DNA from: a virus
Taxonomy: Duplodnaviria; Caudoviricetes
Virus record (IMG/VR): IMGVR_UViG_3300025073_000989
Reading direction: 5' to 3' (one strand)
Length of the DNA stretch: 64,000 nt
This document shows, one piece after another, positions 1-64,000 of this stretch. The position numbers and the translations under genes are program-made. Below the pieces are notes generated by a model, which was given only the letters and a program-made list of their open reading frames with translations, was not told where the DNA came from and made no database searches. Positions within the stretch are counted from its first letter, which is position 1; every line of letters starts with the position of its first letter.

Positions 1-1055
1 ATGGTGACTAATTGTACTTCGTCAACAATGAATATATCATCCTCTAGTATGCTCAGCCCCTGTATAGCGTTTATCTGTATAGGCTCAAATTTATCTTTGA
101 ATATCTTTTCTTTTACATAATCATAGGCTACAAAACCCTCTTTGTTAGAGCTTTGATTTTTTGTATTAGCGTATATGTAATATAAACTAGATATAAATCC
201 AGCTAACCATGCTTCCATCTTATCTTCTATAAACCCAGGTAAAAACCCTATATCATATTTTGAGCTTATTCCTACCGGAGGTCTGGTTATAAACACTTTA
301 TTTGATGAGGCATTAAGTGCATAGGCTGTGGCTAGAATACTTTTACCAGATCCCCATTTACCGGTAAGTATAGTACATGGGGCATTTTTAAAAGCGTATA
401 TGGCACATACTTGGTAAGGGTCACTTGCTTTTATATTTTTTCCTTCTGTTTTTAAGTTGCGATATTGAGGTAAGTTATCTATCCTATGTATTTTATGCTC
501 TATTGGATTAGTTGCATACACATAACGTATGTTGTTATTTTCCTCAAATAAAATAAATTTCCAATAATTAGTATTGATTTCTTTGTCGTTGATGATTATT
601 ATATCACTATACTCTTGATTAAATGAAAAGTTAGCTAGGTCACTATTTATTTGGATCGTTATATATGGGTTGTGTATACCATTAGCTACAGGACCGTACA
701 AAACGGTTGGTACATTTTTTGTTTCGGCAATGATAGACATAGATATGTCTTTTGTGGCCAACTCAGCGTTATTATCTACAGCGGATTGAATTATTCTTAA
801 ATCGTTGGAGTCTATGTCTAGTTCATGTGGACCTACTGATAGAATTAGTTTATCTGGATACAGATGTTTGAATTGTAGTATTTCATTAATAGCACTTCTT
901 GCGCTATAAGATAGATCTGGTTTTAATTTTAATTTATCTAATTCTTTTAATACTGTAATTGGTATTATTATTTTATCATAGCTGTTTGAGAGTTTAAATA
1001 TTATTTTTGAATCGTCTAGTAATAAGTTTGTATCTATTATTATAGATTTAATCAT
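1..1055 (-). CDS. phoH: PIN-domain + PhoH-like ATPase (3' end runs off the window)
   Basis: Manual translation from ATG at 1055: MIKSIIIDTNLLLDD...IIIPITVLKELDKLK (PIN), Walker A GKWGSGKS, and GLSILEDDIFIVDEVQ at the window edge; absent from ORF track because incomplete. Confidence 0.88.
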   Translation of the reverse strand, partial: MIKSIIIDTNLLLDDSKIIFKLSNSYDKIIIPITVLKELDKLKLKPDLSYSARSAINEILQFKHLYPDKLILSVGPHELDIDSNDLRIIQSAVDNNAELATKDISMSIIAETKNVPTVLYGPVANGIHNPYITIQINSDLANFSFNQEYSDIIIINDKEINTNYWKFILFEENNNIRYVYATNPIEHKIHRIDNLPQYRNLKTEGKNIKASDPYQVCAIYAFKNAPCTILTGKWGSGKSILATAYALNASSNKVFITRPPVGISSKYDIGFLPGFIEDKMEAWLAGFISSLYYIYANTKNQSSNKEGFVAYDYVKEKIFKDKFEPIQINAIQGLSILEDDIFIVDEVQLVT

Positions 1056-1145
1056 CCATTATCTCCTGTAGTTATTATTAACTGTAAACACTACTAATGA
1101 TATAATTACTTTAAATCTTTATATTTTTTTATAAATAATACCTCC

Positions 1146-1718
1146 TTATTTTAAATTAATATAAGTATATTCTACCATAAAAGTAAGAACTTCCAATAAT
1201 GCAATATGTAATTCAGTTAAATCTCTGTCCAGATTATTTAGAAGGTACTTAGTTTCATTTAAATAATATTTTATAAAACTATTTGGTATTTTTGGGCTAT
1301 TTAGTCCTATTATATTATGTAATCTATCTGCTAGTTTTATAATAAAAGCTTCATTACTCATGCTGTTTACATGTTGTACTGTATAATTACGTTTACCAAG
1401 TAATTGTATTTGTTTTTCATCATCAGTGAGTTCTTCTACCATCAAACCTATTCTGTCACCAAAAATTTCGTATATTTCTTGTATAGTGGCGTTTGTATCC
1501 TCTACTACGTCATGTAACATACTTGCTGCTAGTATACTTGTATCGTTTATATACATAGACACAATACCTACTACTTGTTCAGGATGATTTATATAAGGTT
1601 CATCTGTAAATTTTCTAAATTGGTTTTTATGCTTCAACATAGCAAACCGATGTGCCTTTTTAATATCTACTGGTATTATATTTGGGCCTATTTCCATATC
1701 GCTTACCTCTAAAATCAT
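1146..1718 (-). CDS. HD-domain protein, RelA/SpoT hydrolase (Mesh1/SAH)-like
   Basis: PYINHP, ASMLHDVVEDT and IKLADRLHN motifs; stand-alone, no synthetase domain. Confidence 0.85.
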   Translation of the reverse strand: MILEVSDMEIGPNIIPVDIKKAHRFAMLKHKNQFRKFTDEPYINHPEQVVGIVSMYINDTSILAASMLHDVVEDTNATIQEIYEIFGDRIGLMVEELTDDEKQIQLLGKRNYTVQHVNSMSNEAFIIKLADRLHNIIGLNSPKIPNSFIKYYLNETKYLLNNLDRDLTELHIALLEVLTFMVEYTYINLK

Positions 1719-1748
1719 TTATAAATTACCCCCATACTTATACAATAG

Positions 1749-1931
1749 TTACTTAAATATAAATACCAAATATTTAATGATTTCTTTTAAAGTTGTGCCT
1801 TTTTTGCAGTTCTGGGCTAATATTTCGGTTTTTTCTTTATATATATTTGTTCTATAAAGGCTCATAATAATAAGTAACAGAAAAAACAAAAGTGCATATG
1901 AAAAAGTATTTACGGTAATAATTTCAAGCAT
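1749..1931 (-). CDS. small membrane protein
   Basis: One N-terminal hydrophobic helix; in the minus-strand gene run. Confidence 0.55.
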   Translation of the reverse strand: MLEIITVNTFSYALLFFLLLIIMSLYRTNIYKEKTEILAQNCKKGTTLKEIIKYLVFIFK

Positions 1932-1973
1932 GTGATTATTTCCTACCTTATTAATAGATTAATTTATATAAAA

Positions 1974-2243
1974 TCAAGTTCCCTTATCTGATTGTGTTTG
2001 TAAATTTTTTTGTATATTTTCTTTTATTTGTTTGTTAACCTCTATACTTCTTTCTTTATATTTATTAGAAAAATTATCCATAAAATTTTCATCCTTTTCA
2101 GATAACAAAGATAAACAAGCATCTAATGCTATCTCAGTACTCATAACTCTCTGTACTAACATATTAACATGTTGCGCTAGTTCTTTAATTATTCTTTCGT
2201 TATCATTGCCTACTTCTATTGGTTCATGTATTTCTTTTTTCAT
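1974..2243 (-). CDS. hypothetical protein (coiled-coil-like)
   Basis: ORF in minus-strand gene run. Confidence 0.65.
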   Translation of the reverse strand: MKKEIHEPIEVGNDNERIIKELAQHVNMLVQRVMSTEIALDACLSLLSEKDENFMDNFSNKYKERSIEVNKQIKENIQKNLQTQSDKGT

Positions 2244-2265
2244 ATTGTTTCCTTTTGTATAAATT

Positions 2266-2514
2266 TTAGTTTTCTCTAGATACTAGTTCAATATTAATCG
2301 AGGCCATTAGTGGTTTGGAGTATAAATCACATGTCTCTTTACCACCATTATAAACTATGTGTTCTCCTATCATAAAATTTCTCCTAGCTTTACCATCTCT
2401 TAGCTCATAAGGATAGGTATTACCGTTAAATATTTTACCATCGTGGTGAACATATATCCAATCTCCTTGTTTAATTTCATTAGCTACTGTGTACACTTCT
2501 TCATGCTTTTTCAT
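2266..2514 (-). CDS. hypothetical protein
   Basis: ORF in minus-strand gene run. Confidence 0.65.
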   Translation of the reverse strand: MKKHEEVYTVANEIKQGDWIYVHHDGKIFNGNTYPYELRDGKARRNFMIGEHIVYNGGKETCDLYSKPLMASINIELVSREN

Positions 2515-2536
2515 AATTAATTTCTCCTAAATAAAT

Positions 2537-2872
2537 TTATTGTATATCGTCTCCAGATATTAATCCTTTATCTATTAAGGTTTTGATTACGGTTACCATG
2601 TTTTCATATAAAACATCCATACTTTTAATGTAGTCGTTTATAAATACTAATTTATCTTTTTCTAACACTATTAGTTTTTCTAAATTATCAGTAGTAACTT
2701 TTTGTATATTTATTAACATGTTTATGTCATTTCTAAGTTTTTCTTCCATGTTTATTACATATGAAGCCATACCACTATTATCTTTTCCAATACCAACAAT
2801 TAAATTATTTAATTGATTTATGTCCTGTTCTAATTTATTTATTTTTTTATTTTTAAACATTACAAACCTCAC
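2537..2872 (-). CDS. hypothetical coiled-coil protein
   Basis: Heptad-like composition; 4-bp overlap with upstream ORF. Confidence 0.65.
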   Translation of the reverse strand: MRFVMFKNKKINKLEQDINQLNNLIVGIGKDNSGMASYVINMEEKLRNDINMLINIQKVTTDNLEKLIVLEKDKLVFINDYIKSMDVLYENMVTVIKTLIDKGLISGDDIQ

Positions 2873-3063
2873 TTATTTCTAATCATAGTATATTTCTTTA
2901 GATATTTATTGTTATTTTCTTTTTTATCTATTTTAATCTTTTTTCCAGGAATGTCTTTAAAATTTATATGACTATGGTCTTCTAATATACTAGAATAAAT
3001 TTCCTCAGCAGTAGGTCCGGAAGTTTCTTCTATTAAATCATTAATATTACTGTTGTTTTCCAT
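2869..3063 (-). CDS. hypothetical protein
   Basis: Overlaps both neighbours as in a coupled operon. Confidence 0.6.
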   Translation of the reverse strand: MENNSNINDLIEETSGPTAEEIYSSILEDHSHINFKDIPGKKIKIDKKENNNKYLKKYTMIRNK

Positions 3064-3259
3064 ATATTATTTTCCCTCCAATAGTTATAGTGTCCACAAC
3101 AACACAATCACACTTATCGCCTCTACATTTTCTCTTTTTTCTCACTATTCCAGGTCTTGGTTTGTCTTCACTACAGACTCTAGGTTTACCTGATTCTTTT
3201 ATACTAATTAAATTGTCTATAATTAGGTGTAATTTATTTATATTCATTTTTATATTCAT
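3047..3259 (-). CDS. hypothetical protein
   Basis: ORF in minus-strand gene run. Confidence 0.55.
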   Translation of the reverse strand: MNIKMNINKLHLIIDNLISIKESGKPRVCSEDKPRPGIVRKKRKCRGDKCDCVVVDTITIGGKIIYGKQQ

Positions 3260-3348
3260 TTAAGGTTTTTTTATTTTTTTCCGCGCGCAGGGTAAAGCAA
3301 AGCAGTTAGCATTCAGTTTTTACTAGTAACTACTGTTTACTTTTGTGT

Positions 3349-3600
3349 TTATGTATTTAAATTTATAGCTTTTTTATAACCATTCCAATAACCAAACAAG
3401 TAGTCTACGGAAAATGTTTTATTACAACCACTACAATAAACTAGTTTGATATTATCTGATTGATCTAGTTCTTCTAGATTATAACTTAGTCCATCCAATG
3501 TACGTATTACTTGTTTTGAATATTTTTTATCAAAAACTTTACAATTACAGAATGGACATAAATCAAATCTATTTAGTGTTCTACCATAGTGATTCATCAT
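3349..3600 (-). CDS. zinc-ribbon protein
   Basis: CPFC...CSGC pairs. Confidence 0.65.
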   Translation of the reverse strand: MMNHYGRTLNRFDLCPFCNCKVFDKKYSKQVIRTLDGLSYNLEELDQSDNIKLVYCSGCNKTFSVDYLFGYWNGYKKAINLNT

Positions 3601-3612
3601 ATACCTCTAACT

Positions 3613-3891
3613 TTAAAATACTAGACTTTTATCTGTTACTAGGAAATCGTTGCTTTTAATTGTACTACTAAGATCTGTAGTTACTTCTAGCTCCATATCT
3701 TTTGGTAAACCTTCCATAGTAGTATAGTAACTACTATCCTCTACTATTCTAAATATAGAACTAATAGGATACTTATATATTATATTATTATCTACGTTTA
3801 TACATAAAAAACCATCTCTTACAAAGGTACTTTCACAAATATGCTCTATAGAATTAGTTGAATCCTTTAGTTGTATATTTATTCTACTCAT
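3613..3891 (-). CDS. hypothetical protein
   Basis: ORF in minus-strand gene run. Confidence 0.6.
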   Translation of the reverse strand: MSRINIQLKDSTNSIEHICESTFVRDGFLCINVDNNIIYKYPISSIFRIVEDSSYYTTMEGLPKDMELEVTTDLSSTIKSNDFLVTDKSLVF

Positions 3892-4144
3892 CCTTTTCCT
3901 CCTTGTTTATTCTACCCATTAGTTCTAAGTTTAGTATAACAAACCAACCTTTTTTAAATAAATCTAACATCTCTTCTGTTACAACATCATTAGGTTCTAT
4001 ATTAGTTAGTAAACTAGCGCCGTTTACATACAACTCAGACAGTTCTTCATAACTCATGTTATTAAGTTCTATCTGAAGACATCTGTCACAATATTCATCA
4101 TTGGCCGGGTTGTTGTTATAGCAGTTTGGGTTTGTACACTTCAT
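3884..4144 (-). CDS. Cys-rich paralog family A
   Basis: C-x4-C...YC-x2-CL pattern shared with 4342-4614, 4607-4888, 4928-5152. Confidence 0.7.
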   Translation of the reverse strand: MKCTNPNCYNNNPANDEYCDRCLQIELNNMSYEELSELYVNGASLLTNIEPNDVVTEEMLDLFKKGWFVILNLELMGRINKEEKDE

Positions 4145-4341
4145 TTGGATACCTTTATTTTTATGTCGGATTCAGCAATTACAGAGTTTTTGTTTTTAGT
4201 ATTAAAACTTATTAGTATAGGACACGTCATAGGACTACATCTATTTAAATTATAGCAATTGGTTGGTTCTTCACATAAATATGAAATTGATCTATATCTA
4301 CAAAGTGTTCTTAAATCATAGAAAGATAGTTCTATTTTCAT
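4141..4341 (-). CDS. small Cys-rich hypothetical protein
   Basis: Abuts both neighbours. Confidence 0.55.
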   Translation of the reverse strand: MKIELSFYDLRTLCRYRSISYLCEEPTNCYNLNRCSPMTCPILISFNTKNKNSVIAESDIKIKVSK

Positions 4342-4614
4342 TTATACTCCTTTATCAAGCATTACTTGGTTTAATATATCAAACCATTTTTTTCTACACT
4401 TAATTAGATTTTTCTTATTGTTAGGAGTTAACAGCCCGTGGGCTTCCCCATCCTCTATGGCGCGATTTATGTTTTCTAATCCAGAAATAAATATATCATA
4501 TAAATCATTACAATTCATTTCTTTTACTAATTCAGCTAAACATTTTTCACAAAAAATAGAAGCTGAATTGTCATAATTATAACATTCTGGGTCATTACAT
4601 TTTTTTCTACTCAT
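4342..4614 (-). CDS. Cys-rich paralog family A
   Basis: CNDPEC...FCEKCL...DLYDIF. Confidence 0.7.
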   Translation of the reverse strand: MSRKKCNDPECYNYDNSASIFCEKCLAELVKEMNCNDLYDIFISGLENINRAIEDGEAHGLLTPNNKKNLIKCRKKWFDILNQVMLDKGV

Positions 4615-4888
4615 TGCTTTCTTCCAGTTGTTTTATTAGTATTAGTTCGTTATAGCACTCAAAAATTATATCCTTTATATCGTCTATACGAACTCCTTTA
4701 AGTACAAAGTTACTTCCTTTCTTTTTTATCAAATCATCTATACTGTCCGACAAATTAGCATATAAAGTATATATATCTTCTATACTTAAAACAGGAAAGT
4801 TAATTATTAAACAATCAGGACAGTACATAAAAGCTTTGTCGTTATTGGTTTTACATGCTTTGATATTACAACTCATATTGTACTCCAT
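4607..4888 (-). CDS. Cys-rich paralog family A
   Basis: CNIKAC...YCPDCL...EDIYTLY. Confidence 0.7.
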   Translation of the reverse strand: MEYNMSCNIKACKTNNDKAFMYCPDCLIINFPVLSIEDIYTLYANLSDSIDDLIKKKGSNFVLKGVRIDDIKDIIFECYNELILIKQLEESNE

Positions 4889-4927
4889 TATTTTTATAAA
4901 CTAGTTTAAAGTAAAACTAATTATTGT

Positions 4928-5152
4928 TTAATTATCTAGGAGAGTTTTCTTAACCAATAACAATTCATTGAAGACATCAAAGAAAGAATCACTGTGTTCT
5001 CCGGATACGTCTCGTTCTTTAAGATATACAAACATCTCGTATAGGTCATTCTCCGTTAGTTTACACTAATGTTTAACTAAACAGTTAGAACAGTATATAG
5101 GTAAAGTCGGGTCTACTGTCTTACATTTTTCACCAAAGCATTTATATTCCAT
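4928..5152 (-). pseudogene. Cys-rich paralog family A member with one in-frame TAG
   Basis: MEYKCFGEKC...YCSNCLVKH*CKLTENDLYEMF...; TAG at 5068-5066, frame otherwise open for 75 codons. Confidence 0.7.
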
Positions 5153-5243
5153 TTTTTATCTCCTTTTTATTAGTTTACTTATATAATAATCATTTATTTT
5201 CAAATAATCAAGTTTTATTTTTATATTAGTTTGAATTATTTAT

Positions 5244-5335
5244 TAGTTTACGGTGGTTACTAGTTTACGGTGGTTACTAGTTTACGGTGGTTACTAGTTT
5301 ACGGTGGTTACTAGTTTACGGTGGTTACTAGTTTA
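5244..5335. repeat. 17-bp tandem repeat TAGTTTACGGTGGTTAC x5 plus partial
   Basis: Five exact units at 5244, 5261, 5278, 5295, 5312; degenerate copy at about 5363-5379; lies in the divergent intergenic region. Confidence 0.95.
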
Positions 5336-5462
5336 TAATACTATTACTATTATTATATAGGTTAGTTTATCGTGGTTGAACAGATTAATCAGCACCAAAA
5401 TTTTTTATTCTCGTCCTACTATCGTGGTCCAAGCTTAATTTTCATGGTGATTTATTGCATTA

Positions 5463-5481
5463 GGGAGCCTTCGGCTTTCCC
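5463..5481 (+). other. C(UUCG)G-capped hairpin
   Basis: gggagccttcggctttccc; no immediate U tract, so function unclear. Confidence 0.4.
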
Positions 5482-5597
5482 CGTGTGTTGATTTATACTT
5501 TTTTATTTTATAGCCCCGGCCTATGCAGCTTTTACATTTTTTACCAGAGCACTGAGGCAATAAAGCCTAAATAATACTTAACGTAGGGAGGTGTATT

Positions 5598-5780
5598 ATG
5601 GAGATATCCAAAGAAAATGAGTACGAGGCTACTACTTGCCCACATTGTGGACAGGTGCGCGTTTTGGACATAGTGGCAGAAGAAGATGGTAGAATAACAG
5701 CTGTCATAGAAAGCTGTAAGAAATGTAACACTGCTCGTTTCCTGAAAGCCCCAGGCCGTGTATGGGCGGCTATGGGATAA
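5598..5780 (+). CDS. small zinc-ribbon protein
   Basis: GGAGG RBS; CPHC...CKKC. Confidence 0.75.
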   Translation: MEISKENEYEATTCPHCGQVRVLDIVAEEDGRITAVIESCKKCNTARFLKAPGRVWAAMG

Positions 5781-5808
5781 ACCTTAATCTTAACTTGGAG
5801 GAAAGACA

Positions 5809-6123
5809 ATGATAATACGCAATAAGACTAAAAGAGACCTTCGTAATGTTACTATCGGTGTACTGCTTTGTGTTATATCTGCTATCATTATGTTTGGTGG
5901 TTATGTATTTTATATTAACACCGGAGTGAACGGTAGGGCCACAGAAATCGAGGTCCATTATGAAAACATACACCAGGTAAAAGTGCTGACCAAAACAACC
6001 GGCAATGAGATATTGGTCATCTTCAACGATAAGGTACATTGTACCTGGCTGCCTGGAGATACTGCCAACAAAGGAGATGTACACATCTTCTCTATTGACG
6101 GTAATACCACTGAAGAAAATTAA
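5809..6123 (+). CDS. membrane-anchored hypothetical protein
   Basis: GGAGG RBS; N-terminal TM helix. Confidence 0.7.
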   Translation: MIIRNKTKRDLRNVTIGVLLCVISAIIMFGGYVFYINTGVNGRATEIEVHYENIHQVKVLTKTTGNEILVIFNDKVHCTWLPGDTANKGDVHIFSIDGNTTEEN

Positions 6124-6144
6124 CCCTTTACTGGAGGAATTGTT

Positions 6145-6267
6145 ATGTGGAAAGTACTGCGTTGGTTGTTTGTAATGTGGATACTGTTTTGTATTTTGGC
6201 AATGCTTCCTGGCTGGGGCCTGCTGTTGCTTTTGGCTGGATTGTTTTATGGACTATGGCAAGAGTAG
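6145..6267 (+). CDS. small membrane peptide (40 aa)
   Basis: GGAGG RBS; MWKVLRWLFVMWILFCILAMLPGWGLLLL...; below ORF-track cutoff. Confidence 0.55.
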   Translation: MWKVLRWLFVMWILFCILAMLPGWGLLLLLAGLFYGLWQE

Positions 6268-6332
6268 GACCGCAACAGCTGTTGGTAGATTCGAAACAGG
6301 AATTAATAATTGGGTTAAAGGAGGAACGTGAA

Positions 6333-6533
6333 ATGAATAAATGTGAGTTACTACCAATACACAATGGCATCTTGAGTCTGGACGTAATGGGGTGCCTGTT
6401 TGACCTGTATTGTAAAAACTGTACTGGAGAGAACTGTCCTCTGGTTGTAGTACACAACCAAGAAGCAGACAAGTATCTCTTTGCTTCTTATGGTATTCCT
6501 AATAAAGGGGACCATGTATTACCGTTAAACTGA
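6333..6533 (+). CDS. small Cys-containing protein (MNKCELL...)
   Basis: AAGGAGG RBS before ATG 6333; 3' part of track ORF 6147-6533. Confidence 0.6.
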   Translation: MNKCELLPIHNGILSLDVMGCLFDLYCKNCTGENCPLVVVHNQEADKYLFASYGIPNKGDHVLPLN

Positions 6534-6772
6534 GGCGGGAATCAACTCCTAACTCATAGCCGCCCGGATGGGCAAAGGAGGGCTCGATGTTACAGGAAGC
6601 CTCGGGCTTAGAGGCTAAGGCTTTAAACAACAACCACAACTCAGCAAAGGCTGATGCCGCTATGCTGCCAGCCAGTAACGTGCTGGCACCCGCCGTGAAG
6701 CGCCGTTTTTACTTCTATAGGACCGGCATATGAGATATATTTCTACAACAAACTTAACAAAGGAGCCCAACA

Positions 6773-7312
6773 ATGAAAAACTGTAATCTTTTATACGATG
6801 TAATCGCTGCTCATCTCTTATGGCTGGAAACAAGCGGTATTTCAGGGAAAAGGGCCGACCTTAAAGGGGCCGATCTTAGATGGGCCAATCTTAGAGAGGC
6901 CAACCTTAGAAAGGCCAATCTTAGAGAGGCCAACCTTAGAAAGGCCAATCTTAGAGAGGCCGATCTAGAAGGGGCCGATCTGAAAAGGGCCAATCTAGAA
7001 GGGGCCGATCTTAGATGGGCCAATCTTAGAGAGGCCAATCTTAGAGAGGCCAACCTTAGAAAGGCCAACCTTGTAGGGGCCAACCTGGACTTCTCTTCAG
7101 GAATTCCATTTCACTGCGGAGGTACAGTGGCTAAGGGCGATGACTGCCTGTTCGCCCAAATACTGTACCACTTGACCAGACAGGACTGGTCAAACTGTTC
7201 TAAAGAAGTTCTGGAAGCTATCAAAATCATTAACAACATTAGATCGGCCAGCGGCGATAAGATAGTTGACCTGTTCTGTAAGTACAGGAAAGACGTAAAA
7301 ATACTTAATTAG
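6773..7312 (+). CDS. pentapeptide repeat protein, copy 1 (16 repeats)
   Basis: A[DN]Lxx repeats; AAGGAG RBS. Confidence 0.92.
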   Translation: MKNCNLLYDVIAAHLLWLETSGISGKRADLKGADLRWANLREANLRKANLREANLRKANLREADLEGADLKRANLEGADLRWANLREANLREANLRKANLVGANLDFSSGIPFHCGGTVAKGDDCLFAQILYHLTRQDWSNCSKEVLEAIKIINNIRSASGDKIVDLFCKYRKDVKILN

Positions 7313-7322
7313 GAGAATACTG

Positions 7323-7622
7323 ATGAGTAAAGAACACAGTATAGCCCTTGTAGGCATAGTTGTAATTAATCCGGAGGCTGTCTTGTCAAAAACAACTGTA
7401 GCAACTTCGCAAACAGCGTCCAAGGTTAGTTACTTCAGTACCGTTAATGGTAAGATAACCGTTAAGATACAAAAAGACGGTTCTGTTTTTATGTCAACCA
7501 ATAAAGGTAAATATACTCTTAAAAAACATCCAACCTTGAACATATGGACTGGTGTGTGTAAGAGCACCAAAGTCCACGTTTCTCTCAAGAAGATTGTCGG
7601 AAAAATTATATACTGGAAATAA
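7323..7622 (+). CDS. hypothetical protein
   Basis: AGGAG RBS. Confidence 0.7.
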   Translation: MSKEHSIALVGIVVINPEAVLSKTTVATSQTASKVSYFSTVNGKITVKIQKDGSVFMSTNKGKYTLKKHPTLNIWTGVCKSTKVHVSLKKIVGKIIYWK

Positions 7623-7647
7623 CAAACGACTGTTATAAGGAGGAAGT

Positions 7648-7971
7648 ATGATAACTAGAATCACTGTAAATGACAAACCACTTCAAGAGGTGCTTGATTT
7701 TGCCCACGGCGGCGAAATAAGTGACGCACTAAAGTGCGAGGTTAAGGAAAAAGCACTTATAGTAAAATTCAGTAGAAGTGTCAAGCCTCCTACGCGCACT
7801 TATCGAAAGCCGAGAAGAGGTAAGGTTATTTTACGTAACGATATCAAAGAGGAAAGGAATCGCATACTGCTGCTGCGTAGTATGTCTATGCATATAGTTA
7901 ATCTTGGCAGTGGTAAAATACTTGTTGTCAAGATCGGAAAAAGGGTATTTATAAAAACAATAAAGAATTAA
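7648..7971 (+). CDS. hypothetical basic protein
   Basis: AAGGAGG RBS. Confidence 0.7.
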   Translation: MITRITVNDKPLQEVLDFAHGGEISDALKCEVKEKALIVKFSRSVKPPTRTYRKPRRGKVILRNDIKEERNRILLLRSMSMHIVNLGSGKILVVKIGKRVFIKTIKN

Positions 7972-7984
7972 AAGGAGACAAGTT

Positions 7985-8338
7985 ATGAAGGCAGCTAAAG
8001 ACCCCTCACTAGTTTAGCCTAAGTGTTACATTCGTACAGCCGATAACACTATATTGGGAGGTATAATCTACAAAGATTACAAAACTGCCGTAGAAGCTTA
8101 CCAAATAGTCAACAACTCGTCATACAAAATAGTTGAAGGCTGTTGTAACCCGCGTACTGATTGTACCGTTATTACTGAAAACATTGTGTCGCACTTTTCA
8201 GCCTGGAAGGCAGCACTAGGTATAGCCTATAACGCAGCCTACGTAAATGATATTGATATAAACAATAAAGCTTACTGGGACCACGAAATAAAGGCTCTTG
8301 AGAAGATATATTGTGCTGCTTGTAGGCTCGGCTTCTAG
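7985..8338 (+). pseudogene. hypothetical protein with one in-frame TAG (8015-8017)
   Basis: AAGGAG + ATG at 7985 is in frame with track ORF 8054-8338, separated by a single TAG. Confidence 0.6.
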
Positions 8339-8386
8339 AACAAAAAAATCAAGGTGATATAGTCTATCAATAATAGGAGCAATATT

Positions 8387-8587
8387 ATGACAAAATCAAT
8401 AGGCAGATTTAATTACGATATTAAGTACCCAAAAAGAGGAGGCGGCTTCCGTATTATCAAAAGAGGTAAGTGGTATATTAACCAATGTACTCCTGTTGGA
8501 GAGGACGCCGAGCTTTATGAGTGTATGCCTTACGGTGGAAGAAGGCTGTTAGACATAAGCAGAATGATCGAGCTAACAGAAAAGTAA
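8387..8587 (+). CDS. hypothetical protein
   Basis: AGGAG RBS. Confidence 0.65.
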   Translation: MTKSIGRFNYDIKYPKRGGGFRIIKRGKWYINQCTPVGEDAELYECMPYGGRRLLDISRMIELTEK

Positions 8588-8760
8588 CAAGGAGGGGTTT
8601 TATACAAAGTCGCTGTTTGTAGTGATTGTGGCGGACAATTAGCCATCGTATACTGGAAAAATACAGAAACAGGTAAGATAGAACCTAACTATGGGACTTG
8701 CTTAGTTTGCTTAAAATGTTTTCCAGTGCAATAAACAAAAAATAACAAGGAGATGAATTT

Positions 8761-9021
8761 ATGTTCTGCCCAAATTGTACAGAACCTATGAGAATAGTTA
8801 ACCACAAATTTATATGCAGCAATTGTGGTTTTTCAGAAGAAATTACAGCAACAGCGTCTTCCTGCGTAATTTGTGGCAGAGAAAAGCTAAATGAGCTACT
8901 TGTTGACTTATTCTTCTTAGAGAACTCGCTTGGTCCAGAATACATTACACGTTTTGATAGGGCCTTTATAAAACAAAAAGTACTTGAAAGATGCCCCGAT
9001 TGTATCAGAGCAAATATATAA
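8761..9021 (+). CDS. zinc-ribbon protein
   Basis: CPNC...CSNC...CVIC...CPDC; AAGGAG RBS. Confidence 0.7.
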   Translation: MFCPNCTEPMRIVNHKFICSNCGFSEEITATASSCVICGREKLNELLVDLFFLENSLGPEYITRFDRAFIKQKVLERCPDCIRANI

Positions 9022-9235
9022 AGTAAGCGTCAGGAGATGTCTTACCAAACATGGCAGAGCTCGTTTTATAGAGCGAATAGGTTATATGTCAGATAAGGAA
9101 ATGCTATCTGTAGCCACAATTGGCCTCGTTGGTTACAATTTTATTTGGGCCGCCGACTCGAAAGATAAGCGGTGTTTAAGGTTGGTCACGTTAGTACCTG
9201 TAGACACCTGTCGCAATGAGGCAGAGCAGTTCTAA
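8984..9235 (+). CDS. hypothetical protein
   Basis: Overlaps upstream ORF. Confidence 0.5.
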   Translation: MKDAPIVSEQIYKVSVRRCLTKHGRARFIERIGYMSDKEMLSVATIGLVGYNFIWAADSKDKRCLRLVTLVPVDTCRNEAEQF

Positions 9236-9417
9236 ATGGACCGCTCTATGATTTAATATCCTGGTTTTCTTCTTTTGCTAGACCAAAAAGTATAGACAAA
9301 AGAGCTTATAAAACTATACAGCAGTAATTTTGCTGCGCAGCTTTACACCCGGCTAAATTTTTCAATTTAACATGGCCCCGACGGGCTTCGCCCGCCGCTC
9401 CTCCGGTGGCCCGCTCC

Positions 9418-9458
9418 CGGCATACTACTTGCTAGAACACAAAGCAAGTAGTATGCCG
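9418..9458. repeat. perfect 16-bp inverted repeat in GC-rich intergenic DNA
   Basis: cggcatactacttgct / agcaagtagtatgccg around a 9-nt loop. Confidence 0.9.
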
Positions 9459-9641
9459 TACGCTCCGCCTTCCGTTACTAGTAGGCCTTAGCTTCGTACT
9501 AACCGCCTGTAGGACCAGGACATCACTCGCACCAACTACTTAGCTACGACTAAACAATCTTTTGTTCACGTAACTACACTTTCTTTTTTCCCGTCTTTTG
9601 AACCCCTTTATTACTTCACCTTTATAAGAAGGAGGAAAACA

Positions 9642-9998
9642 ATGCCATTATACACAGCACAATTTCGTTACTCAGGACCGGACAGATTGGACATAACCGT
9701 AAAATCCAGTAATGGGGCATTACGTATTTTCGCACCAACCTGGAAAATGGTTACAGACTACAAGAATCATGGAGATAAATTCTTCTATACAAGTATGTAC
9801 AACAGCCTTTTGTTGGCTGCTATAGAAAAACACAGAAACACATTTCAGCATCTTCACAACAAAGCTACTGAGGGAGATGCTACTTTAGTATGCTATTGTC
9901 CAGCAGAAAACTTCTGTCATCGTTTATTATTGGCAGAGTTTATGTACAAACATTTCGAAACAATATTGGGAGGAGAACGATGTTTAAAGAAACAGTAG
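9642..9998 (+). CDS. DUF488-like protein
   Basis: FAPTW...LVCYC...FCHR pattern; AAGGAGG RBS. Confidence 0.65.
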   Translation: MPLYTAQFRYSGPDRLDITVKSSNGALRIFAPTWKMVTDYKNHGDKFFYTSMYNSLLLAAIEKHRNTFQHLHNKATEGDATLVCYCPAENFCHRLLLAEFMYKHFETILGGERCLKKQ

Positions 9999-10201
9999 AC
10001 AAAGAAAACGTATGGCTCGGATTCAAGATAGTAATAGGCCTAATGTTTATAGTAGCGTTGTGGCCTATTATAGTAGCCATACTTACCTTCCTGTTCTGGC
10101 TTATGTTGTATACTATTTTATTTATAGTCATAACAGCAAGTGTTTTAATAGGCATGAGCTGCGTTGGTAAACTCTACCACAAATTAAAAGGAGCATTATG
10201 A
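9979..10201 (+). CDS. membrane protein
   Basis: GGAG + ATG at 9979 (MFKETV...) within track ORF 9890-10201; two TM segments. Confidence 0.6.
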
Positions 10202-10752
10202 AAACCATCTGTTTTACTGGACCAAGAAAAATATATGGGAGTTATTCCGGGTCTGAACATACACGGATATATCATAAGTTAATCGAGGTAGTAAAAAGAG
10301 CCTATAAAGGCGGATTCAACCATTTCATTTCCGGCGCCGCTTTGGGTATAGATACCTTAGCGGCAGAGGCGGTTTTGTATTCAATACAAAGCTTGTGGCT
10401 GCCCATAAAGCTCACGGTAGCTTTATCTCACAAGGACCACGGATCAAACTGGCCACGACCATCACAACAAAGACTTAGGTCCATATGCCATAGGACGGCC
10501 GCCACAAAAGGCGAAATTATAACAGTATCAGCAGGACCATTTCACAATGGTGTAGGAAACATAAGGAACTACTGGATGATAGACAGAAGTGACGCAGTAA
10601 TCGCAGTATGGGAAAATCCAAAAAAAGGGGGCACAAAGCACGCAGTAGAATATGCTTTCAAAAAAGGACTACCTATACTCTTGATAGATCCAATAACGCT
10701 GAACGAAATATGGAAACAACAACTCAACCTTAACAAAGGAGCCCGACATTGA
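10198..10752 (+). CDS. SLOG superfamily protein (YspA/DUF1273-like)
   Basis: ICFTGPR, FISGAALGIDTLAAE, RNYWMIDRSDAVIAVW, GGTKHAVEYA. Confidence 0.85.
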   Translation: MKTICFTGPRKIYGSYSGSEHTRIYHKLIEVVKRAYKGGFNHFISGAALGIDTLAAEAVLYSIQSLWLPIKLTVALSHKDHGSNWPRPSQQRLRSICHRTAATKGEIITVSAGPFHNGVGNIRNYWMIDRSDAVIAVWENPKKGGTKHAVEYAFKKGLPILLIDPITLNEIWKQQLNLNKGARH

Positions 10753-11183
10753 AAAACTGTAATCTTTTATACGATGTAATCACTGCTCATCTCTTATGGC
10801 TGGAAACAAGCGGTATTTCAGGGAAAAGGGCCGACCTTAAAGGGGCCGATCTTAGAGAGGCCAATCTAGAAGGGGCCGATCTTAGAGAGGCCAACCTTAT
10901 AGGGGCCAACCTGGACTTCTCTTCAGGAATTCCATTTCACTGCGAAGGTACAGGGGCTAAAGGCGATGACCACCTGTTTGCCCAAATGTTGTTCCATTTG
11001 ACCAGGCAGGATTGGTCGACGTGCTCAGAGGAAGTTAAGAAAATAGTTAAATCGATAAACAAAATAAAAAGCAATAACGGAAGAGCAGTTGACCTGTTCT
11101 GTAGATACAGGACGGATGTAGAAACCCAGAACACTTTTTCCCGTCTTTTGAGGACTCAAACAAAGGACCAAATCAAGTCCTAA
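10749..11183 (+). CDS. pentapeptide repeat protein, copy 2 (6 repeats, divergent C-terminus)
   Basis: Near-identical N-terminus and RBS to copies 1 and 3; TTG start. Confidence 0.88.
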   Translation: MKNCNLLYDVITAHLLWLETSGISGKRADLKGADLREANLEGADLREANLIGANLDFSSGIPFHCEGTGAKGDDHLFAQMLFHLTRQDWSTCSEEVKKIVKSINKIKSNNGRAVDLFCRYRTDVETQNTFSRLLRTQTKDQIKS

Positions 11184-11213
11184 CCAAAAAACCTTCATGA
11201 AGGAGACAACGAA

Positions 11214-12824
11214 ATGACTGAAGTAATTGAAGCTGAAGCAGCAGAAATACAAAAAGTGCCTGAGCAAGCACCAGAACCCACAGTTAACAAATGGTTTCCT
11301 GAATGCCAAGTTGCTATGTTCAGTACGCAACTGATAAGCTTAAAGCTGCTTAACATTTTCAGGTACATTCTCAACACACACAACGAACATGGGATAAACT
11401 CCGTAGTATTCAATACGAATATCCCAAGAAATGGCCTGGCTAACTTTGATCTGGAAACCAAGGCAATGGCAATAAACGTGGATGAACACGTGAAACTGGC
11501 TGGGAAGAAAATAACAGAATCTATACTGATGATGGAGATGGGCGCATCTGTCCAATCCTCTATGATCGCAACGTTTCTTCACGAACTTTATCACGCCGAA
11601 AAATATATGGACGCTGATGACCCATACAGCATCGATCACGACAAAGAAGACGAGGCCGCCGAGCATTTTGCCTGGTCAGAATTAATGGACCTGGCCGAGC
11701 ATATCAATATTGAACCGGCAGCAACCGGGGAAGAAAGTACATTCCTCCTATCTGCCATAACCATGTTTGAGCAAACACTCAATGCTCAAGAAAACGCAGA
11801 CGAAGACTGGTGCAAAGTATACCAGATAATAATCGACGAAAAACTGGTATACATGGACAGCGAAAAGAAACTGAGCAGCCTGCGCAACTTCTTCAGACGA
11901 GTAGTTACCGGTGAAGGAAAAGACGATAACTGGCCTGATGATGTCAGAGAAATAACCGAATCGATGTTCTCGGTACCTGACATCAATAAACCGGCCAAGA
12001 ATAATATAACCTTGGCAATGCCGACAATCGCTTCAACTGAATTACTACCGTCAGTGCCTGTAGTCACGGTACCAATAGCTACGCTGACAGAAACTACCTC
12101 AGAAATCACAACTCTTGATTATACCAACTACGTCGATTACGGAGACGATACTCCGACACATCAAGCATACCACAACGAATGCGGTCAAAGCGCAATTCCG
12201 GCAATGCTGGCTCAGCCTGCTCAAATATCCAACCCAGCCGCAGCACCAATACAAAACACAAACGTGCTGATAGCCGGACATACTTTGGCCGAATGGACAA
12301 ATTGTTTAGCTGAAGTATGTAAAAGGATGACCAGCACATTCTTCAACCAATGTGGGTTCAATCCAGGCATCGACAACGATCAGGGGTTCACCCAGCCGTC
12401 CAGCGTGTATGCCCCCATAGGTATTGCAGATATACCACTGGCAAAAGAATTACTGATTGAATATATTACCCATGATTCGGCCGGCAACAGAATACGAGTC
12501 GACATATGGAATCCGACTATGGCCGGCGTAAACCCTGGTGAAATCCGCGGTATAGTGTGGGATAAATCTCAAACAAACAGGACCTCGGACTTCCCACTTC
12601 CAGGTTATGATTTCTTCCTCAATTCAGCAGTAGTAGGTGAACATTGCCGAAGAACCTTGGCACCGCAAAACTGTAACAAACGCGGGACAAATGGTCAACT
12701 GAAAGCCTGGGCAAAACAAGCCAGGGCAGGAAAGAAGCTGGCAATGTTATTCAACGATAAAGTAGAGCAGAAAATCAGAATGATTATCGAAGACGGCGAA
12801 GTAAAAGTAAATCCGTTCGGGTAG
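11214..12824 (+). CDS. 536-aa protein with HExxH motif (possible metallopeptidase-like domain)
   Basis: FLHELYHAE; P/T/A-rich central linker; AAGGAG RBS. Confidence 0.55.
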   Translation: MTEVIEAEAAEIQKVPEQAPEPTVNKWFPECQVAMFSTQLISLKLLNIFRYILNTHNEHGINSVVFNTNIPRNGLANFDLETKAMAINVDEHVKLAGKKITESILMMEMGASVQSSMIATFLHELYHAEKYMDADDPYSIDHDKEDEAAEHFAWSELMDLAEHINIEPAATGEESTFLLSAITMFEQTLNAQENADEDWCKVYQIIIDEKLVYMDSEKKLSSLRNFFRRVVTGEGKDDNWPDDVREITESMFSVPDINKPAKNNITLAMPTIASTELLPSVPVVTVPIATLTETTSEITTLDYTNYVDYGDDTPTHQAYHNECGQSAIPAMLAQPAQISNPAAAPIQNTNVLIAGHTLAEWTNCLAEVCKRMTSTFFNQCGFNPGIDNDQGFTQPSSVYAPIGIADIPLAKELLIEYITHDSAGNRIRVDIWNPTMAGVNPGEIRGIVWDKSQTNRTSDFPLPGYDFFLNSAVVGEHCRRTLAPQNCNKRGTNGQLKAWAKQARAGKKLAMLFNDKVEQKIRMIIEDGEVKVNPFG

Positions 12825-12829
12825 CGATC

Positions 12830-13105
12830 ATGCTACCTATAACGGGATGGGTCTTCAAAATAGAAGGAGATAAAGTAGTTGTCAGAACAAAAGTAGGCAA
12901 CTTCCTAACAGCTCCAACAAAAACAATACTGGAGGAAGACAAAAATCTTCCGTACGGAACAAAAATACGGATAAACTTTAACCACAAATCAAACAAAATA
13001 AAAAACATAAAAAAAATGACAACACCAATAAAAGGGACCGTGGTTAAGGCCACGTGTTCTATGACAACAATAATATTAGGGGAGGATAATATAGAAAAAC
13101 TATAG
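12830..13105 (+). CDS. hypothetical OB/beta-barrel-like protein
   Basis: Directly follows 11214-12824; beta-strand-like composition. Confidence 0.55.
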   Translation: MLPITGWVFKIEGDKVVVRTKVGNFLTAPTKTILEEDKNLPYGTKIRINFNHKSNKIKNIKKMTTPIKGTVVKATCSMTTIILGEDNIEKL

Positions 13106-13183
13106 GACTAAAAGATTTTTTACCGACTTTTTGAAAACCAACTGAAAGGCCTCACTATTAACAATCCACAAGGAGATCACAAA

Positions 13184-14032
13184 ATGTCGAAAAAAAGTAT
13201 GGAACTAGTAACTCTAGCAGGCTGTCGTGTGGCCAAACGTCTGGATGAGCGCTTTCCGGGCATCTCATTTTCAGGAATCTACTACCCGGCGGAAGCAAAC
13301 GGTACATCAGCACGATTCGAGACCACCGTGGTGATTAATCGCGGTGACTATACCGACGCCACCGGCAAACGTGTAGAACGCGATCCCGATTACGCACGTC
13401 TGGTATTCTGGAACGGACGCGGCGCCGCTGCCGGCAAGGGTCTGGCAGATATCGCAGCAAAATGCCTGAGTCCCGGAAAAGAGATTTCCGTTATGGGAAA
13501 TGTCCACTCCTATATGGGAAGAGTGTTTTTCAAAGGCCAGCCCATGAATTTCCCCGATGGTACACCAATCGAAATCCAGAAAAATTCAATCACAATCATT
13601 CCGGGCAGCCTTCTACTCGGCGCCGACTCGGAAAAACAGGAAGACTTCGAAATCGCCAACTGGAATCGCCAGCCAGGCATATTCAGCTTCTTTGCACGAC
13701 CGGCCGGATGGGCCACACGCGGAACCCAGGATAACCAAACCTGGCAGGCCATTTCAGCCCAAAGAATGGCCACCGTCTACAACGGCGGAGATCACTACGG
13801 CTATGCCCTAATTCGCCGAAATCAAGCCAAAGCGGCGCCGCCCATCGTCGATATGAATACCCTGTCACCGCACGGCGTGGCTGCAGCAACAACACCGGTA
13901 TACACAGTACCCGGTCCAATATACCCAACCACAAGTAATGTACAGACTACCATTCCCTCCGCAGTAGCAGCAGGCCAACCGATCCCTGGAACGGTAGGTC
14001 AAGCAATCTACGCCGGCCAAGTACCTTTCTAA
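13184..14032 (+). CDS. ssb: single-stranded DNA-binding protein (SSB family) with long P/A-rich tail
   Basis: RLVFWNG...LADIAAKCLSPGKEISVMGNVHSY matches the SSB OB-fold pattern; ends in QVPF (SSB-like terminal PF). Confidence 0.75.
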   Translation: MSKKSMELVTLAGCRVAKRLDERFPGISFSGIYYPAEANGTSARFETTVVINRGDYTDATGKRVERDPDYARLVFWNGRGAAAGKGLADIAAKCLSPGKEISVMGNVHSYMGRVFFKGQPMNFPDGTPIEIQKNSITIIPGSLLLGADSEKQEDFEIANWNRQPGIFSFFARPAGWATRGTQDNQTWQAISAQRMATVYNGGDHYGYALIRRNQAKAAPPIVDMNTLSPHGVAAATTPVYTVPGPIYPTTSNVQTTIPSAVAAGQPIPGTVGQAIYAGQVPF

Positions 14033-14053
14033 CGTAAGAGCAACATCAAGCAG

Positions 14054-14096
14054 AAAAATATGGGCAGGGGAGAAATCCTCTGCCCATATTTTTTTA
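14054..14096. terminator. strong, likely bidirectional intrinsic terminator
   Basis: aaaaatatgggcagggga-gaaa-tcctctgcccatattttttt between convergent genes. Confidence 0.85.
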
Positions 14097-14559
14097 TAAA
14101 ATACGTTAGGAATAAGCATATGATACTACATATAAGCTATAACTCCCAAAAAAATTTACAAATAAAAATAACTACAATACAATTATACTTATTTATGAAC
14201 CGGCCAAAATTATTATATCGTACAAATTATCAACCAAGGGCAAAAATATCTCTAATGAACCGAACCTAAAATTGTATCTGAGATTAAAGGAAAATACATA
14301 ATGGAAAAATATATCTGCGGAACAAGTAGACGTACTTGTAAAATTCTGACAGGAATCCTTTTGATATTAATTTTAGCTGCTGCTGTTTTACCTTTATCAA
14401 CAATAATTATATTTTTTTTGAATAAATGCTAATTTATATATAAGTATATAGGTTAGTTTAATAATACAATTAAAATAGAATAAAAGTTTATACTTGCATG
14501 GGAAGAAAAGTATACTTCATATTCAGAAATAGTTTATATTGTTATAATTAATTTTTTGA

Positions 14560-15108
14560 TTATTCTTCCTCCTCCACTGCGTATTGTATACCTTTTCGAA
14601 TTAATAGTCTAAATGCTGCTGATTTAGATATATTTTCTTTTTCAGCATATACAGCTATTGCATTTAATTCATATTCACTTAATCTAACAGACATTAACTG
14701 TTTTTGTTCTTTTTTTATTACAACAGTCTCTGCAGTTTCATCTTTTATTATAATTTTGTCATTATATTTATATTTGTTGGGCTTAGCCTGCCAATTAGCA
14801 TCTCCAGGCTTTTCTACTTTATTTCTACCGCGCTTAAACATAGCATGTGTATTTTCCATAAAAGTTCCTAAATATAAATGATCTGGGTTTACACAACCAG
14901 GAGTAGCACACTTATGTAATACACATTTTCCTTCTGGAACATCTCCTACAAGTAATAGATAACTTGCTTTATGTGCATTTACTACTTTACTATTTAATCT
15001 AAATGAACCATAACGTTTAGCATTACTCCATAACCAGCACCCACTATCCATAATAGTAAACTTACCAAAGAAACACTTCAATGCCCTTTCTTTTTCTTCC
15101 TTTTCCAT
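14560..15108 (-). CDS. HNH endonuclease fused to a C-terminal ribbon-helix-helix-like domain
   Basis: CWLW...YG.F...AHKASY...VLHKCATPGCVNPDHLYLGT..EN; C-terminus MSVRLSEYELNAIAVYAEKENISKSAAFRLLIRKG. Confidence 0.85.
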   Translation of the reverse strand: MEKEEKERALKCFFGKFTIMDSGCWLWSNAKRYGSFRLNSKVVNAHKASYLLLVGDVPEGKCVLHKCATPGCVNPDHLYLGTFMENTHAMFKRGRNKVEKPGDANWQAKPNKYKYNDKIIIKDETAETVVIKKEQKQLMSVRLSEYELNAIAVYAEKENISKSAAFRLLIRKGIQYAVEEEE

Positions 15109-15130
15109 TTTGTAGTACCCCCCCCCTACT

Positions 15131-15555
15131 TAAAAAACGTAATACAAAAATTAGTTATACCCCATCTACAAAATGTAGAAGGTATTAAAAAACGTAATAC
15201 AAAAATTAGTTATACCCCATCTACAAAATGTAGAAGGTATTAAAAAACGTAATACAAAAATTAGTTATACCCCATCTACAAAATGTAGAAGGTATTAAAA
15301 AACGTAATACAAAAATTAGTTATACCCCATCTACAAAATGTAGAAGGTATTAAAAAACGTAATACAAAAATTAGTTATACCCCATCTACAAAATGTAGAA
15401 GGTATTAAAAAACGTAATACAAAAATTAGTTATACCCCATCTACAAAATGTAGAAGGTATTAAAAAACGTAATACAAAAATTAGTTATACCCCATCTACA
15501 AAATGTAGAAGGTATTAAAAAACGTAATACAAAAATTAGTTATACCCCATCTACA
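15131..15555. repeat. 55-bp tandem repeat x7 plus 40-bp partial, each with a dyad ATACC..TCTACA-AAA-TGTAGA..GGTAT
   Basis: Exact units start at 15131, 15186, 15241, 15296, 15351, 15406, 15461, 15516. Confidence 0.97.
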
Positions 15556-15870
15556 TTTTATTTAATTATATTTTATCTAATTTGTAGGATACCTATAATA
15601 TAATCATTTGTATTACAAAAACAAGCCTCCTACAAAAATAAATTATATAGTCTATATCTACCTTATTATAGAGCTAAATCACTGAATATGGTTCATATAG
15701 CCTATTTTCTATAACAAAATTAATAAATTGAATAACAAAGGGGTATAAAAATTAATAAAAAGAAGAATAAACTATGGGTATTGTATACTACTATATTAAA
15801 GCATCTAAACCCAATTTTACTCGCCGGCTAAAAGATAACTATATTAATAACTTATGTGAGGGACTAATCT

Positions 15871-16074
15871 ATGAGTAGAATATACAAAATGATTATAAGA
15901 AAATGCATGGACTGCCCAAGTTGTACGGATATAATAAATAAACCGTTCTGGAAAACGCCTTCTTCGAATTGGTGTTCTTTATCAAAAAGAAGCATATTCA
16001 ATATACAATCTTTTCCTGACTAGTGTAGCCTAGAAAAAGCAGTTTTCGATGAAAGAGCCAAAGCACGAAAATAA
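15871..16074 (+). pseudogene. small Cys-rich protein with one in-frame TAG (16021-16023)
   Basis: MSRIYKMIIRKCMDCPSC...QSFPD*CSLEKAVF...; GAGGG RBS. Confidence 0.6.
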
Positions 16075-16142
16075 TTATATTTGCATAGGGGTATTTTCGA
16101 TACCTAGTCTAATAAAATCAAATACTTACGAAGGATAAAATT

Positions 16143-16376
16143 ATGTCTTATTTAGAGAGTCTATATACACATTGGTACTTATCTTATTCCCTGTTAACTT
16201 TATTATTTGGTATTATTACTATAGTATTGTTTATGTTTTATACAACAGATGCAAAACGCTACTATAGTATATCGAATTCGACAAAAGAAGACCTATACCA
16301 AATAGTAACGGTCTTTTTAGTTTTACTTATTGTCTATATTATTTTTCCTGATCCAAGAGTATTGTTTCCTGATTAA
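16143..16376 (+). CDS. membrane protein
   Basis: Two TM helices; AAGGA RBS. Confidence 0.65.
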   Translation: MSYLESLYTHWYLSYSLLTLLFGIITIVLFMFYTTDAKRYYSISNSTKEDLYQIVTVFLVLLIVYIIFPDPRVLFPD

Positions 16377-16456
16377 ACTATTGATATGGTTATACTACTT
16401 TATGGTAGATGGTATGGTAGACTATGCTATTTCTATGCTAGAAAATATAGAACAGT

Positions 16457-16478
16457 GTCGATCGAAATTTCGATCGAC
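16457..16478. repeat. perfect 22-bp palindrome GTCGATCGAAATTTCGATCGAC
   Basis: Direct inspection; half-site TTCGATCGAC repeated at 16491-16500. Confidence 0.92.
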
Positions 16479-16540
16479 GAGTAAAGTGTCTTCGATCGAC
16501 TACTAGGGATATTGTAATACAAAATGTAATACATAAATAA

Positions 16541-16690
16541 GTATAGTATAGTATACCGCAATATAGTATACCGCAATATAGTATAGTATAGTAAAACAGT
16601 AATATACCGCAGTGTAGTAAACCGCAATATAGTATACAGTTATACAAGAGTATAGTATAAAGTAGTATACCGTAGTATAGTATAATATAT
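16541..16690. repeat. degenerate TATAGTA / ACCG(C/T)A simple-repeat tract
   Basis: Five ACCG(C/T)A cores embedded in tatagta repeats. Confidence 0.8.
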
Positions 16691-16875
16691 AATAAATCTA
16701 TAGTCTAGTAAATCAATCACATAATAAAATTAATAAGCATCAGTCTTGTCCTTTTTATAGTGATACTGGACTTAGTTGTAGTTCACCTGTTGGTAGTAGT
16801 AAGTTTGCTAATCCTTATGTTGATACAGTACCTTTAGGTTGTCTTTTACTTGATGAATGAGTATTAATCAAAGTT

Positions 16876-16921
16876 AAAAATTATGCCAACTAATCTTTTT
16901 AGCCCGGCAGAAAAATTTGAT
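16876..16921 (+). promoter_or_regulatory. candidate phage promoter/operator motif, copy 1
   Basis: aaaaattatgccaactaatctttttagcccggcagaaaaatttgat, paralleled at 17190-17236; upstream of a gene. Confidence 0.5.
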
Positions 16922-16975
16922 ATAAAGAGTATAAATACTTATTATTAAACATTAAATTATAAGGAGTATATTCTA

Positions 16976-17188
16976 ATGAAGTACTCTAAAAGAGTTTTAC
17001 TAGCAATTGAAGTACCTGAAGGAAATTTATGTTTTGGAAATGGACGTTGTTGCCAGTATTTTAATAATGAAGGAGATCATCCTGACTGTAAATTAAATTT
17101 AGATAGTAAAGAGAGTTTAAGCATAAATGAAGCTGGTGAAGTTAATAAGCCTGAAGTATGTAGAAAGCTATATGAATACATAGTATAA
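16976..17188 (+). CDS. small Cys-rich protein
   Basis: AAGGAG RBS. Confidence 0.7.
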   Translation: MKYSKRVLLAIEVPEGNLCFGNGRCCQYFNNEGDHPDCKLNLDSKESLSINEAGEVNKPEVCRKLYEYIV

Positions 17189-17189
17189 T

Positions 17190-17236
17190 AAAAATTATGC
17201 TAAATAATTCTTTTCGCGCGGGATGAAAAATTTAAT
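17190..17236 (+). promoter_or_regulatory. candidate phage promoter/operator motif, copy 2
   Basis: aaaaattatgctaaataattcttttcgcgcgggatgaaaaatttaat immediately before AAGGAG-ATG. Confidence 0.5.
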
Positions 17237-17253
17237 CAAATGAAGGAGTTATT

Positions 17254-17589
17254 ATGAAAACTGATAAGATAAAAGTAGGAGATATAGTAATTATTACGGA
17301 TAGAAGCTACGGTATGTCCAAAGTAGGGCGTAAGCTGGTTAAAGATTGTTTTCTCAGAGCATCATGACCTTCTTCAGAGCCGAGCACTACGAGCCACAAG
17401 TGCCGAGTAATGGAAATAGGAGGCCCTTTTCCTACCAACATGCTTTGTTATGATCAAGGTTTAGTTACACGTAAACCGCCAACGAATGATGTAAAGCTTA
17501 GCGTGATCGGAATTAAAGGAGTGGCTATCTATACCAATCTGAAATTCATAGTTAAGGCGCTTGAAATTCCAGAAAAAACCAAAAAATAA
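17254..17589 (+). pseudogene. hypothetical protein with one in-frame TGA (17365-17367)
   Basis: AAGGAG RBS, 112-codon frame broken only once. Confidence 0.65.
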
Positions 17590-17813
17590 TAAAGAAAAAG
17601 TGATTTAATAACCATTTGTAATTGTTACAAGTATTATACCTAGTATAATATTATATTAACTATATGTTATTATTAGCAAATTACAGTAATAGTATAGTAT
17701 AGTATATTAGAATGTTAAATAGAAATAAACTTAAGCAATTACAATAGGTTAATGCCTAATTTTTATAAAAAAATTAAATAGGTATTTGGAGAAAGAATTA
17801 CTAAGGAGCCAAC

Positions 17814-18011
17814 ATGAATACTATTATAATTAAGCGTCTGAACACAAAGTTGTATGTTTTCAAAGGGCAGGTCTATCAAAGTTTGGACCCAATTGACACA
17901 ATATGCCAAGAATTTTTCAAAGGTCAACCAGTCCAAATAACAGACGCAGATAAGCATGAAAAAGCTTTTTGGGGCTTCTCCATAAAAGATGGTACAGCAA
18001 CTATTATTTAA
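17814..18011 (+). CDS. hypothetical protein
   Basis: AAGGAG RBS. Confidence 0.65.
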   Translation: MNTIIIKRLNTKLYVFKGQVYQSLDPIDTICQEFFKGQPVQITDADKHEKAFWGFSIKDGTATII

Positions 18012-18198
18012 GGAAACAACCATGAAATACACAAGTTGACGGAAGAATCAAACTTGATCACTGTATAATCTGTAAAAATCCTATTTAGGGGGCACTATGG
18101 ACAACAATAGTTGAATACCAAAAGTCGGAGATATCTGCACACAGAAAAAGCAAAAAAGTATAAAATTAGGATCTCATCACTTTAATTATCTTATAGAT

Positions 18199-18672
18199 AT
18201 GTTCTTTGCGCAAGTATATGCAAGATTTAATCATATAGCTATTGCTGAAATTATACTTTCCATTTTGGGCGAGCCTAAGATTTTACTTACAGTAAATACA
18301 GTACATAACTACATTAGTCCTATTGATATGATGATTAGAAAAGGGGCTATTGCAAGTTATAAAGATTCGTTAATGGTAATTCCGTTCAATATGGAAGATG
18401 GTTTATTAATTTGTAGAGGAAAATCCAATGAGGGCTGGAATTTTTCCGCCCCTCATGGGGCCGGTAGAATTGGTAGTCGCGCTTGGGCAAAAGAAAATCT
18501 AAATCTTGAACAAGCAAGAGCAGGCATGTCGTCAAAAGGAATTTATTCTTCTAATATTCCAATAGACGAAACCAAGGGAGCCTACAAATCATCAGAAATG
18601 ATAAAGGCAGCGATTGGGCCTACAGCTGAAATAATTCATCAAGTAAGACCAATACTTAATATTAAAGCGTGA
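18199..18672 (+). pseudogene. rtcB: RtcB RNA ligase, C-terminal fragment only
   Basis: NFSAPHGAGR, IDETKGAYK, LNIKA C-terminal motifs; N-terminal metal-binding half absent and upstream frame closed. Confidence 0.8.
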
Positions 18673-19523
18673 GGTACTTTATGATTGATCTTTGGAACTC
18701 AAGTACAAGTAAATATCTGAAGGATTTGGTGATATATTTCAGTAATCTTGAACAAAAACCTTTTTATGAAGGAGTAAGTAAAATGTTTAATAAAGATGAT
18801 TCAACTTGGTCACGGAGTCAGGACGCTCTTTTATTAGGATTCCAAACAACTTGCAGAGAAAGGATCGCTAAGTTATTAAAAGTAGAAGATTTAGCAACTG
18901 AGGCCAGCAAAGAATTTATTCCTAGACATGAGGAAAAAGTTGCTTCAGTTATGGCAGATATAAATAATCGTATAGCGACAGATATTCAAGATCTAAAAGA
19001 TACTTTTGAGTACAGACTTTTTTCTTCAGATAACCCCACTTTATTACAAAGAATTTTTAATTTTTTTAATAGCAACGAAAGAAAATATTCTTTTGTACCA
19101 GAATCTATTGAAGTGGAAAAAAGAACATTTGCTATATATGAAGGATTGCTGGAAACTACAATTAGCTTTAAAGTAAAAGCCTCTGCTTGGAAGGGCTATC
19201 ATAAACGAATAGGTTATAGAAGAGGTTATATAAGAGAAGAAGAAACCATTATAAATAGGTGTTTTTATATTAAAACTCAAGCTAGAAGGGGTAGAACAGC
19301 TTATATAGCGTATGATAAATATTCCGCAAGTTTGCTACCGGACAAAGTTTTACATGTAGTAAAAGATGCAATTCTTATCGGAATGACTGATATACAAGTA
19401 GCTGTTCCTATGGTTGAACCGGCCCAAAAAGATCCTATTATAGTTGGATTTGTAGACGAGCAGATGTTCCTTATAACCTGGTTTGGTTACGACCTCAATA
19501 AGCATACGTCGTATAATCTCTAA
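18669..19523 (+). CDS. hypothetical protein (284 aa)
   Basis: Long ORF coupled to rtcB fragment; no recognised motif. Confidence 0.75.
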   Translation: MRYFMIDLWNSSTSKYLKDLVIYFSNLEQKPFYEGVSKMFNKDDSTWSRSQDALLLGFQTTCRERIAKLLKVEDLATEASKEFIPRHEEKVASVMADINNRIATDIQDLKDTFEYRLFSSDNPTLLQRIFNFFNSNERKYSFVPESIEVEKRTFAIYEGLLETTISFKVKASAWKGYHKRIGYRRGYIREEETIINRCFYIKTQARRGRTAYIAYDKYSASLLPDKVLHVVKDAILIGMTDIQVAVPMVEPAQKDPIIVGFVDEQMFLITWFGYDLNKHTSYNL

Positions 19524-19546
19524 TAATTTTTGTTGGAGAAATTAAA

Positions 19547-20032
19547 ATACAAGAAATTACTGGTAATATACTTGATTTTAAGAGAGGTATCATATGTCAA
19601 CAAGTAAACTGTATGGGAGTAATGGCCGCTGGTTTGGCCAAAGAGATCAAAACCGTGTATCCTGAGGTATATACAATATACCGTAATTGGTTTGAAAATA
19701 ATTACTTAAGTTTAGGACAACTATGTTGTGTTCCAATCAATAACCCTAACAATTCATTGTGGATAGCTAATTTATGTGGTCAATACAACTACGGTAGAAG
19801 TGGCTGCTATACAAGTTACGACGCTTTAACTGTAGCGTTACAAGCATTAGCTAACTTCATTTCTCAAAGATATATCCTTAGAGATCTACCAGTTTATATT
19901 CCATACAATATGGGTTGTGGTTTGGCCGGTGGAGACTGGAGTAGAGTGAAACAAATTATTTCAGAAAAGATACCGGAAGCGATTATTGTACGTTTACCAA
20001 AAAAAGGACTAAACCTATGCCTACTACAATAA
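19547..20032 (+). CDS. macrodomain (ADP-ribose binding/hydrolase) protein; probable ATA start
   Basis: In-frame upstream extension QEITGNILD...IICQQVNCMGVMAAGLAKEI; IANLCGQ; PYNMGCGLAGGDW. Confidence 0.85.
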   Translation: MQEITGNILDFKRGIICQQVNCMGVMAAGLAKEIKTVYPEVYTIYRNWFENNYLSLGQLCCVPINNPNNSLWIANLCGQYNYGRSGCYTSYDALTVALQALANFISQRYILRDLPVYIPYNMGCGLAGGDWSRVKQIISEKIPEAIIVRLPKKGLNLCLLQ

Positions 20033-20355
20033 AAATACGACTAATAGTAGGGTCTCTGTTAGTATCCTTTATCTTATTGGGTATGGATATAGCAGATGCC
20101 TATAAAACAGTAGATAAAGCTGAACCTATTTCTTCAGAAACTACTTTTGGAAAATACACAGTAATCTACGACGGCCCAAACAAAACTATGACTTGGAAGG
20201 ATGTTTATGACGTAAGGGAAAAAGATAATTTGTACTATGTTTTTTACACCACAATAGATAAAGAAAGGGTCAGAATTAAGGCACCAATTTCTCGTACAGT
20301 AATTAAACAGATTATGAAAGAAATTCCACATATAGAGAGTTCTATTGCCGGCTAA
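20017..20355 (+). CDS. exported/membrane-anchored hypothetical protein
   Basis: Signal-peptide-like N-terminus. Confidence 0.65.
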   Translation: MPTTIKIRLIVGSLLVSFILLGMDIADAYKTVDKAEPISSETTFGKYTVIYDGPNKTMTWKDVYDVREKDNLYYVFYTTIDKERVRIKAPISRTVIKQIMKEIPHIESSIAG

Positions 20356-20382
20356 ACGAAACTCTAACAAAGGAGCTCAACA

Positions 20383-20862
20383 ATGAAAAACTGTAACCTT
20401 TTGTACGATGTAATCGCTGCGCACCTCTTGTGGTTGGAAACAAGCGGTATTTCAGGGACAAGGGCCGATCTTAGAGGGGCCAATCTTAGAGAGGCCGATC
20501 TTAGAGGGGCCGATCTTAGAAAGGCCGATCTGAAAAGGGCCAATCTAGAAGGGGCCGATCTTAGAGAGGCCAATCTTAGAGAGGCCAATCTTAGAGAGGC
20601 CAACCTTAGAAAGGCCAACCTTGTAGGGGCCAACCTGGACTTCTCTTCAGGAATTCCATTTCACTGCGGAGGTACAGAAATCATAGGAGATGACCGGATG
20701 TTCGCCCAAATACTGTACCACTTGACCAGACAGGATTGGTCAAACTGTTCTGAAGAAGTTCTGGAAGCTATCAAAATCATTAACAACATAAGATCGGCCA
20801 GCGGCGATAAGATAGTCGACCTGTTCTGTAAGTACAGGAGTGACGTAAAAATACTTAATTAG
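20383..20862 (+). CDS. pentapeptide repeat protein, copy 3 (12 repeats)
   Basis: Near-identical DNA to 6773-7312 including flanks. Confidence 0.92.
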   Translation: MKNCNLLYDVIAAHLLWLETSGISGTRADLRGANLREADLRGADLRKADLKRANLEGADLREANLREANLREANLRKANLVGANLDFSSGIPFHCGGTEIIGDDRMFAQILYHLTRQDWSNCSEEVLEAIKIINNIRSASGDKIVDLFCKYRSDVKILN

Positions 20863-20975
20863 GAGAATACTAATGGGCAATAATAAAGGCTTTACTCTTA
20901 ATGATTTACAGAGAAATAAAAAGATAAGGGGACTGGAATGGTTAAGTCAATACTATCATCAGAAGACCTTTCCAT

Positions 20976-21176
20976 TTGGAAAAACTTTTAAGTCTAACAA
21001 ATGAAAAAGGTATTCTAAAAACTGCCGTGGAAGCTGGTTTTCACAACGCAGATTGTCCAGGACATGATGCAGTGCTTATAGACCCGTATTTTTGGTTTTT
21101 AGTTTTATACGGTGCTACTTTTGTTATTATTTCGATTGCTTTGATGATATATGATACTAGTAGAGAGAACTATTAA
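20976..21176 (+). CDS. small membrane protein
   Basis: C-terminal TM helix; TTG start uncertain. Confidence 0.45.
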   Translation: MEKLLSLTNEKGILKTAVEAGFHNADCPGHDAVLIDPYFWFLVLYGATFVIISIALMIYDTSRENY

Positions 21177-21354
21177 TGCCTTTGGGCCCAACGATAAAGC
21201 TCAGTGGACGCCGCCACAGAAGGGCTAAAAAATCAGCGCAAGGAGTTAATTTTATATGCAAAACCTAGAGTTCAATGCCTTTTGCGAAACGATACGGAGG
21301 TATTTCAAATGCGACGCCTCCTGTTATAGGTAGCACTTTTTAATTTTTTAACCC

Positions 21355-21446
21355 AGTGGATGGCGCCGGCGCGCAGGAGGGTCTTATAAACTCTTTAGCT
21401 GTAGATCACAGTTCTCGGGAGGGATCTACACCCTCATCCACTACCA
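21355..21446 (+). tRNA. atypical (allo-tRNA-like) tRNA, anticodon TAT, long variable arm
   Basis: AGTGGATG/CATCCACT-ACCA acceptor, GCGC-CGGC-GCGC mini D arm, ct-TAT-aa loop, agctgt/acagtt variable stem, non-canonical T loop ATCTACA. Confidence 0.6.
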
Positions 21447-21476
21447 ATTTTAGTAGGAGAAATTAAATGTCATGGA

Positions 21477-22391
21477 ATGACATTTAAAAGTTTTTGTCCA
21501 CCAAGACAAAAAAGTAGTAAACCAACCAAGCAGTCCAACCGTAAACCAAATGTAGGAGAAAGAAAGACTATGGCACCAAGATTTGAGAAGGCAGTAGGAA
21601 TTGAAGTGGAATTTTTTGTAAAAAATGATAAGGGTGAGGTAGTAATGCCCGGTACTAATCTGGACAGGGATGATTTTCCACTTCTTGGAGAAATCAGAGC
21701 TGTTCAAGGTAAAACTATGGCTGAAGCCTTAGGCAATTTCTACAGAAAAAAAGTAGAAATGGAAGCTCTTTTAACAAAAAAGCAAGTTATGTCCATTTCA
21801 CACTTCGAACTTGCAAAGCTTAAGGTATACCAAGAAGCTATTAGGCTAATAACCGCACCAAAAAACAGTAAAGATATACGTAACATTTACGGAATCGATA
21901 TATCTGGTTTTACTGATCAAGTAGTTAAAGATGGTAAAATTCAAGGAGCTAATGTTTCCTGTGGTCTTCATATTCATCTCTCTTGTAGAGAAATTGATGA
22001 GGTTAAAGTGGAACAAGATGTTTATTCCGCAGTAAGTATACCAATTACTACTACCGCCTCAAAAGATGTTATTGGTCTTACCCATTTGGTTACTCCGTGT
22101 CTATCACTATTTAAACATGAAGGCACAAAGATTGAAAGAACGCTTATGGCATCTACATCAAAATTAAATCAGCCCACAATTGAATATATTGTTAGGGCTT
22201 TTGATGAAAAATTCTTTAAAAGATTTGCGCCGAAAAAAGAAGAATGCACAAAGTATCGTCAACCTGGATTCTTTGAACGGAAATCTTATGGTTTTGAATA
22301 TAGAAGCCTCCCCGCTAACGCAGAAACTATTAACGCTTTACCAGAGATAGTTGGTTTCGCGTTTGATATGCTAAAGCTAGCTTCAAGTTAA
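21477..22391 (+). CDS. COOH-NH2 ligase (phiEco32-type amidoligase), copy 1
   Basis: GIEVEFFV, CGLHIHLS, YGFEYRSLP motifs. Confidence 0.75.
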   Translation: MTFKSFCPPRQKSSKPTKQSNRKPNVGERKTMAPRFEKAVGIEVEFFVKNDKGEVVMPGTNLDRDDFPLLGEIRAVQGKTMAEALGNFYRKKVEMEALLTKKQVMSISHFELAKLKVYQEAIRLITAPKNSKDIRNIYGIDISGFTDQVVKDGKIQGANVSCGLHIHLSCREIDEVKVEQDVYSAVSIPITTTASKDVIGLTHLVTPCLSLFKHEGTKIERTLMASTSKLNQPTIEYIVRAFDEKFFKRFAPKKEECTKYRQPGFFERKSYGFEYRSLPANAETINALPEIVGFAFDMLKLASS

Positions 22392-22478
22392 TCAATAAAT
22401 CGAAGATAGCAGCTTTCCGGCATCCACTGGATGTAATTGTTGGGCGATTTTGCCCTTATCATTAGAGGAAAATAGGAC

Positions 22479-22676
22479 ATGGAAGAACAGATATTGCCCA
22501 GCGAGGAATTTAAAATGACAAAAGGGATTCTTTATTGTGTATGTGCTGAAGCGGAAGCAGAAATATGTGATAGATGCGAAAAATATAAAAGAATAAAACC
22601 AGATCACACATTGAATTACCCAGCGTGGAAAAGAGAAAACGCACAACTACCAGAAAACGGCATCGATGCCGCTTAA
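22479..22676 (+). CDS. small Cys-containing protein
   Basis: AGGA RBS. Confidence 0.55.
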   Translation: MEEQILPSEEFKMTKGILYCVCAEAEAEICDRCEKYKRIKPDHTLNYPAWKRENAQLPENGIDAA

Positions 22677-22742
22677 AATGACGAGCAAGCAAAGCACGGG
22701 GCTATCAATGTATTTCTTATAATTAGATTAAAAATTTTGTTA

Positions 22743-22903
22743 GCTGATGTGCCGGAACTGGCATACGGCGGTGTGGATATAAGCCTATATGGATGGGGTT
22801 GAGCAATAAATAGCGGCCTTCTGGCTCAAGGCAAAAACCACCGTGGACTAAACAGCCAGACGTAATAGTCCTATTCGGGTTCGACTCCCGGTATCAGCTA
22901 CCA
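22743..22903 (+). ncRNA. 161-nt tRNA-shaped RNA with expanded anticodon arm and large variable arm
   Basis: Leu-type 5' end and D arm (GCTGATG TG CCGGAACTGGCATACGG), canonical T arm GGGTTCGACTCCC, 3' ACCA; 65-nt insert in place of the anticodon loop. Confidence 0.7.
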
Positions 22904-23037
22904 GTTGGAGAGTAAAGGAGAAAATTATGGCCGAAGAACAAGTCCTGCTTGAAATTAGTAAACACTACTTTAATTTTTAAGAAAAAATAAAACTAACCGA
23001 AAGTTATCTACAAAAAACAGTTTGCTAGGAATACTTT

Positions 23038-23244
23038 ATGTTGAACACATTACTATTTAAGTGGAATTACCGGTGTTTTGAGCCCCCACAACCATGCTTC
23101 ACTTGTGGTTCCGAAGAATACTATAGGGTTGATACAGAAGAAGGCTATCTTGTATTGTGTAAATCCTGCTACAATAAATTTGACCCTGTTTATAAACAAC
23201 CTTCTAACACTATTACTCTTCCTATTATAGGGGGTATATTATGA
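23038..23244 (+). CDS. small zinc-finger protein
   Basis: CFTC...CKSC; AGGA RBS. Confidence 0.6.
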   Translation: MLNTLLFKWNYRCFEPPQPCFTCGSEEYYRVDTEEGYLVLCKSCYNKFDPVYKQPSNTITLPIIGGIL

Positions 23245-23546
23245 ATAGAGATACAGTGATTTTAGATTTTAGACAAACAGTTTTATTGCTTAATAAACTT
23301 AGAACATACGATCCTAATGGGTGTTCTGTTGCTGGATGTGCCAATAAGGCTCAAGTGTTTATTGAGGACACTAGTAAACCAGTAAAAAGCTACTGTTTAC
23401 CTTGTTACCGGAAAAAGCATCGCAGAGAAACAGAATACCTGAAACACTTAGTAAGCGCTTATATAGATAGACACAGACCGGTAAAAATAAGCAGAAAAAA
23501 AGTTTCTGAAATCTTTACAGAACTAAAAGGCTACTTTATCAAGTAA
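23241..23546 (+). CDS. hypothetical protein with Cys pairs
   Basis: CSVAGC...CLPC; coupled to upstream ORF. Confidence 0.65.
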   Translation: MNRDTVILDFRQTVLLLNKLRTYDPNGCSVAGCANKAQVFIEDTSKPVKSYCLPCYRKKHRRETEYLKHLVSAYIDRHRPVKISRKKVSEIFTELKGYFIK

Positions 23547-23567
23547 GTCTGAAAAGTAATAATAAAT

Positions 23568-23790
23568 CACTCCTACTAGGACATTGTCAGTCAAACGTCA
23601 GGTTCGCCGCAGTTAGGGGAACAGTTGGAGGTTCTGGAACATGCGTTTGTGATATAGTAGAAGTCTAGTAAGGAGTTGTGTTTTCTTCTACTATACTCTC
23701 CTGAGTAAGTTAATGGTATGTCTACCAATAAGTAAACCCCCGGACAGACACAGGGGGGGGGCCGTCGCTGGCCCTTCCCGATTTTTTTTA
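23568..23790 (+). ncRNA. candidate structured non-coding RNA ending in a terminator-like hairpin
   Basis: actcctactaggac / gtctagtaaggagt closing stem; ccccc..ggggg stem; gggcc-gtcgct-ggccc followed by a T tract. Confidence 0.4.
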
Positions 23791-23833
23791 AAAAAAATAA
23801 AAAGAAGGTATGTAAATATATACATAAAATTTG

Positions 23834-23931
23834 TAGGGAGAGGGAAATTGCCTACTACCAGTAGAATCTGGCCCTGATGTCTACCCGAGGCTGAGAAGTT
23901 ATAGATAGGAAACTATAGGCAGCCCTACACA
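23834..23931 (+). ncRNA. candidate structured non-coding RNA / leader
   Basis: Nested stems tgtaggg/ccctaca and tgccta/taggca; no ORF. Confidence 0.4.
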
Positions 23932-23960
23932 AACATCTAATTAAAAATGGAGAATAAACT

Positions 23961-24332
23961 ATGAACGACAATTACACAGAAGTAGTAAAAATAATTGCAG
24001 AAAAGCTTGGTTCTACTACGCAGCATGTTTGGGAAATTCTTCTTCGCCAGGCACCAATTACTTGTACTGTTAATTTAGTAATTGGTTTCATACTCTCTAT
24101 ACTAGCCTATAAGTATTTTGTTTTTACTAAACACAAAACCACAACACCACCAAAAACAGAAGATAATCATTTTCCCACAGCAGATTGGGCTGATGATGCC
24201 GCCTTTGCTGCACGTCTTGTTTGTGTGGCTGTAGTACTTTTTGTATTATTATTTAACCTCATATTTATACGAGACGCAATAATAGCATTTCTCAATCCAG
24301 AATATTGGGCGCTTAAAACACTCTTAAAATAA
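23961..24332 (+). CDS. membrane protein
   Basis: Two TM helices; GGAG RBS. Confidence 0.75.
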   Translation: MNDNYTEVVKIIAEKLGSTTQHVWEILLRQAPITCTVNLVIGFILSILAYKYFVFTKHKTTTPPKTEDNHFPTADWADDAAFAARLVCVAVVLFVLLFNLIFIRDAIIAFLNPEYWALKTLLK

Positions 24333-24540
24333 AAAGTAAAATTATGAAGTGGTTTTTGGAATTAATAGAAAAACATAAAAACATATCTATTTTATTAATT
24401 ATAGTAATACCTATGGTTTTATTAGTGTTTAGTCATAATAAAATAGTAGAATTGCTTACTCTTCTTTATTTTGTAGTTCTATGTTTAATTGGCCTATTTC
24501 TTTAGAAGTTAAATAAAAATTAAACTAAAGAGGAAAACCT

Positions 24541-24744
24541 ATGACTACCAATAAAAACACCGTACTTAAAAAAGCTATACATAAAATTAAAAGAGAACAA
24601 GGTAGATATAGAAGAAAAATATCACTTTTAAACGTACAAACTTTTGATTATAGACTTATGATGGAAGATGTCGGTGAGCCAATAAGAAAATTTGAATCTT
24701 TTTCTGAGGTAGACAGATTACTAAATAATAGCTGTAGAAGGTAA
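24541..24744 (+). CDS. hypothetical basic protein
   Basis: GAGG RBS. Confidence 0.6.
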   Translation: MTTNKNTVLKKAIHKIKREQGRYRRKISLLNVQTFDYRLMMEDVGEPIRKFESFSEVDRLLNNSCRR

Positions 24745-24756
24745 ATAAGATTAAAA

Positions 24757-25209
24757 ATGATAATACAACAGATAAAATTTCTAAGAAAAGAATTAAATTG
24801 TCCAAAATGTGGACAAATAGTAAATGGAACACCGTGTAATCACATACTATTTATTCATATGAGTTTACTAAAAGATACCTTTATATACAATAATTGGTGT
24901 TTCGAAGATTTTATGTGCAGCTATAGCGAGTTGTATGAGGCCTATTATAATTCAAGAGAGGGCTGTACTATAAAAAACTTAGATCTAAAAATCTTAACTC
25001 TTTTAGAATGCAAAGAGATAGAAATATTCTTTTCACAGGAGAGAAGTTTGACTAATTTAGCAATAGAAAATACTACTATAATAGGTATAGCAAGGAAAAC
25101 AGAAACACAACAATTAATTTTTGATGAAAAGAGATTGGAAATTAAAACTATTGATAATAGATGTGATTATTGTATAGTTACTAACAAACCAATCTGCATT
25201 CATAATTAA
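24757..25209 (+). CDS. hypothetical protein with N-terminal CPKC
   Basis: ORF in plus-strand run. Confidence 0.65.
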   Translation: MIIQQIKFLRKELNCPKCGQIVNGTPCNHILFIHMSLLKDTFIYNNWCFEDFMCSYSELYEAYYNSREGCTIKNLDLKILTLLECKEIEIFFSQERSLTNLAIENTTIIGIARKTETQQLIFDEKRLEIKTIDNRCDYCIVTNKPICIHN

Positions 25210-25225
25210 AACTGAGGAAATTAAA

Positions 25226-25465
25226 ATGCGCCCGCTACTAAATGACGTAGGGATTATACCTTATTGTAAATGGAGATCTGTTTCTGGTAGACAGCTAGTA
25301 GCTAATAGCAATACAGTTATTGTCAGTGTTTGTAATAGCCCCAGTGTACTGATTCCTGCAAAAATTGTTGTTGCAAACGCACCTGGTATTCCCATTTTAA
25401 ATGTATTAACATGTTGTCACTGTCCTTATAGAAACAAGGAGGATGCTAACTATGCTAAAACTTAA
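25226..25465 (+). CDS. small Cys-rich protein
   Basis: GAGG RBS. Confidence 0.6.
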   Translation: MRPLLNDVGIIPYCKWRSVSGRQLVANSNTVIVSVCNSPSVLIPAKIVVANAPGIPILNVLTCCHCPYRNKEDANYAKT

Positions 25466-25784
25466 AGATATTGCATTCACAAAATTTATAGAAGACACCC
25501 CAGCAATTATACTTACAATGATAATAATATTAATAGTGAGTGTTGGGGGCGGAATTATAGTAACCTGTACAAAAGGGGAGTCTGTTACAGATACAACAAC
25601 GCTGAAAAAGCATGCCATATTTAGAGGCAACAATGAAGTCTATGAAATAGTTATAGATAATTGCCAATATCTAGCTAATCCACAAGGTACCTTATTGACA
25701 CACAAAGGTAATTGTACCAATCATGCTAACATTCCGACCGTTTTCTTTAATAGGGAAATATTAAGATTAAATTTAGGAAAATGA
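25443..25784 (+). CDS. membrane-anchored hypothetical protein
   Basis: AAGGAGG RBS; one TM helix. Confidence 0.65.
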   Translation: MLTMLKLKDIAFTKFIEDTPAIILTMIIILIVSVGGGIIVTCTKGESVTDTTTLKKHAIFRGNNEVYEIVIDNCQYLANPQGTLLTHKGNCTNHANIPTVFFNREILRLNLGK

Positions 25785-26003
25785 CAAGAGTGTTTTATGA
25801 CTAAAATGAATGAAATGAATGATATGTCCTATACTAAGTCTAGGTTTCCTTGCAAATAAACATTCAGCGCTTTGTATCAGACCAACAACTTTTACTTTAA
25901 ATAATTTACCTAAATACTTAAAGAGTGATTGTTCTTTTTGGGAATCAATGAATAAGAAATGTATTTTTGTTATATTTATGTGTAAATAATATTTGGTGAA
26001 AAA

Positions 26004-26252
26004 ATGAAGCCTATCGAAATAGTAACAGGAGTTACAGTAACTTTTACACGCGATATTCCAAAAGTAATAGAAGAACCACTAATTACTACTGTAATAAAAG
26101 CGGCTGAGTTGTATCAATACTCAAGAGTAAATTTAAAAGTAAAAAGTGTTTGTCCAGATTGCCATAGCATCCTTATAGAAGAAACCGACGTTGATACAAA
26201 AACGTTATACCAATGGTATTGCTCTAATAAAGGATGTAATTATAAGTTTTAA
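26004..26252 (+). CDS. zinc-ribbon protein
   Basis: CPDC...CSNKGC. Confidence 0.65.
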   Translation: MKPIEIVTGVTVTFTRDIPKVIEEPLITTVIKAAELYQYSRVNLKVKSVCPDCHSILIEETDVDTKTLYQWYCSNKGCNYKF

Positions 26253-26279
26253 TTTTAAAAGTTAGGAGATCTAAAAACT

Positions 26280-26522
26280 ATGCTCTTAGGTAATTTTACT
26301 CTACTTGAACGTATAAACAGCCCCGGTAGCTTTGGATGTCGTGTTTCAGTCGATGTAACAACCGGAATGCTTTGGTGGAAAAAAACTTCACATAAAGAAA
26401 TCCGACGTGAATTGGGAGGGTTTTGGTTTTTTGTTGAAACTGGTAAGTTTACTCCAGACCACCAAGCTGAAGAGTTAGAACGGGCGTGGAGAGCAAAAAA
26501 CGAAACAAGGCCAATACGTTAA
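26280..26522 (+). CDS. hypothetical protein
   Basis: AGGAG RBS; Trp-rich. Confidence 0.65.
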   Translation: MLLGNFTLLERINSPGSFGCRVSVDVTTGMLWWKKTSHKEIRRELGGFWFFVETGKFTPDHQAEELERAWRAKNETRPIR

Positions 26523-26526
26523 CACT

Positions 26527-26901
26527 ATGAATTCTCCATTTATTGATCGGGCAGTAAAAGAGGCTGAGAAAGTAGAGCATAAATTCCGCCTTGGTGCTGT
26601 AATACACAAAGGAGGTAGATTATTATCTATAGGAAGGAACTATTACCAAAGAAGTGCTAGAAACCTTCATCCTCGATATTCTCCTTGGGCAGGAAGTATA
26701 CATGCCGAAGTAGATGCTATTTTAAAAGCAAAAAAAGATCTTAAGGGTGCCTCTTTAACAATAGTTCGTATAAACAAAGACAAACAGCTGATGTTAGCAC
26801 GGCCCTGCACACATTGTATGCTCTACCTTAAACACGCGGGCATTAAACGAATATATTACTCGACTAGTAGTTACCCATACGAAGAAGTGGAGAATTTATG
26901 A
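26527..26901 (+). CDS. zinc-dependent cytidine/deoxycytidylate deaminase family protein
   Basis: HAEVDAIL and PCTHC motifs. Confidence 0.85.
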   Translation: MNSPFIDRAVKEAEKVEHKFRLGAVIHKGGRLLSIGRNYYQRSARNLHPRYSPWAGSIHAEVDAILKAKKDLKGASLTIVRINKDKQLMLARPCTHCMLYLKHAGIKRIYYSTSSYPYEEVENL

Positions 26902-27119
26902 GTATTAATATTAAAGTTACTTGTTGTAAAAAATGTCCATGGCTAATACCAGAAGATGAAATTATAGATGAATATCATGGGTGTTTATGTATAAATGTTC
27001 CTCCACGTTGTGGAAGGAAACTACACCGTACAGATGGCGGACATATGGTAGGAGTTGACTTAGATAAAAATAAATTAGATGTTATTCCAAGAAACTGTCC
27101 ATATAAAAATACAATTTAG
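26898..27119 (+). CDS. small Cys-rich protein
   Basis: CCKKCPW...IPRNCPY; coupled. Confidence 0.6.
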   Translation: MSINIKVTCCKKCPWLIPEDEIIDEYHGCLCINVPPRCGRKLHRTDGGHMVGVDLDKNKLDVIPRNCPYKNTI

Positions 27120-27232
27120 ATAGTAAATAACTAGTTTTTATAAATTAAAGGATACCACATATATGGATCCGCCTGTGATTGATGAAATCATAACTTTAGA
27201 ATAATTACTCTAAAACAAATTGAGGTAAACAA

Positions 27233-27409
27233 ATGAGAAAGCCTATACAAATAAAAATAGAGCTGGTAGGAGATGCTTTATATACCGTAGCCCTTTGTAA
27301 CGACGGTACTATTTGGCTATTTGATGGATTTAGCGTAGATTGGATACAACTTCCTCCTATACCACAACCAGTAGAAGACCTACCACCAGCGGAAGATATA
27401 CCAGTCTAA
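27233..27409 (+). CDS. small protein (58 aa)
   Basis: GAGG RBS; MRKPIQIKIELVGDALYTVALCNDGTIW...; below cutoff. Confidence 0.55.
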   Translation: MRKPIQIKIELVGDALYTVALCNDGTIWLFDGFSVDWIQLPPIPQPVEDLPPAEDIPV

Positions 27410-27587
27410 TCTTTAGGGGATTCTGTTTAATCCTTTTCTTGGAACAAACTGATGAAAATAAAAAAATTGTACCTTGTAACTTTAATTGGTATCTTATTAT
27501 CTGGATGTGCTTCATACCAAACTAAAATAGATGCCACTATTTTAGTAGATCCAGTAACAGGAAAATACTATGAAGTAATAGAAACTT

Positions 27588-27884
27588 ATGATAGTTATCA
27601 TATTAAACCAATTAAATAATTGGGCACAAGTAAATTTTTTTTGTACAGGTGAGTATATGAACTCTATAGTTTATCTCTGTGTTAATTGTGATACAAAAGT
27701 AGCTAATATCTTGAAAGGTTCTAGTATGAAAAGGGGAACAGGTTTTATTTGTGATACTTGTATAAGTAGTTTAGGTATTAAAGTAAAATCTACTCCAAGC
27801 GTTTCTGGTAAAGATATGCTTGATACTTTTAATACAATTTTTGGTAATATATTTCCAACCAAAAAACCTAAGGGGAAGAAATGA
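27588..27884 (+). CDS. zinc-finger protein (true start probably near 27657, MNSIVYLC)
   Basis: CVNC...CDTC. Confidence 0.55.
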   Translation: MIVIILNQLNNWAQVNFFCTGEYMNSIVYLCVNCDTKVANILKGSSMKRGTGFICDTCISSLGIKVKSTPSVSGKDMLDTFNTIFGNIFPTKKPKGKK

Positions 27885-28132
27885 GCGATAACTTAAAACT
27901 ATATTGGTATTGCGATACTTGTTTGAAGGATGGAGAATTTGAAGTAAGCGGAGATACATCTGTAAAAAGAGTCTTAACTATGGCGCTAGATGCCCATAAA
28001 AGAGCAGAAAATGAATGTGCCCAGGATACTATGTATATCTCATGCCCAAACTTTGGAACAAAAACAAGAGTAGCTTTTGATACTACAAATGAGCTGTTAA
28101 AGCTATTTCAAGAAGGACCTTTAACTTCGTAA
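27881..28132 (+). CDS. hypothetical protein
   Basis: Coupled to upstream ORF. Confidence 0.65.
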   Translation: MSDNLKLYWYCDTCLKDGEFEVSGDTSVKRVLTMALDAHKRAENECAQDTMYISCPNFGTKTRVAFDTTNELLKLFQEGPLTS

Positions 28133-28282
28133 AAATTTTAATGAATGAAGGGGATATGAAAGGTGGACCTGGAGCTATAAAGAAAAGCACTTCTAACAAA
28201 AAACTAAATAGACCTCCGCCCCCACCATGTGTAATAAAAAAAACAAAGATTAACCGTTAGTTGTAGAGCAAGGATAAAAAGA

Positions 28283-28576
28283 ATGAATAACATATTGGCA
28301 AGAAATGGAATATTAAATGGTTTGGGAGTAGCAAGATTTGGAAGACAGATTTATCCATATATACCTAAAGACTATAAAATTATTGATTCTTGTGTACACA
28401 GAAAATGCAAACAGAATGGTAGGTGTTCTTGTAGGACAACCTTTGTTATACTAAAATACGGAGTAGTTACACAAGACGTAAATAGTATACAAGAGGGGTT
28501 GTCTATCATAGAATCTTTTATGCTAGAAGAAAAATTCTTTTCTAAAGGTATTGCGAAAAAATTAGCAGATGGCTAG
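28283..28576 (+). CDS. hypothetical protein; 3' end overlaps a tRNA remnant
   Basis: AAGGA RBS. Confidence 0.6.
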   Translation: MNNILARNGILNGLGVARFGRQIYPYIPKDYKIIDSCVHRKCKQNGRCSCRTTFVILKYGVVTQDVNSIQEGLSIIESFMLEEKFFSKGIAKKLADG

Positions 28577-28630
28577 AGTCACCGGCTCATAACCGGTCGG
28601 TCCCTGGTTCGAGCCCAGGTGAGCCCACCA
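28563..28630 (+). pseudogene. 5'-truncated tRNA, anticodon CAT (Met/Ile2)
   Basis: accgg-ctCATaa-ccggt, cctgg-ttcgagc-ccagg, tgagcccACCA; 5' acceptor strand (expected gggctca) missing. Confidence 0.75.
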
Positions 28631-28653
28631 ATTTTTACTAGGAGACTAAAACA

Positions 28654-29175
28654 ATGGATTATTTTTTTACTGCCGATGAACACTATAGACATCACAATAT
28701 AATTAAATATACAAATAGGCCTTTTTCTTCTGTAGAAGAAATGGATGAAACCTTAATCTCACGGTACAACGAAGTAGTAAAAGACAATGATGTTGTGATT
28801 CATGCTGGCGATTTTACGTTAGCTCCAGAAAAAATAGCGGTCGCTTATATAAAACGACTAAAAGGACAACATATCTTTCTAAGCGGAAGCCATGATCGTT
28901 GGTTAAAAGGCAAAAAAAACATAAAGCAAATATTAGAACTAACTGTTGGTAAACAACTAATAGTAATAGGACACTATTGTCTCCGAACATGGGCAGCGTC
29001 GCACTATAATAGCTGGCATCTCTACGGTCACAGCCATAACACGTTGCCACCAATAGGGAAAAGTTGGGATATCGGTGTTGACGGACATAACTTCTATCCA
29101 TACTCTTTAGAAGAAATTAGAGAAATAATGAAAGACCGACCAGATAATCCTAATTTAGTAAAAAAAGTGAAATAA
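28654..29175 (+). CDS. calcineurin-like metallophosphoesterase
   Basis: ADEH, HAGDF, GSHD, GHSH motifs. Confidence 0.88.
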   Translation: MDYFFTADEHYRHHNIIKYTNRPFSSVEEMDETLISRYNEVVKDNDVVIHAGDFTLAPEKIAVAYIKRLKGQHIFLSGSHDRWLKGKKNIKQILELTVGKQLIVIGHYCLRTWAASHYNSWHLYGHSHNTLPPIGKSWDIGVDGHNFYPYSLEEIREIMKDRPDNPNLVKKVK

Positions 29176-29180
29176 ATTAT

Positions 29181-30104
29181 ATGTTATATTTTATAGATCA
29201 CGATTTTAAAGGCGAAACACTGCTAGGTGTCTTTCTATACGGTGAAAAAATATATCTAGACAATGTTCCGATAGCAGTACAAGCATATAAATTTAGAGTA
29301 TACATAAGCACAGAAGATCAATTTTTTAAAATTAATAAAACCAGTAGTGAGTTTCTGGAGTTTATTTATACCTGTAACTTATCGAAATATACTAGAACTA
29401 TAAATCGTAAACTTAATTGGTTAGGGGCAAAGTTAACTCCATTTAAAAAACTCGACTGGGAAAATCTAATAAAAGATGCTGAGCCAGCAGAATATGAAGA
29501 AATATTAAGTAGATTGCACAGGAAACAGAATAAAATAATTCCACACAAAGTTGTTTATAATGCTGGTGATTACGGATTGGGTTGTGAATTTTTTGAATTT
29601 ACAGAAGACACTGCCTCATCTTGGGCAGGCCCCTTTAAGCAGAATGGTAAATTAGGAGCATTAGTCTTACCGGAAGTAATAAACAAGCAACAAGGTTTCC
29701 CAGTATTTGATGTAAAAAAGTACTTTAGTTACTACGATTTACCGTATAATTTTGGAGAAAAATTAGATACAGACAAACAACCTGAATTTCCAAACGGAGA
29801 TTATTTTCTATGCTCATTGACTGAAGAAGAAAAAATAAACTTTTTTGATAATTTACCGCTAGAAGTAAAACATGCAACAGCACAGAATTATTATAGCAAA
29901 CTAGCTAACAAAGAAAGAATTGCAGAATACTTGGGCCGTACCCTTCCATATAAAATTTATATGTATGGTACGGACGACTGTTCCTACACAAAATGGTTTA
30001 TTAGTCTAGAAGAAGTAGAAAGAGAGCTTAACTACTTGAGAACGATGCAACCATTGAACTTTAATAGAGATATCATGGATAGAGAATATATTTTTACAAA
30101 CTAA
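29181..30104 (+). CDS. hypothetical protein (307 aa)
   Basis: Long ORF; no recognised motif. Confidence 0.75.
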   Translation: MLYFIDHDFKGETLLGVFLYGEKIYLDNVPIAVQAYKFRVYISTEDQFFKINKTSSEFLEFIYTCNLSKYTRTINRKLNWLGAKLTPFKKLDWENLIKDAEPAEYEEILSRLHRKQNKIIPHKVVYNAGDYGLGCEFFEFTEDTASSWAGPFKQNGKLGALVLPEVINKQQGFPVFDVKKYFSYYDLPYNFGEKLDTDKQPEFPNGDYFLCSLTEEEKINFFDNLPLEVKHATAQNYYSKLANKERIAEYLGRTLPYKIYMYGTDDCSYTKWFISLEEVERELNYLRTMQPLNFNRDIMDREYIFTN

Positions 30105-30151
30105 AAGTAAGTTAAGGGGCAAAAACGAAAATCTTCAATAAAGTAAAAGAC

Positions 30152-30427
30152 GTGTTTTGTATTTTATTCAATATATATTTTTGGTCAATGACCCCTAAGT
30201 ATGATAAGCAATGGGATAAAGAACTAAAAGAGTTAATGCAAGTAAATAAATTTAAGAATATAGACGGATCTGATTTTAGATTTTCTCTAGGGAAAACAAG
30301 AATGTGGTGTGCAAATTATCCGTACGCTTGTTTTACTAGAATATGTAAACCAGGTAGACCAAGTAGATTTACTATTTTAGCAGCAGCTAAAAAATTTAAA
30401 CTTGATGTTGGAAGAAAACCGCTTTAA
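30152..30427 (+). CDS. hypothetical protein
   Basis: ORF in plus-strand run; start uncertain. Confidence 0.55.
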   Translation: MFCILFNIYFWSMTPKYDKQWDKELKELMQVNKFKNIDGSDFRFSLGKTRMWCANYPYACFTRICKPGRPSRFTILAAAKKFKLDVGRKPL

Positions 30428-30465
30428 ATAAATATATTTAGTGAGAGCTATGAAATAAAAATTAT

Positions 30466-30909
30466 TTGTATAAGGATTATTTTCAAATGAAAAATATAAA
30501 TATATGGACAGATAGAAACTGTAGAATTTATGCTATAATTATGCAACAATTTAGAGCTTTTGTTAAAAAGATAGATTCTCACCTAAATATTGAAGGAGAT
30601 ACGATCTTATCGGACAGATTAAAAAAAGCATTTGCTGGTGATCTAAATAATTATGACCAACTATTAGTCATCGAAGTAGGCTCAGACGAGCAAGGTATTT
30701 TTTTAACCGATAGACTAAAAGAAAAATTTAAACTAGAAACGTTTTTTATGATGGATGAGTTTCCAAGAAGTATTTGCCTAAAAGCAATAACGAGTGAAAA
30801 TGATGAAAAAACCAAACATACGTATACCAATACCCCGGCCGGGAGGCCCCATGAAGAGCATTCGGGAGTACAACAGGAATCGATTCAAAATAGAGGATTC
30901 CTACTGTGA
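30466..30909 (+). CDS. hypothetical protein
   Basis: ORF in plus-strand run; start uncertain. Confidence 0.55.
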   Translation: MYKDYFQMKNINIWTDRNCRIYAIIMQQFRAFVKKIDSHLNIEGDTILSDRLKKAFAGDLNNYDQLLVIEVGSDEQGIFLTDRLKEKFKLETFFMMDEFPRSICLKAITSENDEKTKHTYTNTPAGRPHEEHSGVQQESIQNRGFLL

Positions 30910-31101
30910 GGAGAATATGTATGAAGATGTATACTGTCATCTATGTGGTATGTTAGTATGTCAAACCTGTGGATGCTGTTGTAATAAATCCTGTAAAAAT
31001 TGTTCATGCCCAGAAGTAATAAAGTAGAAAACAGCTTTAAAGAGTAAAAAAAATGAAAAAAGAAAGGCTTTGGAGACTACTATATTATCTCAACCAACAG
31101 A

Positions 31102-31299
31102 ATGAATAATTACCTAGAATGTTTAGAATCAGGAGCTAAGAAGATACGGGAACTTACTGCCGAAAACGAAAGGCTGCGGGAAAGGGATGGAATGGAACAA
31201 TCAGAGAAAATTCAAAATATAATGTGGTTAGTTTTTGAGTACGCTAAAATTATGGATGGTGCCGAAAGACTATTTGGTAAAGAGAGAGAGAAGCATTAG
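31102..31299 (+). CDS. hypothetical protein
   Basis: ORF in plus-strand run. Confidence 0.55.
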   Translation: MNNYLECLESGAKKIRELTAENERLRERDGMEQSEKIQNIMWLVFEYAKIMDGAERLFGKEREKH

Positions 31300-31340
31300 C
31301 AATAAAAGCAAGCGCAAAAGGCCAAGAAATTAGAGATTTA

Positions 31341-31577
31341 TTGGGAAAATATATTAAAGAGAAACCTTTTGTATGTGTCTACCGTGAAGGGATGAGTGGA
31401 CGTGATCGAGATAACCGCTATACAGTAGACTGGCAAGAACCAGAAGTGAAAATGTTTCCATTAGATAAAGCAAGGGCAACGTGGATTAAAGAACGAGAGA
31501 TAATTGCAGCTGTAGACCCAAATCACTACGAGAGCGGTTATGTGTTTGAGGTAATATATTCAGGCTGTAAAGCATAA
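31341..31577 (+). CDS. hypothetical protein
   Basis: ORF in plus-strand run; TTG start. Confidence 0.5.
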   Translation: MGKYIKEKPFVCVYREGMSGRDRDNRYTVDWQEPEVKMFPLDKARATWIKEREIIAAVDPNHYESGYVFEVIYSGCKA

Positions 31578-31599
31578 ACATAACTATGGTATTTTACAC

Positions 31600-32454
31600 A
31601 TAAAACTAGAATGTAACTGCTGTGATGGTGTATATAATTCATTTGACGTGCACTTTACAAGTGCCTGCGATAATAAATGTACTCACTGTATTGATAGAAG
31701 GTTTAGCGGTTTAGGTATAGTAAAACCGGATGTTGCGGCGATAGTGAGTACAGTCGTGGCAAATGCTCAGGGACTTGATGATGTATTATTTCTAGGTGGC
31801 GAACCGTGTTTGTACTTGGATGAGCTTTTAGATTGCGTAAGACAGATTAAAGCTAAAACAAGGTTAAAAGTTTTTGTAACTACTTCAGTACCAAAAATGT
31901 GCTATGATAGGCACGAAATTTTTTATGCGCTAATTAATGAACTCGATGGGATAAATCTATCAGTACAACATTACAAAGAAGAGGTTGCTGATAAAATAAG
32001 GCGTACTACTTCAGCGTACAATCGTCAAGATTTTTACCGGCAATTACCGAATAAGAATAAAATACGAGTAAACTTTAATATAGTAAAACCGTTCTTGTAT
32101 ACAAGAGAGGACTTGACCGCATGCTTGTGCCACTACGGAGCTATGGGGTTTAACTCTATAAAGTTATCAGAAATACAACATGGGAAAGATATATACGTAT
32201 CGTTTGCCGATGTATTTGATTTCTTCATGCTTTCGGCTTATTCACACGGTTGCCAGAGTTATATTGATACAAGCAAAATTTTACCTGGTTTTGATACACC
32301 TTTATTACTGAAAAGATCATGTTTTTTGTGTGAAGAAAGTCTATCTGCATCGTTAGCGGACGGAATAAAGCTAGTGGCTAAAATATTTAGGCCAAGCAAA
32401 AATAAATATGGTGTTGTCTATGAAAATGGATCACTACAAGGAGGATGGGTATGA
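31600..32454 (+). CDS. radical SAM protein; probable ATA start upstream of track start 31648
   Basis: CDNKCTHC (CxxxCxxC), FLGGEP; in-frame extension KLECNCCDGVYNSFD. Confidence 0.88.
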   Translation: MKLECNCCDGVYNSFDVHFTSACDNKCTHCIDRRFSGLGIVKPDVAAIVSTVVANAQGLDDVLFLGGEPCLYLDELLDCVRQIKAKTRLKVFVTTSVPKMCYDRHEIFYALINELDGINLSVQHYKEEVADKIRRTTSAYNRQDFYRQLPNKNKIRVNFNIVKPFLYTREDLTACLCHYGAMGFNSIKLSEIQHGKDIYVSFADVFDFFMLSAYSHGCQSYIDTSKILPGFDTPLLLKRSCFLCEESLSASLADGIKLVAKIFRPSKNKYGVVYENGSLQGGWV

Positions 32455-32529
32455 AAACAAAATTGATTGCGGTTTATACGCAATTATTAAGAGATATGGA
32501 TAAGTTTATTAAAGTTATGGCTGGACATT

Positions 32530-32760
32530 GTGGTACCAGAGGTCATTGTTCTTAATGATAAATTTATGGTAATATGCGACAAAGAACAGTACTGTATGGA
32601 TTTTCACTGTTTACACAAATATGCTCATAGGAAAATGTTTTTTGGTAAGTGCAATGATCGTCATTGCGATATATTAGATTGCAACGTCACTTGTAAAACA
32701 ACCAAAAATATTAGTAACATTCTACCACATGAGTATAACATTAAAAGTATATTGGTGTAA
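32530..32760 (+). CDS. small Cys/His-rich protein
   Basis: ORF in plus-strand run. Confidence 0.5.
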   Translation: MVPEVIVLNDKFMVICDKEQYCMDFHCLHKYAHRKMFFGKCNDRHCDILDCNVTCKTTKNISNILPHEYNIKSILV

Positions 32761-32763
32761 TAC

Positions 32764-33366
32764 ATGCTGGAAAAAGAAAAACAAAATGCTGTTATAACTA
32801 TGGGAGGAAAAAGAGGCCCGAACTGGTTTAAATCAACAACTCCTTATGGTTATAATATAGCCCTATGTATTAGTGCAGTAATAAAAGAAATAAGAAGAGG
32901 AAATGAAGAGCATGCTGTTTATTGGTCATACCAAATAGCCATCTCTGGCCCAGAAGCAGAGAAATTTTTATGGGAACTTCTCAGAGTACATTCCATAGAA
33001 GATATAAGCCTTTCAAATCCAGAAGCTATAAATATTGTATGTAATGTAATGAATTTGTACTTTGATTTACCAAATACAGATAATCGTAAATATGCGGTAT
33101 TGACCTATATTGTTGTGTACATGGCAAGACAAACAAAAACAAGGTACACAAACGATCTATTTCTTAACATCATTAGCAGATTACACAGCGGTGATATGAA
33201 ATTAGAAATACCAGATTATGCTATTGATCTCCATAGTCCGGAAGGGAGAAAAATGGGTAGAGGGTTAGGACATTATCTTTTAGAGGCCTCTTTTCTAGAA
33301 AACGAAGATAATAGATTTTCAAAAAAATACAAAGCTGAACTACTAAAACAAAATAAACAACCGTAG
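32764..33366 (+). CDS. stand-alone MgsA/RarA C-terminal-like domain protein
   Basis: ISAVIKEIRRGNEEHAVYW, EDISLSNP, IPDYAIDLHSPEGRKMGRG; no AAA+ domain. Confidence 0.65.
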   Translation: MLEKEKQNAVITMGGKRGPNWFKSTTPYGYNIALCISAVIKEIRRGNEEHAVYWSYQIAISGPEAEKFLWELLRVHSIEDISLSNPEAINIVCNVMNLYFDLPNTDNRKYAVLTYIVVYMARQTKTRYTNDLFLNIISRLHSGDMKLEIPDYAIDLHSPEGRKMGRGLGHYLLEASFLENEDNRFSKKYKAELLKQNKQP

Positions 33367-33399
33367 AAAAAATAAGAAAAATTTTTAAAGGGTAGTAAC

Positions 33400-33627
33400 A
33401 TGAAACAAAACTTTGATATTGATACTACAGTAAAAGAAATTAGACCTGAAAAGATTCATAGAAAAAAGCAAGACAAGGCTCGAAGAGGAGATAGGGGTTT
33501 AAGAATACCAAAAAATACTCCATACAAAAGAAATAGAGGTAGTGATATTTATGTTGAAATTGGAGAGGAAGACGCAGAAGACACAAACCAAGCCTTAGAT
33601 TATACAGAACCAAATACAGATGAGTAA
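33400..33627 (+). CDS. hypothetical protein
   Basis: Basic then acidic; coupled downstream. Confidence 0.6.
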   Translation: MKQNFDIDTTVKEIRPEKIHRKKQDKARRGDRGLRIPKNTPYKRNRGSDIYVEIGEEDAEDTNQALDYTEPNTDE

Positions 33628-33865
33628 AAATTGTGATATTCCTATAGAAGAAGCCATAAAGACTGGTTGTTTTAGGGGTTTTGGAATAGATAGATTTTTA
33701 AATATAGGTAATGACCCTATTCTTTTGAGCCTAGCAGAAAGAGAAAGTAAAAAATTATTTACCAAGAGCGAAGCACTAATAGAACCTAAATGCTGTTTTT
33801 TTAGAAGAAAAACTAAAAAACCAACAAAAGAATTTTTGGAGCAACTTCAAAAAATGTTAACTTAA
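33620..33865 (+). CDS. hypothetical protein
   Basis: Coupled. Confidence 0.6.
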   Translation: MSKNCDIPIEEAIKTGCFRGFGIDRFLNIGNDPILLSLAERESKKLFTKSEALIEPKCCFFRRKTKKPTKEFLEQLQKMLT

Positions 33866-34058
33866 ATATAGGTATAGTTATGTCCACTGAATTAAAAAAA
33901 TTAACAGCTGTGTGTTTAGACTGTAAAAGATTGAATAAAAAAGCGTATAAAACCTTTTATTGTTTTAAAAGGCCAGACTGTCCCGCTACAAAGTGGACTT
34001 TTGAAATTAAAACTAGAGTGATGTCACAAAAAGAAAAAATTTAAGGAGGTTTTTACTC

Positions 34059-34832
34059 ATGGAATTAAAGTTCTTAGGCTCTGGTGCCGCTTTTACTATG
34101 TCAAATAGACACAGCAACATGCTCTTAACACATAATGAAAAAAATTTATTAATTGACTGCGGATCGGATATTAGACACTCTATAGCACAGGCAGGATTAT
34201 CTCACAGAGATATAGATGCTGTTTATATCTCCCACCTACATGGAGACCATGTAGGAGGTATGGAGTGGTTAGCTTTATACTCATATTTTGATCCAGCCGC
34301 CAATAAAGTTAAGTTGTTTATTAATGCCTCTTTAAAAGAAGATATATGGAACCGGGTACTCAGCGCAGGATTAAGTACTATAGAAGGAGTTGACGCAAAT
34401 CTAACGACATATTTTATTTTAATGGATCATACTGTAACTGGAGCATTTGAGTGGGAAGGTATTCAATTTCAGATGATTCAAACAGTACATACCGTGAATG
34501 GACATCTTCTAATGCCTTCTTTTGGATTAATGTTTAAATTAAATGATAAACTGGTTTTTCTTACAACCGATACACAATTCTGCCCTAACCAAATAAAAGT
34601 ATTTTATCATAAAGCAGATCTTATTTTCCATGATTGTGAAACTACTGGATTTAAATCTGGTGTACATGCACATTATGACGACCTAAAAACACTTCCGGTC
34701 GACATTAAAAGAAAAATGTGGTTGTACCATTATCAAGATGAGTGGTTATACCATTATCAAGACACTAGTGATCAAAATAACGTAAAGGATGGTTTTTTGG
34801 GTTTTATACAAAAAGGACAAGTATTTAAATAA
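34059..34832 (+). CDS. MBL-fold metallo-hydrolase (RNase Z-like group)
   Basis: FLGSG, LIDCG, SHLHGDH, TDT, HDC, HAH motifs; AAGGAGG RBS. Confidence 0.88.
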   Translation: MELKFLGSGAAFTMSNRHSNMLLTHNEKNLLIDCGSDIRHSIAQAGLSHRDIDAVYISHLHGDHVGGMEWLALYSYFDPAANKVKLFINASLKEDIWNRVLSAGLSTIEGVDANLTTYFILMDHTVTGAFEWEGIQFQMIQTVHTVNGHLLMPSFGLMFKLNDKLVFLTTDTQFCPNQIKVFYHKADLIFHDCETTGFKSGVHAHYDDLKTLPVDIKRKMWLYHYQDEWLYHYQDTSDQNNVKDGFLGFIQKGQVFK

Positions 34833-34854
34833 AACTAAATAAGTTGAAAAATAT

Positions 34855-35400
34855 ATGAATACACTATCAAAAGTAAAATACTATTATGAATATACGCTAG
34901 ACGACCTTGCCGATTCCACTTATAATATTACTATAAACACGATTAAGGCACGCAATGTATACGAAAACGAATGGGCACTAGAGGATACAAATAAGAGTGA
35001 ACCGAAACCTCAAAACGAAGAAGCAAAAAATAATTTAGTAACAACCAAACTACACAAAAGTAAAACTAAAAAAGGTGTACTATGTTTAAATACAGCTTCA
35101 TTACGACAATTAAGTAGATTACGTGATGATTTTAAGGTATCCGTATATGATTATCAACAAAAATCCTTTAGGTTCTTAAATGTAATAATTCCCGGACACT
35201 TGGTTGTAGATACAGGTATAATAGTATTTTCTAGTCATAATATATTTTTATGTAACAAGTTCACTAAACTGAGTACTTTTGTATTTTTTCCTGAAGAATT
35301 GCAAAAAATATTTAGAGCACAAGAGTACTTCTTTTCTTTTGGTTTACCAAGAGTACCAAGCAACCAGGCAAGCAACACAGTAAACGGAAATACTTTATGA
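34855..35400 (+). CDS. hypothetical protein
   Basis: ORF in plus-strand run. Confidence 0.65.
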   Translation: MNTLSKVKYYYEYTLDDLADSTYNITINTIKARNVYENEWALEDTNKSEPKPQNEEAKNNLVTTKLHKSKTKKGVLCLNTASLRQLSRLRDDFKVSVYDYQQKSFRFLNVIIPGHLVVDTGIIVFSSHNIFLCNKFTKLSTFVFFPEELQKIFRAQEYFFSFGLPRVPSNQASNTVNGNTL

Positions 35401-35747
35401 TACAAGAACTAATAGCCCATACAAACAACAGTAATTTTGTATTTAAGCTAAATCAGCAATTAAGTAATGGATTTAGAGTTATACCTGGAACCACGTATGC
35501 TGTAGCGCTAGAAGACGAAAAGGATCATTTCTTTTCTATGGTGCTGTGGAAGAACAACCGTGAAATAATGCTTACTTCTATTACTTTTGGTGCGTTTGTA
35601 AGCCAAGTTAATACTTATCTAAATGACGGCTATTTAGTAGTAGTAGGTACGCTGTATGCGTGTAGTTTAAATATAAGTATAACTATTTTTGATGAAGAAC
35701 CTAAACTTTTTACACAATATTTTTTTAATATTATAGGAAAAGACTAA
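35397..35747 (+). CDS. hypothetical protein with internal two-fold repeat
   Basis: FVFKLNQQLSNGFRVIPGTTYA vs FVSQVNTYLNDGYLVVVGTLYA. Confidence 0.7.
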   Translation: MIQELIAHTNNSNFVFKLNQQLSNGFRVIPGTTYAVALEDEKDHFFSMVLWKNNREIMLTSITFGAFVSQVNTYLNDGYLVVVGTLYACSLNISITIFDEEPKLFTQYFFNIIGKD

Positions 35748-36169
35748 TGCTAGAAGTAAGAAGGTATAAAAAAATACACGATATGCCTGAAACATATACT
35801 AGATGGAAAAAACTCGAAATAGAAACAAGATGGATAGCTTTAAGCACACTAAAAGATATGATAAACATAAAAACAAATCCAGATCTTGTTTTAGTGTATA
35901 CAGATAACAAAACAGCACTAGTTTTAGCAGCTTTATTTATGCGCGAAGTTTTTGATGAAATAGACAATACTCTATTTGATCCTGTTACCGGTATTCTATA
36001 TTTATATTTTGGTAATGTGGCGAAAGACGTAGAAAATGCTTTGGGCAGAAAAGAGAAAATAGAGCAGGCAAGGAAAAAAACTATAGAATTAATGGACAAA
36101 TATTTAAACTCCAATAATCTAAGTAATACAAAACTTGATTCAAATTATCAACTATTATTTGATGAATAA
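35747..36169 (+). CDS. hypothetical protein
   Basis: Coupled (TAATG). Confidence 0.65.
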   Translation: MLEVRRYKKIHDMPETYTRWKKLEIETRWIALSTLKDMINIKTNPDLVLVYTDNKTALVLAALFMREVFDEIDNTLFDPVTGILYLYFGNVAKDVENALGRKEKIEQARKKTIELMDKYLNSNNLSNTKLDSNYQLLFDE

Positions 36170-36171
36170 GC

Positions 36172-36423
36172 ATGCTATCTCTAACAATAACAACAGATAA
36201 GTTTAAAAACGAACATGGTATTGCTGACAATATACGTACTGTACTATTAATATGCCCACACTGCAATAAAAATACCTCGCTTACGCTGAGTGGAATTTGT
36301 AAAAGGAATTATGGTTCTCTAAATTACTGCAGAAGGTGCCAGGAATATTTACCAGACATACACAGAATACTAGATAATTTGGAAATTAGATTAAAATTTC
36401 ACTTAGAAAACCGAAATGTATGA
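36172..36423 (+). CDS. zinc-ribbon paralog family B
   Basis: CPHC...CRRC...PDI..IL...RLKFH. Confidence 0.7.
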   Translation: MLSLTITTDKFKNEHGIADNIRTVLLICPHCNKNTSLTLSGICKRNYGSLNYCRRCQEYLPDIHRILDNLEIRLKFHLENRNV

Positions 36424-36676
36424 AATAACAATTTCAGAAAAAGGCACTGCAGCAGTAAAATGTCAACGCTTTGTTTATAATTGTATAAATTGTGGTAGAG
36501 AACATTACTTTCTTTTAAAAAATGGAGTATTTATTAATAATTCATACTTAACATATGTATGTAGTCAGTGTTATACAGATATTCCAAATATAACTAGACT
36601 ACTTCAAAGTATATATACAAGATTAAGGTTTCATGCCGAGAATAAAAATGATAGAATTAACACAAATTTGCACTAA
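36416..36676 (+). CDS. zinc-ribbon paralog family B
   Basis: CINC...CSQC...PNI..LL...RLRFH. Confidence 0.7.
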   Translation: MYEITISEKGTAAVKCQRFVYNCINCGREHYFLLKNGVFINNSYLTYVCSQCYTDIPNITRLLQSIYTRLRFHAENKNDRINTNLH

Positions 36677-36887
36677 AACAACTAGTGTTATAAAACTAGG
36701 TCGTATCGTATTTAGATGCCCTGAATGTGGTACTAATCACTCTACTGTTTGTAAAATAAATATGGATGTATGTGACCAGTGCCTTGAAGCATTGCCACAA
36801 GTAATTGAATTAATAGAAAATATAAAAATTAGATTACTGTGGCACTCAATAGGAAATTTAGGTAACTTAAACATAACAACAGATTAG
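36633..36887 (+). CDS. zinc-ribbon paralog family B
   Basis: CPEC...CDQC...PQV..LI...RLLWH. Confidence 0.7.
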   Translation: MPRIKMIELTQICTKTTSVIKLGRIVFRCPECGTNHSTVCKINMDVCDQCLEALPQVIELIENIKIRLLWHSIGNLGNLNITTD

Positions 36888-36903
36888 GAACTAAAACTAA
36901 AAA

Positions 36904-37824
36904 ATGGATAATAAAGATTTAGAAATACCAGAAGTACAATTCAATAAAGAAAAACTTTCACTTGGTTACCAACACGGACACAATAGAGTTACTTATTTTT
37001 TATACACCGATGATGGGCCACCAGACTATGTACCAAAAGATCCAGTAAAAGAATTTTCTGCCAAAAAACGTGTTAGTATATGCTTTTCGTTAGCTCTTGA
37101 TGAAATTTTAGATGCGAAAAATGATAAACCTATAAACAGAATGGCTTATTTTATGGAGGAACAGGGATATGAGCTAGGCTATGAGCCAGGAAAGTCTTGC
37201 ATAAAAAAAGCAGTAGTTCAACTTTCTACGGAAGAAAAAGAAGCTTGGGTTAGTATTTGTAAAGAAAACGATACTTTACCTAAATATACCTTTCCAGACA
37301 ACAAGTTAGGACTAGAAAAAGGTGGACACATGGTTGTTGCTTTAGATGATAAAAATATGACCATTGAGTTGTTGTATATTTATTTATCTATGTTAAGATA
37401 CATTCGAGAAGAACCTGGGTTTGTTAGATCGGTAGTATATTTAGTGAATGAAAAAGAGATGAATTTCTTTTTGGCCTTAGTTTTTGCCACTATTATTGCA
37501 GTAAGCCGCACTGGGCATCATATCTTTGATATAAGTAGAAAGTATGGTAGTAAAATCCCAGTTGAAGAATTAGATGTCAACATATCAAGAGCAATAGGAT
37601 TATACAGATTAATTAGAAATCCATTAAAGTACGGTACACCAATTTTCACAGACGGAAAACCAAGTTGGGTATGTTATGAAACAATAACTGGTATAATAAA
37701 CGTAAATGTTAATCTTAAGCCAAAATACTTATTTCATCACAAAGTTGTACAACAAGTTAAAACAGTAACAAAAAGCAAAGAAAATATTGAGAAAATTTTA
37801 CATAAAGTGGTAGGTAGTAAATGA
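36904..37824 (+). CDS. hypothetical protein (306 aa)
   Basis: Long ORF; AGGA RBS. Confidence 0.75.
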   Translation: MDNKDLEIPEVQFNKEKLSLGYQHGHNRVTYFLYTDDGPPDYVPKDPVKEFSAKKRVSICFSLALDEILDAKNDKPINRMAYFMEEQGYELGYEPGKSCIKKAVVQLSTEEKEAWVSICKENDTLPKYTFPDNKLGLEKGGHMVVALDDKNMTIELLYIYLSMLRYIREEPGFVRSVVYLVNEKEMNFFLALVFATIIAVSRTGHHIFDISRKYGSKIPVEELDVNISRAIGLYRLIRNPLKYGTPIFTDGKPSWVCYETITGIINVNVNLKPKYLFHHKVVQQVKTVTKSKENIEKILHKVVGSK

Positions 37825-38048
37825 TAGAATTGATATCTGAACCAGATTTACAGTCTGCTTTCAAAAACGAATTTAAATACAGAATTGTTTGTGAGAAATG
37901 TTCTACTCCAAATAATTTTAAATTAATATTTCCGCAATTTTGTACAATATGTTTAAGTAGGTTTAATTTTACTGGAAACGTTAGATACGATACAATAGAT
38001 AGGTTATTCTTTTGTAAAGACAGACCAAGAATAATAATAATTAAATAG
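37821..38048 (+). CDS. zinc-ribbon paralog family B (divergent)
   Basis: CEKC...CTIC...IDRLFF. Confidence 0.6.
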   Translation: MIELISEPDLQSAFKNEFKYRIVCEKCSTPNNFKLIFPQFCTICLSRFNFTGNVRYDTIDRLFFCKDRPRIIIIK

Positions 38049-38079
38049 AAAAATGTTAACTACTTTAAATAGGTAATAA

Positions 38080-38367
38080 TTGATGAAAAATCCATACAGT
38101 TTACCGGAAACAAAAGAAGAACTAGATGCTTTCTACAAGGATCCAGTAACTTGGTTTAAATCAGCATTAAAAATTCAATGGGATAAAGAAATATTAGTAA
38201 AAAAAGTATCGGTTTTATTTAAGGATGGAGCCTCACTAGAAGATAAAAACAGCCTAGTTGCTTTATTATATACTGCTTTACATGTTATGTATAAAGAAAG
38301 AGCGGAATTAGCAGAATTACTAACAAACTTAAATACCCCTTGTGTTGAAGACTTTCCAGATTGGTAA
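38080..38367 (+). CDS. hypothetical protein
   Basis: ORF in plus-strand run. Confidence 0.65.
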   Translation: MMKNPYSLPETKEELDAFYKDPVTWFKSALKIQWDKEILVKKVSVLFKDGASLEDKNSLVALLYTALHVMYKERAELAELLTNLNTPCVEDFPDW

Positions 38368-38572
38368 CAATATGATAGAAATAGTAATAGCTGGAAATTA
38401 TTTTATAAAAGACGATCGAAAGAGATTTAAATGTCCACATTGTAATTATGTTAATTATGTGTATGAAGTTTTAAGTCCAAGATGTATATCGTGTAACTTG
38501 TTTCTACCAAGATTTGATTTGATATTGAAACACCTATATGATAGACTACGATGGGCAGTAAAAGATAATTAA
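38342..38572 (+). CDS. zinc-ribbon paralog family B
   Basis: CPHC...CISC...PRF..IL...RLRW. Confidence 0.65.
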   Translation: MLKTFQIGNNMIEIVIAGNYFIKDDRKRFKCPHCNYVNYVYEVLSPRCISCNLFLPRFDLILKHLYDRLRWAVKDN

Positions 38573-38799
38573 AAAAGAACTAAAACTAGGAATTTTTTCC
38601 CGTTAACTGGGAAACTTGGATAAGGACATCAAACTTACTAGCAAAAGCCAATATGGAGCTTGGGGCTGAGAAGTGGCTATTTCTGCTAGTATTAAACCTT
38701 AGACCAAAAAGGAGGAACTGTTTATAATATAAATAAAGTGTATTCTTTATAATTCTATTAAAAAGCAGAAAAAAATTAAACAAACAACGAGGAAGCTCT

Positions 38800-39084
38800 A
38801 TGCTAAGCAGTGATTTTTGGAAGAACAACAAGAAAAAGTTAGTAAGCCTGGTAATGCTTACTATAGTCTATCTAGTAACGTTAAACATTTATTGGTTATT
38901 TAAGGGGTCTTTTGAAGCCCAGCTAGCAACAGGACAACTTGAAGACAGTATCGTCACCTATAGTTTAATCAATAAAGCAATGTATGGAAGTGGTATTGAG
39001 TGGTTAATTACCTTCTGTTTTGGAATAGTAATTTTACCAACGTTAGCAGTAGTTATTTATAATAGCAGAGAAAAAAGTCTATAA
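38800..39084 (+). CDS. membrane protein
   Basis: Two TM helices; GAGG RBS. Confidence 0.7.
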   Translation: MLSSDFWKNNKKKLVSLVMLTIVYLVTLNIYWLFKGSFEAQLATGQLEDSIVTYSLINKAMYGSGIEWLITFCFGIVILPTLAVVIYNSREKSL

Positions 39085-39125
39085 TCTTTTTAAAACACCA
39101 AAAACACTAAATTACGAGGAGAGTT

Positions 39126-39536
39126 ATGAAAAAAGAAAATTTGTTGTTTAATTTGTTGTTTGTAGTAATGTTTTTGTTTATTGGTTTCTGTATCACCACG
39201 TGTGGTCCTGCTAAAATTGAACAATTTGTTACAATAGAATCAAACCAGACAGCCTTTTTAGTACCGCTAGAAGGTGAAACTGAAGGCGGACAACAAAAAC
39301 TTATTTCTATTGACTATTTAAATAAAAATAAAATTGCCGCAAAGAGAATTTCACTACCATTAAGATCTAGAAAAACAGGACATGGTTGGTGGAGGTATGA
39401 GTGGCTTCCAACAATGGGTGTACTTACTGTAAATCGTACACCAGTTACTAGAGAATGGACTAGCGATGTTAAAACCGGCACTACTAATATAGCTGATAAC
39501 TTGTCTCTACCCTACCTTTTTTTTATGGGCCGATAG
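39126..39536 (+). CDS. exported protein, possibly 3'-truncated; stop lies inside tRNA-Arg 5' end
   Basis: Signal-peptide-like N-terminus; GGAG RBS; ends in a T run. Confidence 0.6.
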   Translation: MKKENLLFNLLFVVMFLFIGFCITTCGPAKIEQFVTIESNQTAFLVPLEGETEGGQQKLISIDYLNKNKIAAKRISLPLRSRKTGHGWWRYEWLPTMGVLTVNRTPVTREWTSDVKTGTTNIADNLSLPYLFFMGR

Positions 39537-39602
39537 CTCAGCGGATAGAGCAACAGCCTTCTAAGCTGTAGGCCGAAAGTTCAAATCTTTCTCGGCTCAC
39601 CA
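39527..39602 (+). tRNA. trnR: tRNA-Arg (TCT)
   Basis: Full cloverleaf, ct-TCT-aa loop, encoded CCA. Confidence 0.93.
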
Positions 39603-39607
39603 TAAAT

Positions 39608-39682
39608 GCTCCTGTACCTCAATGGTTAGAGGGCGTGGCTTATAACCGCGTCATCCTAGTTCGACTCTAGGCAGGAGCACCA
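39608..39682 (+). tRNA. trnI: tRNA-Ile (TAT)
   Basis: Full cloverleaf GCTCCTG/CAGGAGC, ct-TAT-aa loop, encoded CCA. Confidence 0.9.
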
Positions 39683-40131
39683 ACACTCAACTTAAACAAA
39701 AAAGGGAGCACACAATGGAAATTAATTTTCAGGAGCTATTAAATAATATTGGCATAACTTCTGAGAGAAGGGGACTAGATGGACGCTTTCTTTAGTTTAG
39801 AAACCCATGAAGAACCAGAAACAAAAACTAAATGGAAAAAAAATAAGAGATAATAAATTTTACTTTTAGTTTTTTTTGTTAATAAGGAACAAATATTATG
39901 ATTAAATGTATTTGTGGCGGGCCGAAATAAATCCGTCAGGGCATGCTGTACTATGTCCGGTCCATGCTGAATGATTAAAAACATGTCAATATATCATGAA
40001 CAAATTGAACAAGAAGTCATCTGTTTTAAATGTAAAAAGAAATTCAAATCAAAAGTTGGCTTAAATGAGGATAAAAATAAAATACCTTGTGAATCCTGTT
40101 GGATAAAAATCTTGCTGGAGAGCAATAAAAA

Positions 40132-40746
40132 ATGAAACGTACTGCTTTATTTACAATGTGCTTGTTAATTTTTTCTTTAAGTTTTACCCCAAACACAGTA
40201 ATGGCAGAAACCAACGTAACAGTGAATTTAGAAGACTTAAGTAAAGATGCAGCAGCCGAGGTTATTAAGAAAAATAAAGAAAAGCAAGAAGTGCCTACAA
40301 CTTTAGAAAAGACTGTGGGTAAAGTCAATGGTTTAGATCCTGAAAATATAAATAAATATGTTGATGTTCTTGGAAACGCATTACAGCGTTTTTGTCAAAT
40401 TCTAAATATCGAAGTTAATTCACTTCTGACCTCAACCGCTGGTATTGGGCTTGCTGCACTCATTGTATGGAATTATGGTGGGGTACAAGTACTAAATATA
40501 GTTGTAGGAATTTTAGCGTCAGCGTTCCTTTATCTAACATTTATACCTGTATGGATTTGGTCATATAGAAAATGCCATTTTAAATACAAAATAGCGCCTT
40601 TTTTCTTCGTATGGTCAAAAAGCAAAGAAGAAATAGCAGAGCCTTTGTTTACAGATGAAGCACGAATGGTTTCTATATTTTTACACGTGATAGTTTTTAT
40701 TATTATGACTGTAATATGTATAGCCTTAGCTTTTGGTGGTTGGTAA
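40132..40746 (+). CDS. secreted/membrane protein
   Basis: Signal peptide (..TVMA-ET) and three TM segments. Confidence 0.75.
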   Translation: MKRTALFTMCLLIFSLSFTPNTVMAETNVTVNLEDLSKDAAAEVIKKNKEKQEVPTTLEKTVGKVNGLDPENINKYVDVLGNALQRFCQILNIEVNSLLTSTAGIGLAALIVWNYGGVQVLNIVVGILASAFLYLTFIPVWIWSYRKCHFKYKIAPFFFVWSKSKEEIAEPLFTDEARMVSIFLHVIVFIIMTVICIALAFGGW

Positions 40747-40752
40747 CACAAA

Positions 40753-40828
40753 GAGTCTGTAGCTCAATTGGTAGAGCAATACGCTTTTAACGTATAGGTT
40801 CCGAGTTCGAGCCTCGGCAGACTCACCA
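40753..40828 (+). tRNA. trnK: tRNA-Lys (TTT)
   Basis: Full cloverleaf, ct-TTT-aa loop, encoded CCA. Confidence 0.94.
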
Positions 40829-40892
40829 GTCGTTTAAATGCCGGTCTAAAAGAAAACCGGTAATTATTAACAAATAACCAAGGAGAAGTATT

Positions 40893-41459
40893 ATGAGTAC
40901 CGGTACTCAGAGACAGAAACAAAAGCCGACAGAGGAGCAAATTGCAAGACGCATTGAAGAGCACAGAGCTAAGAACGCACGTTACATATTTCCAGACCCA
41001 GTAAATGTTGAAGTTACCGCCGAGGATCGCAAATTAGCGGTTGAAATCAGTAGTGAGCCAAAAGACTTGATTATACGTTACCTCAGGAGTTCACCTAGAC
41101 TATCAGTAACAGCAGAAAAAGGCAAAAAACTTACATATTCAGTGGTTCCAGGAGAAATTCGAGGGGCACTAGTAGCTTTTGTTAAAAATGATAGGTTATA
41201 TATCGGTTGGTCAAAAAGAAATGAAAGCTACGAAGCTATAGGAAAGCCGGTCGAAACTTTAGTAAGCTCCAAACAGAGAGCACTTTATACTGCTTGTCTT
41301 AGAGCACTAAAGGATACAATTACAATGGGGGTAAAGCAATATGCCCAAACCAGCGCGGGTAACATTATTCCGGCAAGTGTAGTAAAAAATACGCCTAATT
41401 TTGCAGCACGAGCAATTAGATATTTTAAAAAAGATTTGTATAATGTAAAACTTACCTAA
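40893..41459 (+). CDS. hypothetical protein
   Basis: AAGGAG RBS. Confidence 0.75.
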   Translation: MSTGTQRQKQKPTEEQIARRIEEHRAKNARYIFPDPVNVEVTAEDRKLAVEISSEPKDLIIRYLRSSPRLSVTAEKGKKLTYSVVPGEIRGALVAFVKNDRLYIGWSKRNESYEAIGKPVETLVSSKQRALYTACLRALKDTITMGVKQYAQTSAGNIIPASVVKNTPNFAARAIRYFKKDLYNVKLT

Positions 41460-41489
41460 ACTAAATATACAATTATAATTAATAAAAAT

Positions 41490-41521
41490 AATAACGGGAG
41501 CCAATATTGGTTCCCGTTATT
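41490..41521 (+). terminator. intrinsic terminator-like hairpin
   Basis: aataacgggagccaa-ta-ttggttcccgttatt followed by an AT tract. Confidence 0.7.
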
Positions 41522-41598
41522 ATTTAAATATTTGAAGGAGCTTTAATGTCAATTATAAATATTCATAGGCCTAAAATTGATCTATCGGCTCTGGTGTC

Positions 41599-42042
41599 TT
41601 GGAATATATATATCCAAGCCTAAAATTAGGGTTTGATTTACATGGTGTAATAGATGCTGATCCTGAGAGATTTAAACTTATCCTGGTTGAACTTATAAAA
41701 CAAAGACATTCTATATTTGTAATATCCGGTCCACCTAGTGTAGATATCATTTTAAAATTAAATAGACTTGGTATAAAAACCGAACCTTTTTTTTCTAACG
41801 ATGGTAGTGTTTTAGTTGAATTTAAAGTATTATCTATAGTAGATTTTCTTAAAAGCAAAAACATTAAAATGAATCAAGATGAAAAAGGCAATTGGTGGAC
41901 TGACCAAATGAATTGGTGGTCATCAAAAGCCCATATATGTGAAGAAAACGATATTGATTATCATTTTGATGATACCTTTACCTATGCTCAATTTTTTCAT
42001 GGGATAAAAACAAAGTTTGTTCACGTAAACAATAAACAGTGA
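41599..42042 (+). CDS. HAD-like hydrolase fold protein
   Basis: GFDLHGVID N-terminal and HFDD C-terminal motifs; start uncertain. Confidence 0.55.
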   Translation: MEYIYPSLKLGFDLHGVIDADPERFKLILVELIKQRHSIFVISGPPSVDIILKLNRLGIKTEPFFSNDGSVLVEFKVLSIVDFLKSKNIKMNQDEKGNWWTDQMNWWSSKAHICEENDIDYHFDDTFTYAQFFHGIKTKFVHVNNKQ

Positions 42043-42082
42043 CTTTTTAAACTAACCTCCTAATTTTAAAGGGGGAAATTCC

Positions 42083-42463
42083 ATGAAAAAAATAGATGCT
42101 GTAACTAAGTTAGCACTTCTTGCGTCTCTATCGGAAACTTATTGTGAGTTAAATCACGGTCCCGATACAGATGACCAGAGGCCTAAAGCTGTAAATTATA
42201 TTGTACAAACTTTAGCACAGGCTGAAACAGACGGTGATCATAAAAACACAAAACACCTTGTAATACCAGTATGTCAAGGCTGTTTAGACGGTATAGAAAG
42301 TGAAGAGTGGTTACTTATTTATTGTTTACAATGTAATAAAAATCACTGGATAAATAAAAGCCTTGCTAAAAATGAATACGGTGGTTATAATATAATATGG
42401 CTTTGTGGTTGTCACGAATGCTTAGCTGTAAATGAAAAAACCAAAGCCGTTTACTTTTCATAA
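42083..42463 (+). CDS. Cys-rich zinc-binding protein
   Basis: CQGC, CLQC, CGCHEC; GGGGG RBS. Confidence 0.7.
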   Translation: MKKIDAVTKLALLASLSETYCELNHGPDTDDQRPKAVNYIVQTLAQAETDGDHKNTKHLVIPVCQGCLDGIESEEWLLIYCLQCNKNHWINKSLAKNEYGGYNIIWLCGCHECLAVNEKTKAVYFS

Positions 42464-42486
42464 GATAAAGAAAAAGCTAAATTTCT

Positions 42487-42545
42487 AATGGTGAAAGATA
42501 GGGTTACTTCCTTCTAACGAAACCTACCTTATCTGCTGATTCCTT
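42487..42545 (+). ncRNA. short Y-RNA-like unit 1
   Basis: AATGGTG...GTTACTTC...ATTCCTT frame shared with two downstream units; stem agatagg/ccttatct. Confidence 0.6.
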
Positions 42546-42581
42546 AGAGATTTAGCACTCAAAAAATACTTAAAGTTTGCC

Positions 42582-42707
42582 AATGGTGTAGAAAAGAGAT
42601 ACTTCATTCCAAGAGCCGGTCAGTAGTTCGAATCTACTTAGGTCAGCAGTGGCCTATAACTCAGCTGGTAGAGTTGCTCTCCAAAAGCCTTTTTTCGCTT
42701 ATTCCTT
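42582..42707 (+). ncRNA. yrlA: Y RNA with tRNA-like domain (YrlA type)
   Basis: T arm agtag-TTCGAAT-ctact (42622-42638), closed acceptor-like stem taggtca/tggccta, then D arm actc-agctGGta-gagt: permuted tRNA order T-AS-D, next to a Ro60 gene. Confidence 0.8.
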
Positions 42708-42737
42708 GACAAACTTTATATTAATTTAGTTATACAT

Positions 42738-42799
42738 AATGGTGTATAATTTGGTTACTTCACTTGGACTGAAAAAAATACCAAATTAGATTGTTCCTT
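42738..42799 (+). ncRNA. short Y-RNA-like unit 3
   Basis: AATGGTG...GTTACTTC...GTTCCTT; stem taatttgg/ccaaatta. Confidence 0.6.
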
Positions 42800-42874
42800 A
42801 TGTATATCTATACCTAAGAACCGGGTACTAATAACAAGTAAGCTTTTAACAAGTAAATTTTGGAGACAAAAACG

Positions 42875-44206
42875 ATGGCAAAAACAAATGTACCTCGTCA
42901 GGCAATATACACACATCAAGGAGCAAAATCAAAACATATTAGTCCGGAACAGCTGTTACGGCGATCAGTCATGAGCTGCTTATTGTGGGAAAACGAGTTT
43001 TATGAAGATGGTGAAACAATAGCTACAAGAATAGCAAATACCATTGCTCTAGTTGCTCCTGAAAAGGTAGCTTTAATAGCTATCGAAGCCAGAGAAAAAA
43101 TGAAATTAAGGCATATACCTTTATTTATAGTACGTGAAATGGCAAAACTTAATACACATAAATATTTAGTTTCACATACTTTAAATAGAATAATTCAACG
43201 AGCAGACGAACTTACAGAATTTCTAGCATTGTATTGGAAGGACGGTAAACGGCCGATTTCTGCGCAAGTTAAGAAAGGATTAGCTTCTGCTTTTTCTAAG
43301 TTTAATGAATATTCATTAGCAAAGTATAATAGTGATGGAGAAATAAAACTAAGGGATGTTCTTTTTCTTTCTCATGCTAAACCAAAAGATGAAGAACAGG
43401 CTACTTTATGGAAACGCTTAATAAACAACGAACTTGTTGTTCCAGACACTTGGGAAGTATCTCTATCTGCTGGAAAAGATAGAAAAGAAACTTGGGAGCG
43501 TTTAATAAACGAAGATAAACTTGGCGGTTTGGCTTTTTTGCGCAATTTAAGAAACATGAAAGCTGCTGGTGTTTCAGAAGATATTGTTTTTTATGGTCTA
43601 AATAAACTAAATGTAGAAAGAATTTTACCTTTTCGTTTTATTACTGCGGCTAGATATGCTCCCCAGTGGGAAGATGAAATCGAAACAGTGATGTTGAAAT
43701 GTCTAGAAAGCAAAAATAAACTAAAAGGAACTACAGCACTACTTATTGATAGATCAGGTAGTATGTGTAGAAAACTATCCGAAAAATCAGAACTTTCAAG
43801 ATATGATGCTGCTTGTGGACTGGCCGTACTAGTAAGAGAAGTAGCAGAGCATGTAAAGATATATACGTTTTGTGGAGGATCTGGTCGTACAGATATTCCA
43901 TTTGAGCTGTTACATATTCCACCAAGAAGAGGTTTCGGTTTAACGGCCGCCCTAGGGTCCTACAAAAACGCAGGAACTATGCTTGGAAGAGCAACTACTG
44001 AACTATATCAAAAAGATAATTTTGATAGACTAATTGTATTAACCGATGAACAGAGCCAAGATAAAGTACCAGATCCTAAAGGATTGGCTTATATGATAAA
44101 TGTAGCCTCTGCCAGAAACGGTGTAGGTTATGGTCCGTGGATTCACATCGATGGCTGGTCAGAAGCAGTAGTTGATTTTATTGAAACACTAGAAACAGTT
44201 AATTAG
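42875..44206 (+). CDS. rsr: Ro60/Rsr RNA-binding protein (TROVE + vWA)
   Basis: LRRSVMSCLLWENEFYEDG, RADELTEFLA, KFNEYSLAKY, TWEVSLS, AFLRNLRNM, vWA MIDAS LIDRSGSM, LTDEQS; GGAG RBS before ATG 42875. Confidence 0.92.
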   Translation: MAKTNVPRQAIYTHQGAKSKHISPEQLLRRSVMSCLLWENEFYEDGETIATRIANTIALVAPEKVALIAIEAREKMKLRHIPLFIVREMAKLNTHKYLVSHTLNRIIQRADELTEFLALYWKDGKRPISAQVKKGLASAFSKFNEYSLAKYNSDGEIKLRDVLFLSHAKPKDEEQATLWKRLINNELVVPDTWEVSLSAGKDRKETWERLINEDKLGGLAFLRNLRNMKAAGVSEDIVFYGLNKLNVERILPFRFITAARYAPQWEDEIETVMLKCLESKNKLKGTTALLIDRSGSMCRKLSEKSELSRYDAACGLAVLVREVAEHVKIYTFCGGSGRTDIPFELLHIPPRRGFGLTAALGSYKNAGTMLGRATTELYQKDNFDRLIVLTDEQSQDKVPDPKGLAYMINVASARNGVGYGPWIHIDGWSEAVVDFIETLETVN

Positions 44207-44222
44207 ATAAAGGAGAAGGATA

Positions 44223-44711
44223 ATGAAAATTATAGAAGGTCTTAGGAAGATCAAACAGCTTGATAGAAAAATTAAAAAAAATATCTTAAGGATTACGGAT
44301 TGGTCGTCTTATTTAGATAACATCGACCAAGCAGAAAAACCATTGTACGGTAAAGAAGAGTTACGGGTAATGATTCAGCAAATAGGAGATTGGTCTAAGG
44401 AAAAGGCGCGTATACGGCACAATATACATATAACCAACGCTTTAAAGAAGGTTATTTTCAAGGGTACGGAAATTACAGTAGATGAACTTTTACTTTTACA
44501 AAGTACTACTATTCCAGATATGCTAGCTGCACACAAAGCGCTAAATCGCAAAGATAAAGGGCGATTTGGTGTTCAAGACGTAAAGACAGTAGTAAGGTTA
44601 CAGTACGACCCAAAAGAAAAAGAAGTTGTAGTTGATAGTCTATTAAATGATTTAGAAATTATCGGTGATATCTTAGATAGAGTAACTTTAGAAACTGATA
44701 TTATTGAATAA
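44223..44711 (+). CDS. coiled-coil protein, DIP1984-like (tentative)
   Basis: MKIIEGLRKIKQLDRKI N-terminus and L..L...N/T C-terminal helix recall that family; family call unverified. Confidence 0.5.
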   Translation: MKIIEGLRKIKQLDRKIKKNILRITDWSSYLDNIDQAEKPLYGKEELRVMIQQIGDWSKEKARIRHNIHITNALKKVIFKGTEITVDELLLLQSTTIPDMLAAHKALNRKDKGRFGVQDVKTVVRLQYDPKEKEVVVDSLLNDLEIIGDILDRVTLETDIIE

Positions 44712-44728
44712 GCAACAAAAGTAAAAAG

Positions 44729-44947
44729 ATTTATACCTCTGATGGTAAAATTGATAAAAAGAAACTTTTACATTGGCGAGTGGGACCACCCACAATTGTG
44801 AGAATTGTGATTCAGGATTTGATTGTTAAGATTTAAAAATGCCACCGTGCTATGTTGATTTCCAAATAAAAATCCTAAATCTGGAAAAAAAAGTTTTTAG
44901 AAAGTTTCTCTCTCTTCAATACCAGTTAGGCAGTCAGAGGTATAAAT
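44729..44947 (+). ncRNA. candidate ~220-nt structured RNA
   Basis: Perfect 14-bp closing helix atttatacctctga/tcagaggtataaat with nested agaaacttt/aaagtttct and ggattt/aaatcc plus hairpins; no ORF. Confidence 0.7.
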
Positions 44948-44969
44948 TTTCAATTTATAGGAATTTGAA

Positions 44970-45419
44970 ATTGAAAAACTTCGAGCTTTAAGTAATAGCC
45001 TTGATACTACCACACAACACTATTCTACATGTACAGAAATTATTGATGAATTAGTAAAGCTGCGTCAACGGTGTTACCCATCAAGAGTAGTAATAGTAGA
45101 TGGTATCGGCCATTATGTTAGTACGGCAATTGCTGAAGAAATTGAGCGATTACGCAGCAAACTTGATGACCTTGATAAAAAAGAAAATCTTAACAAAGAA
45201 AACTGTTCTTTACCGATAAGAGGGTTAACTCCCTACTCCATAAGAAAGACAAGATTTTGGTTTTTTTATTATAAATTTGAAATTCTTTTTGATGAAGACC
45301 CTATCTATAGTGTTATAAGTGGTTCTTCTTGCTATAGTGAAATAAAACAAATTTGTGCTGCGTTGAATGGTGCTTTTAATTTAGAATATTCAGAAAGGGT
45401 ACTAGATCAACTTAAGTGA
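44970..45419 (+). CDS. hypothetical protein with probable ATT start (missed by ORF track)
   Basis: 150-codon open frame, AGGA 7 nt upstream, stop overlaps next start (GTGA). Confidence 0.55.
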   Translation: MEKLRALSNSLDTTTQHYSTCTEIIDELVKLRQRCYPSRVVIVDGIGHYVSTAIAEEIERLRSKLDDLDKKENLNKENCSLPIRGLTPYSIRKTRFWFFYYKFEILFDEDPIYSVISGSSCYSEIKQICAALNGAFNLEYSERVLDQLK

Positions 45420-45793
45420 TTTGTTATCATGTACTGGAGACACTTATGTTGCCCAAAAAAATTGAAGACATAGTAAAACCGGTTGTTGAAAAGTTTGTTG
45501 CTGAAAGAAATGGCTTTTATCGAAAACATTGCAGCGATATTCTGCTTACCTCTTTAATAGTTTTTCAGCTTGGGCTTCCCTCGCGCCGCGACGAAAACAA
45601 AACAGTCGCGGAAGTTATTATCAAAGGCGATCAAAATGAAGCCTACGGCGCTGTTTGCTGGCTTTTTGAAAGCATTCTAGAAGGCAACTGTTGTGCTGGT
45701 GGTAACGGGCATCACGTTGCCCAAAAATTTGCTGCAGCAATGGATGTGCTGCGGTGTAATATTGACGTTGGAAGAGAAAATGATTCAGACTAA
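45416..45793 (+). CDS. hypothetical protein
   Basis: ORF in plus-strand run. Confidence 0.65.
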   Translation: MICYHVLETLMLPKKIEDIVKPVVEKFVAERNGFYRKHCSDILLTSLIVFQLGLPSRRDENKTVAEVIIKGDQNEAYGAVCWLFESILEGNCCAGGNGHHVAQKFAAAMDVLRCNIDVGRENDSD

Positions 45794-45812
45794 AGAGCTA
45801 GTAAAATAACAA

Positions 45813-45885
45813 GGAGATGTATTTCAAAGGGGAGAATGTTGGCCAGTTGGGCGTGAAGGTGTAAGTTCGAATCTTGCCATCTTTT
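45813..45885 (+). pseudogene. degenerate tRNA
   Basis: GGAGATG/CATCTTT acceptor and GTTCGAATC T loop, but broken anticodon arm and no CCA. Confidence 0.55.
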
Positions 45886-45904
45886 TGTTTAAAAATAATA
45901 TAAT

Positions 45905-45991
45905 GCATCTATGGCGGAACTGGTAGACGCCTGGGACTTAAAATCCCATGGGTATACGCCCGTCCCGGTTCGACTCCGGGTAGGTGCACCA
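45905..45991 (+). tRNA. trnL: tRNA-Leu (TAA)
   Basis: Class II cloverleaf, ct-TAA-aa loop, encoded CCA. Confidence 0.94.
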
Positions 45992-45994
45992 TTA

Positions 45995-46072
45995 CTGCGT
46001 GTAGCTCAGTCTGGCCAGAGTACGTGCCTTGGACGCACGAAGTCGTTCGTTCGAATCGAACCACGCAGACCA
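45995..46072 (+). tRNA. trnP: tRNA-Pro (TGG)
   Basis: C1-G72, A73, ct-TGG-ac loop, encoded CCA. Confidence 0.9.
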
Positions 46073-46100
46073 AAACAAAACTAAAAAATAGGACAATACT

Positions 46101-46400
46101 ATGGAAATAGAAGATTTTCCTTGTTGCTGTACCGCCAAAGTATTAAAGAACTTTGGGGAAACGCATGTTACTGAAGGCCAATTCGTAAAAGAAGAAGAAA
46201 AGGCTTTAGAAGAAAGGATAGTAAAATATACTAATAGATATAGTTCTTTAGCAGTACTTACTACTATTACAAACAGCGAGCAAAAGACGGCAAATAAGGT
46301 ATTAAAAAAATTAGGGTTTAAATCCACCAAGTGGTTAAAAAAGGTTCAACATAAAGAAACTAAAATTAAGCTTTGGTGGAAACCGCTATATAAGGAGTAA
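46101..46400 (+). CDS. hypothetical protein, possibly degenerate GNAT fold
   Basis: TNSEQKTANKVLKKLGF resembles GNAT motif B. Confidence 0.45.
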   Translation: MEIEDFPCCCTAKVLKNFGETHVTEGQFVKEEEKALEERIVKYTNRYSSLAVLTTITNSEQKTANKVLKKLGFKSTKWLKKVQHKETKIKLWWKPLYKE

Positions 46401-46413
46401 ACTAGTTTAGTGA

Positions 46414-46488
46414 TGGGGTATCGCCAAGCGGTAAGGCACAAGACTTTGACTCTTGTTATCGAGGGTTCAAATCCTTCTACCCTATCCA
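46414..46488 (+). tRNA. trnQ: tRNA-Gln (TTG)
   Basis: Full cloverleaf, ct-TTG-ac loop, encoded CCA. Confidence 0.92.
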
Positions 46489-46504
46489 GAATAAAAGGTT
46501 AATT

Positions 46505-46810
46505 ATGAAACTTGATAGAGGTACAATAGTTAAATGGCAAATTCATAAATTAAATTTAACTAAAAAACAATTAAAAGACTACTATCCTGAAGTAAAGATA
46601 GCACCTGCAGTTTTTACTGGAACAGTGGAAGAAGATCCAACAGGTAGATACTCCTCCGGATACCACATGAGGTCATCTTTAATAGTTTCAATAAAACGAA
46701 AAGGGGATATACAAATAGTAGAAACTTTAAACTCTATATATAAACTTAAAGGTCTTCCTGGCGACATTTTTCCTGATTTAGGAAATGATGCTTTGAATAT
46801 TTTTTATTAA
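46505..46810 (+). CDS. hypothetical protein
   Basis: AAGG RBS; GYHMRSSLIV...ETLNSIY. Confidence 0.7.
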   Translation: MKLDRGTIVKWQIHKLNLTKKQLKDYYPEVKIAPAVFTGTVEEDPTGRYSSGYHMRSSLIVSIKRKGDIQIVETLNSIYKLKGLPGDIFPDLGNDALNIFY

Positions 46811-46832
46811 TGGAAGTAAATTTGATTTTGAA

Positions 46833-46997
46833 TGGGAATGTGGCGAAAGTTAAACGCAGATTTAGATAGTTATACTACTAGATGAATAACTATTCTAAAA
46901 ATCCGTCTCGTGTTTACATTAGAAGTACAGGGTAATTCCGTATTATCTATATATAGACCAATATAGACTTGTAGGTATCGAATCCTGCCATCCCACC
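46833..46997 (+). ncRNA. second ~165-nt tRNA-shaped RNA with elongated anticodon and variable arms
   Basis: Leu-type D arm GGCGAAAGTTAAACGC, long anticodon hairpin, gtct/agac variable region, gtagg-tatcgaat-cctgc T arm; imperfect acceptor and no clean CCA. Confidence 0.55.
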
Positions 46998-47010
46998 GAT
47001 AAAATTTAAG

Positions 47011-47048
47011 AAAACGGGAGCAATAGCCAACTATTTCTCCCGTTTTTT
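47011..47048 (+). terminator. intrinsic terminator
   Basis: aaaacgggag...ctcccgttttttt. Confidence 0.8.
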
Positions 47049-47079
47049 TATTGAGAAGTTAAATTAACAGGAGACACCA

Positions 47080-47326
47080 ATGCTACTACAACTAATCTAT
47101 TTTTATTTTGTTATTATTTTATTGACTTTTTTATATCGCTGTAGAGTCGAAAGAAATAAAAACAATAACCCGATAGAAAAATGGAAAAAAAACACACTGG
47201 GTTGAGAGCTGTCTAATTAGTTTGTTTTGGCCATTTGTAGTTATTTTTATTGTTATGCTGCTTATTGTAGTTTTTATAATTGAGCTACCTTATAAATTAA
47301 CTAAGGAGAGAATCCGCCGCGGTTAA
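47080..47326 (+). pseudogene. membrane protein frameshifted in an A8 run (47185-47192)
   Basis: Removing one A joins two hydrophobic segments into one ORF; AGGAG RBS. Confidence 0.55.
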
Positions 47327-47339
47327 CAATAATTTAAAG

Positions 47340-47414
47340 TGCGGGGTCGAGGAGTGGCACCTCAGAAGGTTCATATCCTTCGTCACGGCAGTTCGATTCT
47401 GCCCCCCGCTTCCA
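47340..47414 (+). tRNA. trnM: tRNA-Met (CAT), initiator-like
   Basis: T1:T72 mismatch, A11-T24, tt-CAT-at loop, encoded CCA. Confidence 0.85.
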
Positions 47415-47441
47415 TAAAAAACTAGAAGAAGAATTGAAACT

Positions 47442-47732
47442 ATGCTACGATCTATAAAATTATTAGTTTTTCTATTTTTATTTTTATTTTTTCTACTTTC
47501 CTTTGCTAAAGCTGGAGATTACGATAAATATTATATCAATATACCAAAACTTATTGATTGTCAAACTATTAAAATAGATGAAACTTTTTTGAATGAAAAA
47601 AAGGCTATACTGTCTCCAGTGTATACCGCTTCAACTATATTAATCTGTTTTTGGGAAGTAGAGATTAAAGGTAAAAAATTGATACTTTTGAAACGTCCTG
47701 GAAGAAATGAATTCGGAGTAGTAAATGAATAA
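47442..47732 (+). CDS. secreted hypothetical protein
   Basis: Signal peptide ending AKA-GD. Confidence 0.65.
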   Translation: MLRSIKLLVFLFLFLFFLLSFAKAGDYDKYYINIPKLIDCQTIKIDETFLNEKKAILSPVYTASTILICFWEVEIKGKKLILLKRPGRNEFGVVNE

Positions 47733-47791
47733 ATAAATAGTCCAATTAGCATATTTTATTTTATAGAGGGTAGTTAAATTAAGGTCATAAA

Positions 47792-48535
47792 ATGCCAAAA
47801 GAGAATATAATTATTGTTGGAGACATACATGGTAAATGGGGAGAGATAAATTTTCTAATTAATAAGAAAAGTCCTAGAATTGTACTTCAGTGTGGTGACT
47901 TTGGGTTTTTTCCAAAGTTCCATAATACAAGAGGAATAGACTCAGAAGAATTTGAAATGTATGAACATACCAAAATCAGAAAACCATGGAATCAATACGG
48001 TATTAAAAACCCTAATACCGTGGTATATTTTGCTCCCGGTAATCATGAGGACTGGAATTCTTTAGATGAGTTAGAAGTAAATAAAAATTTTGAATTAATG
48101 CCAAACGTATTTTATCAACCATTTGGTAGTACAATTACTCTTCCAGACGGGAGAACGGTACTATTTTGTGGCGGAGCTAGATCTATTGACAGAGACTGGC
48201 GCACCTCAGGGGTAGATTGGTTTGAACAAGAAGAAATAAGTTATAGAGATATGGATAGACTTCCAAACATAGCTGTAGATATAGTTATATCCCATACTTG
48301 CCCTGAAGAAATAATGCTTCAGATGAGTACTAAAGGAATTTACTATGACCAAACAAACCCTTTACACAAAGACTCATCGCGGCAAGCTCTTTCATACATA
48401 ATGGAAAAATATAAACCAGATTTATGGTATTTTGGGCACTTTCATAGAGAAATTAAAGGTATGTGGAAGAATACTAGATGGTATGCTTTGTCTATGCCTG
48501 AAGGACATGGTAGGTGGTGGAGATACCTAAAATAA
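47792..48535 (+). CDS. calcineurin-like metallophosphoesterase
   Basis: GDIHG, CGDFG, GNHED, SHTCP, GHFH. Confidence 0.9.
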   Translation: MPKENIIIVGDIHGKWGEINFLINKKSPRIVLQCGDFGFFPKFHNTRGIDSEEFEMYEHTKIRKPWNQYGIKNPNTVVYFAPGNHEDWNSLDELEVNKNFELMPNVFYQPFGSTITLPDGRTVLFCGGARSIDRDWRTSGVDWFEQEEISYRDMDRLPNIAVDIVISHTCPEEIMLQMSTKGIYYDQTNPLHKDSSRQALSYIMEKYKPDLWYFGHFHREIKGMWKNTRWYALSMPEGHGRWWRYLK

Positions 48536-48547
48536 AGGAAAATATAA

Positions 48548-48973
48548 GTGTATATACCAGTAGAAGAAGAAAAACTTAAAAAATATGAAACATGGACAGA
48601 AGAAATTTTTGAACAAAAAGATTCATTATCTAACGGAGCAGTACCTCTGTTGTTTTTGTTTGGTGCAAATAAAATAAAAATGTGTAGATGTTATATAAGA
48701 TTCTCACCTAGCATTGTAATTATTGAAAATCTATGTATGCATGAAGTATCTGGAGTATTTTCAACCAGAATTAAGGAAATGTTTTTAACTTTAGCCATAA
48801 GAAGACTAATAACACTAACAAAGAGTGGTGGAAAAAAAGAATTAGTAATTTTTACTAGTAATAAGCTTTTACCTGAAATTTTTATCAATAACGGTTTCAA
48901 ATTTAGAAAAACACTTCCACATGAATTTGGAGAATACAGAGGATCCTTCCTTTTAGGAGATAAATTCAATTGA
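48548..48973 (+). CDS. hypothetical protein, possibly degenerate GNAT fold
   Basis: C-terminal EIFINNGFKF resembles GNAT motif B. Confidence 0.45.
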   Translation: MYIPVEEEKLKKYETWTEEIFEQKDSLSNGAVPLLFLFGANKIKMCRCYIRFSPSIVIIENLCMHEVSGVFSTRIKEMFLTLAIRRLITLTKSGGKKELVIFTSNKLLPEIFINNGFKFRKTLPHEFGEYRGSFLLGDKFN

Positions 48974-49779
48974 ATACTATTTATTTAGAACCACCATCAA
49001 CTGTAGATCTATTTTATCCAAACGACAATATGGAGTTTGCTTTTTGTTCTAGGATTAAACGAGAAAGAGTCTCACAAATAACTGTATTTGCAAAATGTCG
49101 TGAGGTGTTAACCGGTTTTATTAGAACGCAACTGTGTGGTTTTGATCCAAACGCTATACCGTGGTTTTATGTAAGAAAGCGTATAGATTTATTAAAAGTT
49201 AGAATGTTAGTTTTAAAAAGATATACACCCGGAACAGAAATAAATAAAGCGCTGATTTTTAACAACGAAGTGGAGTTTGGAATTAGAATTTTAAATTTAT
49301 TTGAAAAAAAACTAAAATGGACAGAAACTAAAGTTTATAAGGTAGAGTTAATTAAGGAATTATATACTAATGCAATTCCTGATCTCTATATGATAGAGGC
49401 CTCGAAACAATGGTTATTTTCTCCGGCCTGTTTCTCTTTGTTTTTATTATTATTTAGAGCCGGAAAATATTATAGAGATTTATCTGTAAAAGATATTTCG
49501 TCTTTTTTAGCCAGTATAGCTGATAAAAAAATGGAAGAACACTTACATTATAAAAAAGATCAGTGGTTAATATTTCTTAAAAATACCAATAGAATATATA
49601 AAAAAAATATAATAGAACGATACAGACCAGAAAATATAATAAAACGATACAGACCAGAAAGAGTATATAGTAACTCAAAAGAGGGTATATTTTCCATGCT
49701 AAGTGGAACAACAGTGGATAAAGTGTCTTATAAAGCATGGAAAAATATTTTAGATGAACAAGGTAAACAAGATGCTTAG
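48970..49779 (+). CDS. hypothetical protein, paralog family C
   Basis: FAF...CREVL...IDL.K.RMLV shared with 50942-51730. Confidence 0.75.
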   Translation: MNTIYLEPPSTVDLFYPNDNMEFAFCSRIKRERVSQITVFAKCREVLTGFIRTQLCGFDPNAIPWFYVRKRIDLLKVRMLVLKRYTPGTEINKALIFNNEVEFGIRILNLFEKKLKWTETKVYKVELIKELYTNAIPDLYMIEASKQWLFSPACFSLFLLLFRAGKYYRDLSVKDISSFLASIADKKMEEHLHYKKDQWLIFLKNTNRIYKKNIIERYRPENIIKRYRPERVYSNSKEGIFSMLSGTTVDKVSYKAWKNILDEQGKQDA

Positions 49780-50923
49780 TATCGTAGAGTTTATAAAAAA
49801 ATGTAAAGACATCGATTTAGTAAATCAACTACTATGTTTAAAATTAAAGTTAAATATTAAAAAACAGCCAATAGCTTTAAAGGCTGGAAACACCGAATAC
49901 TTATACCTATACAATCGTACTGAAAAGTCCCCTAATTGTATTATTTCTAACGAAGCTAATGGTTTAATCTTAGATAAAGAAGGAAAAGTAGTAAGTAGAA
50001 GCCTTAATCATTTATATAATGGTGAAAGCTTTAAAGAAAAAATTGATTGGGATAAAGCAACAGCAGAAGAATTTATAGATGGAGTACAAGTTACACTATT
50101 TTTTTACAAAGACTATTGGTTTATACAAACTAGAGATGATATTAACGGTAGAAATTTAATTCATCAGAATGATATTTGGAGTATTAACTACGAAGTGTCA
50201 CATTTGCTTCAAAAACAAAGATATTACACAAATATCTTTAATCAGCTAGATAAAGATAAAACATATACATTTGTATACGTTCGTGCACAAGAAGTACAAA
50301 ATTTAGATAGTAATAAAAACAAACTGTATTTAATAGCAATTTATAATAAAGAGACTGAAGGGTACTTAACTGAAGAAGAGCTAGATGAATATAAATTAAT
50401 TTCTGGTTTTAGTAGACCAAGAAGATTCGCAACAGTATCATTTTCTTATTTTAATAAAAGAATTACTGATTTTTCTACTTTAGTAGTTGTTAACCAAGAC
50501 ATTTCTAAAAAACCCAAAGTAGAACAAAGATTTAAGTTCGAAAGAAAGGCGGAAACACAAAACGAGACCTCAGTTGTTATAAAATACTTAGCAGAAAAAG
50601 TAATTCAAGGAAGGCATCAAGAGGTATCATTAAAAAATTTTCCAGAGTATAGAAGACTAATAGCTTTATTTATAAGAGTAAAATTAGATATAATTTCTTT
50701 TGTACAAAAAACAATAAAAGAAAATAAAGAAACATCCTTAACTACTTTTAGTGAGCAAATAAAAAGACATCACCTAAGCGATATACTGATTGCATCTAAA
50801 AAAACTCCCGAAAGTATTAGGATAAACGTAAGCAGAATAGACAGTAGTAGATTTATTAAACTAGCACAGATAAGATATTGGACACAATATGACGATGCTA
50901 TAAATGCAAGTAAAACTATATAG
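49772..50923 (+). CDS. T4 Rnl1-like RNA ligase fold, catalytic Lys apparently replaced
   Basis: EANGLILDKEGKVVSRSLNHLYN (cf. ECRGLI..SRPF.KFFN); motif I reads EFIDG instead of KxDG. Confidence 0.7.
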   Translation: MLSIVEFIKKCKDIDLVNQLLCLKLKLNIKKQPIALKAGNTEYLYLYNRTEKSPNCIISNEANGLILDKEGKVVSRSLNHLYNGESFKEKIDWDKATAEEFIDGVQVTLFFYKDYWFIQTRDDINGRNLIHQNDIWSINYEVSHLLQKQRYYTNIFNQLDKDKTYTFVYVRAQEVQNLDSNKNKLYLIAIYNKETEGYLTEEELDEYKLISGFSRPRRFATVSFSYFNKRITDFSTLVVVNQDISKKPKVEQRFKFERKAETQNETSVVIKYLAEKVIQGRHQEVSLKNFPEYRRLIALFIRVKLDIISFVQKTIKENKETSLTTFSEQIKRHHLSDILIASKKTPESIRINVSRIDSSRFIKLAQIRYWTQYDDAINASKTI

Positions 50924-50941
50924 TGAGGATGTGAGTACAAA

Positions 50942-51730
50942 ATGCCAGAAAATATAAAATGGTTTACAGAAACAGGAAATCTTTGCGAAATCTACCAAGC
51001 TGTAGGTATGTATTTTTCTTTTTTATCTAGTCCTAAAGATGAAAATAAACAGTGCCATTGTTGGGTAAAATGTAGGGACTTTTTACATGATGCCTTAAGG
51101 GCCCAAATAAACAATAGTAGTTGTTCTATATATGCTTTTGATTTTAATGTTAATATAAACCCTCCAATTGATCTGAAAAGAACCAGAATGTTAGTTAAAT
51201 TTAAAAACTACAGGGACTTTGAGAAACAAAAAAAAATAATTCAATCAGCCAAAAAACTTTTAAACTTCTATGAAGAGCTCGCTGGAAGTACTTTTACTAA
51301 AGTAAGTATAACCACAGATAAAGACGATGTGCCTGTATGGATTTTTAATGGGCCCGCATTTTGGCAAAAAGCCCCTTTCTTAATTTCTATGTTTACTTTA
51401 TTAATAAGGCTTGGGGATAAAGAACTAGTTTTTCAGAACTTAGCAGAACTAATTTCGGTACTAAAAGAAAAAAGTGAAAGTACAGATGCAACTAAAGATA
51501 ATGATATTAAATATCTATCTGTTCTATATAATAAATTAAATATTATAGTAGAAAATTGGAGACTACTAGCTGACAAAAAACTAAATTTATTTAGTGATGG
51601 TGTTGGTATAGGTCTATTTCATAATAATTACGGTGTACTGAGCTTGGCCAAACTAGTTACTCCAAATAAAGAATTAAACAATGCAATGAAAACATTACTT
51701 AGTAATACTAATAGGGAAGTAAAGTGCTAG
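50942..51730 (+). CDS. hypothetical protein, paralog family C
   Basis: FSF...CRDFLH...PIDLKRTRMLV. Confidence 0.75.
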   Translation: MPENIKWFTETGNLCEIYQAVGMYFSFLSSPKDENKQCHCWVKCRDFLHDALRAQINNSSCSIYAFDFNVNINPPIDLKRTRMLVKFKNYRDFEKQKKIIQSAKKLLNFYEELAGSTFTKVSITTDKDDVPVWIFNGPAFWQKAPFLISMFTLLIRLGDKELVFQNLAELISVLKEKSESTDATKDNDIKYLSVLYNKLNIIVENWRLLADKKLNLFSDGVGIGLFHNNYGVLSLAKLVTPNKELNNAMKTLLSNTNREVKC

Positions 51731-51995
51731 AAAATAAAGTAACAGAAAAAAGAAAATTATCAAGAATTAAAGGTATTAGTAGTGAGAAATCCTACGTTGA
51801 AAAAGCTACCAATAAAAGACCTCAATTCGCTTTTCTAAGTTCTCAAGCTGATATAAGTTTTTAGCTTGTAGAGATTTTTTACATGAAATAGTAACAGCTG
51901 CTATAAATCATACAAGAGATCCATACGGCTATTGGACTAGCGAAAATAGTTCACCAATAGATTTAGAAAAATTAAGATTATTAATTCAAAAGTAA
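51724..51995 (+). pseudogene. frameshifted/truncated third copy of family C
   Basis: QFAFL then, after a T5 slip at 51858-51862, ACRDFLHE...PIDLEKLRLLI. Confidence 0.65.
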
Positions 51996-52024
51996 ATAAG
52001 AAAAACAACGGAGGACTTTAAACT

Positions 52025-52939
52025 ATGAAAAGATTTACAATTGGTACTGACCCGGAATTTTTTCTAAAAGAAAAAGAAACCGGAAAATTAGTATCAGCCA
52101 TACCATATATTAACGGAACAAAGCATGAACCTGAAGCCCTACCATCTGGTGGTACTATTCAAAGGGATAATGTAGCAGTAGAATTTGCAACTGCACCAGC
52201 AGTCTCAATGGATGACTTTATAAAAAAGATCAGAGAAACATTCAAAGATGTACTTAAAGTAATTCCAGATAATTTCGATTTAGTAGCAACACCATCTGCT
52301 GTATTTGATGATGATCAATTAGAACACCCTGACGCTTTGACTTTCGGATGTGATCCAGATTATAACGCTTGGACCATTTCCGAAAACTCTGAAAATAATA
52401 AACCTAGTCATCCGAACAAAAACTTTAGAAGCTGTGGGGGCCATATACACGTTGGACATGTAAGCGGTGATGGTAACGATTTTCTGCTAGATCCTTTTGG
52501 TAAAATTAATATGGTTAGGGGTATGGATCTAGTTCACGGAATAGTATCAGTTATACTAGATAGTTCTATCGAGTCGATAGAAAGAAGAAAGCTGTACGGA
52601 AGCGCCGGCTGTCACCGCCCAACAGACTATGGAGTTGAGTATAGAGTTCTAAGTAATTATTGGCTAAAGAGCCCTTTTCTAGTAATGCTTATGGATTCTT
52701 TAACACAAGATGTTTTAAAGTTAATTAAAGAAAACAAACTTAATCAACTTATTAATTTTGTTGGTGAACAAGAAATTCAAAGTATTATAAACAATGGAGA
52801 TGTCGCAAATGCCAATAGTATTTTTAATAAAGCTATAAAGAGCTGTCTAAGTGCAGATTCTATTTTTTACTTTGAAGAGAGTCTAAAGAGAGTTGAAAAT
52901 ATTAACCTGAAAAAAGAATGGGGACTTGAGGAGGTCTAA
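52025..52939 (+). CDS. phiEco32-like COOH-NH2 ligase type 2
   Basis: IGTDPEFFL, QRDNVAVEF, GCDPDYNAW, GGHIHVG, YGVEYRVLSN. Confidence 0.9.
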   Translation: MKRFTIGTDPEFFLKEKETGKLVSAIPYINGTKHEPEALPSGGTIQRDNVAVEFATAPAVSMDDFIKKIRETFKDVLKVIPDNFDLVATPSAVFDDDQLEHPDALTFGCDPDYNAWTISENSENNKPSHPNKNFRSCGGHIHVGHVSGDGNDFLLDPFGKINMVRGMDLVHGIVSVILDSSIESIERRKLYGSAGCHRPTDYGVEYRVLSNYWLKSPFLVMLMDSLTQDVLKLIKENKLNQLINFVGEQEIQSIINNGDVANANSIFNKAIKSCLSADSIFYFEESLKRVENINLKKEWGLEEV

Positions 52940-53734
52940 ATGTCAAAACGTATTGCAATTCCGGCCAGTAAAAGTAAAAATCAATTTTTTATTAATCAAG
53001 CGTATATTGAATATTTAACACAGGCTGGGTATGAGGTAGTAATAGTTACACCATCAAGTAGTATACATGACACTGTAGCATCATGTTTTGGTTTAGTACT
53101 ACCTGGTGGAATTGATATAGACCCGATTTATTATGGAGAAGATAATATATGTTGCCAAGGAAGTGACCCGGAAAAAGATGATTTCGAAAGGAAGTTGTTT
53201 TATTCTTTCTTGAATCAAAACAAACCAATATTTGGTATATGCCGTGGTTTCCAATTGATAATGCGAGAGCTTATAGTCAACAAAATTCCTGGATATAAGT
53301 CTTTTTGTTTCTATCAGAATTTAAATAGGCACAAAAATGTAGACGAGCTAGGAATAGCAAGGACAATACCAAGCCATAGTGTTACAGCAGCAGTTGGTAC
53401 TTTGTATGGAGTGGAAGAACTATATAGCAGCATATTTGTAAATTCTATGCACCATCAAGCAGTAATTATTAAAGTAGAAAGAAAAACAAACCCTTTAGTC
53501 CAAGTAGGACAGATATTTCCTCTAGCTGTAACAAAAATAGGTCTAACGAGTAATATTTCCAACGAAGAGATTAAGAAGAAAACCAAAGAGGCTTTTGTAG
53601 TAGAAGCTTTAGGGGCAAGTATAAATAACACAAAAATAAGAGCAGTACAATGGCACCCGGAAGAGCTTCGAGATATAGCTCTATTACAAAACTTCTTTGG
53701 TGAAAAAGAAGAAAAGTTAATTGTAGGTAAATAA
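52940..53734 (+). CDS. class I glutamine amidotransferase, peptidase C26 family
   Basis: LPGGIDIDP, GICRGFQ nucleophile elbow, VNSMHHQ, QWHPE. Confidence 0.9.
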   Translation: MSKRIAIPASKSKNQFFINQAYIEYLTQAGYEVVIVTPSSSIHDTVASCFGLVLPGGIDIDPIYYGEDNICCQGSDPEKDDFERKLFYSFLNQNKPIFGICRGFQLIMRELIVNKIPGYKSFCFYQNLNRHKNVDELGIARTIPSHSVTAAVGTLYGVEELYSSIFVNSMHHQAVIIKVERKTNPLVQVGQIFPLAVTKIGLTSNISNEEIKKKTKEAFVVEALGASINNTKIRAVQWHPEELRDIALLQNFFGEKEEKLIVGK

Positions 53735-53736
53735 AT

Positions 53737-54006
53737 ATGGTAGACACTATAGACGATAATAAACTTAATGCCACAAGATGGAAACTAACTGTTTCTAGAG
53801 AGAACGGTACTACAGAACTTGAGCGCCTCGGCTTATCGCAACTCAAGCCTGTTTTAAAAAGAATAAAAGAACAGAACCCAAATAGTGATGGAGTTAAATT
53901 AATAAATACTACATTACTTGTGTTTGCTTACATTGAACACTTCCTACAAGAGAGTCCACTTTCTTCACCAGTAGACAGAATACAAATACAACCGCTTGAT
54001 ACATAA
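53737..54006 (+). CDS. hypothetical protein
   Basis: Within amidoligase cluster. Confidence 0.6.
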   Translation: MVDTIDDNKLNATRWKLTVSRENGTTELERLGLSQLKPVLKRIKEQNPNSDGVKLINTTLLVFAYIEHFLQESPLSSPVDRIQIQPLDT

Positions 54007-55462
54007 GAATATGAAAGATAAATACCTTAGAGAAATAAATCCAAATTTTTCAGTTGTAGAACTTATAGCAGAAAAGTTTGACGATTATGATAAGCACCTT
54101 ACTCCAAATGCCATAGTATTTGGAGGGGCAGTTAGAGATATCCTAGCTGGGCTGCCACTAGAAGGAGATCTAGACGTTGCTATTTGCAAAGCCGAATTTC
54201 CAACTATAATTAAAAGTTTATTAGAATCACCAAGATGGCAAAAGACTTTGAACAAAGGTGAAATAAAAAAGTATAAAGCCTCGTTTTCAGTAGATTCAAT
54301 AGTAACTTTTGAAAATCTAAATGGAAGTAAAGTACAAATAATAACACCAACACCTTCTCATTTACCTGAAGCCGATCCATTTGTCGAAGCCATTAGTATA
54401 GTAAGGCAAGTTGATATTTTATGTTGTGCTTTATTTCTAGATAGTGATGGAAATATTTTTGAAGTTATACCTGGCGCTGAAGAAGATTGTAAAAAAAGAG
54501 TATTACGGTTGGCCAAAAAAGATAACCCAGATCTAAATAAAATTAAAGAACGAATTAATAAGTTAGTTTCTAGGGGCTGGGTTTCTGAAATAGATCTTAG
54601 TAAACTTTTTTCTAAAAGTAAAAAATCAAGAATAACTAAAAAACAAAAAATCGAAGATGAAACTAATTATTCACCATATAGTTACAAAGCACCATATAAT
54701 TACAAAGTATTAATAACTGTATCAAACAACCCTTTTATTTCCTCAAAGTTGACTTTGAATCTAATTAAGTTAAGCCGAGAAGTAGATATAGCTTCAGGTG
54801 TTTTACGTAACAAGATTTTTAATTTTTGTTCTATAAATAAAGGCTACACTATTGAACTAAAGCAAGTAAAACAAGAAGAAATGTACATTCGTTCTGACCT
54901 AAATAAATTACTTGAACTGTGTACTTTTTTGAAGTTAGAACCTGTAATACTAAATACATTAGAAAGAGAAAGTTCATATCATAACAGCGAAAAAAAATCT
55001 TTGGATACAGAACCTATACGAGGTATAATCGACTTTTATAAATTAGACCAAGATCAAAAACAGTTTTCTGAGTCAATAAAGGACAAAATAACTGAAAGCC
55101 CATACGCGCTGGACAAAATAACTGAAAGCCCATACGCGCCGGAAAGTACCTTGGCTAAAGCTAAAAATAGTATAGAAAATATCTCGGTAGAATATAATAT
55201 TACTTATTCTCCACCAGAAATACCAAAACAACATACTAGTACTAAAAACGGATTTGATCCTAGTACTGTAATCGTTGATAAGGAGTTTTTTCTTATACCA
55301 GCAGTAAAGGGACAACAGACGGAGCACAGTAACATAAACAGTGGGCGTAATTCTGCTAATAAGGATGGCCTATATTATCGCCTTGAGCCTGCTACTACGA
55401 CTTTTGTGAATAAAGTAGAATATAGGCGCAGAAAGGAGCAACTAGATATAGATGAAGGATAA
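53996..55462 (+). CDS. CCA/poly(A) polymerase-like nucleotidyltransferase head domain plus unknown C-terminal region
   Basis: VFGGAVRDILAG...GDLDVA motif A; VDILCCALF. Confidence 0.75.
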   Translation: MIHKNMKDKYLREINPNFSVVELIAEKFDDYDKHLTPNAIVFGGAVRDILAGLPLEGDLDVAICKAEFPTIIKSLLESPRWQKTLNKGEIKKYKASFSVDSIVTFENLNGSKVQIITPTPSHLPEADPFVEAISIVRQVDILCCALFLDSDGNIFEVIPGAEEDCKKRVLRLAKKDNPDLNKIKERINKLVSRGWVSEIDLSKLFSKSKKSRITKKQKIEDETNYSPYSYKAPYNYKVLITVSNNPFISSKLTLNLIKLSREVDIASGVLRNKIFNFCSINKGYTIELKQVKQEEMYIRSDLNKLLELCTFLKLEPVILNTLERESSYHNSEKKSLDTEPIRGIIDFYKLDQDQKQFSESIKDKITESPYALDKITESPYAPESTLAKAKNSIENISVEYNITYSPPEIPKQHTSTKNGFDPSTVIVDKEFFLIPAVKGQQTEHSNINSGRNSANKDGLYYRLEPATTTFVNKVEYRRRKEQLDIDEG

Positions 55463-55856
55463 ATTAGAGGACGTCGGTTATATTTTTGTTTATGGTACTT
55501 TAAAAGTAGGAGGTACGTTTTCAAAACAGTTTGACAATTTTAGATTGAAAACCACCCCAGCCTCAATAAAAGGAACGATGTTTTTAGCACCCGGTAACTG
55601 GTTTCCAATAGGAATTTTGGGCGGAAACAACATCATAAGGGGTGAATTACACAAATACGATTCTTTTACAGAAGTAATTAGAAGTTTAGATAGAATAGAG
55701 GGTTACTACGGAGAAAACGAACACAACTTATATAATCGCAAACAAACAGCCGTTATAACAGATACAGGTAAGACATATGTTGCTACAGTTTATGAGTTTA
55801 ACAGGGATGTTAGCAAACTAAAAGTAATTAGATCTGGAGAATGGGAAATTAAATAA
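55452..55856 (+). CDS. gamma-glutamylcyclotransferase (AIG2/YtfP-like)
   Basis: IFVYGTLK, LDRIEGY, YNRK. Confidence 0.9.
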   Translation: MKDKLEDVGYIFVYGTLKVGGTFSKQFDNFRLKTTPASIKGTMFLAPGNWFPIGILGGNNIIRGELHKYDSFTEVIRSLDRIEGYYGENEHNLYNRKQTAVITDTGKTYVATVYEFNRDVSKLKVIRSGEWEIK

Positions 55857-55878
55857 TTCCCGATAAGGAGTAATAGAA

Positions 55879-56148
55879 ATGAAAATTAGAAAAATTAGTA
55901 CTAAAACGGACTACTCATACTCTGTTGGTAACATATCAGATGTAGATGGTTCAGAGTTAGTGGTAGAAAAAATTACACAAGTACGAAAAGGCCGGTATGA
56001 TATCTACCATGAATATTGGTATTCCGTACATTTTGCTGATAGTACAGCACACTGTTTAATTCCGGCCTCAGAGATTACTAGTCTTATTTATGACGTAAGT
56101 AAAGAAGAAAAGAAAAAGAATGAAGTACCGGAATTACCGGAAGAATAA
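55879..56148 (+). CDS. hypothetical protein
   Basis: AAGGAG RBS. Confidence 0.7.
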   Translation: MKIRKISTKTDYSYSVGNISDVDGSELVVEKITQVRKGRYDIYHEYWYSVHFADSTAHCLIPASEITSLIYDVSKEEKKKNEVPELPEE

Positions 56149-56185
56149 ACCAATTATTAAAATTATAGTAAAACGGAGTTACTGA

Positions 56186-56887
56186 ATGTCAGGAAACAAA
56201 ATACTTGTTGTAAACGGCTATAGCTATGCTGCGGCTATTGCTGGATTAGGCGCAGTTACTTTTGATGTAAATGAATTTTATAGTAAACCAGAAGACTTCA
56301 AGTTGGTAATGTTTACTGGAGGGGAAGATGTTTCTCCAGAATTATACGGAGATACTAGTCCACGTAGAGTGTGCCAGAATAGCTGGAAAAGAGATATGGA
56401 AGAACTAGATATCTTTAATTCTGCCATTAAACATGGTATAAAAATGACAGGTATATGTAGAGGATCTCAATTTCTAAATGTAATGTCTGGCGGAAAAATG
56501 ATACACCACCTAAATAATCATGGAGGAGTTACGCATGGTTTTGTAAGCCCAAAAAACAGAGAAGTACTACTTGTAAACTCTTTACATCATCAAATGATGA
56601 TTCCCTCTGAAGAAGGTATTGTAATAGGTTGGGCAGAAAGAAAATTAGCCACTATATACTTAGGCAACACTGATGAGGTTACTGCGTGGGATGATGTAGA
56701 AGTAGAGGCTATTTTCTACCCAAAGACCCTATGTTGTGGAGTACAATATCACCCTGAAATAATGAAAAAAGAGTCAGACGGTTATAGATTTTTCCACGAA
56801 ATGATAGCAGACTTTTTAATGATGACTGCAAAACAATTTTCTAGAATATATACTGCAAATGAAAAAACACATCAAGCATATAGGTAG
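56186..56887 (+). CDS. class I glutamine amidotransferase, peptidase C26 family (second copy)
   Basis: FTGGEDVSP, GICRGSQ, VNSLHHQ, QYHPE. Confidence 0.9.
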   Translation: MSGNKILVVNGYSYAAAIAGLGAVTFDVNEFYSKPEDFKLVMFTGGEDVSPELYGDTSPRRVCQNSWKRDMEELDIFNSAIKHGIKMTGICRGSQFLNVMSGGKMIHHLNNHGGVTHGFVSPKNREVLLVNSLHHQMMIPSEEGIVIGWAERKLATIYLGNTDEVTAWDDVEVEAIFYPKTLCCGVQYHPEIMKKESDGYRFFHEMIADFLMMTAKQFSRIYTANEKTHQAYR

Positions 56888-57338
56888 TCATGGTAAGAAT
56901 GAACATGTACAATTAATTGTGGCAGCGCCGGACGGAAGAATTCTACTTTTTAGAAGTAAAAGCCCAAATTCTACTTTTTATAAAAGTACGCATGTAGATA
57001 CTTGGACCATTACAAATTCTAGGTTTCTGTCTGAAAATAAAACTGATTTAGAGATGATTGAAGTTTTGTTGTTTACCATGTTCGGTGTTAGGCTAGGACA
57101 AGCTGCAGAAAACTATATTTTAGAGCATTTAGTAGATATTAAAGTAAATGGGTACAAAGAGATTTTTGTATACCAACTAAAAATAAATAATTGTATAGAA
57201 TTATTACCTAGTTCACTGGCTGAACTAAAACTACTAAATTTTAATGATATTAAAAAAGAAATTAGAGATCGTCGTCATGCATTTGCGGTAGACTCTACTT
57301 CTGTAATAGAAGAACTAACAATCAAAAAACTAATCTAA
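56859..57338 (+). CDS. hypothetical protein (possibly degenerate NUDIX-like fold)
   Basis: VQLIV..DGRILLFR N-terminus; Nudix box not recognisable. Confidence 0.4.
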   Translation: MKKHIKHIGSHGKNEHVQLIVAAPDGRILLFRSKSPNSTFYKSTHVDTWTITNSRFLSENKTDLEMIEVLLFTMFGVRLGQAAENYILEHLVDIKVNGYKEIFVYQLKINNCIELLPSSLAELKLLNFNDIKKEIRDRRHAFAVDSTSVIEELTIKKLI

Positions 57339-57348
57339 AGGACAAAAG

Positions 57349-57837
57349 ATGTTAGATTTTGAAAAAGTAGTAGGAGAAGAAGTATTTATAGCTACGGAAA
57401 TCGAAGAAGGTGTCGTAGCTGATATATTTTTATTTAGAAATATTTCAGATCTACATAAACACCTTCTAAGTATAAACCTAGATAGTGCTACTATATTACA
57501 TGGTTATTTAAATCAAGCAAAGTTTTTGCCTAGTAAGTTAAACAATAGAAGCATTTTTATAATAATCAAAGACGATATAATTGACAATAAAGGTATTATA
57601 TATGAATTTGAAGAGAATAAAATAGAACTATTAGAACAAGAAATAGGTGAAATTCTTGATGGAAAAACATGTTTGATGCTAGGATGTACATATGAGCCAG
57701 AAATAGAGCAAGTATATATACTTTACGGTTATGAAGTGCCACTAAAGCTTACAGTCAGTGAGGCTGATTTAGATGAAGAGGCCATAGAAACCTGTAAAAA
57801 ACTTTCATCAGAAGTAGATAATTTAAAAATAGGCTAG
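57349..57837 (+). CDS. acidic hypothetical protein
   Basis: AAGGA RBS. Confidence 0.7.
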   Translation: MLDFEKVVGEEVFIATEIEEGVVADIFLFRNISDLHKHLLSINLDSATILHGYLNQAKFLPSKLNNRSIFIIIKDDIIDNKGIIYEFEENKIELLEQEIGEILDGKTCLMLGCTYEPEIEQVYILYGYEVPLKLTVSEADLDEEAIETCKKLSSEVDNLKIG

Positions 57838-57840
57838 CTT

Positions 57841-58236
57841 ATGGGAAAAAAAGTAAGTATTTTATTATCCCAATCCGAAACAAAGTATACTGGTAGACTC
57901 CTGGGATTTGTTACTGAAGAAGAGTTTAGATGTATAATAAGTAGTAACGGCTTGGTCAAAAAAATAAGTACTTCGGAATCTCTGAGTCTAAGAGATCTAA
58001 TAAAGGCTGATGCTAGAATTAAGGGAAACAGATTAGTTTTTTCCATAAATCTAGAAGAAAACAAAGCACAAGAAAAAATCAGTAACACTGTACACTACAA
58101 TACACTGCTCATTACAGATACAATAGAGGATTTAACTTATTCAACTATGAGAACGGATTCTACTGAAGCTGGTTTCTCTTTTAGCTCAAACATAGAACAG
58201 TGGTTGATAATAGAAGAACCAACTAAACAGGACTAG
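57841..58236 (+). CDS. hypothetical protein
   Basis: ORF in plus-strand run. Confidence 0.65.
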   Translation: MGKKVSILLSQSETKYTGRLLGFVTEEEFRCIISSNGLVKKISTSESLSLRDLIKADARIKGNRLVFSINLEENKAQEKISNTVHYNTLLITDTIEDLTYSTMRTDSTEAGFSFSSNIEQWLIIEEPTKQD

Positions 58237-58246
58237 TTTAAACGAT

Positions 58247-58945
58247 ATGGATATAAATACTAAGTATATAAAAAAGAATTTTTTACTACCTTGTACAAAA
58301 TTTTCTATAGAGAAGATAACGTCAGGAGTTATTATACCGGGTTCTATAGGGTTTGTTTGTTTTAATAGTAACAAAGATTTTAATCTATATAGCCTCGATG
58401 CAATTATAATAAGACGAGGCAAAAAAGGAAGAAATAGAGTAGATTGTGTACGAATTAAAAGTCCTGCCTTCTTTTCTGAAGAGACTGATGTTGCTATTGT
58501 AAATAATAGTTGTAATATACTACGTATTATTCCAGAATCCTTTGAAAATAATCACATATTAGCTATGTCAAATATTGAGTATATTGGATGGGCCATTTCT
58601 ATGGCTAACTTTTTAGCTTTTATATATTCCACATATAGCAGTAAAACAGCTTGGCCGGACGGTCCTATAAATAATTTACATAACATTTCCTCTAAAGAAT
58701 TAAAGTTGTTGGAGCATGAACCTGATTTGTTTTTCGAAAAATATTCTACAAGTAAAAGCAGACGTACTTTTATTCAAGCTGCAAGACGAATGTATTGTAG
58801 TTTAATGCTTGGTATAAAACGGTATGAAAAGTGGACAAAAGACATACTACATAATAGCAATCTAGGCTATCTAGCAGCAAATATTGACAAAAAGAATAAA
58901 GCACTGCATGCAGAACTTAAACTTCTTGCTGAGGGGGAAAATTAG
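58247..58945 (+). CDS. hypothetical protein, related N-terminus to 58950-59804
   Basis: PGSIGFV...IIRRGKKGRNRVD. Confidence 0.7.
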   Translation: MDINTKYIKKNFLLPCTKFSIEKITSGVIIPGSIGFVCFNSNKDFNLYSLDAIIIRRGKKGRNRVDCVRIKSPAFFSEETDVAIVNNSCNILRIIPESFENNHILAMSNIEYIGWAISMANFLAFIYSTYSSKTAWPDGPINNLHNISSKELKLLEHEPDLFFEKYSTSKSRRTFIQAARRMYCSLMLGIKRYEKWTKDILHNSNLGYLAANIDKKNKALHAELKLLAEGEN

Positions 58946-58949
58946 AACC

Positions 58950-59804
58950 ATGTATAAAACTGGTAGTAAAATTCAGCTTGTGGCTAGTAATGTCAAAAAC
59001 ATAGGACCAAAAACAGGGAGCATAGGATATGTAATTGATAGCCATGATATTGTTAGACTATCAACACTTAAAGAAGTAGGCTATGTAGTAAGAATTTATG
59101 TTGAATTTATTAGATACGGATTTGAAACAGGTCAAAGGGTAGAAAAAAGAAATATCTTTCATATAATACCGCTAAATACTGGGATAGATTTTTATACTAG
59201 TTTAGTACATAGTCCTGATTTTATAAGCGCGCTAGAAAGAGTGCTTGATACAAAAGATATTATTTGTTGTGTAGCGGTACCGATAAATAAAAAAACGTAT
59301 TTTACAAAAGATAAAAATGAAGGTATAAATTGGTTGAACTCGTTTTTTAGTAGTTACTGTTTTCAGGGACTATTAGAAAATCTTAGCCGACGCGGAAACA
59401 AGGATTTTATAAAAAATACAGATATAGAGGAGCTTTTAAGTTTAGTAGAAAATAAAAACAAAAAAAGTATTATTTTTTCAGAGATAAGGAAAGGTAATTA
59501 TAGTTTATTGGATTTAATAAGGTCGGTACAAAAAGTCTCAGCTGTATATGAAAAGAATAAACTAAATCAATCTATACAAAGAGTAGTACAAAGTCCAATG
59601 CAATTTCTTAAACCAGGTAGTATATTAACTACTATGATACTAAGTAACCTATACTTGCCAGGCTGGCCTGAGATAAAAGAAAAGATTCTAGAAAAAACAA
59701 AAGAAACAGAAAGGAGGTTAGAGATATCGGAAATCATTAAGCTCCATGAAACAGTTAGAGACAGCTTGGACTCTTTTTCCCGATCCTTAGAAACAAAAGG
59801 ATAA
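58950..59804 (+). CDS. hypothetical protein, related N-terminus to 58247-58945
   Basis: TGSIGYV...FIRYGFETGQRVE; ATG at 58950. Confidence 0.7.
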   Translation: MYKTGSKIQLVASNVKNIGPKTGSIGYVIDSHDIVRLSTLKEVGYVVRIYVEFIRYGFETGQRVEKRNIFHIIPLNTGIDFYTSLVHSPDFISALERVLDTKDIICCVAVPINKKTYFTKDKNEGINWLNSFFSSYCFQGLLENLSRRGNKDFIKNTDIEELLSLVENKNKKSIIFSEIRKGNYSLLDLIRSVQKVSAVYEKNKLNQSIQRVVQSPMQFLKPGSILTTMILSNLYLPGWPEIKEKILEKTKETERRLEISEIIKLHETVRDSLDSFSRSLETKG

Positions 59805-59861
59805 GGACAGGACATTTAACGTTAAAATGTATACTTTTAACAAAAAAATCCGGAGGTACCG

Positions 59862-62800
59862 ATGTCTTCAGTACAGATTGATCAAAAATTGAAATTTCTC
59901 TGCGAAGGAATCAAAAAACAATTTTTTAGTAAATCAAGTGTAGATCTGATCAGTAAAAAGAAAGAAGGAAATCTTAGTATTACTTTTGAAAACAACTCTT
60001 TATGGATCAATATTTATGATGGAAAAAATAGCCACAGCATAGCTATACCAATACCATATTTAGACAAAGATTTACAGCTTTTAGTAAAGAACGATGTAGT
60101 ACGAGCAACTTGCCCGTATTTTGTAGTAGGACTTAACCAAGAGTTAGATTATATGGATCTCCTGTATACGGTTATTTGTGGGGATCCGTCATGTATTATT
60201 GAGGAGGATATTTTTCAAAGAACGCCCTTTATTCAGCAAATTAGCTATTCTATAGAAAATGGTAACACATCATTTATAGCCCTAAAACTACAAAAAGTTA
60301 TCAACAATATAGTAAATAATTTACCACTGCACGAGGGCTCAATGAAGTCTTGGATCATGAACAAACGGCTCATGTTTATAGATCCAACATTTAACGCTTT
60401 GATTAACCCGAAAGACAGACTTTCATATCAAGTAAGCAAAGCTGAAGCGTTTTTTAATAAAGGATGGACACAAATAGGTCTTCCTGATGGTACAATGGTA
60501 GATAAAAATTACATGTTGAAGGTAGATTTAAAGCGCTTTGTTCCTTTTGGAAACCAGTTTCACAACCCAGCTAGAAATTTATACTCTACATTGGGGATGA
60601 ATGGCGACGAGCTGCCAATGGTTCGTTCTGAGTCAATGCAGATCCTTATTGATAAAGGTATAAGTAGAACAGGATGGAATTTGTTTACGGTTTTTTATGA
60701 TATTCCTGATACATGGGAAGATCAAATAATGGTAGATAGTTCACATGCAACAAAATTTATAACATATACAAAAAGGTACCAATGCTTTGGCACTGTATTA
60801 GTAAAAGAAAACGACGATTTAAAACAAGGACAACAACTATCAAAAGCAATAGACGGCAACGGTGAGATATTTGATGAATTAGCCGAAGAGGCACATGTAT
60901 CTAAAATTAATGAAATACTAGTTAATGTTGGTGGTGTTCCAGTAAAAGGATTTAATGTTATAGTATCTTATAAACGATATCTAAAAGAGGGTGTAAAAAT
61001 AACCAACCTTTCGGCAAACAAAGGTGTGATACGATTAGGGAAGCTAGGTTTTGCTGTAGACCCAAAAACTGGAGAACAACGAAAAATAGATGTAATTGTA
61101 GGACTGTCAGCAGTTAAAAAAAGAAAGAATTATGCTCAAATATTTGAAGCACTATTAAATGTTGTAAACCAAGAAAGAGTTACAATAGTAGCCGACGATA
61201 TTAAAAGTACTCTCGGTGATATCAAAAATCGTCTATTGGCGGAAGGTTTTCCAGAAGACGGTAGTAGGATGTGTCATACATACGCAGGTAATTTTTCTGC
61301 ACTATGTGGTACTGTTTTCTGGGGAGTTATCCATGATGTAGAGAATACAATATGGGACAAAGATACGACGTTTGGGGTAAATGGTAGAGGTTTAAGGACA
61401 ACTGGCTTAAAGTTTTCTACAGTTGAGTTTAGAGCGCTAGAAACACGCTTTGGTAAAGATAATCCAGTACTAGCAGAAGTGTTATCTTATTCCCAAGGAA
61501 CAACCGATTTGACAAATATGTTGGATGTTCTAAAAAGTAAACTTAATATAATTAAACCAGAAACACCGTGTTTGACTATAGATAATGTTAGAGAGGTTGA
61601 TCAAACAACGTCAACTATAGTAAACGGAGATATACTTTACGGCACTGTTGTAGATGAAATGTTTTATCCTAATGGTTTTGTACTACAACTGCCCTATATT
61701 TTTACAACAGCCTTAAACGGGAACAATAAAGTTGTATATGAAGGCATAAAAAATACTAATGTAAGTGCCCACAAGAAAATTAGTATAGACAAATTATATA
61801 TTCCATGTGGAAATTTAAGAAAGAGTTGGCGCCACGGTACAGCTAAGTATGGGTTAAGCGAGATAGGTTCCGCAGTAAATAGAATAGTAATTACATCAAA
61901 AAGGTTAATAAAAGAACCAACCTCTAAAAACAACATTACTATGTATTACAGCGCAATATCAAACTACTTTAAGCTAATAAGTAGAATACTTGGCACTAAA
62001 AATGGAGAGCTAAATAACTACGGTATGGCTGTAAGATACCCATATTCTGCAAAAGCAGTTGCAACCTTAAGTACAACTTTACCAAAAAACGTAATAGAAA
62101 TTAATTCATCAGTAGCAAAAAAATTACAAATAGAAACAGGAGATGTAGTACTAGTAGAAAGATTTCCATGTTTAGGTTTTATGTCGCTTAGGCCACAAAA
62201 AATAAAGGTTACAGAAGACGATAAATGCAGATACACGATACGTGTTAGCGGTAATAGTTTAGGTTCTATGGGGTTAGATTTTGATGGTGATGTTATATAC
62301 ATAGCTGCCTTTCATACAGAAGAAGCAAAAGCACTTCTAAATAAAGAATGGAAAAATCCCGACAAAACGTGCTATGATATTATTAAAAAATACAACGTTC
62401 AAAAAAGTAACCCTAGATTACAGGAAGTTACTATTGACAATATTGATATAAAGGGATTTTCTCCGCTAACTATAGAAGAGCAAACAGGTATAGTAGGAGA
62501 ACTTGCGGGAGTAAAAGCCTTTACTGGACCGGTAATAGCCTTTTTATACAATTTAATGAGAATTCTTGAAAATTCTAATATAAATAATAAAAAAAGAACG
62601 GCCGCCGGTCTAGAAGAAATGTTTACCATAATAGGAGAATCAGTTTTTGATTTAAAGCATGGGATCAAATCCCCACATGACGTGTTTGTAGAAGCAATAT
62701 GTACAGCAGATATAAATACGTTAGTAGAAAATGACTTTGATAGAAGTACTTCTACTATTTTATGTAATTTAATAAAACAAAAAGCAAAAGAACTCGGAGT

Positions 62801-63170
62801 TGTTGATTTAAAAACTTATCATGAAAGGGCTAAAGAAACTGGAGGTACAATAGTTGGTAAAATTGTAAGAGAGCAAAATAAAGTATATTTTGCCTCTAGA
62901 GCAATACTAGAAGCAAATAGCTTGTTGGAGCACTTAAATAGTCCTATAGTAGACATCCCTAGCAGGATATTAAGTTGGACATTGTCTGGCAAAGCAGAGG
63001 AAAGGGACACTGCTCTAGATAAAAAGCGACAGAAAGCACAAATAGAAGAAATTCAAATTGAACCTGTTAAAGACGCCTGTAATATGTTATGTGCATACAT
63101 AGAAAAATATCTTAATGGGGAAAAAATAGAAAACAAATTTAACTATAAAGAAGCGTTTTTTCACAACTAA
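59862..63170 (+). CDS. DNA-directed RNA polymerase, two-barrel type, beta-like and beta'-like catalytic motifs in one chain
   Basis: EDQIMV and GVKITNLSANKGVI (beta-like), ERFPCL and GLDFDGD at 62277-62291 (beta'-like Mg-binding); GGAGG RBS. Confidence 0.88.
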   Translation: MSSVQIDQKLKFLCEGIKKQFFSKSSVDLISKKKEGNLSITFENNSLWINIYDGKNSHSIAIPIPYLDKDLQLLVKNDVVRATCPYFVVGLNQELDYMDLLYTVICGDPSCIIEEDIFQRTPFIQQISYSIENGNTSFIALKLQKVINNIVNNLPLHEGSMKSWIMNKRLMFIDPTFNALINPKDRLSYQVSKAEAFFNKGWTQIGLPDGTMVDKNYMLKVDLKRFVPFGNQFHNPARNLYSTLGMNGDELPMVRSESMQILIDKGISRTGWNLFTVFYDIPDTWEDQIMVDSSHATKFITYTKRYQCFGTVLVKENDDLKQGQQLSKAIDGNGEIFDELAEEAHVSKINEILVNVGGVPVKGFNVIVSYKRYLKEGVKITNLSANKGVIRLGKLGFAVDPKTGEQRKIDVIVGLSAVKKRKNYAQIFEALLNVVNQERVTIVADDIKSTLGDIKNRLLAEGFPEDGSRMCHTYAGNFSALCGTVFWGVIHDVENTIWDKDTTFGVNGRGLRTTGLKFSTVEFRALETRFGKDNPVLAEVLSYSQGTTDLTNMLDVLKSKLNIIKPETPCLTIDNVREVDQTTSTIVNGDILYGTVVDEMFYPNGFVLQLPYIFTTALNGNNKVVYEGIKNTNVSAHKKISIDKLYIPCGNLRKSWRHGTAKYGLSEIGSAVNRIVITSKRLIKEPTSKNNITMYYSAISNYFKLISRILGTKNGELNNYGMAVRYPYSAKAVATLSTTLPKNVIEINSSVAKKLQIETGDVVLVERFPCLGFMSLRPQKIKVTEDDKCRYTIRVSGNSLGSMGLDFDGDVIYIAAFHTEEAKALLNKEWKNPDKTCYDIIKKYNVQKSNPRLQEVTIDNIDIKGFSPLTIEEQTGIVGELAGVKAFTGPVIAFLYNLMRILENSNINNKKRTAAGLEEMFTIIGESVFDLKHGIKSPHDVFVEAICTADINTLVENDFDRSTSTILCNLIKQKAKELGVVDLKTYHERAKETGGTIVGKIVREQNKVYFASRAILEANSLLEHLNSPIVDIPSRILSWTLSGKAEERDTALDKKRQKAQIEEIQIEPVKDACNMLCAYIEKYLNGEKIENKFNYKEAFFHN

Positions 63171-63182
63171 AGGCCTAAGTTT

Positions 63183-63722
63183 ATGAAAAATATTCAACAT
63201 GTTACTATTACTACCCCCTCAAACACCACATTTACTTATAAAGTAAAAGAAACCCTCCTTTGTGTAAACCCTGGGCTTTCTATTAAAACATACAAAGTAC
63301 TTAAAACAGGAGCGTCTGTAGTTATATACAAAATACAAGAATACAACCCATACCATATAACTGTAGTTTTAATAGTAACTAAGCCTCTTCGTTGTGTTGA
63401 AGATTACACTAAACCATACAATTTTATAACATTGTGTATGAACGTTAATGAGCTTCCCAAAGTGTTTAAAAAAATTAATTCTACAGTAAAAGAAACAAAA
63501 GAAGAAACAAAGGATTTAGGACCAAATTACATAATTAATAGTAATCTAGAACATAATGGTTTAGCTTTGCTTGGTAAAAAATGTAAAGTACTTACATTTG
63601 GAAATTTAGGAACATTAGTTGAGTTTGAAGAAAATATCAAAGGAAGTAGTGGCGATGGCACAGGTAAAACTGGGCATTGCTTACTAGTAGCACCAGAAAC
63701 ACTAAAAAGAATAAGGGAGTAA
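63183..63722 (+). CDS. hypothetical protein
   Basis: C-terminal beta-rich segment LVEFEENIKGSSGDGTGKTGHCLLV. Confidence 0.7.
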   Translation: MKNIQHVTITTPSNTTFTYKVKETLLCVNPGLSIKTYKVLKTGASVVIYKIQEYNPYHITVVLIVTKPLRCVEDYTKPYNFITLCMNVNELPKVFKKINSTVKETKEETKDLGPNYIINSNLEHNGLALLGKKCKVLTFGNLGTLVEFEENIKGSSGDGTGKTGHCLLVAPETLKRIRE

Positions 63723-63727
63723 AAAAA

Positions 63728-64000
63728 ATGGAAAAGAAACAGTATAAAGGAATTACGTTTAACGAGTGTAGTTTTATGGGAAAAGTACTTGGGGCACCAA
63801 AGTTTGTTCCGGCAGGCGATTCTGAGTATGTTTTTATTAACCTCTCTGTTCAACAAAGAGAAATGGACGCAAACCAACAATTTGCTGATATTGAAGTAGT
63901 TGTACCGCTATTGGTTATGGAGGCCTCTAAAGTAGAAGTTGTAAAGAAATACGTACAAGAAGGACGCCAGCTGAAGGTAGATGGTTATTACAAAAGTTGG
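63728..64000 (+). CDS. ssb: second SSB-family protein (runs off window end)
   Basis: FNECSFMGKV...YVQEGRQLKVDGYYKS pattern of SSB OB fold; GGGAG RBS. Confidence 0.75.
   Translation, partial: MEKKQYKGITFNECSFMGKVLGAPKFVPAGDSEYVFINLSVQQREMDANQQFADIEVVVPLLVMEASKVEVVKKYVQEGRQLKVDGYYKSW

Follow-up and report, generated by a model that had tools for sequence, protein, structure and literature searches.

In the window, which here means the whole stretch of phage DNA that was analysed (64,000 nucleotides, Caudoviricetes, IMG/VR record IMGVR_UViG_3300025073_000989), an RNA gene of about 160 nt is found on the plus strand at 22742-22903. The RNA has a tRNA body and no anticodon loop. From its 5' to its 3' end the gene contains the following features.

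22742-22749, plus strand: acceptor stem, 5' strand, AGCUGAUG; 7 bp and an extra A-1:U73 pair; partner at 22892-22899
22750-22768, plus strand: U8-G9 and D arm, CCG / GAACUGGCAUA / CGG, of Leu-type class II; the D arm proper is 22752-22768
22769-22775, plus strand: P3, 5' strand, C GGUG U G, in the position of the anticodon stem, with U22774 bulged; partner at 22838-22843
22776-22782, plus strand: J3/4, GAUAUAA, a purine-rich strand of an internal loop that contains the first conserved GGAU
22783-22785, plus strand: P4, 5' strand, GCC; partner GGC at 22830-22832
22786-22794, plus strand: J4/5, a conserved single strand, UAUAUGGAU; the family consensus is NAUAYGGAU
22795-22820, plus strand: P5 hairpin, GGGGUUG (22795-22801), a 12-nt A/U-rich loop and CGGCCUU (22814-22820)
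22821-22829, plus strand: pseudoknot strand, CUGGCU (22821-22826) followed by a conserved CAA; partner AGCCAG at 22854-22859
22830-22843, plus strand: P4 3' strand GGC, joining strand AAAAA and P3 3' strand CCACCG
22845-22871, plus strand: variable arm of 27 nt, GGACUA/UAGUCC (22845-22850 : 22866-22871), with an inner 2-bp stem AC/GU
within 22845-22871, plus strand: variable-arm loop of 8 nt, AGCCAGAC, whose first six bases are the pseudoknot partner
22875-22891, plus strand: T arm, UCGGG UUCGACU CCCGG
22892-22903, plus strand: acceptor 3' strand and ACCA, UAUCAGCU, read from the sequence

The acceptor stem is formed by GCUGAUG (22743-22749) and UAUCAGC (22892-22898). An eighth base pair is provided by A22742 and U22899, and the ACCA end follows at 22900-22903. 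In the position of the anticodon stem, CGGUG and CACCG (22769-22773 and 22839-22843) close over 65 nt. The preliminary description of this locus had pointed to the acceptor and D arm, the T arm, the ACCA end and the option of an 8-bp acceptor with A22742, as well as to the stem around 65 nt and the GGACUA/UAGUCC variable arm, and all of these can be read in the sequence. The ordinary tRNAs of the window encode CCA too; most other members of the RNA family described below are without an encoded CCA.

Annotation programs do not register the gene. ARAGORN calls eight tRNAs in the window and none at 22742-22903, Rfam 15 at gathering thresholds has no match at the locus, and when 22650-23000 is scanned permissively with Rfam (E <= 10), none of the tRNA, tmRNA, intron, ribozyme and riboswitch models matches. 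The folding energy of the single sequence is unremarkable as well, with a z of -0.99. Because the fold of the lone sequence does not stand out, the case for the RNA rests on the comparison with other sequences.

Homologues and their genomic setting

In a distant blastn search of 50,697 phage records, the sole matching phage is Synechococcus phage S-CRM01 (135460-135593); no other cultured phage in these records has a match. The S-CRM01 copy is located in the tRNA-Ala/tRNA-Val interval of a tRNA cluster, in an unannotated gap of 375 bp. The blocks that are common to the window RNA and the S-CRM01 RNA were used as scan patterns, and these scans added true members on 12 IMG/VR contigs (7-279 kb) and on about 20 metagenome contigs. 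Among 185,579 prokaryote species the strict pattern found no true copy, and one chance match in a Vibrio coding region. Such chance matches can be recognised, since they show no family likeness outside the pattern itself.

The family consists of about 27 distinct sequences, from S-CRM01 and from large contigs of uncultured phages, both freshwater and marine. Under the covariance model R1 all 28 member sequences reach 138-174 bits, and a second copy was not found at any member locus. The carriers are diverse: they include the T4-like cyanophage S-CRM01, jumbo phages of 277-279 kb, and the window phage, which has a multisubunit RNA polymerase. The presence of psbA in one carrier genome (G003; 277 kb, 98% complete) marks it as a cyanophage, as S-CRM01 is.

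Within the limits of the scans that were run, the RNA is restricted to phages. Judged by sequence comparison, it is a real, conserved and phage-specific RNA family. The preliminary description had named a lack of homologues with the same fold as the argument that would count against it; because about 27 homologues keep the fold, this argument falls away. It had also suggested a possibly undescribed class of tRNA-framed noncoding RNA. The tRNA frame is confirmed, and no description of the RNA was found in Rfam 15 or in the literature searched, which included a paper on noncoding RNAs of cyanophages (PMC9964418) and one on allo-tRNAs (PMC5389517).

At 18 loci there are tRNA genes nearby, and in all 18 they are on the same strand as the RNA. 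At most of these loci a dense tRNA array surrounds the RNA, the largest with 32 genes (L241; L234 has 18), and the spacers between the RNA and the neighbouring tRNA go down to about 14 nt. Seven short or tRNA-poor contigs have no tRNA near the RNA. For protein genes, no neighbour that is conserved across lineages was found. Some clusters of cross-lineage neighbours did appear, and were rejected: judging from their short spans and their positions on both strands, they are apparently stop-to-stop frames that overlie tRNA genes or the RNA itself. Further, no open reading frame of the window is common to all other RNA-bearing genomes. Those that are partly shared with carriers code for a metallophosphoesterase, an RNA-ligase-like protein, pentapeptide proteins and a few others, and none of them is shared with S-CRM01.

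Fold and covariation

The fold was tested on an alignment of 21 sequences (A3), using the structure obtained from RNAalifold with the addition of one pseudoknot that was spotted by eye. Standard pairs make up 95.2% of the 966 cells in this structure, while the corresponding value is 71.5% in shuffles and 33-48% in controls with slid partners. In 31 of the 46 pairs there are changes on both sides among the 21 sequences, and the observed fold measures were reached by none of 500 shuffles.

The family has the elements that characterise a tRNA body: the 7-bp acceptor, the T arm with its 5-bp stem and GTTCRANYC loop, a D arm with G18G19 and the tertiary pairs 8-14, 15-48, 18-55 and 19-56. All eight acceptor pairs of the alignment are compensated, and the eighth is formed in 14 of the 21 sequences, the window included. 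The D stem has 3 bp, all of which covary (CCG/CGG, CUG/CAG, CCC/GGG, GCG/CGC and GUG/CAC). In the T stem four of the five pairs covary, and GUUC.A..C is invariant in the T arm. The contacts of the elbow are also kept, with U8-A14 in 20 and G18-U55 in all 21 sequences. The Levitt pair 15-48 covaries: it is A15-U48 in 18 sequences and G15-C48 in the other 3.

In the place of the anticodon arm there is a longer structure with three helices, P3, P4 and P5. P3 consists of GGUG-(U)-G : CCACC and the 26-44 pair; 93.7% of its cells are paired, and the two outer pairs (26-44 and the next) covary. In the adjoining J3/4, G37 and A38 are near-invariant, and column 42 covaries with column 100 (C-G or A-A). 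P4, which is GCC/GGY, is paired in 100% of its cells, and a double change to GUC/GAC is seen in L078 and in L267. It is followed by J4/5, where A48, U49, A50 and GGAU are invariant in the 21 sequences. P5 has 8 bp, five of them compensated, and 95.8% of its cells are paired; its loop is variable in both sequence and length.

The variable arm has a stem of 5-6 bp and an inner stem of 2 bp around a loop of 8 nt. All five stem pairs and both inner pairs are compensated, and the pairs of this arm show the highest mutual information in the alignment. The loop takes part in the pseudoknot: CUNGCU, which lies directly 3' of P5 on the 3' strand of the large internal loop, pairs with AGCNAG of the variable-arm loop over 6 bp. 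Of 28 members, 16 have A-U as the third of these pairs, 7 have G-C and 5 have U-A; no mismatch occurs there. The covariation cannot tell an intramolecular knot from a pairing between two molecules. When further tertiary pairs were sought by mutual information, only noise was found beyond the helices and the pseudoknot.

Inside the 65 nt, the preliminary description had placed a hairpin, ttgagc/gctcaa (22799-22804 : 22824-22829). This hairpin is present in the window copy and is not kept by the family. Its 3' arm overlaps the conserved CUNGCU-CA strand, which is the partner of the variable-arm loop. The hairpin uses the conserved GCUCA strand, and because it is not kept in other members, we do not take it as the functional fold.

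Since the helices, the pseudoknot and the elbow contacts are all kept, the RNA can be pictured as an L-shaped tRNA body that has the P3-P4-P5 rod as its lower limb, with the rod tied to the variable arm. The unpaired stretches that are invariant or nearly so are GUGUGGA, AAGCC, AUAYGGAUGGG, CUCCU-GCUCA-GG, AAAC and AGC-AGAC, and the same holds for the AA that lies 3' of the inner stem of the variable arm. These stretches are most likely the functional surface of the RNA.

Comparison with known tRNA-shaped RNAs

A 7-nt anticodon loop is found in no member of the family, and the RNA almost certainly cannot read codons. One way to recover an ordinary function would be that the gene codes for a tRNA with a removable intron, so that a functional class-II tRNA results. 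The insert lies in the anticodon arm, which is the usual site of introns in bacterial and phage tRNAs, and when introns are allowed and the thresholds relaxed, ARAGORN forces a tRNA call on all 21 members. However, the forced calls are inconsistent, with 14 amino-acid or stop identities in all and two intron positions. At default thresholds, with introns allowed, there is no call in 14 of the 21 members, and the seven calls that remain have seven anticodons, six amino-acid identities and two positions of the "intron". That removal of the insert rebuilds no canonical anticodon loop, as the preliminary description had stated, is borne out by these inconsistent calls, and no deletion restores a U33-NNN-R37 loop. 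Its remark that the insert is too short for a group I intron also holds: 65 nt is far under the size of such introns, with their core of about 200 nt or longer, and none of the intron models in Rfam matches. Further, the insert is the best-conserved part of the molecule, and it pairs with the variable arm, which would belong to an exon, through a covarying helix. We consider an intron-bearing tRNA very improbable.

It could also be thought that the locus is a decaying tRNA-Leu pseudogene with a junk insertion, or that the resemblance to a tRNA is due to chance; the unremarkable energy of the single sequence would agree with this. What speaks against it is that about 27 homologues exist in very different phages, that the insert is near-invariant and that every helix is compensated. 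The covariation rules this explanation out, and we assign it a probability close to nil.

A number of other identities were tried and rejected. Frames of a short ORF that would start from the conserved AUG in GGAUGGG end differently or run on, as seen by inspection of the alignment. An anticodon in the loop of P5 was considered, and the corresponding AUGCUAA or AUACUAA is found in some members only. Riboswitch and ribozyme families give no Rfam match at E <= 10. A CsrA-type GGA site, TwoAYGGAY, the 11-nt tetraloop receptor, group I R/S elements, SRP RNA and 5S rRNA were all considered on short word matches, with nothing in support.

A known RNA that is tRNA-shaped, anticodon-less and pseudoknotted, and that occurs in some large phages, is tmRNA. 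It has an invariant G3-U70 pair and a tag reading frame, lacks a D stem and is 230-400 nt long. In contrast, the knotted RNA has 160 nt, a full D arm with a covarying stem, no conserved reading frame and a variable 3-70 pair. The absence of G3-U70 had been pointed out in the preliminary description: the 3-70 pair (columns 4/165) is C-G in the window and varies in the family, and the neighbouring columns 3/166 contain GC, UA, AU, GU and CG as well as non-pairs. tmRNA, including its permuted form, was rejected on these features. Rfam is silent on this identity, and so is ARAGORN, except for 3 of the 21 members in the relaxed tmRNA mode, where the tags are different.

The window also encodes an orthologue of Ro60, at 42860-44206 (Pfam TROVE with 3.8e-16 and PHROG 850 with 2.5e-42), and a partnership between this protein and the RNA had been proposed. 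The RNA would then be a Y RNA, and bacterial and phage Y RNAs do contain tRNA-like domains (PMC4201824). In particular YrlA, whose family is found in phages too, is like the knotted RNA a non-decoding molecule with a tRNA-like D/T elbow that is handled by tRNA enzymes. However, the YrlA RNAs are circularly permuted and are located no more than 4 kb away from rsr (Chen et al. 2014, PMC4201824). They have the order V-T-AS-D, end in a Ro-binding stem on the anticodon side and have an acceptor stem that is closed by a loop, and they bind Ro60 through a 5' GNCGAAN0-1G motif (PMC4201824). In the knotted RNA the order is that of a normal tRNA (acceptor-D-rod-V-T-acceptor), the motif is absent from 22742-22903, and the distance to the Ro60 gene is 20 kb, with no rsr neighbour. 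The co-occurrence of the two genes gives the same picture. A TROVE gene is present in none of the five other carrier phage records, two of which are at least 98% complete, and the RNA is present at none of 34 viral Ro60 loci (each with 5 kb on either side). We therefore do not follow the Ro60 proposal for this RNA, and it is hardly conceivable that it is the Y RNA of the phage protein.

When R1 is run on ordinary tRNAs, the best score is obtained by tRNA-Leu in three unrelated phages, with 37-43 bits compared to 16-32 for Ser and 13 for Tyr. In the window, tRNA-Leu(UAA) at 45904-45993, whose D arm is near-identical to that of the RNA, scores 39.6 bits. In T4 the score is 36.8 bits for tRNA-Leu against 32.4 for tRNA-Ser, and in L342 the tRNA-Leu genes score 43.1 and 39.8 bits, compared with 16-18 for tRNA-Ser and 13 for tRNA-Tyr. 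Features of tRNA-Leu are A15-U48, a 3-bp D stem and a GAAYUGGNAKA D loop. The knotted RNA has these in common with class-II tRNA-Leu (RF00005), and also the acceptor, U8, the long variable arm and the T arm. The label "Leu-type" of the preliminary description fits, as R1 favours tRNA-Leu and A15-U48 is found in 18 of the 21 sequences. In L231, L078 and L245 there is a Ser-like D loop with G15-C48 in place of the Leu type.

There are also clear differences. Unlike tRNA-Leu, the knotted RNA is without the 7-nt loop and its anticodon stem is extended by 65 nt; its variable-arm loop is conserved and pseudoknotted, its discriminator is not conserved, and RF00005 is silent at E <= 10. The 8/5 or 8/4 tRNAs (tRNA-Sec-like, allo-tRNA) combine an acceptor of 8-9 bp with a functional anticodon loop (PMC5389517), whereas the knotted RNAs form the eighth acceptor pair in 14 of 21 sequences and the anticodon loop in none.

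A Leu or Ser type of frame is of interest for charging. LeuRS and SerRS both ignore the anticodon, and since the frame of the RNA is always of one of these two types, charging is conceivable. The RNA may be a charged derivative of a tRNA without an anticodon, aminoacylated by LeuRS (or by SerRS in the Ser-type members) and used for delivery outside normal decoding. Its role could be a tmRNA-like action on the ribosome, that of a dedicated donor for an aminoacyl-tRNA-dependent transferase, or that of a sink that ties up the synthetase. The marks of tRNA-Leu, that is the class-II shape, A15-U48, the GAAYUGGNAKA D loop and the best R1 match, argue for this. So does the 3' end, as the window copy has A-CCA behind its 8-bp stem, like a chargeable tRNA, L255 encodes C-CCA, and position 73 is an A in 10 of the 21 members.

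However, the discriminator base differs among the 21 members (10 have A, 7 have U, 3 have C and 1 has G), whereas the identity elements of tmRNA are invariant. This variation counts mildly against aminoacylation. The acceptor pairs vary freely across the family. The lack of G3-U70 and of a conserved reading frame or resume codon, together with the few and differing tags from the relaxed tmRNA mode, also weighs against a charged RNA, and so does the switch between Leu-like and Ser-like D loops within the family. Further, SerRS needs the variable arm, yet this arm is locked in the pseudoknot. We regard a charged RNA as possible, although rather doubtful. The more specific proposal, that a host synthetase charges the RNA with leucine (serine in some lineages) and that it is used in a phage-directed process outside normal decoding, appears unlikely. 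If it were true, the RNA would be a second natural class of aminoacylated, anticodon-less tRNA-like molecules beside tmRNA. It might then enter stalled or host ribosomes, or feed an aminoacyl-tRNA-dependent transferase, and the rod locked by the pseudoknot would exclude it from the decoding site.

Proposed role and related systems

The explanation that we favour, with a probability of roughly 0.6, is that the RNA is a stable, non-decoding tRNA mimic of about 160 nt, where the tRNA body is a processing scaffold or a bait or decoy and the knot is the effector. Its size, its ends and its stability are predictions. It would be transcribed together with the neighbouring tRNAs, and RNase P and the enzymes that process the 3' ends of tRNAs would excise it. 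The tRNA body would then serve as a scaffold for processing and stability, and possibly as a bait for a factor that recognises the tRNA shape. The working part would be the invariant knotted domain, with its two GGAU motifs, AUAY, CAW and AAAC, and its probable binding partner is a protein of host or phage, or else a ligand. The role of the RNA would be that of a decoy or sponge and lie outside decoding.

The architecture appears to be a new variant of the tRNA-mimic theme, in which the loop of the variable arm is knotted to an extended anticodon arm; no report of such a molecule was found in the literature searched. There is a resemblance to the "tRNA scaffold" RNAs that were reportedly engineered by Ponchon and Dardel in 2007, and to the tRNA-miRNA chimeras of gammaherpesviruses. 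In both, the tRNA body gives processing and stability to a foreign RNA module, which is located in the anticodon arm or downstream of the tRNA. However, these RNAs are artificial or eukaryotic-viral, while the knotted RNA is natural and borne by bacteriophages, and it is also tied to the variable arm. It may be seen as a natural counterpart of the engineered scaffolds.

In terms of setting, the closest known RNAs are species 1 and 2 of T4 (rnaC and rnaD), which are small stable RNAs within the phage tRNA cluster, at 2909-3047 and 3054-3172 of the T4 locus (L259). Their roles are still listed as unknown (PMC3014915, PMC9697503). In its 3' part rnaC resembles a tRNA, as it has an acceptor stem there together with a canonical T arm. 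These two elements account for the whole R1 score of 24.1 bits, which covers the 3' 98 nt of rnaC. Demonstrable homology to the knotted RNA, in sequence or in structure, was not found. In contrast to the knotted RNA, rnaC has no D arm, shares no core motif (AAGCC...GGAUGGG...CUAGCUCA) and has no pseudoknot between the variable-arm loop and the inner loop. Because its fold is better defined and its setting is the same, the knotted family gives a tractable handle on the puzzle of the T4 RNAs.

The arrays of tRNA genes in phages are usually read as codon-supply kits, and in very different large phages they also carry a conserved and elaborately folded RNA that does not decode. Standard annotators miss the knotted RNA in these arrays, and the gap in S-CRM01 looks "empty". 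As one member belongs to an isolated pair, S-CRM01 and Synechococcus LC16, its expression, charging and partners are directly testable.

Finally, a second instance of the RNA had been proposed at 46833. What lies at 46833-47000 is an expanded tRNA of another kind, which is not conserved and is no copy of the knotted family: its R1 score of 20 bits comes from a generic tRNA frame only, and it has no core motif of the family. Neither in the phage records nor in the Ro60 loci was a homologue of it found. One IMG/VR contig has its D arm (UGUGGCGAAAGUUAAACGC) and its unusual T loop of 8 nt (UAUCGAAU) again, both as parts of a long-arm tRNA-Phe(GAA) of 89 nt whose anticodon loop is normal. The element looks like an expanded derivative of this odd tRNA; it is a singleton, and covariation gives it no support. 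It contains GGCGAAAG, in agreement with the Ro-binding motif of YrlA, and its position is 2.6 kb downstream of the Ro60 gene, on the strand of that gene. Because of this motif and this position, a candidate link to Ro60 is a lead for the 46833 element alone.

The tRNA-framed element and the RNA-handling genes

A second tRNA-framed element, 168 nt long, is found at 46833-47000 (+) of the window. Its anticodon arm is extended and long, its variable region measures about 65 nt, and a strong terminator follows 3' of it at 47014-47047. This element is not related to the family of phage RNAs to which the tRNA-framed RNA at 22742-22903 (+) belongs. Its D arm and 8-nt T loop match those of an 89-nt tRNA-Phe(GAA) in an IMG/VR locus (L342, 3158-3246). 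It also contains GGCGAAAG, a sequence that conforms to the Ro-binding motif of YrlA, the bacterial and phage Y RNA bound by Ro60, and a Ro60 gene lies 2.6 kb upstream on the same strand. The tRNA cluster here is surrounded by genes for RNA handling, from 42860 to 55462 (+), and taken together they resemble a module for RNA repair.

RNA-handling genes around the tRNA cluster
42860-44206 (+), Ro60/TROVE orthologue
47792-48535 (+), calcineurin-like phosphoesterase
49754-50923 (+), RNA-ligase-like protein (PHROG 562)
53996-55462 (+), nucleotidyltransferase, weak match

Two further tRNAs and amidoligase-like proteins

The tRNA at 21355-21446 (+), 92 nt long, is an odd one; it is called Ile(UAU) by ARAGORN and has no match to the Rfam tRNA model at the gathering threshold. 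Its T loop, AUCUACA, is non-canonical, its variable arm is long and its D region consists of GC only. The acceptor stem has 8 bp, AGUGGAUG/CAUCCACU, followed by ACCA, an end design that it has in common with the RNA at 22742-22903. A second tRNA, at 45813-45885 (+), is detected by Rfam at 33.5 bits, barely over the gathering score, and is not called by ARAGORN.

Two proteins of the window resemble COOH-NH2 ligases or amidoligases. The gene for one of them, at 21477-22391 (+), is flanked by the 92-nt tRNA and the RNA at 22742-22903; the only similarity of this protein, to phiEco32-type ligases and glutamate-cysteine ligases, is in ESM Atlas features and structure. The other, at 52025-52939 (+), matches Pfam PF14395.

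Surroundings of family members in other phages

In a marine subgroup of the RNA family (loci L206, L247, L248 and L257) a conserved hairpin, GCACACCGGUUAAAGUGUGC, is located about 15-45 nt 5' of the RNA, and in L248 a second copy of the hairpin follows shortly downstream. This hairpin may have a part in processing or be associated with a promoter. In the tRNA cluster of cyanophage S-CRM01 another unannotated stretch of about 150 nt (135609-135759; L001 3150-3300) has a family member on one side and tRNA-Val on the other. Further, in a metagenomic phage tRNA array (L252) ARAGORN reports a 'tRNA-Stop' of 85 nt at 526-610 (-), about 100 nt away from a family member; its anticodon is UUA, and it may be an ochre suppressor.

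Nature of the phage

No near relative of the window was found among 50,697 phage records. A 1102-aa protein at 59862-63170 (+) shows a weak match to the Rpb1 RNA polymerase domain, as well as weak matches to PHROG families whose annotation is 'RNA polymerase beta subunit'. These sequence matches suggest that the window belongs to a jumbo phage encoding its own multisubunit RNA polymerase. Two pentapeptide-repeat proteins, at 6773-7312 (+) and 20383-20862 (+), show 67-70% identity over 56-78 residues to a stretch of a 279-kb phage contig (G002), which carries the RNA family too.

What the first reader, a model, noticed from the sequence alone, without database searches (positions are those of the whole stretch)
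42487..44206. Phage Ro60 preceded by a tandem trio of Y-RNA-like genes
Seen: three units each starting AATGGTG, carrying G(T/A)TACTTC about 9 nt later, a compensatorily varied stem (agatagg/ccttatct, agaaaag/cttttttc, taatttgg/ccaaatta) and ending (A/G)TTCCTT; the middle one has a permuted tRNA module (T arm, closed acceptor stem, D arm). Established: Rsr/Ro60 binds Y RNAs encoded next to it, YrlA types mimic tRNA, and such loci occur in some phages. Inference: the phage builds several distinct Ro60 RNPs, one tRNA-mimicking and two minimal, for RNA surveillance or as decoys against tRNA-targeting defence; the array layout and shared motif are the part worth describing.
Basis: partly seen in the sequence, partly recalled or inferred. 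Interest (0 to 1): 0.85.

Follow-up and report, generated by a model that had tools for sequence, protein, structure and literature searches.

The report
Phage Ro60 gene with three Y RNAs
An uncultured giant phage carries a gene for the ring-shaped RNA-binding protein Ro60 and, directly in front of it, three small RNA genes of the Y RNA kind (one mimics a tRNA); this is a real but fairly ordinary, unannotated example of a partnership already known from bacteria and other phages.

Summary
Three units (42484-42548, 42579-42710, 42735-42802, + strand) fill the gap before a 443-aa gene (42875-44206). That gene is a true Ro60: it hits Pfam TROVE, aligns full length to Thermus phage phiLo Ro60, keeps the DxSxS...D metal site, and its 13 best PDB fold matches are all Ro60.

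All three units share one "handle": an outer stem, a 1-nt bulge, a GG/CC step, a 4-nt/7-nt internal loop carrying GGUG(A/U)A, a 9-bp inner helix, then UACUUC. The middle unit also carries a permuted tRNA module (T arm, closed 7-bp acceptor stem, D arm) and matches Rfam YrlA only below threshold (31 bits against 69).

A covariance model built from 13 small units of 12 loci finds exactly these three sites in the 64-kb window. It also finds 35 sites beside related phage Ro60 genes and 107 upstream of bacterial homologues, all on the gene's strand. Covariation is strong: 15 of 16 pairs show compensatory changes.

So this is the known Ro60 plus Y RNA (YrlA plus small hairpin Y RNA) system. Arrays of 2 to about 8 units are common in this clade, and this scan has noted similar arrays on other DNA. 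Expression and binding remain untested.

The parts
42484..42548 (+). Unit 1, a small hairpin-type Y RNA-like gene. The outer stem can extend to 42478-42555. It runs: handle motif GGUGAAAG, 9-bp inner helix, UACUUC, a short UUC/GAA hairpin, then GCUGAUUCC closing.
   Evidence: Fold; R1 model hit of 68 bits, E 2.8e-15; pattern hit; extended stem seen.
42579..42710 (+). Unit 2, a YrlA-type Y RNA-like gene. The outer stem can extend to 42574-42717. It has the same handle (GGUGUAG, inner helix 42591-42599 with 42689-42697, AUACUUC) closing a permuted tRNA module.
   Evidence: Rfam YrlA 31.1 bits, E 7.3e-5, below the gathering score of 69. R1 hit of 42.8 bits, E 1.6e-8, although unit 2 was not in the seed.
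42612..42680 (+). tRNA-like module inside unit 2. Anticodon-stem analogue AGAGC 42612-16 pairs with GCUCU 42676-80. Variable loop CGGUC is at 42617-21. The T arm is at 42622-38 with loop UUCGAAU. The closed 7-bp acceptor-like stem is at 42639-56 with loop GCAG. UA is at 42657-58. The D arm is at 42659-74 with loop AGCUGGUA. There is no anticodon loop and no free CCA end.
   Evidence: Alignment to the Rfam YrlA consensus; fold; coordinates read. G15/C48, U8/A14, G18-G19 and U54/A58 equivalents are present in the sequence.
42735..42802 (+). Unit 3, a small hairpin-type Y RNA-like gene. The outer stem can extend to 42729-42809. It runs: handle motif GGUGUAUA, 9-bp inner helix, UACUUC, a UUCA/UGAA hairpin, an A-rich strand, then GAUUGUUCC closing.
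   Evidence: Fold; R1 hit of 69 bits, E 1.5e-15; pattern hit.
42875..44206 (+). Ro60 (Rsr) gene, 443 aa. The ATG at 42875 lies 9 nt after GGAG at 42862-65. The mechanical ORF list starts at TTG 42860. The protein is a TROVE HEAT-repeat ring plus a vWA domain with a metal site (D292, S294, S296, D391).
   Evidence: Pfam TROVE E 3.8e-16; phrog_850 E 3.5e-42; PDB 9KOP/9L5Y phiLo Ro60 E 7.5e-24 over residues 12-441; invariant residues in 16 homologues; AlphaFold model pLDDT 85; the top 13 Foldseek PDB hits are all Ro60, TM 0.60-0.69.

Best explanation
The locus encodes a phage Ro60 ribonucleoprotein system: one Ro60 ring protein and three Y RNAs.

Shown here:
- The protein is a Ro60 by sequence and by fold.
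- The three RNAs share a covarying handle. It consists of an outer stem, a single bulged nucleotide, two G-C pairs, an asymmetric internal loop carrying GGYGNAG on the 5' side and (C/U)UUGUUCC on the 3' side, a 9-bp helix, and then UACUUC.
- This handle recurs only next to genes of this Ro60 clade and always on the gene's strand.

Inferred:
- GGYGNAG is this clade's version of the published Ro60-contact motif GNCGAAN0-1G. UUAC is the published YUAY motif. Each RNA therefore docks on Ro60 through the handle.
- The variable heads give the particles different partners or properties. The heads are a 7-8 nt loop on a UUC/GAA mini-helix in units 1 and 3, and a permuted tRNA body in unit 2.
- The three units are packed 11-18 nt apart, with no promoter or terminator signal above chance. 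They are probably made as one precursor, possibly together with the Ro60 mRNA, and then cut out, as shown for Mycobacterium smegmatis YrlA/YrlB.
- By analogy with Deinococcus Yrn1 and Thermus phage phiLo Yrl1/2, the most likely job during infection is to tether Ro60 to a host 3'-5' exoribonuclease such as PNPase. This would remodel or clear structured RNAs. The small Y RNAs would act as gates or alternative adaptors.
For: Protein:
- Searches give the Ro60 family, full-length homology to a solved phage Ro60, an invariant metal site and the Ro60 fold.

RNA in the window:
- The exact shared pattern occurs 3 times against 0 expected.
- The small units fold to the same shape.
- The YrlA alignment covers the tRNA module of unit 2.

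Comparative evidence:
- In alignment A1 (13 small units, 12 loci), 95% of cells pair, against 62% in shuffles and 37-50% in slid registers. 15 of 16 pairs have changes on both sides, and 0 of 500 shuffles reach this.
- Model R1 finds only the three units in the window.
- It finds 35 sites in 19 phage loci, with 93% of cells paired.
- It finds sites in the cultured phages CcrColossus, Xanthomonas Olaya, Brevundimonas Gurke and crAss001.
- It finds 107 sites in 62 bacterial loci, all on the + strand and all upstream of the Ro60 homologue.

Literature:
- PMC4201824 gives the GNCGAAN0-1G and YUAY motifs, at least two Y RNAs per species (one tRNA-like, one long hairpin), YrlA in 22 phages, and processing from one precursor in M. 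smegmatis.
- PMC12135203 shows that phage phiLo Ro60 binds two upstream Yrl RNAs and forms a complex with host PNPase in vitro.
- PMC12282133 reports three very abundant RNAs upstream of an Rsr-like gene in Listeria phage CKA15.
Against: - There is no expression or binding evidence for this locus.
- Unit 2 scores 31 bits against Rfam YrlA, whose gathering score is 69. Units 1 and 3 match no Rfam family.
- The handle motif departs from the published consensus. It has U for C, U for A in units 2 and 3, and a Y-U mismatch or bulge where YrlA has a C-G pair. Its equivalence to the Ro60 contact site is therefore inferred, not shown.
- Units 1 and 3 (65-78 nt) are shorter than the 80-130 nt quoted for characterised Y RNAs.
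- I picked the seed units by motif, and I chose their 3' ends partly by complementarity. This inflates pairing in the outer stem. It does not affect the inner helix, which is 92% paired with 8 of 9 pairs compensatory.
- The host, and whether it has PNPase, are unknown.
Confidence: 0.82

Rival explanations
1. The three structures are not separate RNAs. They are cis-acting parts of the Ro60 mRNA leader, through which Ro60 or another factor controls its own translation or stability.
For: The units lie on the same strand and fill the whole gap between the upstream stop (42463) and the Ro60 start (42875). No terminator-like site is found, and promoter-like sites are not above chance. No + strand ORF is present.
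Against: In related loci the same units lie downstream of the Ro60 gene (L007, L016, crAss001). Other loci carry arrays of up to about 8 units over 1.2 kb (CcrColossus). Neither fits a leader element. Published Y RNAs of M. smegmatis are cut from a precursor upstream of rsr (PMC4201824).
Confidence: 0.08
2. The handle RNAs are real small RNAs, but their conserved motifs are read by a protein other than Ro60, for example a host tRNA-binding or RNA-decay enzyme. Their linkage to Ro60 would then reflect shared function only.
For: UACUUC is invariant across phages of very different hosts and GC content, from 29% to 65%. A universally conserved host factor could explain that. The YrlA literature expects an unknown tRNA-elbow-binding effector (bioRxiv 10.1101/312249).
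Against: The only gene shared by all loci examined is Ro60. All 145 model hits lie beside it and on its strand. The GGYGNAG loop sits where the published Ro60-contact motif sits (PMC4201824).
Confidence: 0.07
3. The units are decayed tRNA-derived repeats or mobile-element remnants in a tRNA-rich region, with no function.
For: The locus lies between tRNA genes (39527-40828 and 45813-47414), and unit 2 contains tRNA arms.
Against: Compensatory changes keep both helices across 34 distinct sequences. The motifs are invariant. The units occur only beside Ro60 genes. Units 1 and 3 have no tRNA features.
Confidence: 0.02

Closest known systems
Bacterial Rsr (Ro60) with YrlA and YrlB/Yrn2 Y RNAs (Salmonella, M. 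smegmatis, D. radiodurans; Chen et al. 2014, PMC4201824; Rfam RF02553)
   Same: The RNAs are encoded within 2 kb of Ro60 on the same strand. [quoted passage not shown] There is a 5' motif of the GNCGAAN0-1G type and a YUAY motif one helix further in. The 7-bp acceptor-like stem resembles that of M. smegmatis YrlA.
   Different: The handle motif is GGUG(A/U)A(N)G or a near variant, with a pyrimidine lacking a Watson-Crick partner, and YUAY is extended to an invariant UACUUC. The Rfam score is far below the gathering threshold. The small units are 65-78 nt.
Thermus phage phiLo Ro60 with Yrl1 and Yrl2 (PMC12135203; PDB 9KOP, 9L5Y)
   Same: It is a phage-encoded Ro60 and the closest solved structure to this protein (E 7.5e-24, 25% identity). 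Tandem Y RNA-like genes lie directly upstream. A stem-bulge-stem handle carries a CGAA-type motif.
   Different: phiLo has two RNAs rather than three, and the text I searched mentions no tRNA-like domain. Binding to Ro60 and to host PNPase was shown in vitro there. Nothing has been shown experimentally for this locus.
YrlA-like RNAs reported in 22 bacteriophages, including Caulobacter phage CcrColossus (PMC4201824; PMC12135203 cites the list)
   Same: The Ro60 clade is the same (CcrColossus gp139 is 46% identical). The handle is the same, and small and tRNA-like units are mixed.
   Different: CcrColossus has about 8 units over 1.2 kb; this phage has 3. In the text I could read, the published work describes the tRNA-like member and does not mention the arrays of small units. 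Its supplement was not available.
Listeria phage CKA15: three highly abundant RNAs within 2 kb upstream of an Rsr-like gene (PMC12282133)
   Same: Three small transcribed regions lie upstream of a phage Ro60-like gene in the same direction. The authors propose that they are Y RNAs.
   Different: That case has expression data but no structural or motif analysis. I did not test sequence relatedness to this handle.

Membership tests
Ro60 / Rsr protein | TROVE (HEAT-repeat ring) domain | tested here: met
   Pfam PF05731 E 3.8e-16, 59.7 bits against a cut-off of 23. The model is helical over residues 24-278. The top 13 PDB fold matches are all Ro60.
Ro60 / Rsr protein | C-terminal vWA domain with a metal-ion site (DxSxS ... 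T ... D) | tested here: met
   D292, S294, S296 and D391 are invariant in 16 homologues and align to the same motif of phiLo Ro60. The model has an alpha/beta domain over residues 283-426, and vWA structures are the next fold matches.
Ro60 / Rsr protein | Binds Y RNA on the outer ring surface and single-stranded RNA ends in the hole | not testable with these tools
   No RNA-protein prediction or binding data were available.
Y RNA (bacterial/phage type, as defined in PMC4201824) | Encoded close to the Ro60 gene on the same strand | tested here: met
   The units lie 73-391 nt upstream of the start on the + strand. All 145 model hits in other loci are on the gene's strand beside the gene.
Y RNA (bacterial/phage type, as defined in PMC4201824) | Long stem formed by the 5' and 3' ends, interrupted by a bulged or looped region that carries the Ro60-contact motif GNCGAAN0-1G | tested here: inconclusive
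   The stem and loop are present and covary. The motif is a variant: GGUGAAAG in unit 1 (one change), GGUGUAG in unit 2 and GGUGUAUA in unit 3. Related loci carry the exact motif (GGCGAAG in L003). Equivalence is by position and similarity only.
Y RNA (bacterial/phage type, as defined in PMC4201824) | Discrete stable RNA of about 80-130 nt that depends on Ro60 and is bound by it | not testable with these tools
By sequence, unit 2 is about 132-144 nt. Units 1 and 3 are 65-81 nt, shorter than the quoted range.
YrlA (Rfam RF02553) | Score at or above Rfam's gathering threshold (69 bits) | tested here: not met
   The score is 31.1 bits, E 7.3e-5 in a 501-nt search, and nothing appears at gathering level. 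The model drops one helix and leaves the GGUGUAG handle outside the alignment. Clade relatives behave the same way, at 26-50 bits.
YrlA (architecture as in PMC4201824 and bioRxiv 10.1101/312249) | Permuted tRNA-like domain: T arm, closed acceptor-like stem, UA linker, D arm, anticodon-stem analogue without a loop, and conserved tertiary-pair nucleotides | tested here: met
   The T loop is UUCGAAU, the D loop is AGCUGGUA, the variable loop ends in C, and UA precedes the D stem. The closed stem is 7 bp. All align with high posterior probability to the YrlA consensus (coordinates).
YrlA (architecture as in PMC4201824 and bioRxiv 10.1101/312249) | Conserved YUAY following the handle helix | tested here: met
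   The sequence is UUAC in units 1 and 3 and AUAC in unit 2. UAC is invariant in 13 of 13 seed units. Strictly, the first base is A in unit 2, so that unit keeps only UAY.

The most novel reading that the evidence does not exclude
The handle may be a standard docking module: outer stem, GGYGNAG loop, 9-bp helix, invariant UACUUC opposite an A-rich strand, and a UUC/GAA mini-helix. Phages and bacteria of this Ro60 clade would then plug interchangeable heads onto it: a plain loop, extra hairpins, a T arm alone, a full permuted tRNA, or, in crAss001, a true tRNA body with the handle in place of the anticodon arm. One Ro60 ring could thereby be directed to several different partners. The invariant UACUUC would mark a second protein-contact site not yet described for Y RNAs. 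In phages the set of heads would be tuned to take over host RNA decay or tRNA-handling enzymes.
Probability: 0.3. Interest if true: 0.6.

Novelty: new member of a known kind. Interest (0 to 1): 0.4.

Why it matters
What Ro60 and Y RNAs do in bacteria and phages is still largely open. This locus adds no new principle, but the comparison it prompted gives three practical results.

- It defines a covarying handle with two near-invariant motifs that current Rfam models miss. These motifs are ready-made mutational targets.
- It shows that cultured phages carry unannotated arrays of these RNAs: crAss001 on Bacteroides, CcrColossus on Caulobacter, and phages of Xanthomonas and Brevundimonas. Some are apparently mis-annotated as tRNA genes.
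- It therefore names tractable systems in which the function of phage Ro60 particles could be tested. crAss001 is one, where the Ro60 gene is an early gene (PMC8375218).

Tried and rejected
- Rfam at gathering thresholds found only tRNAs in the window and in 17 related loci. The families are either missed (YrlA below threshold) or absent (small units).
- Megablast of 19 kb of the window against phage records found nothing. Distant blastn matched only the TROVE gene of crAss-like phages at 66-74%, so the phage itself has no close sequenced relative in that collection.
Expression could not be examined.
- My first register-based covariation script used a loose anchor and mis-registered many units. 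I discarded its numbers.
- A relaxed duplex scan for handles was swamped by chance duplexes inside coding sequence. I discarded it in favour of the covariance model.
- The supplement of Chen et al. 2014 and the 2020 Annual Review were not available. I could not check whether multi-unit arrays in CcrColossus were already tabulated.
- The other odd structured RNAs of the window (22742-22903, 46833-46997, 44729-44947) do not carry the handle motifs and are not hit by the model. I do not count them as part of this system.
- The decoy idea for anticodon nucleases is rejected as unlikely because the mimic lacks an anticodon loop.
- The neighbouring genes (42083-42463, 44223-44711) gave no informative family match.

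Full report
**What is in the sequence.**
The stop of the upstream ORF is at 42463 and the Ro60 start is at 42875. No + strand ORF lies between them. The gap is almost filled by three units on the + strand.
- Each unit contains AATGGTG, then 11 nt, then TACTTC. This pattern occurs three times in the 64 kb (42487, 42582, 42738) against zero expected.
- Units 1 and 3 fold alone into the same shape. From the outside in: an outer stem, one bulged U, two G-C pairs, a 4-nt/7-nt asymmetric internal loop, a 9-bp helix, unpaired UAC, and a short UUC/GAA hairpin.
- With flanks, the outer stems extend to 42478-42555 and 42729-42809.
- Unit 2 has the same closing part around a 69-nt body.
- The units lie 11-18 nt apart once the extended stems are counted.
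- Consensus scans give no terminator, and promoter-like sites are not above chance.

**The protein.**
The ORF is best started at ATG 42875, 9 nt after GGAG.
- It hits Pfam TROVE (E 3.8e-16) and phrog_850 "RNA-binding protein" (E 3.5e-42).
- It aligns over residues 12-441 to the solved Ro60 of Thermus phage phiLo (E 7.5e-24).
- The vWA metal-site residues D292, S294, S296 and D391 are invariant in 16 homologues.
- An AlphaFold model (pLDDT 85, pTM 0.79) has Ro60 structures as its 13 best PDB matches: phiLo, Xenopus, human and Deinococcus Rsr. They align over the full length at TM 0.60-0.69. Isolated vWA domains follow.
- On this evidence the gene is a Ro60 gene.

**Unit 2 as a tRNA mimic.**
Rfam YrlA matches 42592-42698 at 31.1 bits (E 7.3e-5 in the small search). 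This is below the gathering score of 69. The well-aligned part is the tRNA-like core:
- variable loop CGGUC;
- T arm with loop UUCGAAU;
- a closed 7-bp acceptor-like stem with a GCAG loop;
- a UA linker;
- D arm with loop AGCUGGUA;
- a 5-bp anticodon-stem analogue with no loop.

The nucleotides for the usual tRNA tertiary pairs are present (8/14, 15/48, 18-19 with 55-56, 54/58). This is the architecture described for YrlA (PMC4201824; bioRxiv 10.1101/312249).

The low Rfam score has a visible cause. The Rfam model maps its first helix onto this clade's inner helix, deletes its second helix, and leaves the real 5' motif and outer stem unaligned. The same happens for relatives.

**Relatives.**
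The nearest proteins in IMG/VR are 43-60% identical. In GenBank phages the same clade includes Caulobacter CcrColossus, the Brevundimonas and Xanthomonas phages, Rhizobium phages and crAss001 (37-49% identical). The window has no close DNA relative. Reading the flanks of the related genes showed 1-4 or more similar units in nearly every locus. They usually lie upstream and sometimes directly downstream (L007, L016). They mix small units, units with extra hairpins, one with only a T arm (L012), and full tRNA-like units.

**Covariation.**
- I aligned 13 small units from 12 loci (A1). G...A...G of the 5' motif, UACUUC and two 3' positions are invariant.
- I tested the 16-pair handle structure on this alignment. 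95.2% of cells pair, against 62% after shuffling and 37-50% with the partner slid by 1-3 columns.
- 15 of 16 pairs show changes on both sides, and 0 of 500 shuffles reach this.
- Caveat: I chose the units by motif and set some 3' ends by complementarity. This favours the outer stem. The inner helix was not used for selection and is 92% paired, with 8 of 9 pairs compensatory.

**A model and what it finds.**
- The covariance model R1 finds exactly three sites in the window, including unit 2, which was not in the seed (42.8 bits, E 1.6e-8).
- It finds 35 sites in 19 phage loci. On that model-fitted alignment 93% of cells pair and 16 of 16 pairs are compensatory.
- In cultured phages it finds four sites in CcrColossus, up to four in Xanthomonas phage Olaya (two of them marginal), three in Brevundimonas phage Gurke and one in crAss001. 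Rfam YrlA sub-threshold hits lie between them.
- Reading CcrColossus shows about 8 units over 1.2 kb.
- A scan of one genome per prokaryotic species found 62 loci with a homologue that is mostly 43-65% identical (two at 33-37%). These are in Acidobacteriota, Caulobacterales, Hyphomicrobiales and others.
- R1 finds 107 sites in those loci, all on the gene's strand and all upstream of it, often 3-4 per locus.
- The handle is therefore a general companion of this Ro60 clade in cells and phages alike.

**Relation to the published motifs.**
Chen et al. 2014 (PMC4201824) define two motifs. The first is a 5' motif GNCGAAN0-1G, thought to contact Ro60. The second is a conserved YUAY at nucleotides 22-25 of Salmonella YrlA.
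- Here the 5' motif is GGUGAAAG (unit 1), GGUGUAG (unit 2) and GGUGUAUA (unit 3). Relatives carry GGCGAAG, GGCGUAG, GCUGCAG and others.
- UUAC or AUAC follows one helix later.
- I read these as the same two motifs. The difference is that the pyrimidine of GGYG has no Watson-Crick partner, whereas YrlA has a C-G pair there.
- When the 5' side changes from GG to GC (L009) or AG (L015, L016), the 3' side changes from CC to GC or CU. So this step is a real pair.
- The equivalence is by position and similarity. It has not been shown by binding.

**How it most likely works.**

Shown:
- a Ro60 gene;
- three structured, covarying, Ro60-linked RNA elements, one of them a tRNA mimic.

Inferred from established systems:
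- Each RNA binds Ro60 through the handle.
- The heads differ so that the particles differ.
- Tight packing without signals suggests one precursor that is processed, as in M. smegmatis (PMC4201824).
- The 7-bp acceptor-like stem of unit 2 matches the feature that makes M. smegmatis YrlA an RNase P substrate. Cleavage there is possible but speculative.

For function, the best precedent is tethering of Ro60 to PNPase, as in Deinococcus and Salmonella. For a phage Ro60 with two upstream Yrl RNAs this was shown in vitro (PMC12135203). I put about 0.4 on an exoribonuclease-tethering role. The rest is spread over gating, RNA repair and unknown effectors.

The setting fits RNA metabolism. Eight tRNA genes flank the locus. 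An Rnl1-like ligase homologue and a metallophosphoesterase lie 3.6-5.6 kb downstream.

A decoy role against anticodon nucleases is unlikely because there is no anticodon loop.

**Novelty.**
- Ro60 with neighbouring Y RNAs is known in bacteria and in phages. Chen et al. report it in 22 phages, and phiLo has been studied biochemically.
- A trio of abundant RNAs upstream of a phage Rsr-like gene was reported in 2025 (PMC12282133).
- This scan has also noted arrays of handle RNAs next to Ro60-like genes in many other genomes.
- The present locus is therefore a new, unannotated member of a known kind.
- What I did not find in the texts I could read: the shared handle consensus for small and tRNA-like units, the invariant UACUUC extension, and array sizes of up to about 8. 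crAss-phage papers mention the TROVE gene only as an early gene.

**Verdict.**
Interest is moderate (0.4).

Noticed in passing
L018 (Bacteroides phage crAss001, NC_049977.1) 3949-4028, 4042-4117, 4124-4267 and about 4396-4527; record about 96,190-96,770: The 900-nt unannotated gap after the crAss001 TROVE gene gp96 holds handle RNAs. Two of them are built the other way round from YrlA. They have a normal open 7-bp acceptor stem, D arm and T arm, and the Ro60-type handle forms a closed hairpin (GG/CC step, 9-bp helix, UACUUC) where the anticodon arm should be. Rfam's tRNA model scores one of them at 46.6 bits over 144 nt. ARAGORN calls no tRNA there.
   Followed up: partly
L019 (Caulobacter phage CcrColossus) 1673-1740 and L021 (Brevundimonas phage Gurke) 2266-2340: The annotated tRNA-Gln and tRNA-Ser next to the Ro60 genes get no Rfam tRNA hit at E 0.01. 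They overlap YrlA-like hits inside the Y RNA arrays. They are probably tRNA-like modules of Y RNAs mis-annotated as tRNA genes.
   Followed up: partly
L019 1263-2460 (CcrColossus, record about 108,500-109,700): About eight handle-bearing units lie in a row upstream of the Ro60 gene gp139. This is the largest array I saw, and it is in a cultured phage.
   Followed up: partly
window 49754-50923 and 47792-48535: A weak match to the T4 Rnl1-type RNA ligase family (phrog_562, E 3e-6) and a metallophosphoesterase (Pfam E 8.6e-14) lie 3.6-5.6 kb downstream of Ro60, beyond a tRNA cluster. They may form an RNA end-healing and sealing set.
   Followed up: no
window 34059-34832: The ORF matches the anti-Pycsar Apyc1 family (Pfam PF23023, E 1e-24, 87.8 bits against a cut-off of 50). 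It is a likely counter-defence phosphodiesterase.
   Followed up: no
window 59862-63170: A 1102-aa ORF has weak matches to two different phage RNA polymerase beta-subunit families, in its first and second halves (phrog_3295 and phrog_2987, E about 1e-6). This fits a phage-encoded RNA polymerase, so host-type promoter scans may not apply to this genome.
   Followed up: no
window 52025-53734: A phiEco32-like COOH-NH2 ligase (phrog_3815, E 6.6e-62) sits next to a class-I glutamine amidotransferase / peptidase C26 gene.
   Followed up: no
L007 4563-4660: Between the second and third handle units lies a long hairpin with a T-arm-like piece (GGTTTGATTCC) but no handle motifs. Its relation to the array is unclear.
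   Followed up: no
L021 5842-6187 (Brevundimonas phage Gurke): A permuted tmRNA match (Rfam RF04321, 57.7 bits against a gathering score of 47) lies 2 kb downstream of the Ro60 gene.
   Followed up: no
L023-L084 (62 bacterial loci): Ro60 homologues about 45-65% identical to the phage protein occur in Acidobacteriota, Asticcacaulis and other Caulobacterales, Hyphomicrobiaceae and Hoeflea. Arrays of 1-4 or more handle RNAs lie upstream. Whether these loci sit in prophages was not examined.
   Followed up: partly

What the first reader, a model, noticed from the sequence alone, without database searches (positions are those of the whole stretch)
44223..44947. Coiled-coil gene followed by a ~220-nt highly paired RNA, directly downstream of Ro60
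Seen: 18 bp after the stop, a perfect 14-bp helix (44729-42/44934-47) encloses nested stems tggt/acca, attga/tcaat, agaaacttt/aaagtttct, ggattt/aaatcc, hairpins gtggg-acca-cccac and cacaatt-gtgag-aattgtg, and an exposed GATT/GATTG-rich tract; no ORF. The gene resembles DIP1984-like coiled-coil proteins (tentative). Inference: a protein-ncRNA pair forming an uncharacterised RNP co-transcribed with Ro60/Y RNAs, the best candidate here for an undescribed system.
Basis: partly seen in the sequence, partly recalled or inferred. Interest (0 to 1): 0.8.

Follow-up and report, generated by a model that had tools for sequence, protein, structure and literature searches.

The report
Phage protein gene with heptad-repeat RNA
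Directly behind a small helical protein gene of unknown function, this giant-phage-like genome encodes a roughly 220-base knotted RNA that follows the same gene in 37 of 38 related loci, carries a row of 7-base units, matches no catalogued RNA family, and is probably one half of an undescribed protein-RNA particle that does not depend on the neighbouring Ro60 gene.

Summary
The 14-bp helix, the nested stems and the hairpins are at the stated coordinates, and the segment folds better than all shuffles.

The segment is more than a hairpin. A covariance model built from relatives finds 39 distinct copies, each above 105 bits, and the window's copy scores 140 bits. In 37 of the 38 copies with enough upstream sequence, a homolog of the 162-aa protein ends -5 to +27 nt before the RNA on the same strand.

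Covariation supports four helices, two of which cross to form a pseudoknot: 97.5% of cells are paired against 82% in shuffles (0 of 500). A fifth, variable stem co-varies as well.

The centre of the RNA is an array of 7-9 heptamers (G autocorrelation at lag 7, z = 16), and length differences between copies come in steps of about 7 nt.

The protein has the DIP1984/DUF6847 fold (PDB 3KDQ), whose function is unknown. No other locus has Ro60 within 6 kb, so the proposed Ro60 link is not conserved.

Neither Rfam 15 nor my literature searches turned up the RNA. Earlier runs of this scan noted the same gene-plus-RNA superfamily on other DNA. I re-checked one of those leads and confirmed the pair in phage T5.

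Binding of the protein to the heptamers is inferred, and the function is unknown.

The parts
42860..44206 (+). Ro60/TROVE gene, given as context only. It is adjacent here but not in any related locus.
   Evidence: Pfam TROVE 3.8e-16 and phrog_850 2.5e-42. No Ro60 within 6 kb in the 38 other loci.
44223..44711 (+). Gene for a 162-aa helical protein (P0001), a complete stand-alone member of a phage clade with the DIP1984/DUF6847 fold.
   Evidence: 293 homologs, mostly about 150-200 aa and aligned end to end, apart from a few shorter fragments. Relatives hit NF038048 and PF20935 over their full length, mostly below the curated cut-offs. AlphaFold2 model has pLDDT 95, and its only PDB match is 3KDQ, TM 0.62-0.68.
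44726..44950 (+). The structured RNA. It is a member of an uncatalogued family, and the covariance-model match spans 44726-44946.
   Evidence: Model R1 gives 139.9 bits, E about 1e-30. No Rfam match at E <= 10 other than one chance-level snoRNA row (snoU30, 20 bits, E = 3.1).
44729..44743 (+). P1, 5' strand of the closing stem. It pairs with 44933-44947.
   Evidence: 14 family pairs, 11 of them with changes on both sides. The inverted repeat was confirmed.
44933..44947 (+). P1, 3' strand.
44750..44754 (+). P2, 5' strand (AUUGA). It pairs with UCAAU at 44916-44920.
   Evidence: Columns 30-34/272-276 of A5: 97% paired, 3 of 5 pairs with double changes.
44760..44768 (+). P3, 5' strand (AGAAACUUU). 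It pairs with 44901-44909. The sequence of this stem differs in every relative.
   Evidence: Cognate strands give -8.7 kcal/mol against -4.6 for non-cognate strands, p = 2e-14.
44780..44793 (+). P4 hairpin, GUGGG-ACCA-CCCAC. The family consensus is GCUGG-ACYA-CCAGC.
   Evidence: 100% paired. This window supplies the double changes at two of the pairs.
44794..44862 (+). Heptamer array of about 9 units: AAUUGUG, AGAAUUG..., AUUCAGG, AUUUGAU, UGUUAAG, AUUUAAA, plus a 14-nt (two-unit) insertion. It is degenerate here compared with relatives.
   Evidence: Family G autocorrelation peaks at lag 7 (z = 16) and lag 14 (z = 11). Array lengths fall into classes of 54-55, 62-63 and 69 nt. In this window alone the periodicity is not significant (275 of 2000 shuffles).
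44863..44878 (+). Invariant A-rich strand CAAAUAAAAAUCC, followed by the 5' strand of the pseudoknot (CCUAA, 44874-78).
   Evidence: Invariant columns in A4 and A5. Pseudoknot columns 208-213/281-286: 97% paired, 4 of 6 pairs with double changes.
44926..44930 (+). 3' strand of the pseudoknot (UUAGG). This stem crosses P2 and P3.
44961..45419 (+). Downstream open frame of 152 codons with no ATG/GTG/TTG for 134 codons. It probably starts at AUU 44970, behind AGGA at 44959-62. It is not part of the module.
   Evidence: It is the most extreme of seven such frames in the window, with no ATG at all. It has no homologs. In relatives the next gene likewise starts 10-30 nt after the RNA.

Best explanation
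Window 44726-44950 encodes one member of an undescribed family of pseudoknotted RNAs of about 200 nt. The family is found in uncultured, mostly large phages, always immediately 3' of a gene for a roughly 160-aa protein with the DIP1984/DUF6847 fold.

Architecture (shown here): closing stem P1, a GAUAAAR junction, P2, a variable P3, the P4 hairpin with an ACYA loop, a single-stranded track of 7-9 heptamers, the invariant strand CAAAUAAAAAUCC, and a stem that crosses P2/P3 to form a pseudoknot.

Mechanism (inferred): the scaffold displays the heptamer track, and several copies of the neighbouring protein bind along it, one per 7 nt, to give a protein-RNA particle. The RNA lies inside polycistronic tRNA-operon transcripts, so it is probably cut out by the enzymes that release the tRNAs (inferred).

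What the particle does is unknown. Its constant setting among tRNA and RNA-repair genes suggests a role in tRNA or RNA metabolism during infection. The Ro60 gene next to it in this phage is a neighbour, not a partner.
For: Shown:
- 39 distinct RNAs score 105-183 bits, with nothing between those scores and noise. None occurs among the 53 bacterial or archaeal pattern hits.
- 37 of the 38 copies with enough upstream sequence have the protein-family ORF (E 1e-18 to 1e-70) ending -5 to +27 nt before the RNA on the same strand.
- Covariation on A5: 97.5% of cells paired against 82.4% in shuffles, 20 pairs with double changes against 11, score 0.489 against 0.18, 0 of 500 shuffles. Sliding the partners drops pairing to 28-47%. 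P2 and the pseudoknot stem cross.
- P3 co-varies: p = 2e-14.
- Heptamer period: GG-to-GG spacing is 7 nt in 66 cases, 8 in 29 and 14 in 17. Autocorrelation z = 16 at lag 7. Length differences between copies come in steps of 7-8 nt.
- The motif letters differ between clades (UGGNNAA, YCAAGG, URUGAUU, and YAAA in T5) while the period stays at 7. That fits a co-evolving dedicated partner better than a universal host factor.
- Distant protein homologs (26-29% identity) and phage T5 gene T5.085 (profile E = 4e-7) also have structured downstream RNA with 7-spaced motifs.
- tRNA genes lie on the same strand in 22 of 38 loci, often directly before the gene or 6-18 nt after the RNA.
Against: - There is no direct evidence that the RNA accumulates or that the protein binds it.
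- The protein family is not strongly basic (median pI 7.8) and has no known RNA-binding domain.
- This window's own heptamers are degenerate, with a single GG, and their periodicity is not significant on its own.
- One family RNA (L080) follows an unrelated zinc-ribbon ORF.
- Gene-RNA adjacency within one phage lineage could partly reflect inherited synteny, although the T5 and distant-homolog cases argue against that.
- The AAG(+7)AAG enrichment test was designed after I had seen the pattern.
Confidence: 0.55

Rival explanations
1. The RNA is a cis-acting intercistronic or 3'-UTR element rather than a free RNA. The protein, or the ribosome terminating 1-5 nt upstream, remodels the fold to autoregulate the protein gene or to set translation or stability of the flanking cistrons. 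T4 gp32 works this way, with a pseudoknot plus a repeat-rich operator on its own mRNA.
For: The stop codon lies 1-5 nt before P1, so a terminating ribosome must open P1. A ribosome-binding site and start codon for the next gene follow 10-30 nt after the RNA, with no terminator between them. In the window, a 10-bp hairpin (44947-56/44968-77) that competes with the P1 extension covers the likely AUU start of ORF2.
Against: The downstream genes belong to several unrelated families or are tRNAs, so no common regulated target exists. A 200-nt, five-helix pseudoknotted fold with invariant single strands is far more than known autoregulatory operators need. The two readings are not exclusive.
Confidence: 0.2
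2. The RNA works without the neighbouring protein. It might be a sponge or decoy for a host RNA-binding factor that reads repeated GG/GGA-type motifs (CsrA-like), or a ribozyme or other RNA-only machine. Under this reading the adjacency only ensures co-expression.
For: Many heptamers in GC-richer members resemble CsrA sites (UCAGGAC, ACAAGGAU). The pseudoknot and the invariant single strands are typical of RNAs with an activity of their own.
Against: The motif letters change between clades (UGG, CAAGG, UAUG, YAAA) while the period is kept, which a fixed host factor would not tolerate. The near-obligate linkage to one protein family persists across deep divergence. AT-rich members, including this window, have almost no GGA.
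Confidence: 0.12
3. One reading: the RNA is a second, Y-RNA-like partner of the Ro60 protein encoded just upstream, and the coiled-coil protein joins a Ro60 particle.
For: Ro60 ends 16 nt before the gene on the same strand. A YrlA-like element (31 bits, below the cut-off of 69) lies upstream of Ro60. The 5' and 3' ends of the RNA pair in a long stem, as they do in Y RNAs.
Against: No Ro60 lies within 6 kb in any of the other 38 loci, and none is near T5.085. The YrlA model does not match this RNA. The module's conserved partner is the DIP1984-like gene.
Confidence: 0.03
4. The element is only a terminator or processing hairpin, a mobile element (a MITE with terminal inverted repeats), or an intron or bypass element that joins ORF1 to the start-less ORF2 in the same frame.
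For: A perfect terminal inverted repeat is present. ORF1 and ORF2 share a frame, and ORF2 lacks a canonical start. GAA-TAA at the end of ORF1 and TAG-GAA before ORF2 resemble take-off and landing sites.
Against: Nearly all full-length homologs of ORF1 end at the same place. ORF2 has no homologs and is not conserved downstream. The element is single-copy in the window. The internal helices co-vary, which inverted repeats of a DNA element would not do. No group I model matches and no terminator is predicted.
Confidence: 0.02

Closest known systems
HutP with the hut leader RNA of Bacillus subtilis (PMC2425495), and TRAP with the trp leader (established knowledge)
   Same: A single-stranded row of short motifs at a fixed spacing is read by an oligomeric protein. 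HutP's site is UAGNNNNUAGNNNNUAG, which is also a 7-nt period.
   Different: Those are 5'-leader attenuators with 3+3 or 11 triplets and no elaborate scaffold. Their proteins have other folds and are ligand-gated. Here the array has 7-9 units inside a pseudoknotted 200-nt RNA placed 3' of the protein's own gene, and binding has not been shown.
DIP1984 family / Pfam DUF6847 (crystal structure 3KDQ, Corynebacterium diphtheriae, function unknown; often labelled 'septicolysin')
   Same: The fold matches (Foldseek probability 1.00, TM 0.62-0.68). Relatives give full-length but weak HMM matches. The ESM Atlas neighbours carry DUF6847.
   Different: P0001 itself matches neither model. Identity is 11-14%. 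The phage clade is 160-175 aa, and I found no paper describing an RNA partner for DIP1984 proteins.
Ro60 with Y RNAs (YrlA/YrlB, rsr operon; PMC4201824)
   Same: A protein gene sits next to the gene for its structured RNA, the RNA ends are paired in a long stem, and the setting is tRNA and RNA repair.
   Different: The RNA architecture is different, with no tRNA-like module and no YrlA match. The partner protein is different, and Ro60 is not conserved nearby.
T4 gene 32 autoregulatory operator (pseudoknot plus repeated UUAAA/UAAA tract; from my own knowledge, not checked here)
   Same: A pseudoknot lies next to a repeat-rich unstructured tract on the protein's own mRNA, as a possible site for cooperative binding.
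   Different: The T4 operator is 5' of the gene, small, and bound by an OB-fold single-strand-binding protein. Here the element is 3', much larger, and conserved as a fold.
Type III toxin-antitoxin systems (ToxIN and relatives)
   Same: A repeat-bearing RNA is encoded beside the protein it is thought to bind.
   Different: ToxI-type repeats are 34-45 nt, precede the toxin gene, and are cut by the toxin. Here the repeats are 7 nt, lie inside one folded RNA, and follow the gene.

Membership tests
   139.9 bits over model positions 1-202. The window was one of the 13 seed sequences, so the match is partly by construction. The 26 non-seed members score 105-183 bits.
   ORF 44223-44711 scores E = 2e-58 against the family HMM and ends 14 nt before the match.
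   The phasing is visible (URRGAUU units) and the extra length equals two units. The window's own lag-7 signal is not significant, at 275 of 2000 shuffles.
DIP1984 family (NF038048) / DUF6847 (PF20935) | HMM score above the curated cut-off | tested here: not met
   P0001 has no hit. Relatives score 21-39 bits against a cut-off of 70 (NCBIfam). One relative, P0010, passes Pfam at 29.7 against 27.
DIP1984 family (NF038048) / DUF6847 (PF20935) | Same fold as 3KDQ | tested here: met
   Foldseek E = 3e-3, probability 1.00, TM 0.62-0.68 over the full length. It is the only credible PDB hit.
Y RNA (YrlA, RF02553) | Match to the Rfam model | tested here: not met
   No match at E <= 10 over 44712-44960. 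The only YrlA-like match is at 42592-42698.
Y RNA (YrlA, RF02553) | Conserved linkage to a Ro60 gene | tested here: not met
   0 of 38 related loci have a Ro60 homolog within 6 kb (tblastn at E <= 1e-3).
Y RNA (YrlA, RF02553) | Binding to Ro60 through the conserved stem | not testable with these tools
   This needs immunoprecipitation or a binding assay.
Intrinsic terminator | GC-rich hairpin followed by a U tract that ends the transcript | tested here: not met
   None is predicted at this site. The next gene's ribosome-binding site follows directly in most relatives.
Group I intron / mobile inverted-repeat element | Rfam intron match, an interrupted host gene, or multiple copies | tested here: not met
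   No Rfam match. The upstream protein is complete. The element is single-copy in the window.
TRAP / HutP-type attenuator RNA | Periodic triplets in a 5' leader overlapping a terminator or antiterminator, bound by a TRAP- or HutP-fold protein | tested here: not met
   Only the periodicity is shared. The location is 3' of the gene, and the protein fold is a helical bundle.

The most novel reading that the evidence does not exclude
The gene and RNA make a widespread, undescribed phage ribonucleoprotein, present from uncultured giant phages to phage T5. A helical-bundle protein polymerises in 7-nt register on a pseudoknotted scaffold RNA released from tRNA operons. The particle acts on host or phage tRNA and RNA-repair biology, for example as a counter-measure to host tRNA-targeting defences.
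Probability: 0.15. Interest if true: 0.9.

Novelty: categorically new. Interest (0 to 1): 0.8.

Why it matters
Few bacterial or phage RNAs of this size and complexity remain without a family. Each earlier one (tmRNA, 6S RNA, Y RNAs, OLE) led to new biology.

This case offers several things at once:
- a pseudoknotted RNA with strong covariation support;
- a dedicated protein partner from a domain of unknown function that already has a crystal structure (3KDQ);
- a built-in 7-nt ruler that predicts the stoichiometry of binding;
- a relative in phage T5, a genetically tractable phage, where the gene is currently mislabelled as a tail fiber protein.

Together these make the function of the DUF6847/DIP1984 family directly testable. 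They also add an unrecognised component to the tRNA and RNA-repair regions of large phages. For annotation, the result removes an apparent link to Ro60.

Tried and rejected
Ideas tested and dropped:
- Intron or translational-bypass joining of ORF1 to ORF2 (same frame, GAA-TAA ... TAG-GAA). Dropped because nearly all full-length homologs end where ORF1 ends and ORF2 is not conserved.
- Stop-codon recoding. The intervening frame holds TAA, TAG and TGA stops (read).
- MITE or repeat element. The element is single-copy in the window.
- G-quadruplex formed by the GG tracts. AT-rich members, including this window and L007, lack the GG runs.

Searches that found nothing or failed:
- tblastn of P0001, P0010, P0045 and ORF2 against GenBank phages gave no match. 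T5 was reached only with the profile.
- The DUF6847 model did not hit T5.
- An exact 27-mer from the RNA gave no hit in viral contigs.
The RNA pattern scan replaced it.
- The look-up of encoding contigs found no record for P0001.
- Foldseek against Swiss-Prot models gave nothing informative.
- Literature searches for DIP1984/DUF6847, T5.085, heptamer-repeat RNAs and phage structured RNAs found no description.

Tools not available:
- No whole genome is held for this window.

Weak methods:
- A generic heptad-phase score did not separate the distant loci from A-rich background.
- Whether the invariant AAAUCC pairs with the conserved GGUUU downstream, or with the pseudoknot partner, could not be settled, because those positions never vary.

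Full report
**Setting.** The window is AT-rich (34% GC). It has almost all genes on the + strand, many short ORFs and eight or more tRNA genes. The protein's own cluster occurs on contigs of up to 276 kb, and no cellular genome is held for the window. It therefore reads as part of a large uncultured phage. ORF 42860-44206 is a TROVE/Ro60 protein whose nearest DNA relatives are the TROVE genes of crAss-like phages. A weak YrlA-like match lies upstream of it (31 bits against a cut-off of 69).

**The observation.** The gene 44223-44711 ends with TAA at 44709-11. The perfect 14-bp helix 44729-42/44934-47 encloses attga/tcaat, agaaacttt/aaagtttct, the gtggg-acca-cccac hairpin and the other stems. 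The + strand folds at -59 kcal/mol with z = -3.8. The complement folds equally well (z = -5.1), so the strand had to be settled by comparison with relatives.

**The protein.** A profile search returned 293 homologs. They are mostly 150-200 aa and aligned end to end, apart from a few shorter fragments. The gene is therefore complete, which removes my early idea that the RNA is an intron or bypass element joining it to the start-less frame downstream.

P0001 itself matches no Pfam or NCBIfam model. Its relatives match DIP1984_fam and DUF6847 over their full length, mostly below the cut-offs. An AlphaFold2 model (pLDDT 95) shows four long helices and a beta hairpin. Its only credible PDB neighbour is 3KDQ, the Corynebacterium diphtheriae protein of unknown function, with probability 1.00 and TM 0.62-0.68. 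The ESM Atlas neighbours are phage and bacterial clusters that partly carry DUF6847.

**The RNA is a family.**
- The first five homologous loci all had a non-coding gap of 220-780 nt behind the gene. Those gaps share blocks such as GAUAAA, GCUGGACYACCAGCAAGUG, CAAAUAAAAAUCCUGA and CAGGCAGCC, while the outer stem changes sequence and keeps pairing.
- A pattern taken from two of the blocks was scanned over the public collections. A covariance model built from 13 sequences then sorted the hits cleanly. It found 50 matches, 39 of them distinct, all scoring 105-183 bits and all in viral or metagenome contigs.
- The model found nothing among the 53 pattern hits in bacterial and archaeal genomes, and nothing in between.
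- Rfam 15 has no match for the window segment or for four relatives, even at permissive thresholds, apart from one chance-level snoRNA row in the window scan (snoU30, 20 bits, E = 3.1).

**Linkage to the gene.** In 37 of the 39 distinct RNAs, an ORF matching the protein-family HMM (E 1e-18 to 1e-70) ends -5 to +27 nt before the RNA on the same strand, usually 1-5 nt before it. One of the remaining two has only 61 nt of upstream sequence. The other, L080, follows an unrelated zinc-ribbon ORF. The downstream neighbours, by contrast, belong to several unrelated families or are tRNAs.

**Structure.** On the 39-sequence alignment, the four helices I specified are 97.5% paired against 82.4% in column shuffles. 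Twenty of the 30 pairs show changes on both sides, the covariation score is 0.489 against 0.18 (0 of 500 shuffles), and sliding the partners by 1-3 columns collapses pairing to 28-47%.

The four helices are:
- P1, the closing stem;
- P2 (AUCGG/CCGGU in the family, AUUGA/UCAAU here);
- the P4 hairpin;
- the long-range stem CCUNNN/NNNAGG.

P2 (columns 30-34/272-276) and the long-range stem (columns 208-213/281-286) cross, so the fold is pseudoknotted.

A fifth stem, P3, has a different sequence in every member. Cognate strands pair far better than strands taken from other members, at -8.7 against -4.6 kcal/mol, p = 2e-14. Conserved U-G pairs in P1 and P2 would be A-C mismatches on the other strand, so the RNA is read on the gene's strand.

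The second of these competes with the co-varying pseudoknot stem.

**The heptamer array.** The sequence between P4 and the invariant CAAAUAAAAAUCC reads as tandem 7-mers. L059, for example, has UGGACAA UGGACAA UGGUUAA UGUUCAG UGGCUAU UGGUUAG.
- GG-to-GG spacing is 7 nt in 66 cases, 8 in 29 and 14 in 17.
- G autocorrelation across the family peaks at lag 7 (z = 16) and lag 14 (z = 11).
- Array lengths fall in classes of 54-55, 62-63 and 69 nt, so insertions come in whole units.
- The window's copy is the longest and the most degenerate: UGAGAAU UGUGAUU CAGGAUU UGAUUGU UAAGAUU UAAAAAU, plus a 14-nt insertion. Its periodicity is not significant on its own.
- The motif letters differ between clades while the period is constant.

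**Wider reach.** More distant protein homologs (26-29% identity, L012-L017; and L190 on a 212-kb contig) lack this particular RNA. They are instead followed by tRNA genes and by runs of NNNCAAG-type heptamers. AAG(+7)AAG pairs number 14 against 3.9 expected, p = 6e-5, although I designed that test after seeing the pattern.

Earlier notes of this scan describe the same gene-plus-RNA theme in other genomes, including phage T5. I had found the family and the 7-nt period before reading them, and I then tested the T5 lead myself:
- My protein profile hits T5.085 at E = 4e-7. That gene is annotated 'tail fiber protein' but lies in the early/tRNA region.
- T5.085 is followed by a 363-nt gap.
- The gap folds with z = -5.4 and a closing stem of about 20 bp, and it contains a YAAA array of 7-8-nt period.
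- I found no paper on T5.085, DUF6847 RNAs or such repeat RNAs.

**Ro60.** A tblastn search with the window's Ro60 found no homolog within 6 kb of the RNA in any of the other 38 loci, and none lies near T5.085. The recurring context is instead tRNA genes on the same strand (22 of 38 loci), often directly before the protein gene or 6-18 nt after the RNA. In a subset of loci there is also an Rnl1-type ligase, a metallophosphoesterase and a 270-290-aa unknown protein; the window has these at 47792-50923. Some of that context may simply be inherited gene order.

**How it most likely works.**
- Shown: a conserved pseudoknotted RNA with a periodic single-stranded track, tied to one protein family, embedded between cistrons of tRNA-rich operons, with no terminator of its own.
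- Inferred: the neighbouring protein binds the track one subunit per heptamer to form a particle, and the RNA is released by the enzymes that process the tRNAs.

The nearest mechanistic precedents are HutP, whose site UAGNNNNUAGNNNNUAG has the same 7-nt period, and TRAP. The protein fold, the position of the RNA and the elaborate scaffold all differ from those. As a rough plausibility estimate only, seven stacked nucleotides span about the width of a four-helix bundle.

A purely cis-regulatory role, or a host-factor decoy, cannot be excluded.

**Verdict.** The 'protein-ncRNA pair' reading is supported by comparative evidence, and the Ro60 connection is not. The RNA family is uncatalogued and, as far as I could search, undescribed. 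This scan had already met the same superfamily on other DNA.

Noticed in passing
window 44947-45419: The frame 44961-45419 is open for 152 codons but has no ATG, GTG or TTG for 134 codons. This is the most extreme of seven such frames in the window and the only one with no ATG at all. AGGA at 44959-62 followed 7 nt later by in-frame ATT (44970) suggests an AUU start. A perfect 10-bp hairpin (44947-56/44968-77) would cover that start and competes with the outer extension of the RNA's closing stem. The protein has no homologs.
   Followed up: partly
L194 (phage T5, NC_005859 43142-44143, minus strand): T5.085, annotated 'tail fiber protein', matches the DIP1984-like phage family (E = 4e-7). It is followed by a 363-nt unannotated gap that folds strongly (z = -5.4) and carries a YAAA array of 7-8-nt period. 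The annotation is probably wrong, and the RNA is unannotated.
   Followed up: partly
L080 250-442: This is the one family RNA without the DIP1984-like gene directly upstream. It follows a short ORF with CxxC...CxxC motifs instead. The contig is only 2 kb long, so the gene may lie elsewhere.
   Followed up: no
L014 2758-3060 and L016 3507-3830: Behind distant homologs of the protein, a GAUGC...GCAUC stem and a GAUAAAA motif enclose a tRNA or tRNA-like sequence. ARAGORN calls a tRNA-Thr in L014 but nothing at the same place in L016. NNNNAAG heptamers follow. This may be a variant of the RNA with a tRNA inserted.
   Followed up: partly
window 45813-45885: Rfam scores a tRNA here at only 33.5 bits and ARAGORN does not call it. 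It is an aberrant tRNA-like sequence at the head of the tRNA-Leu/Pro cluster.
   Followed up: no
L001 5059-5965 (Bacteroides phage crAss001): About 900 nt with no annotated feature lie directly behind the crAss001 TROVE gene (Gp96). This is a candidate site for Y-RNA-like genes.
   Followed up: no
window 47792-50923: A metallophosphoesterase, two unknown ORFs and an Rnl1-type RNA ligase form a block. Its members recur within 6 kb of the RNA module in 5-18 related loci.
   Followed up: partly
window 44839-44852: This window's RNA has a 14-nt insertion (GCCACCGUGCUAUG), equal to exactly two heptamer units, relative to most relatives. The insertion supplies the ATG of a chance 50-codon ORF (44839-44991).
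   Followed up: yes
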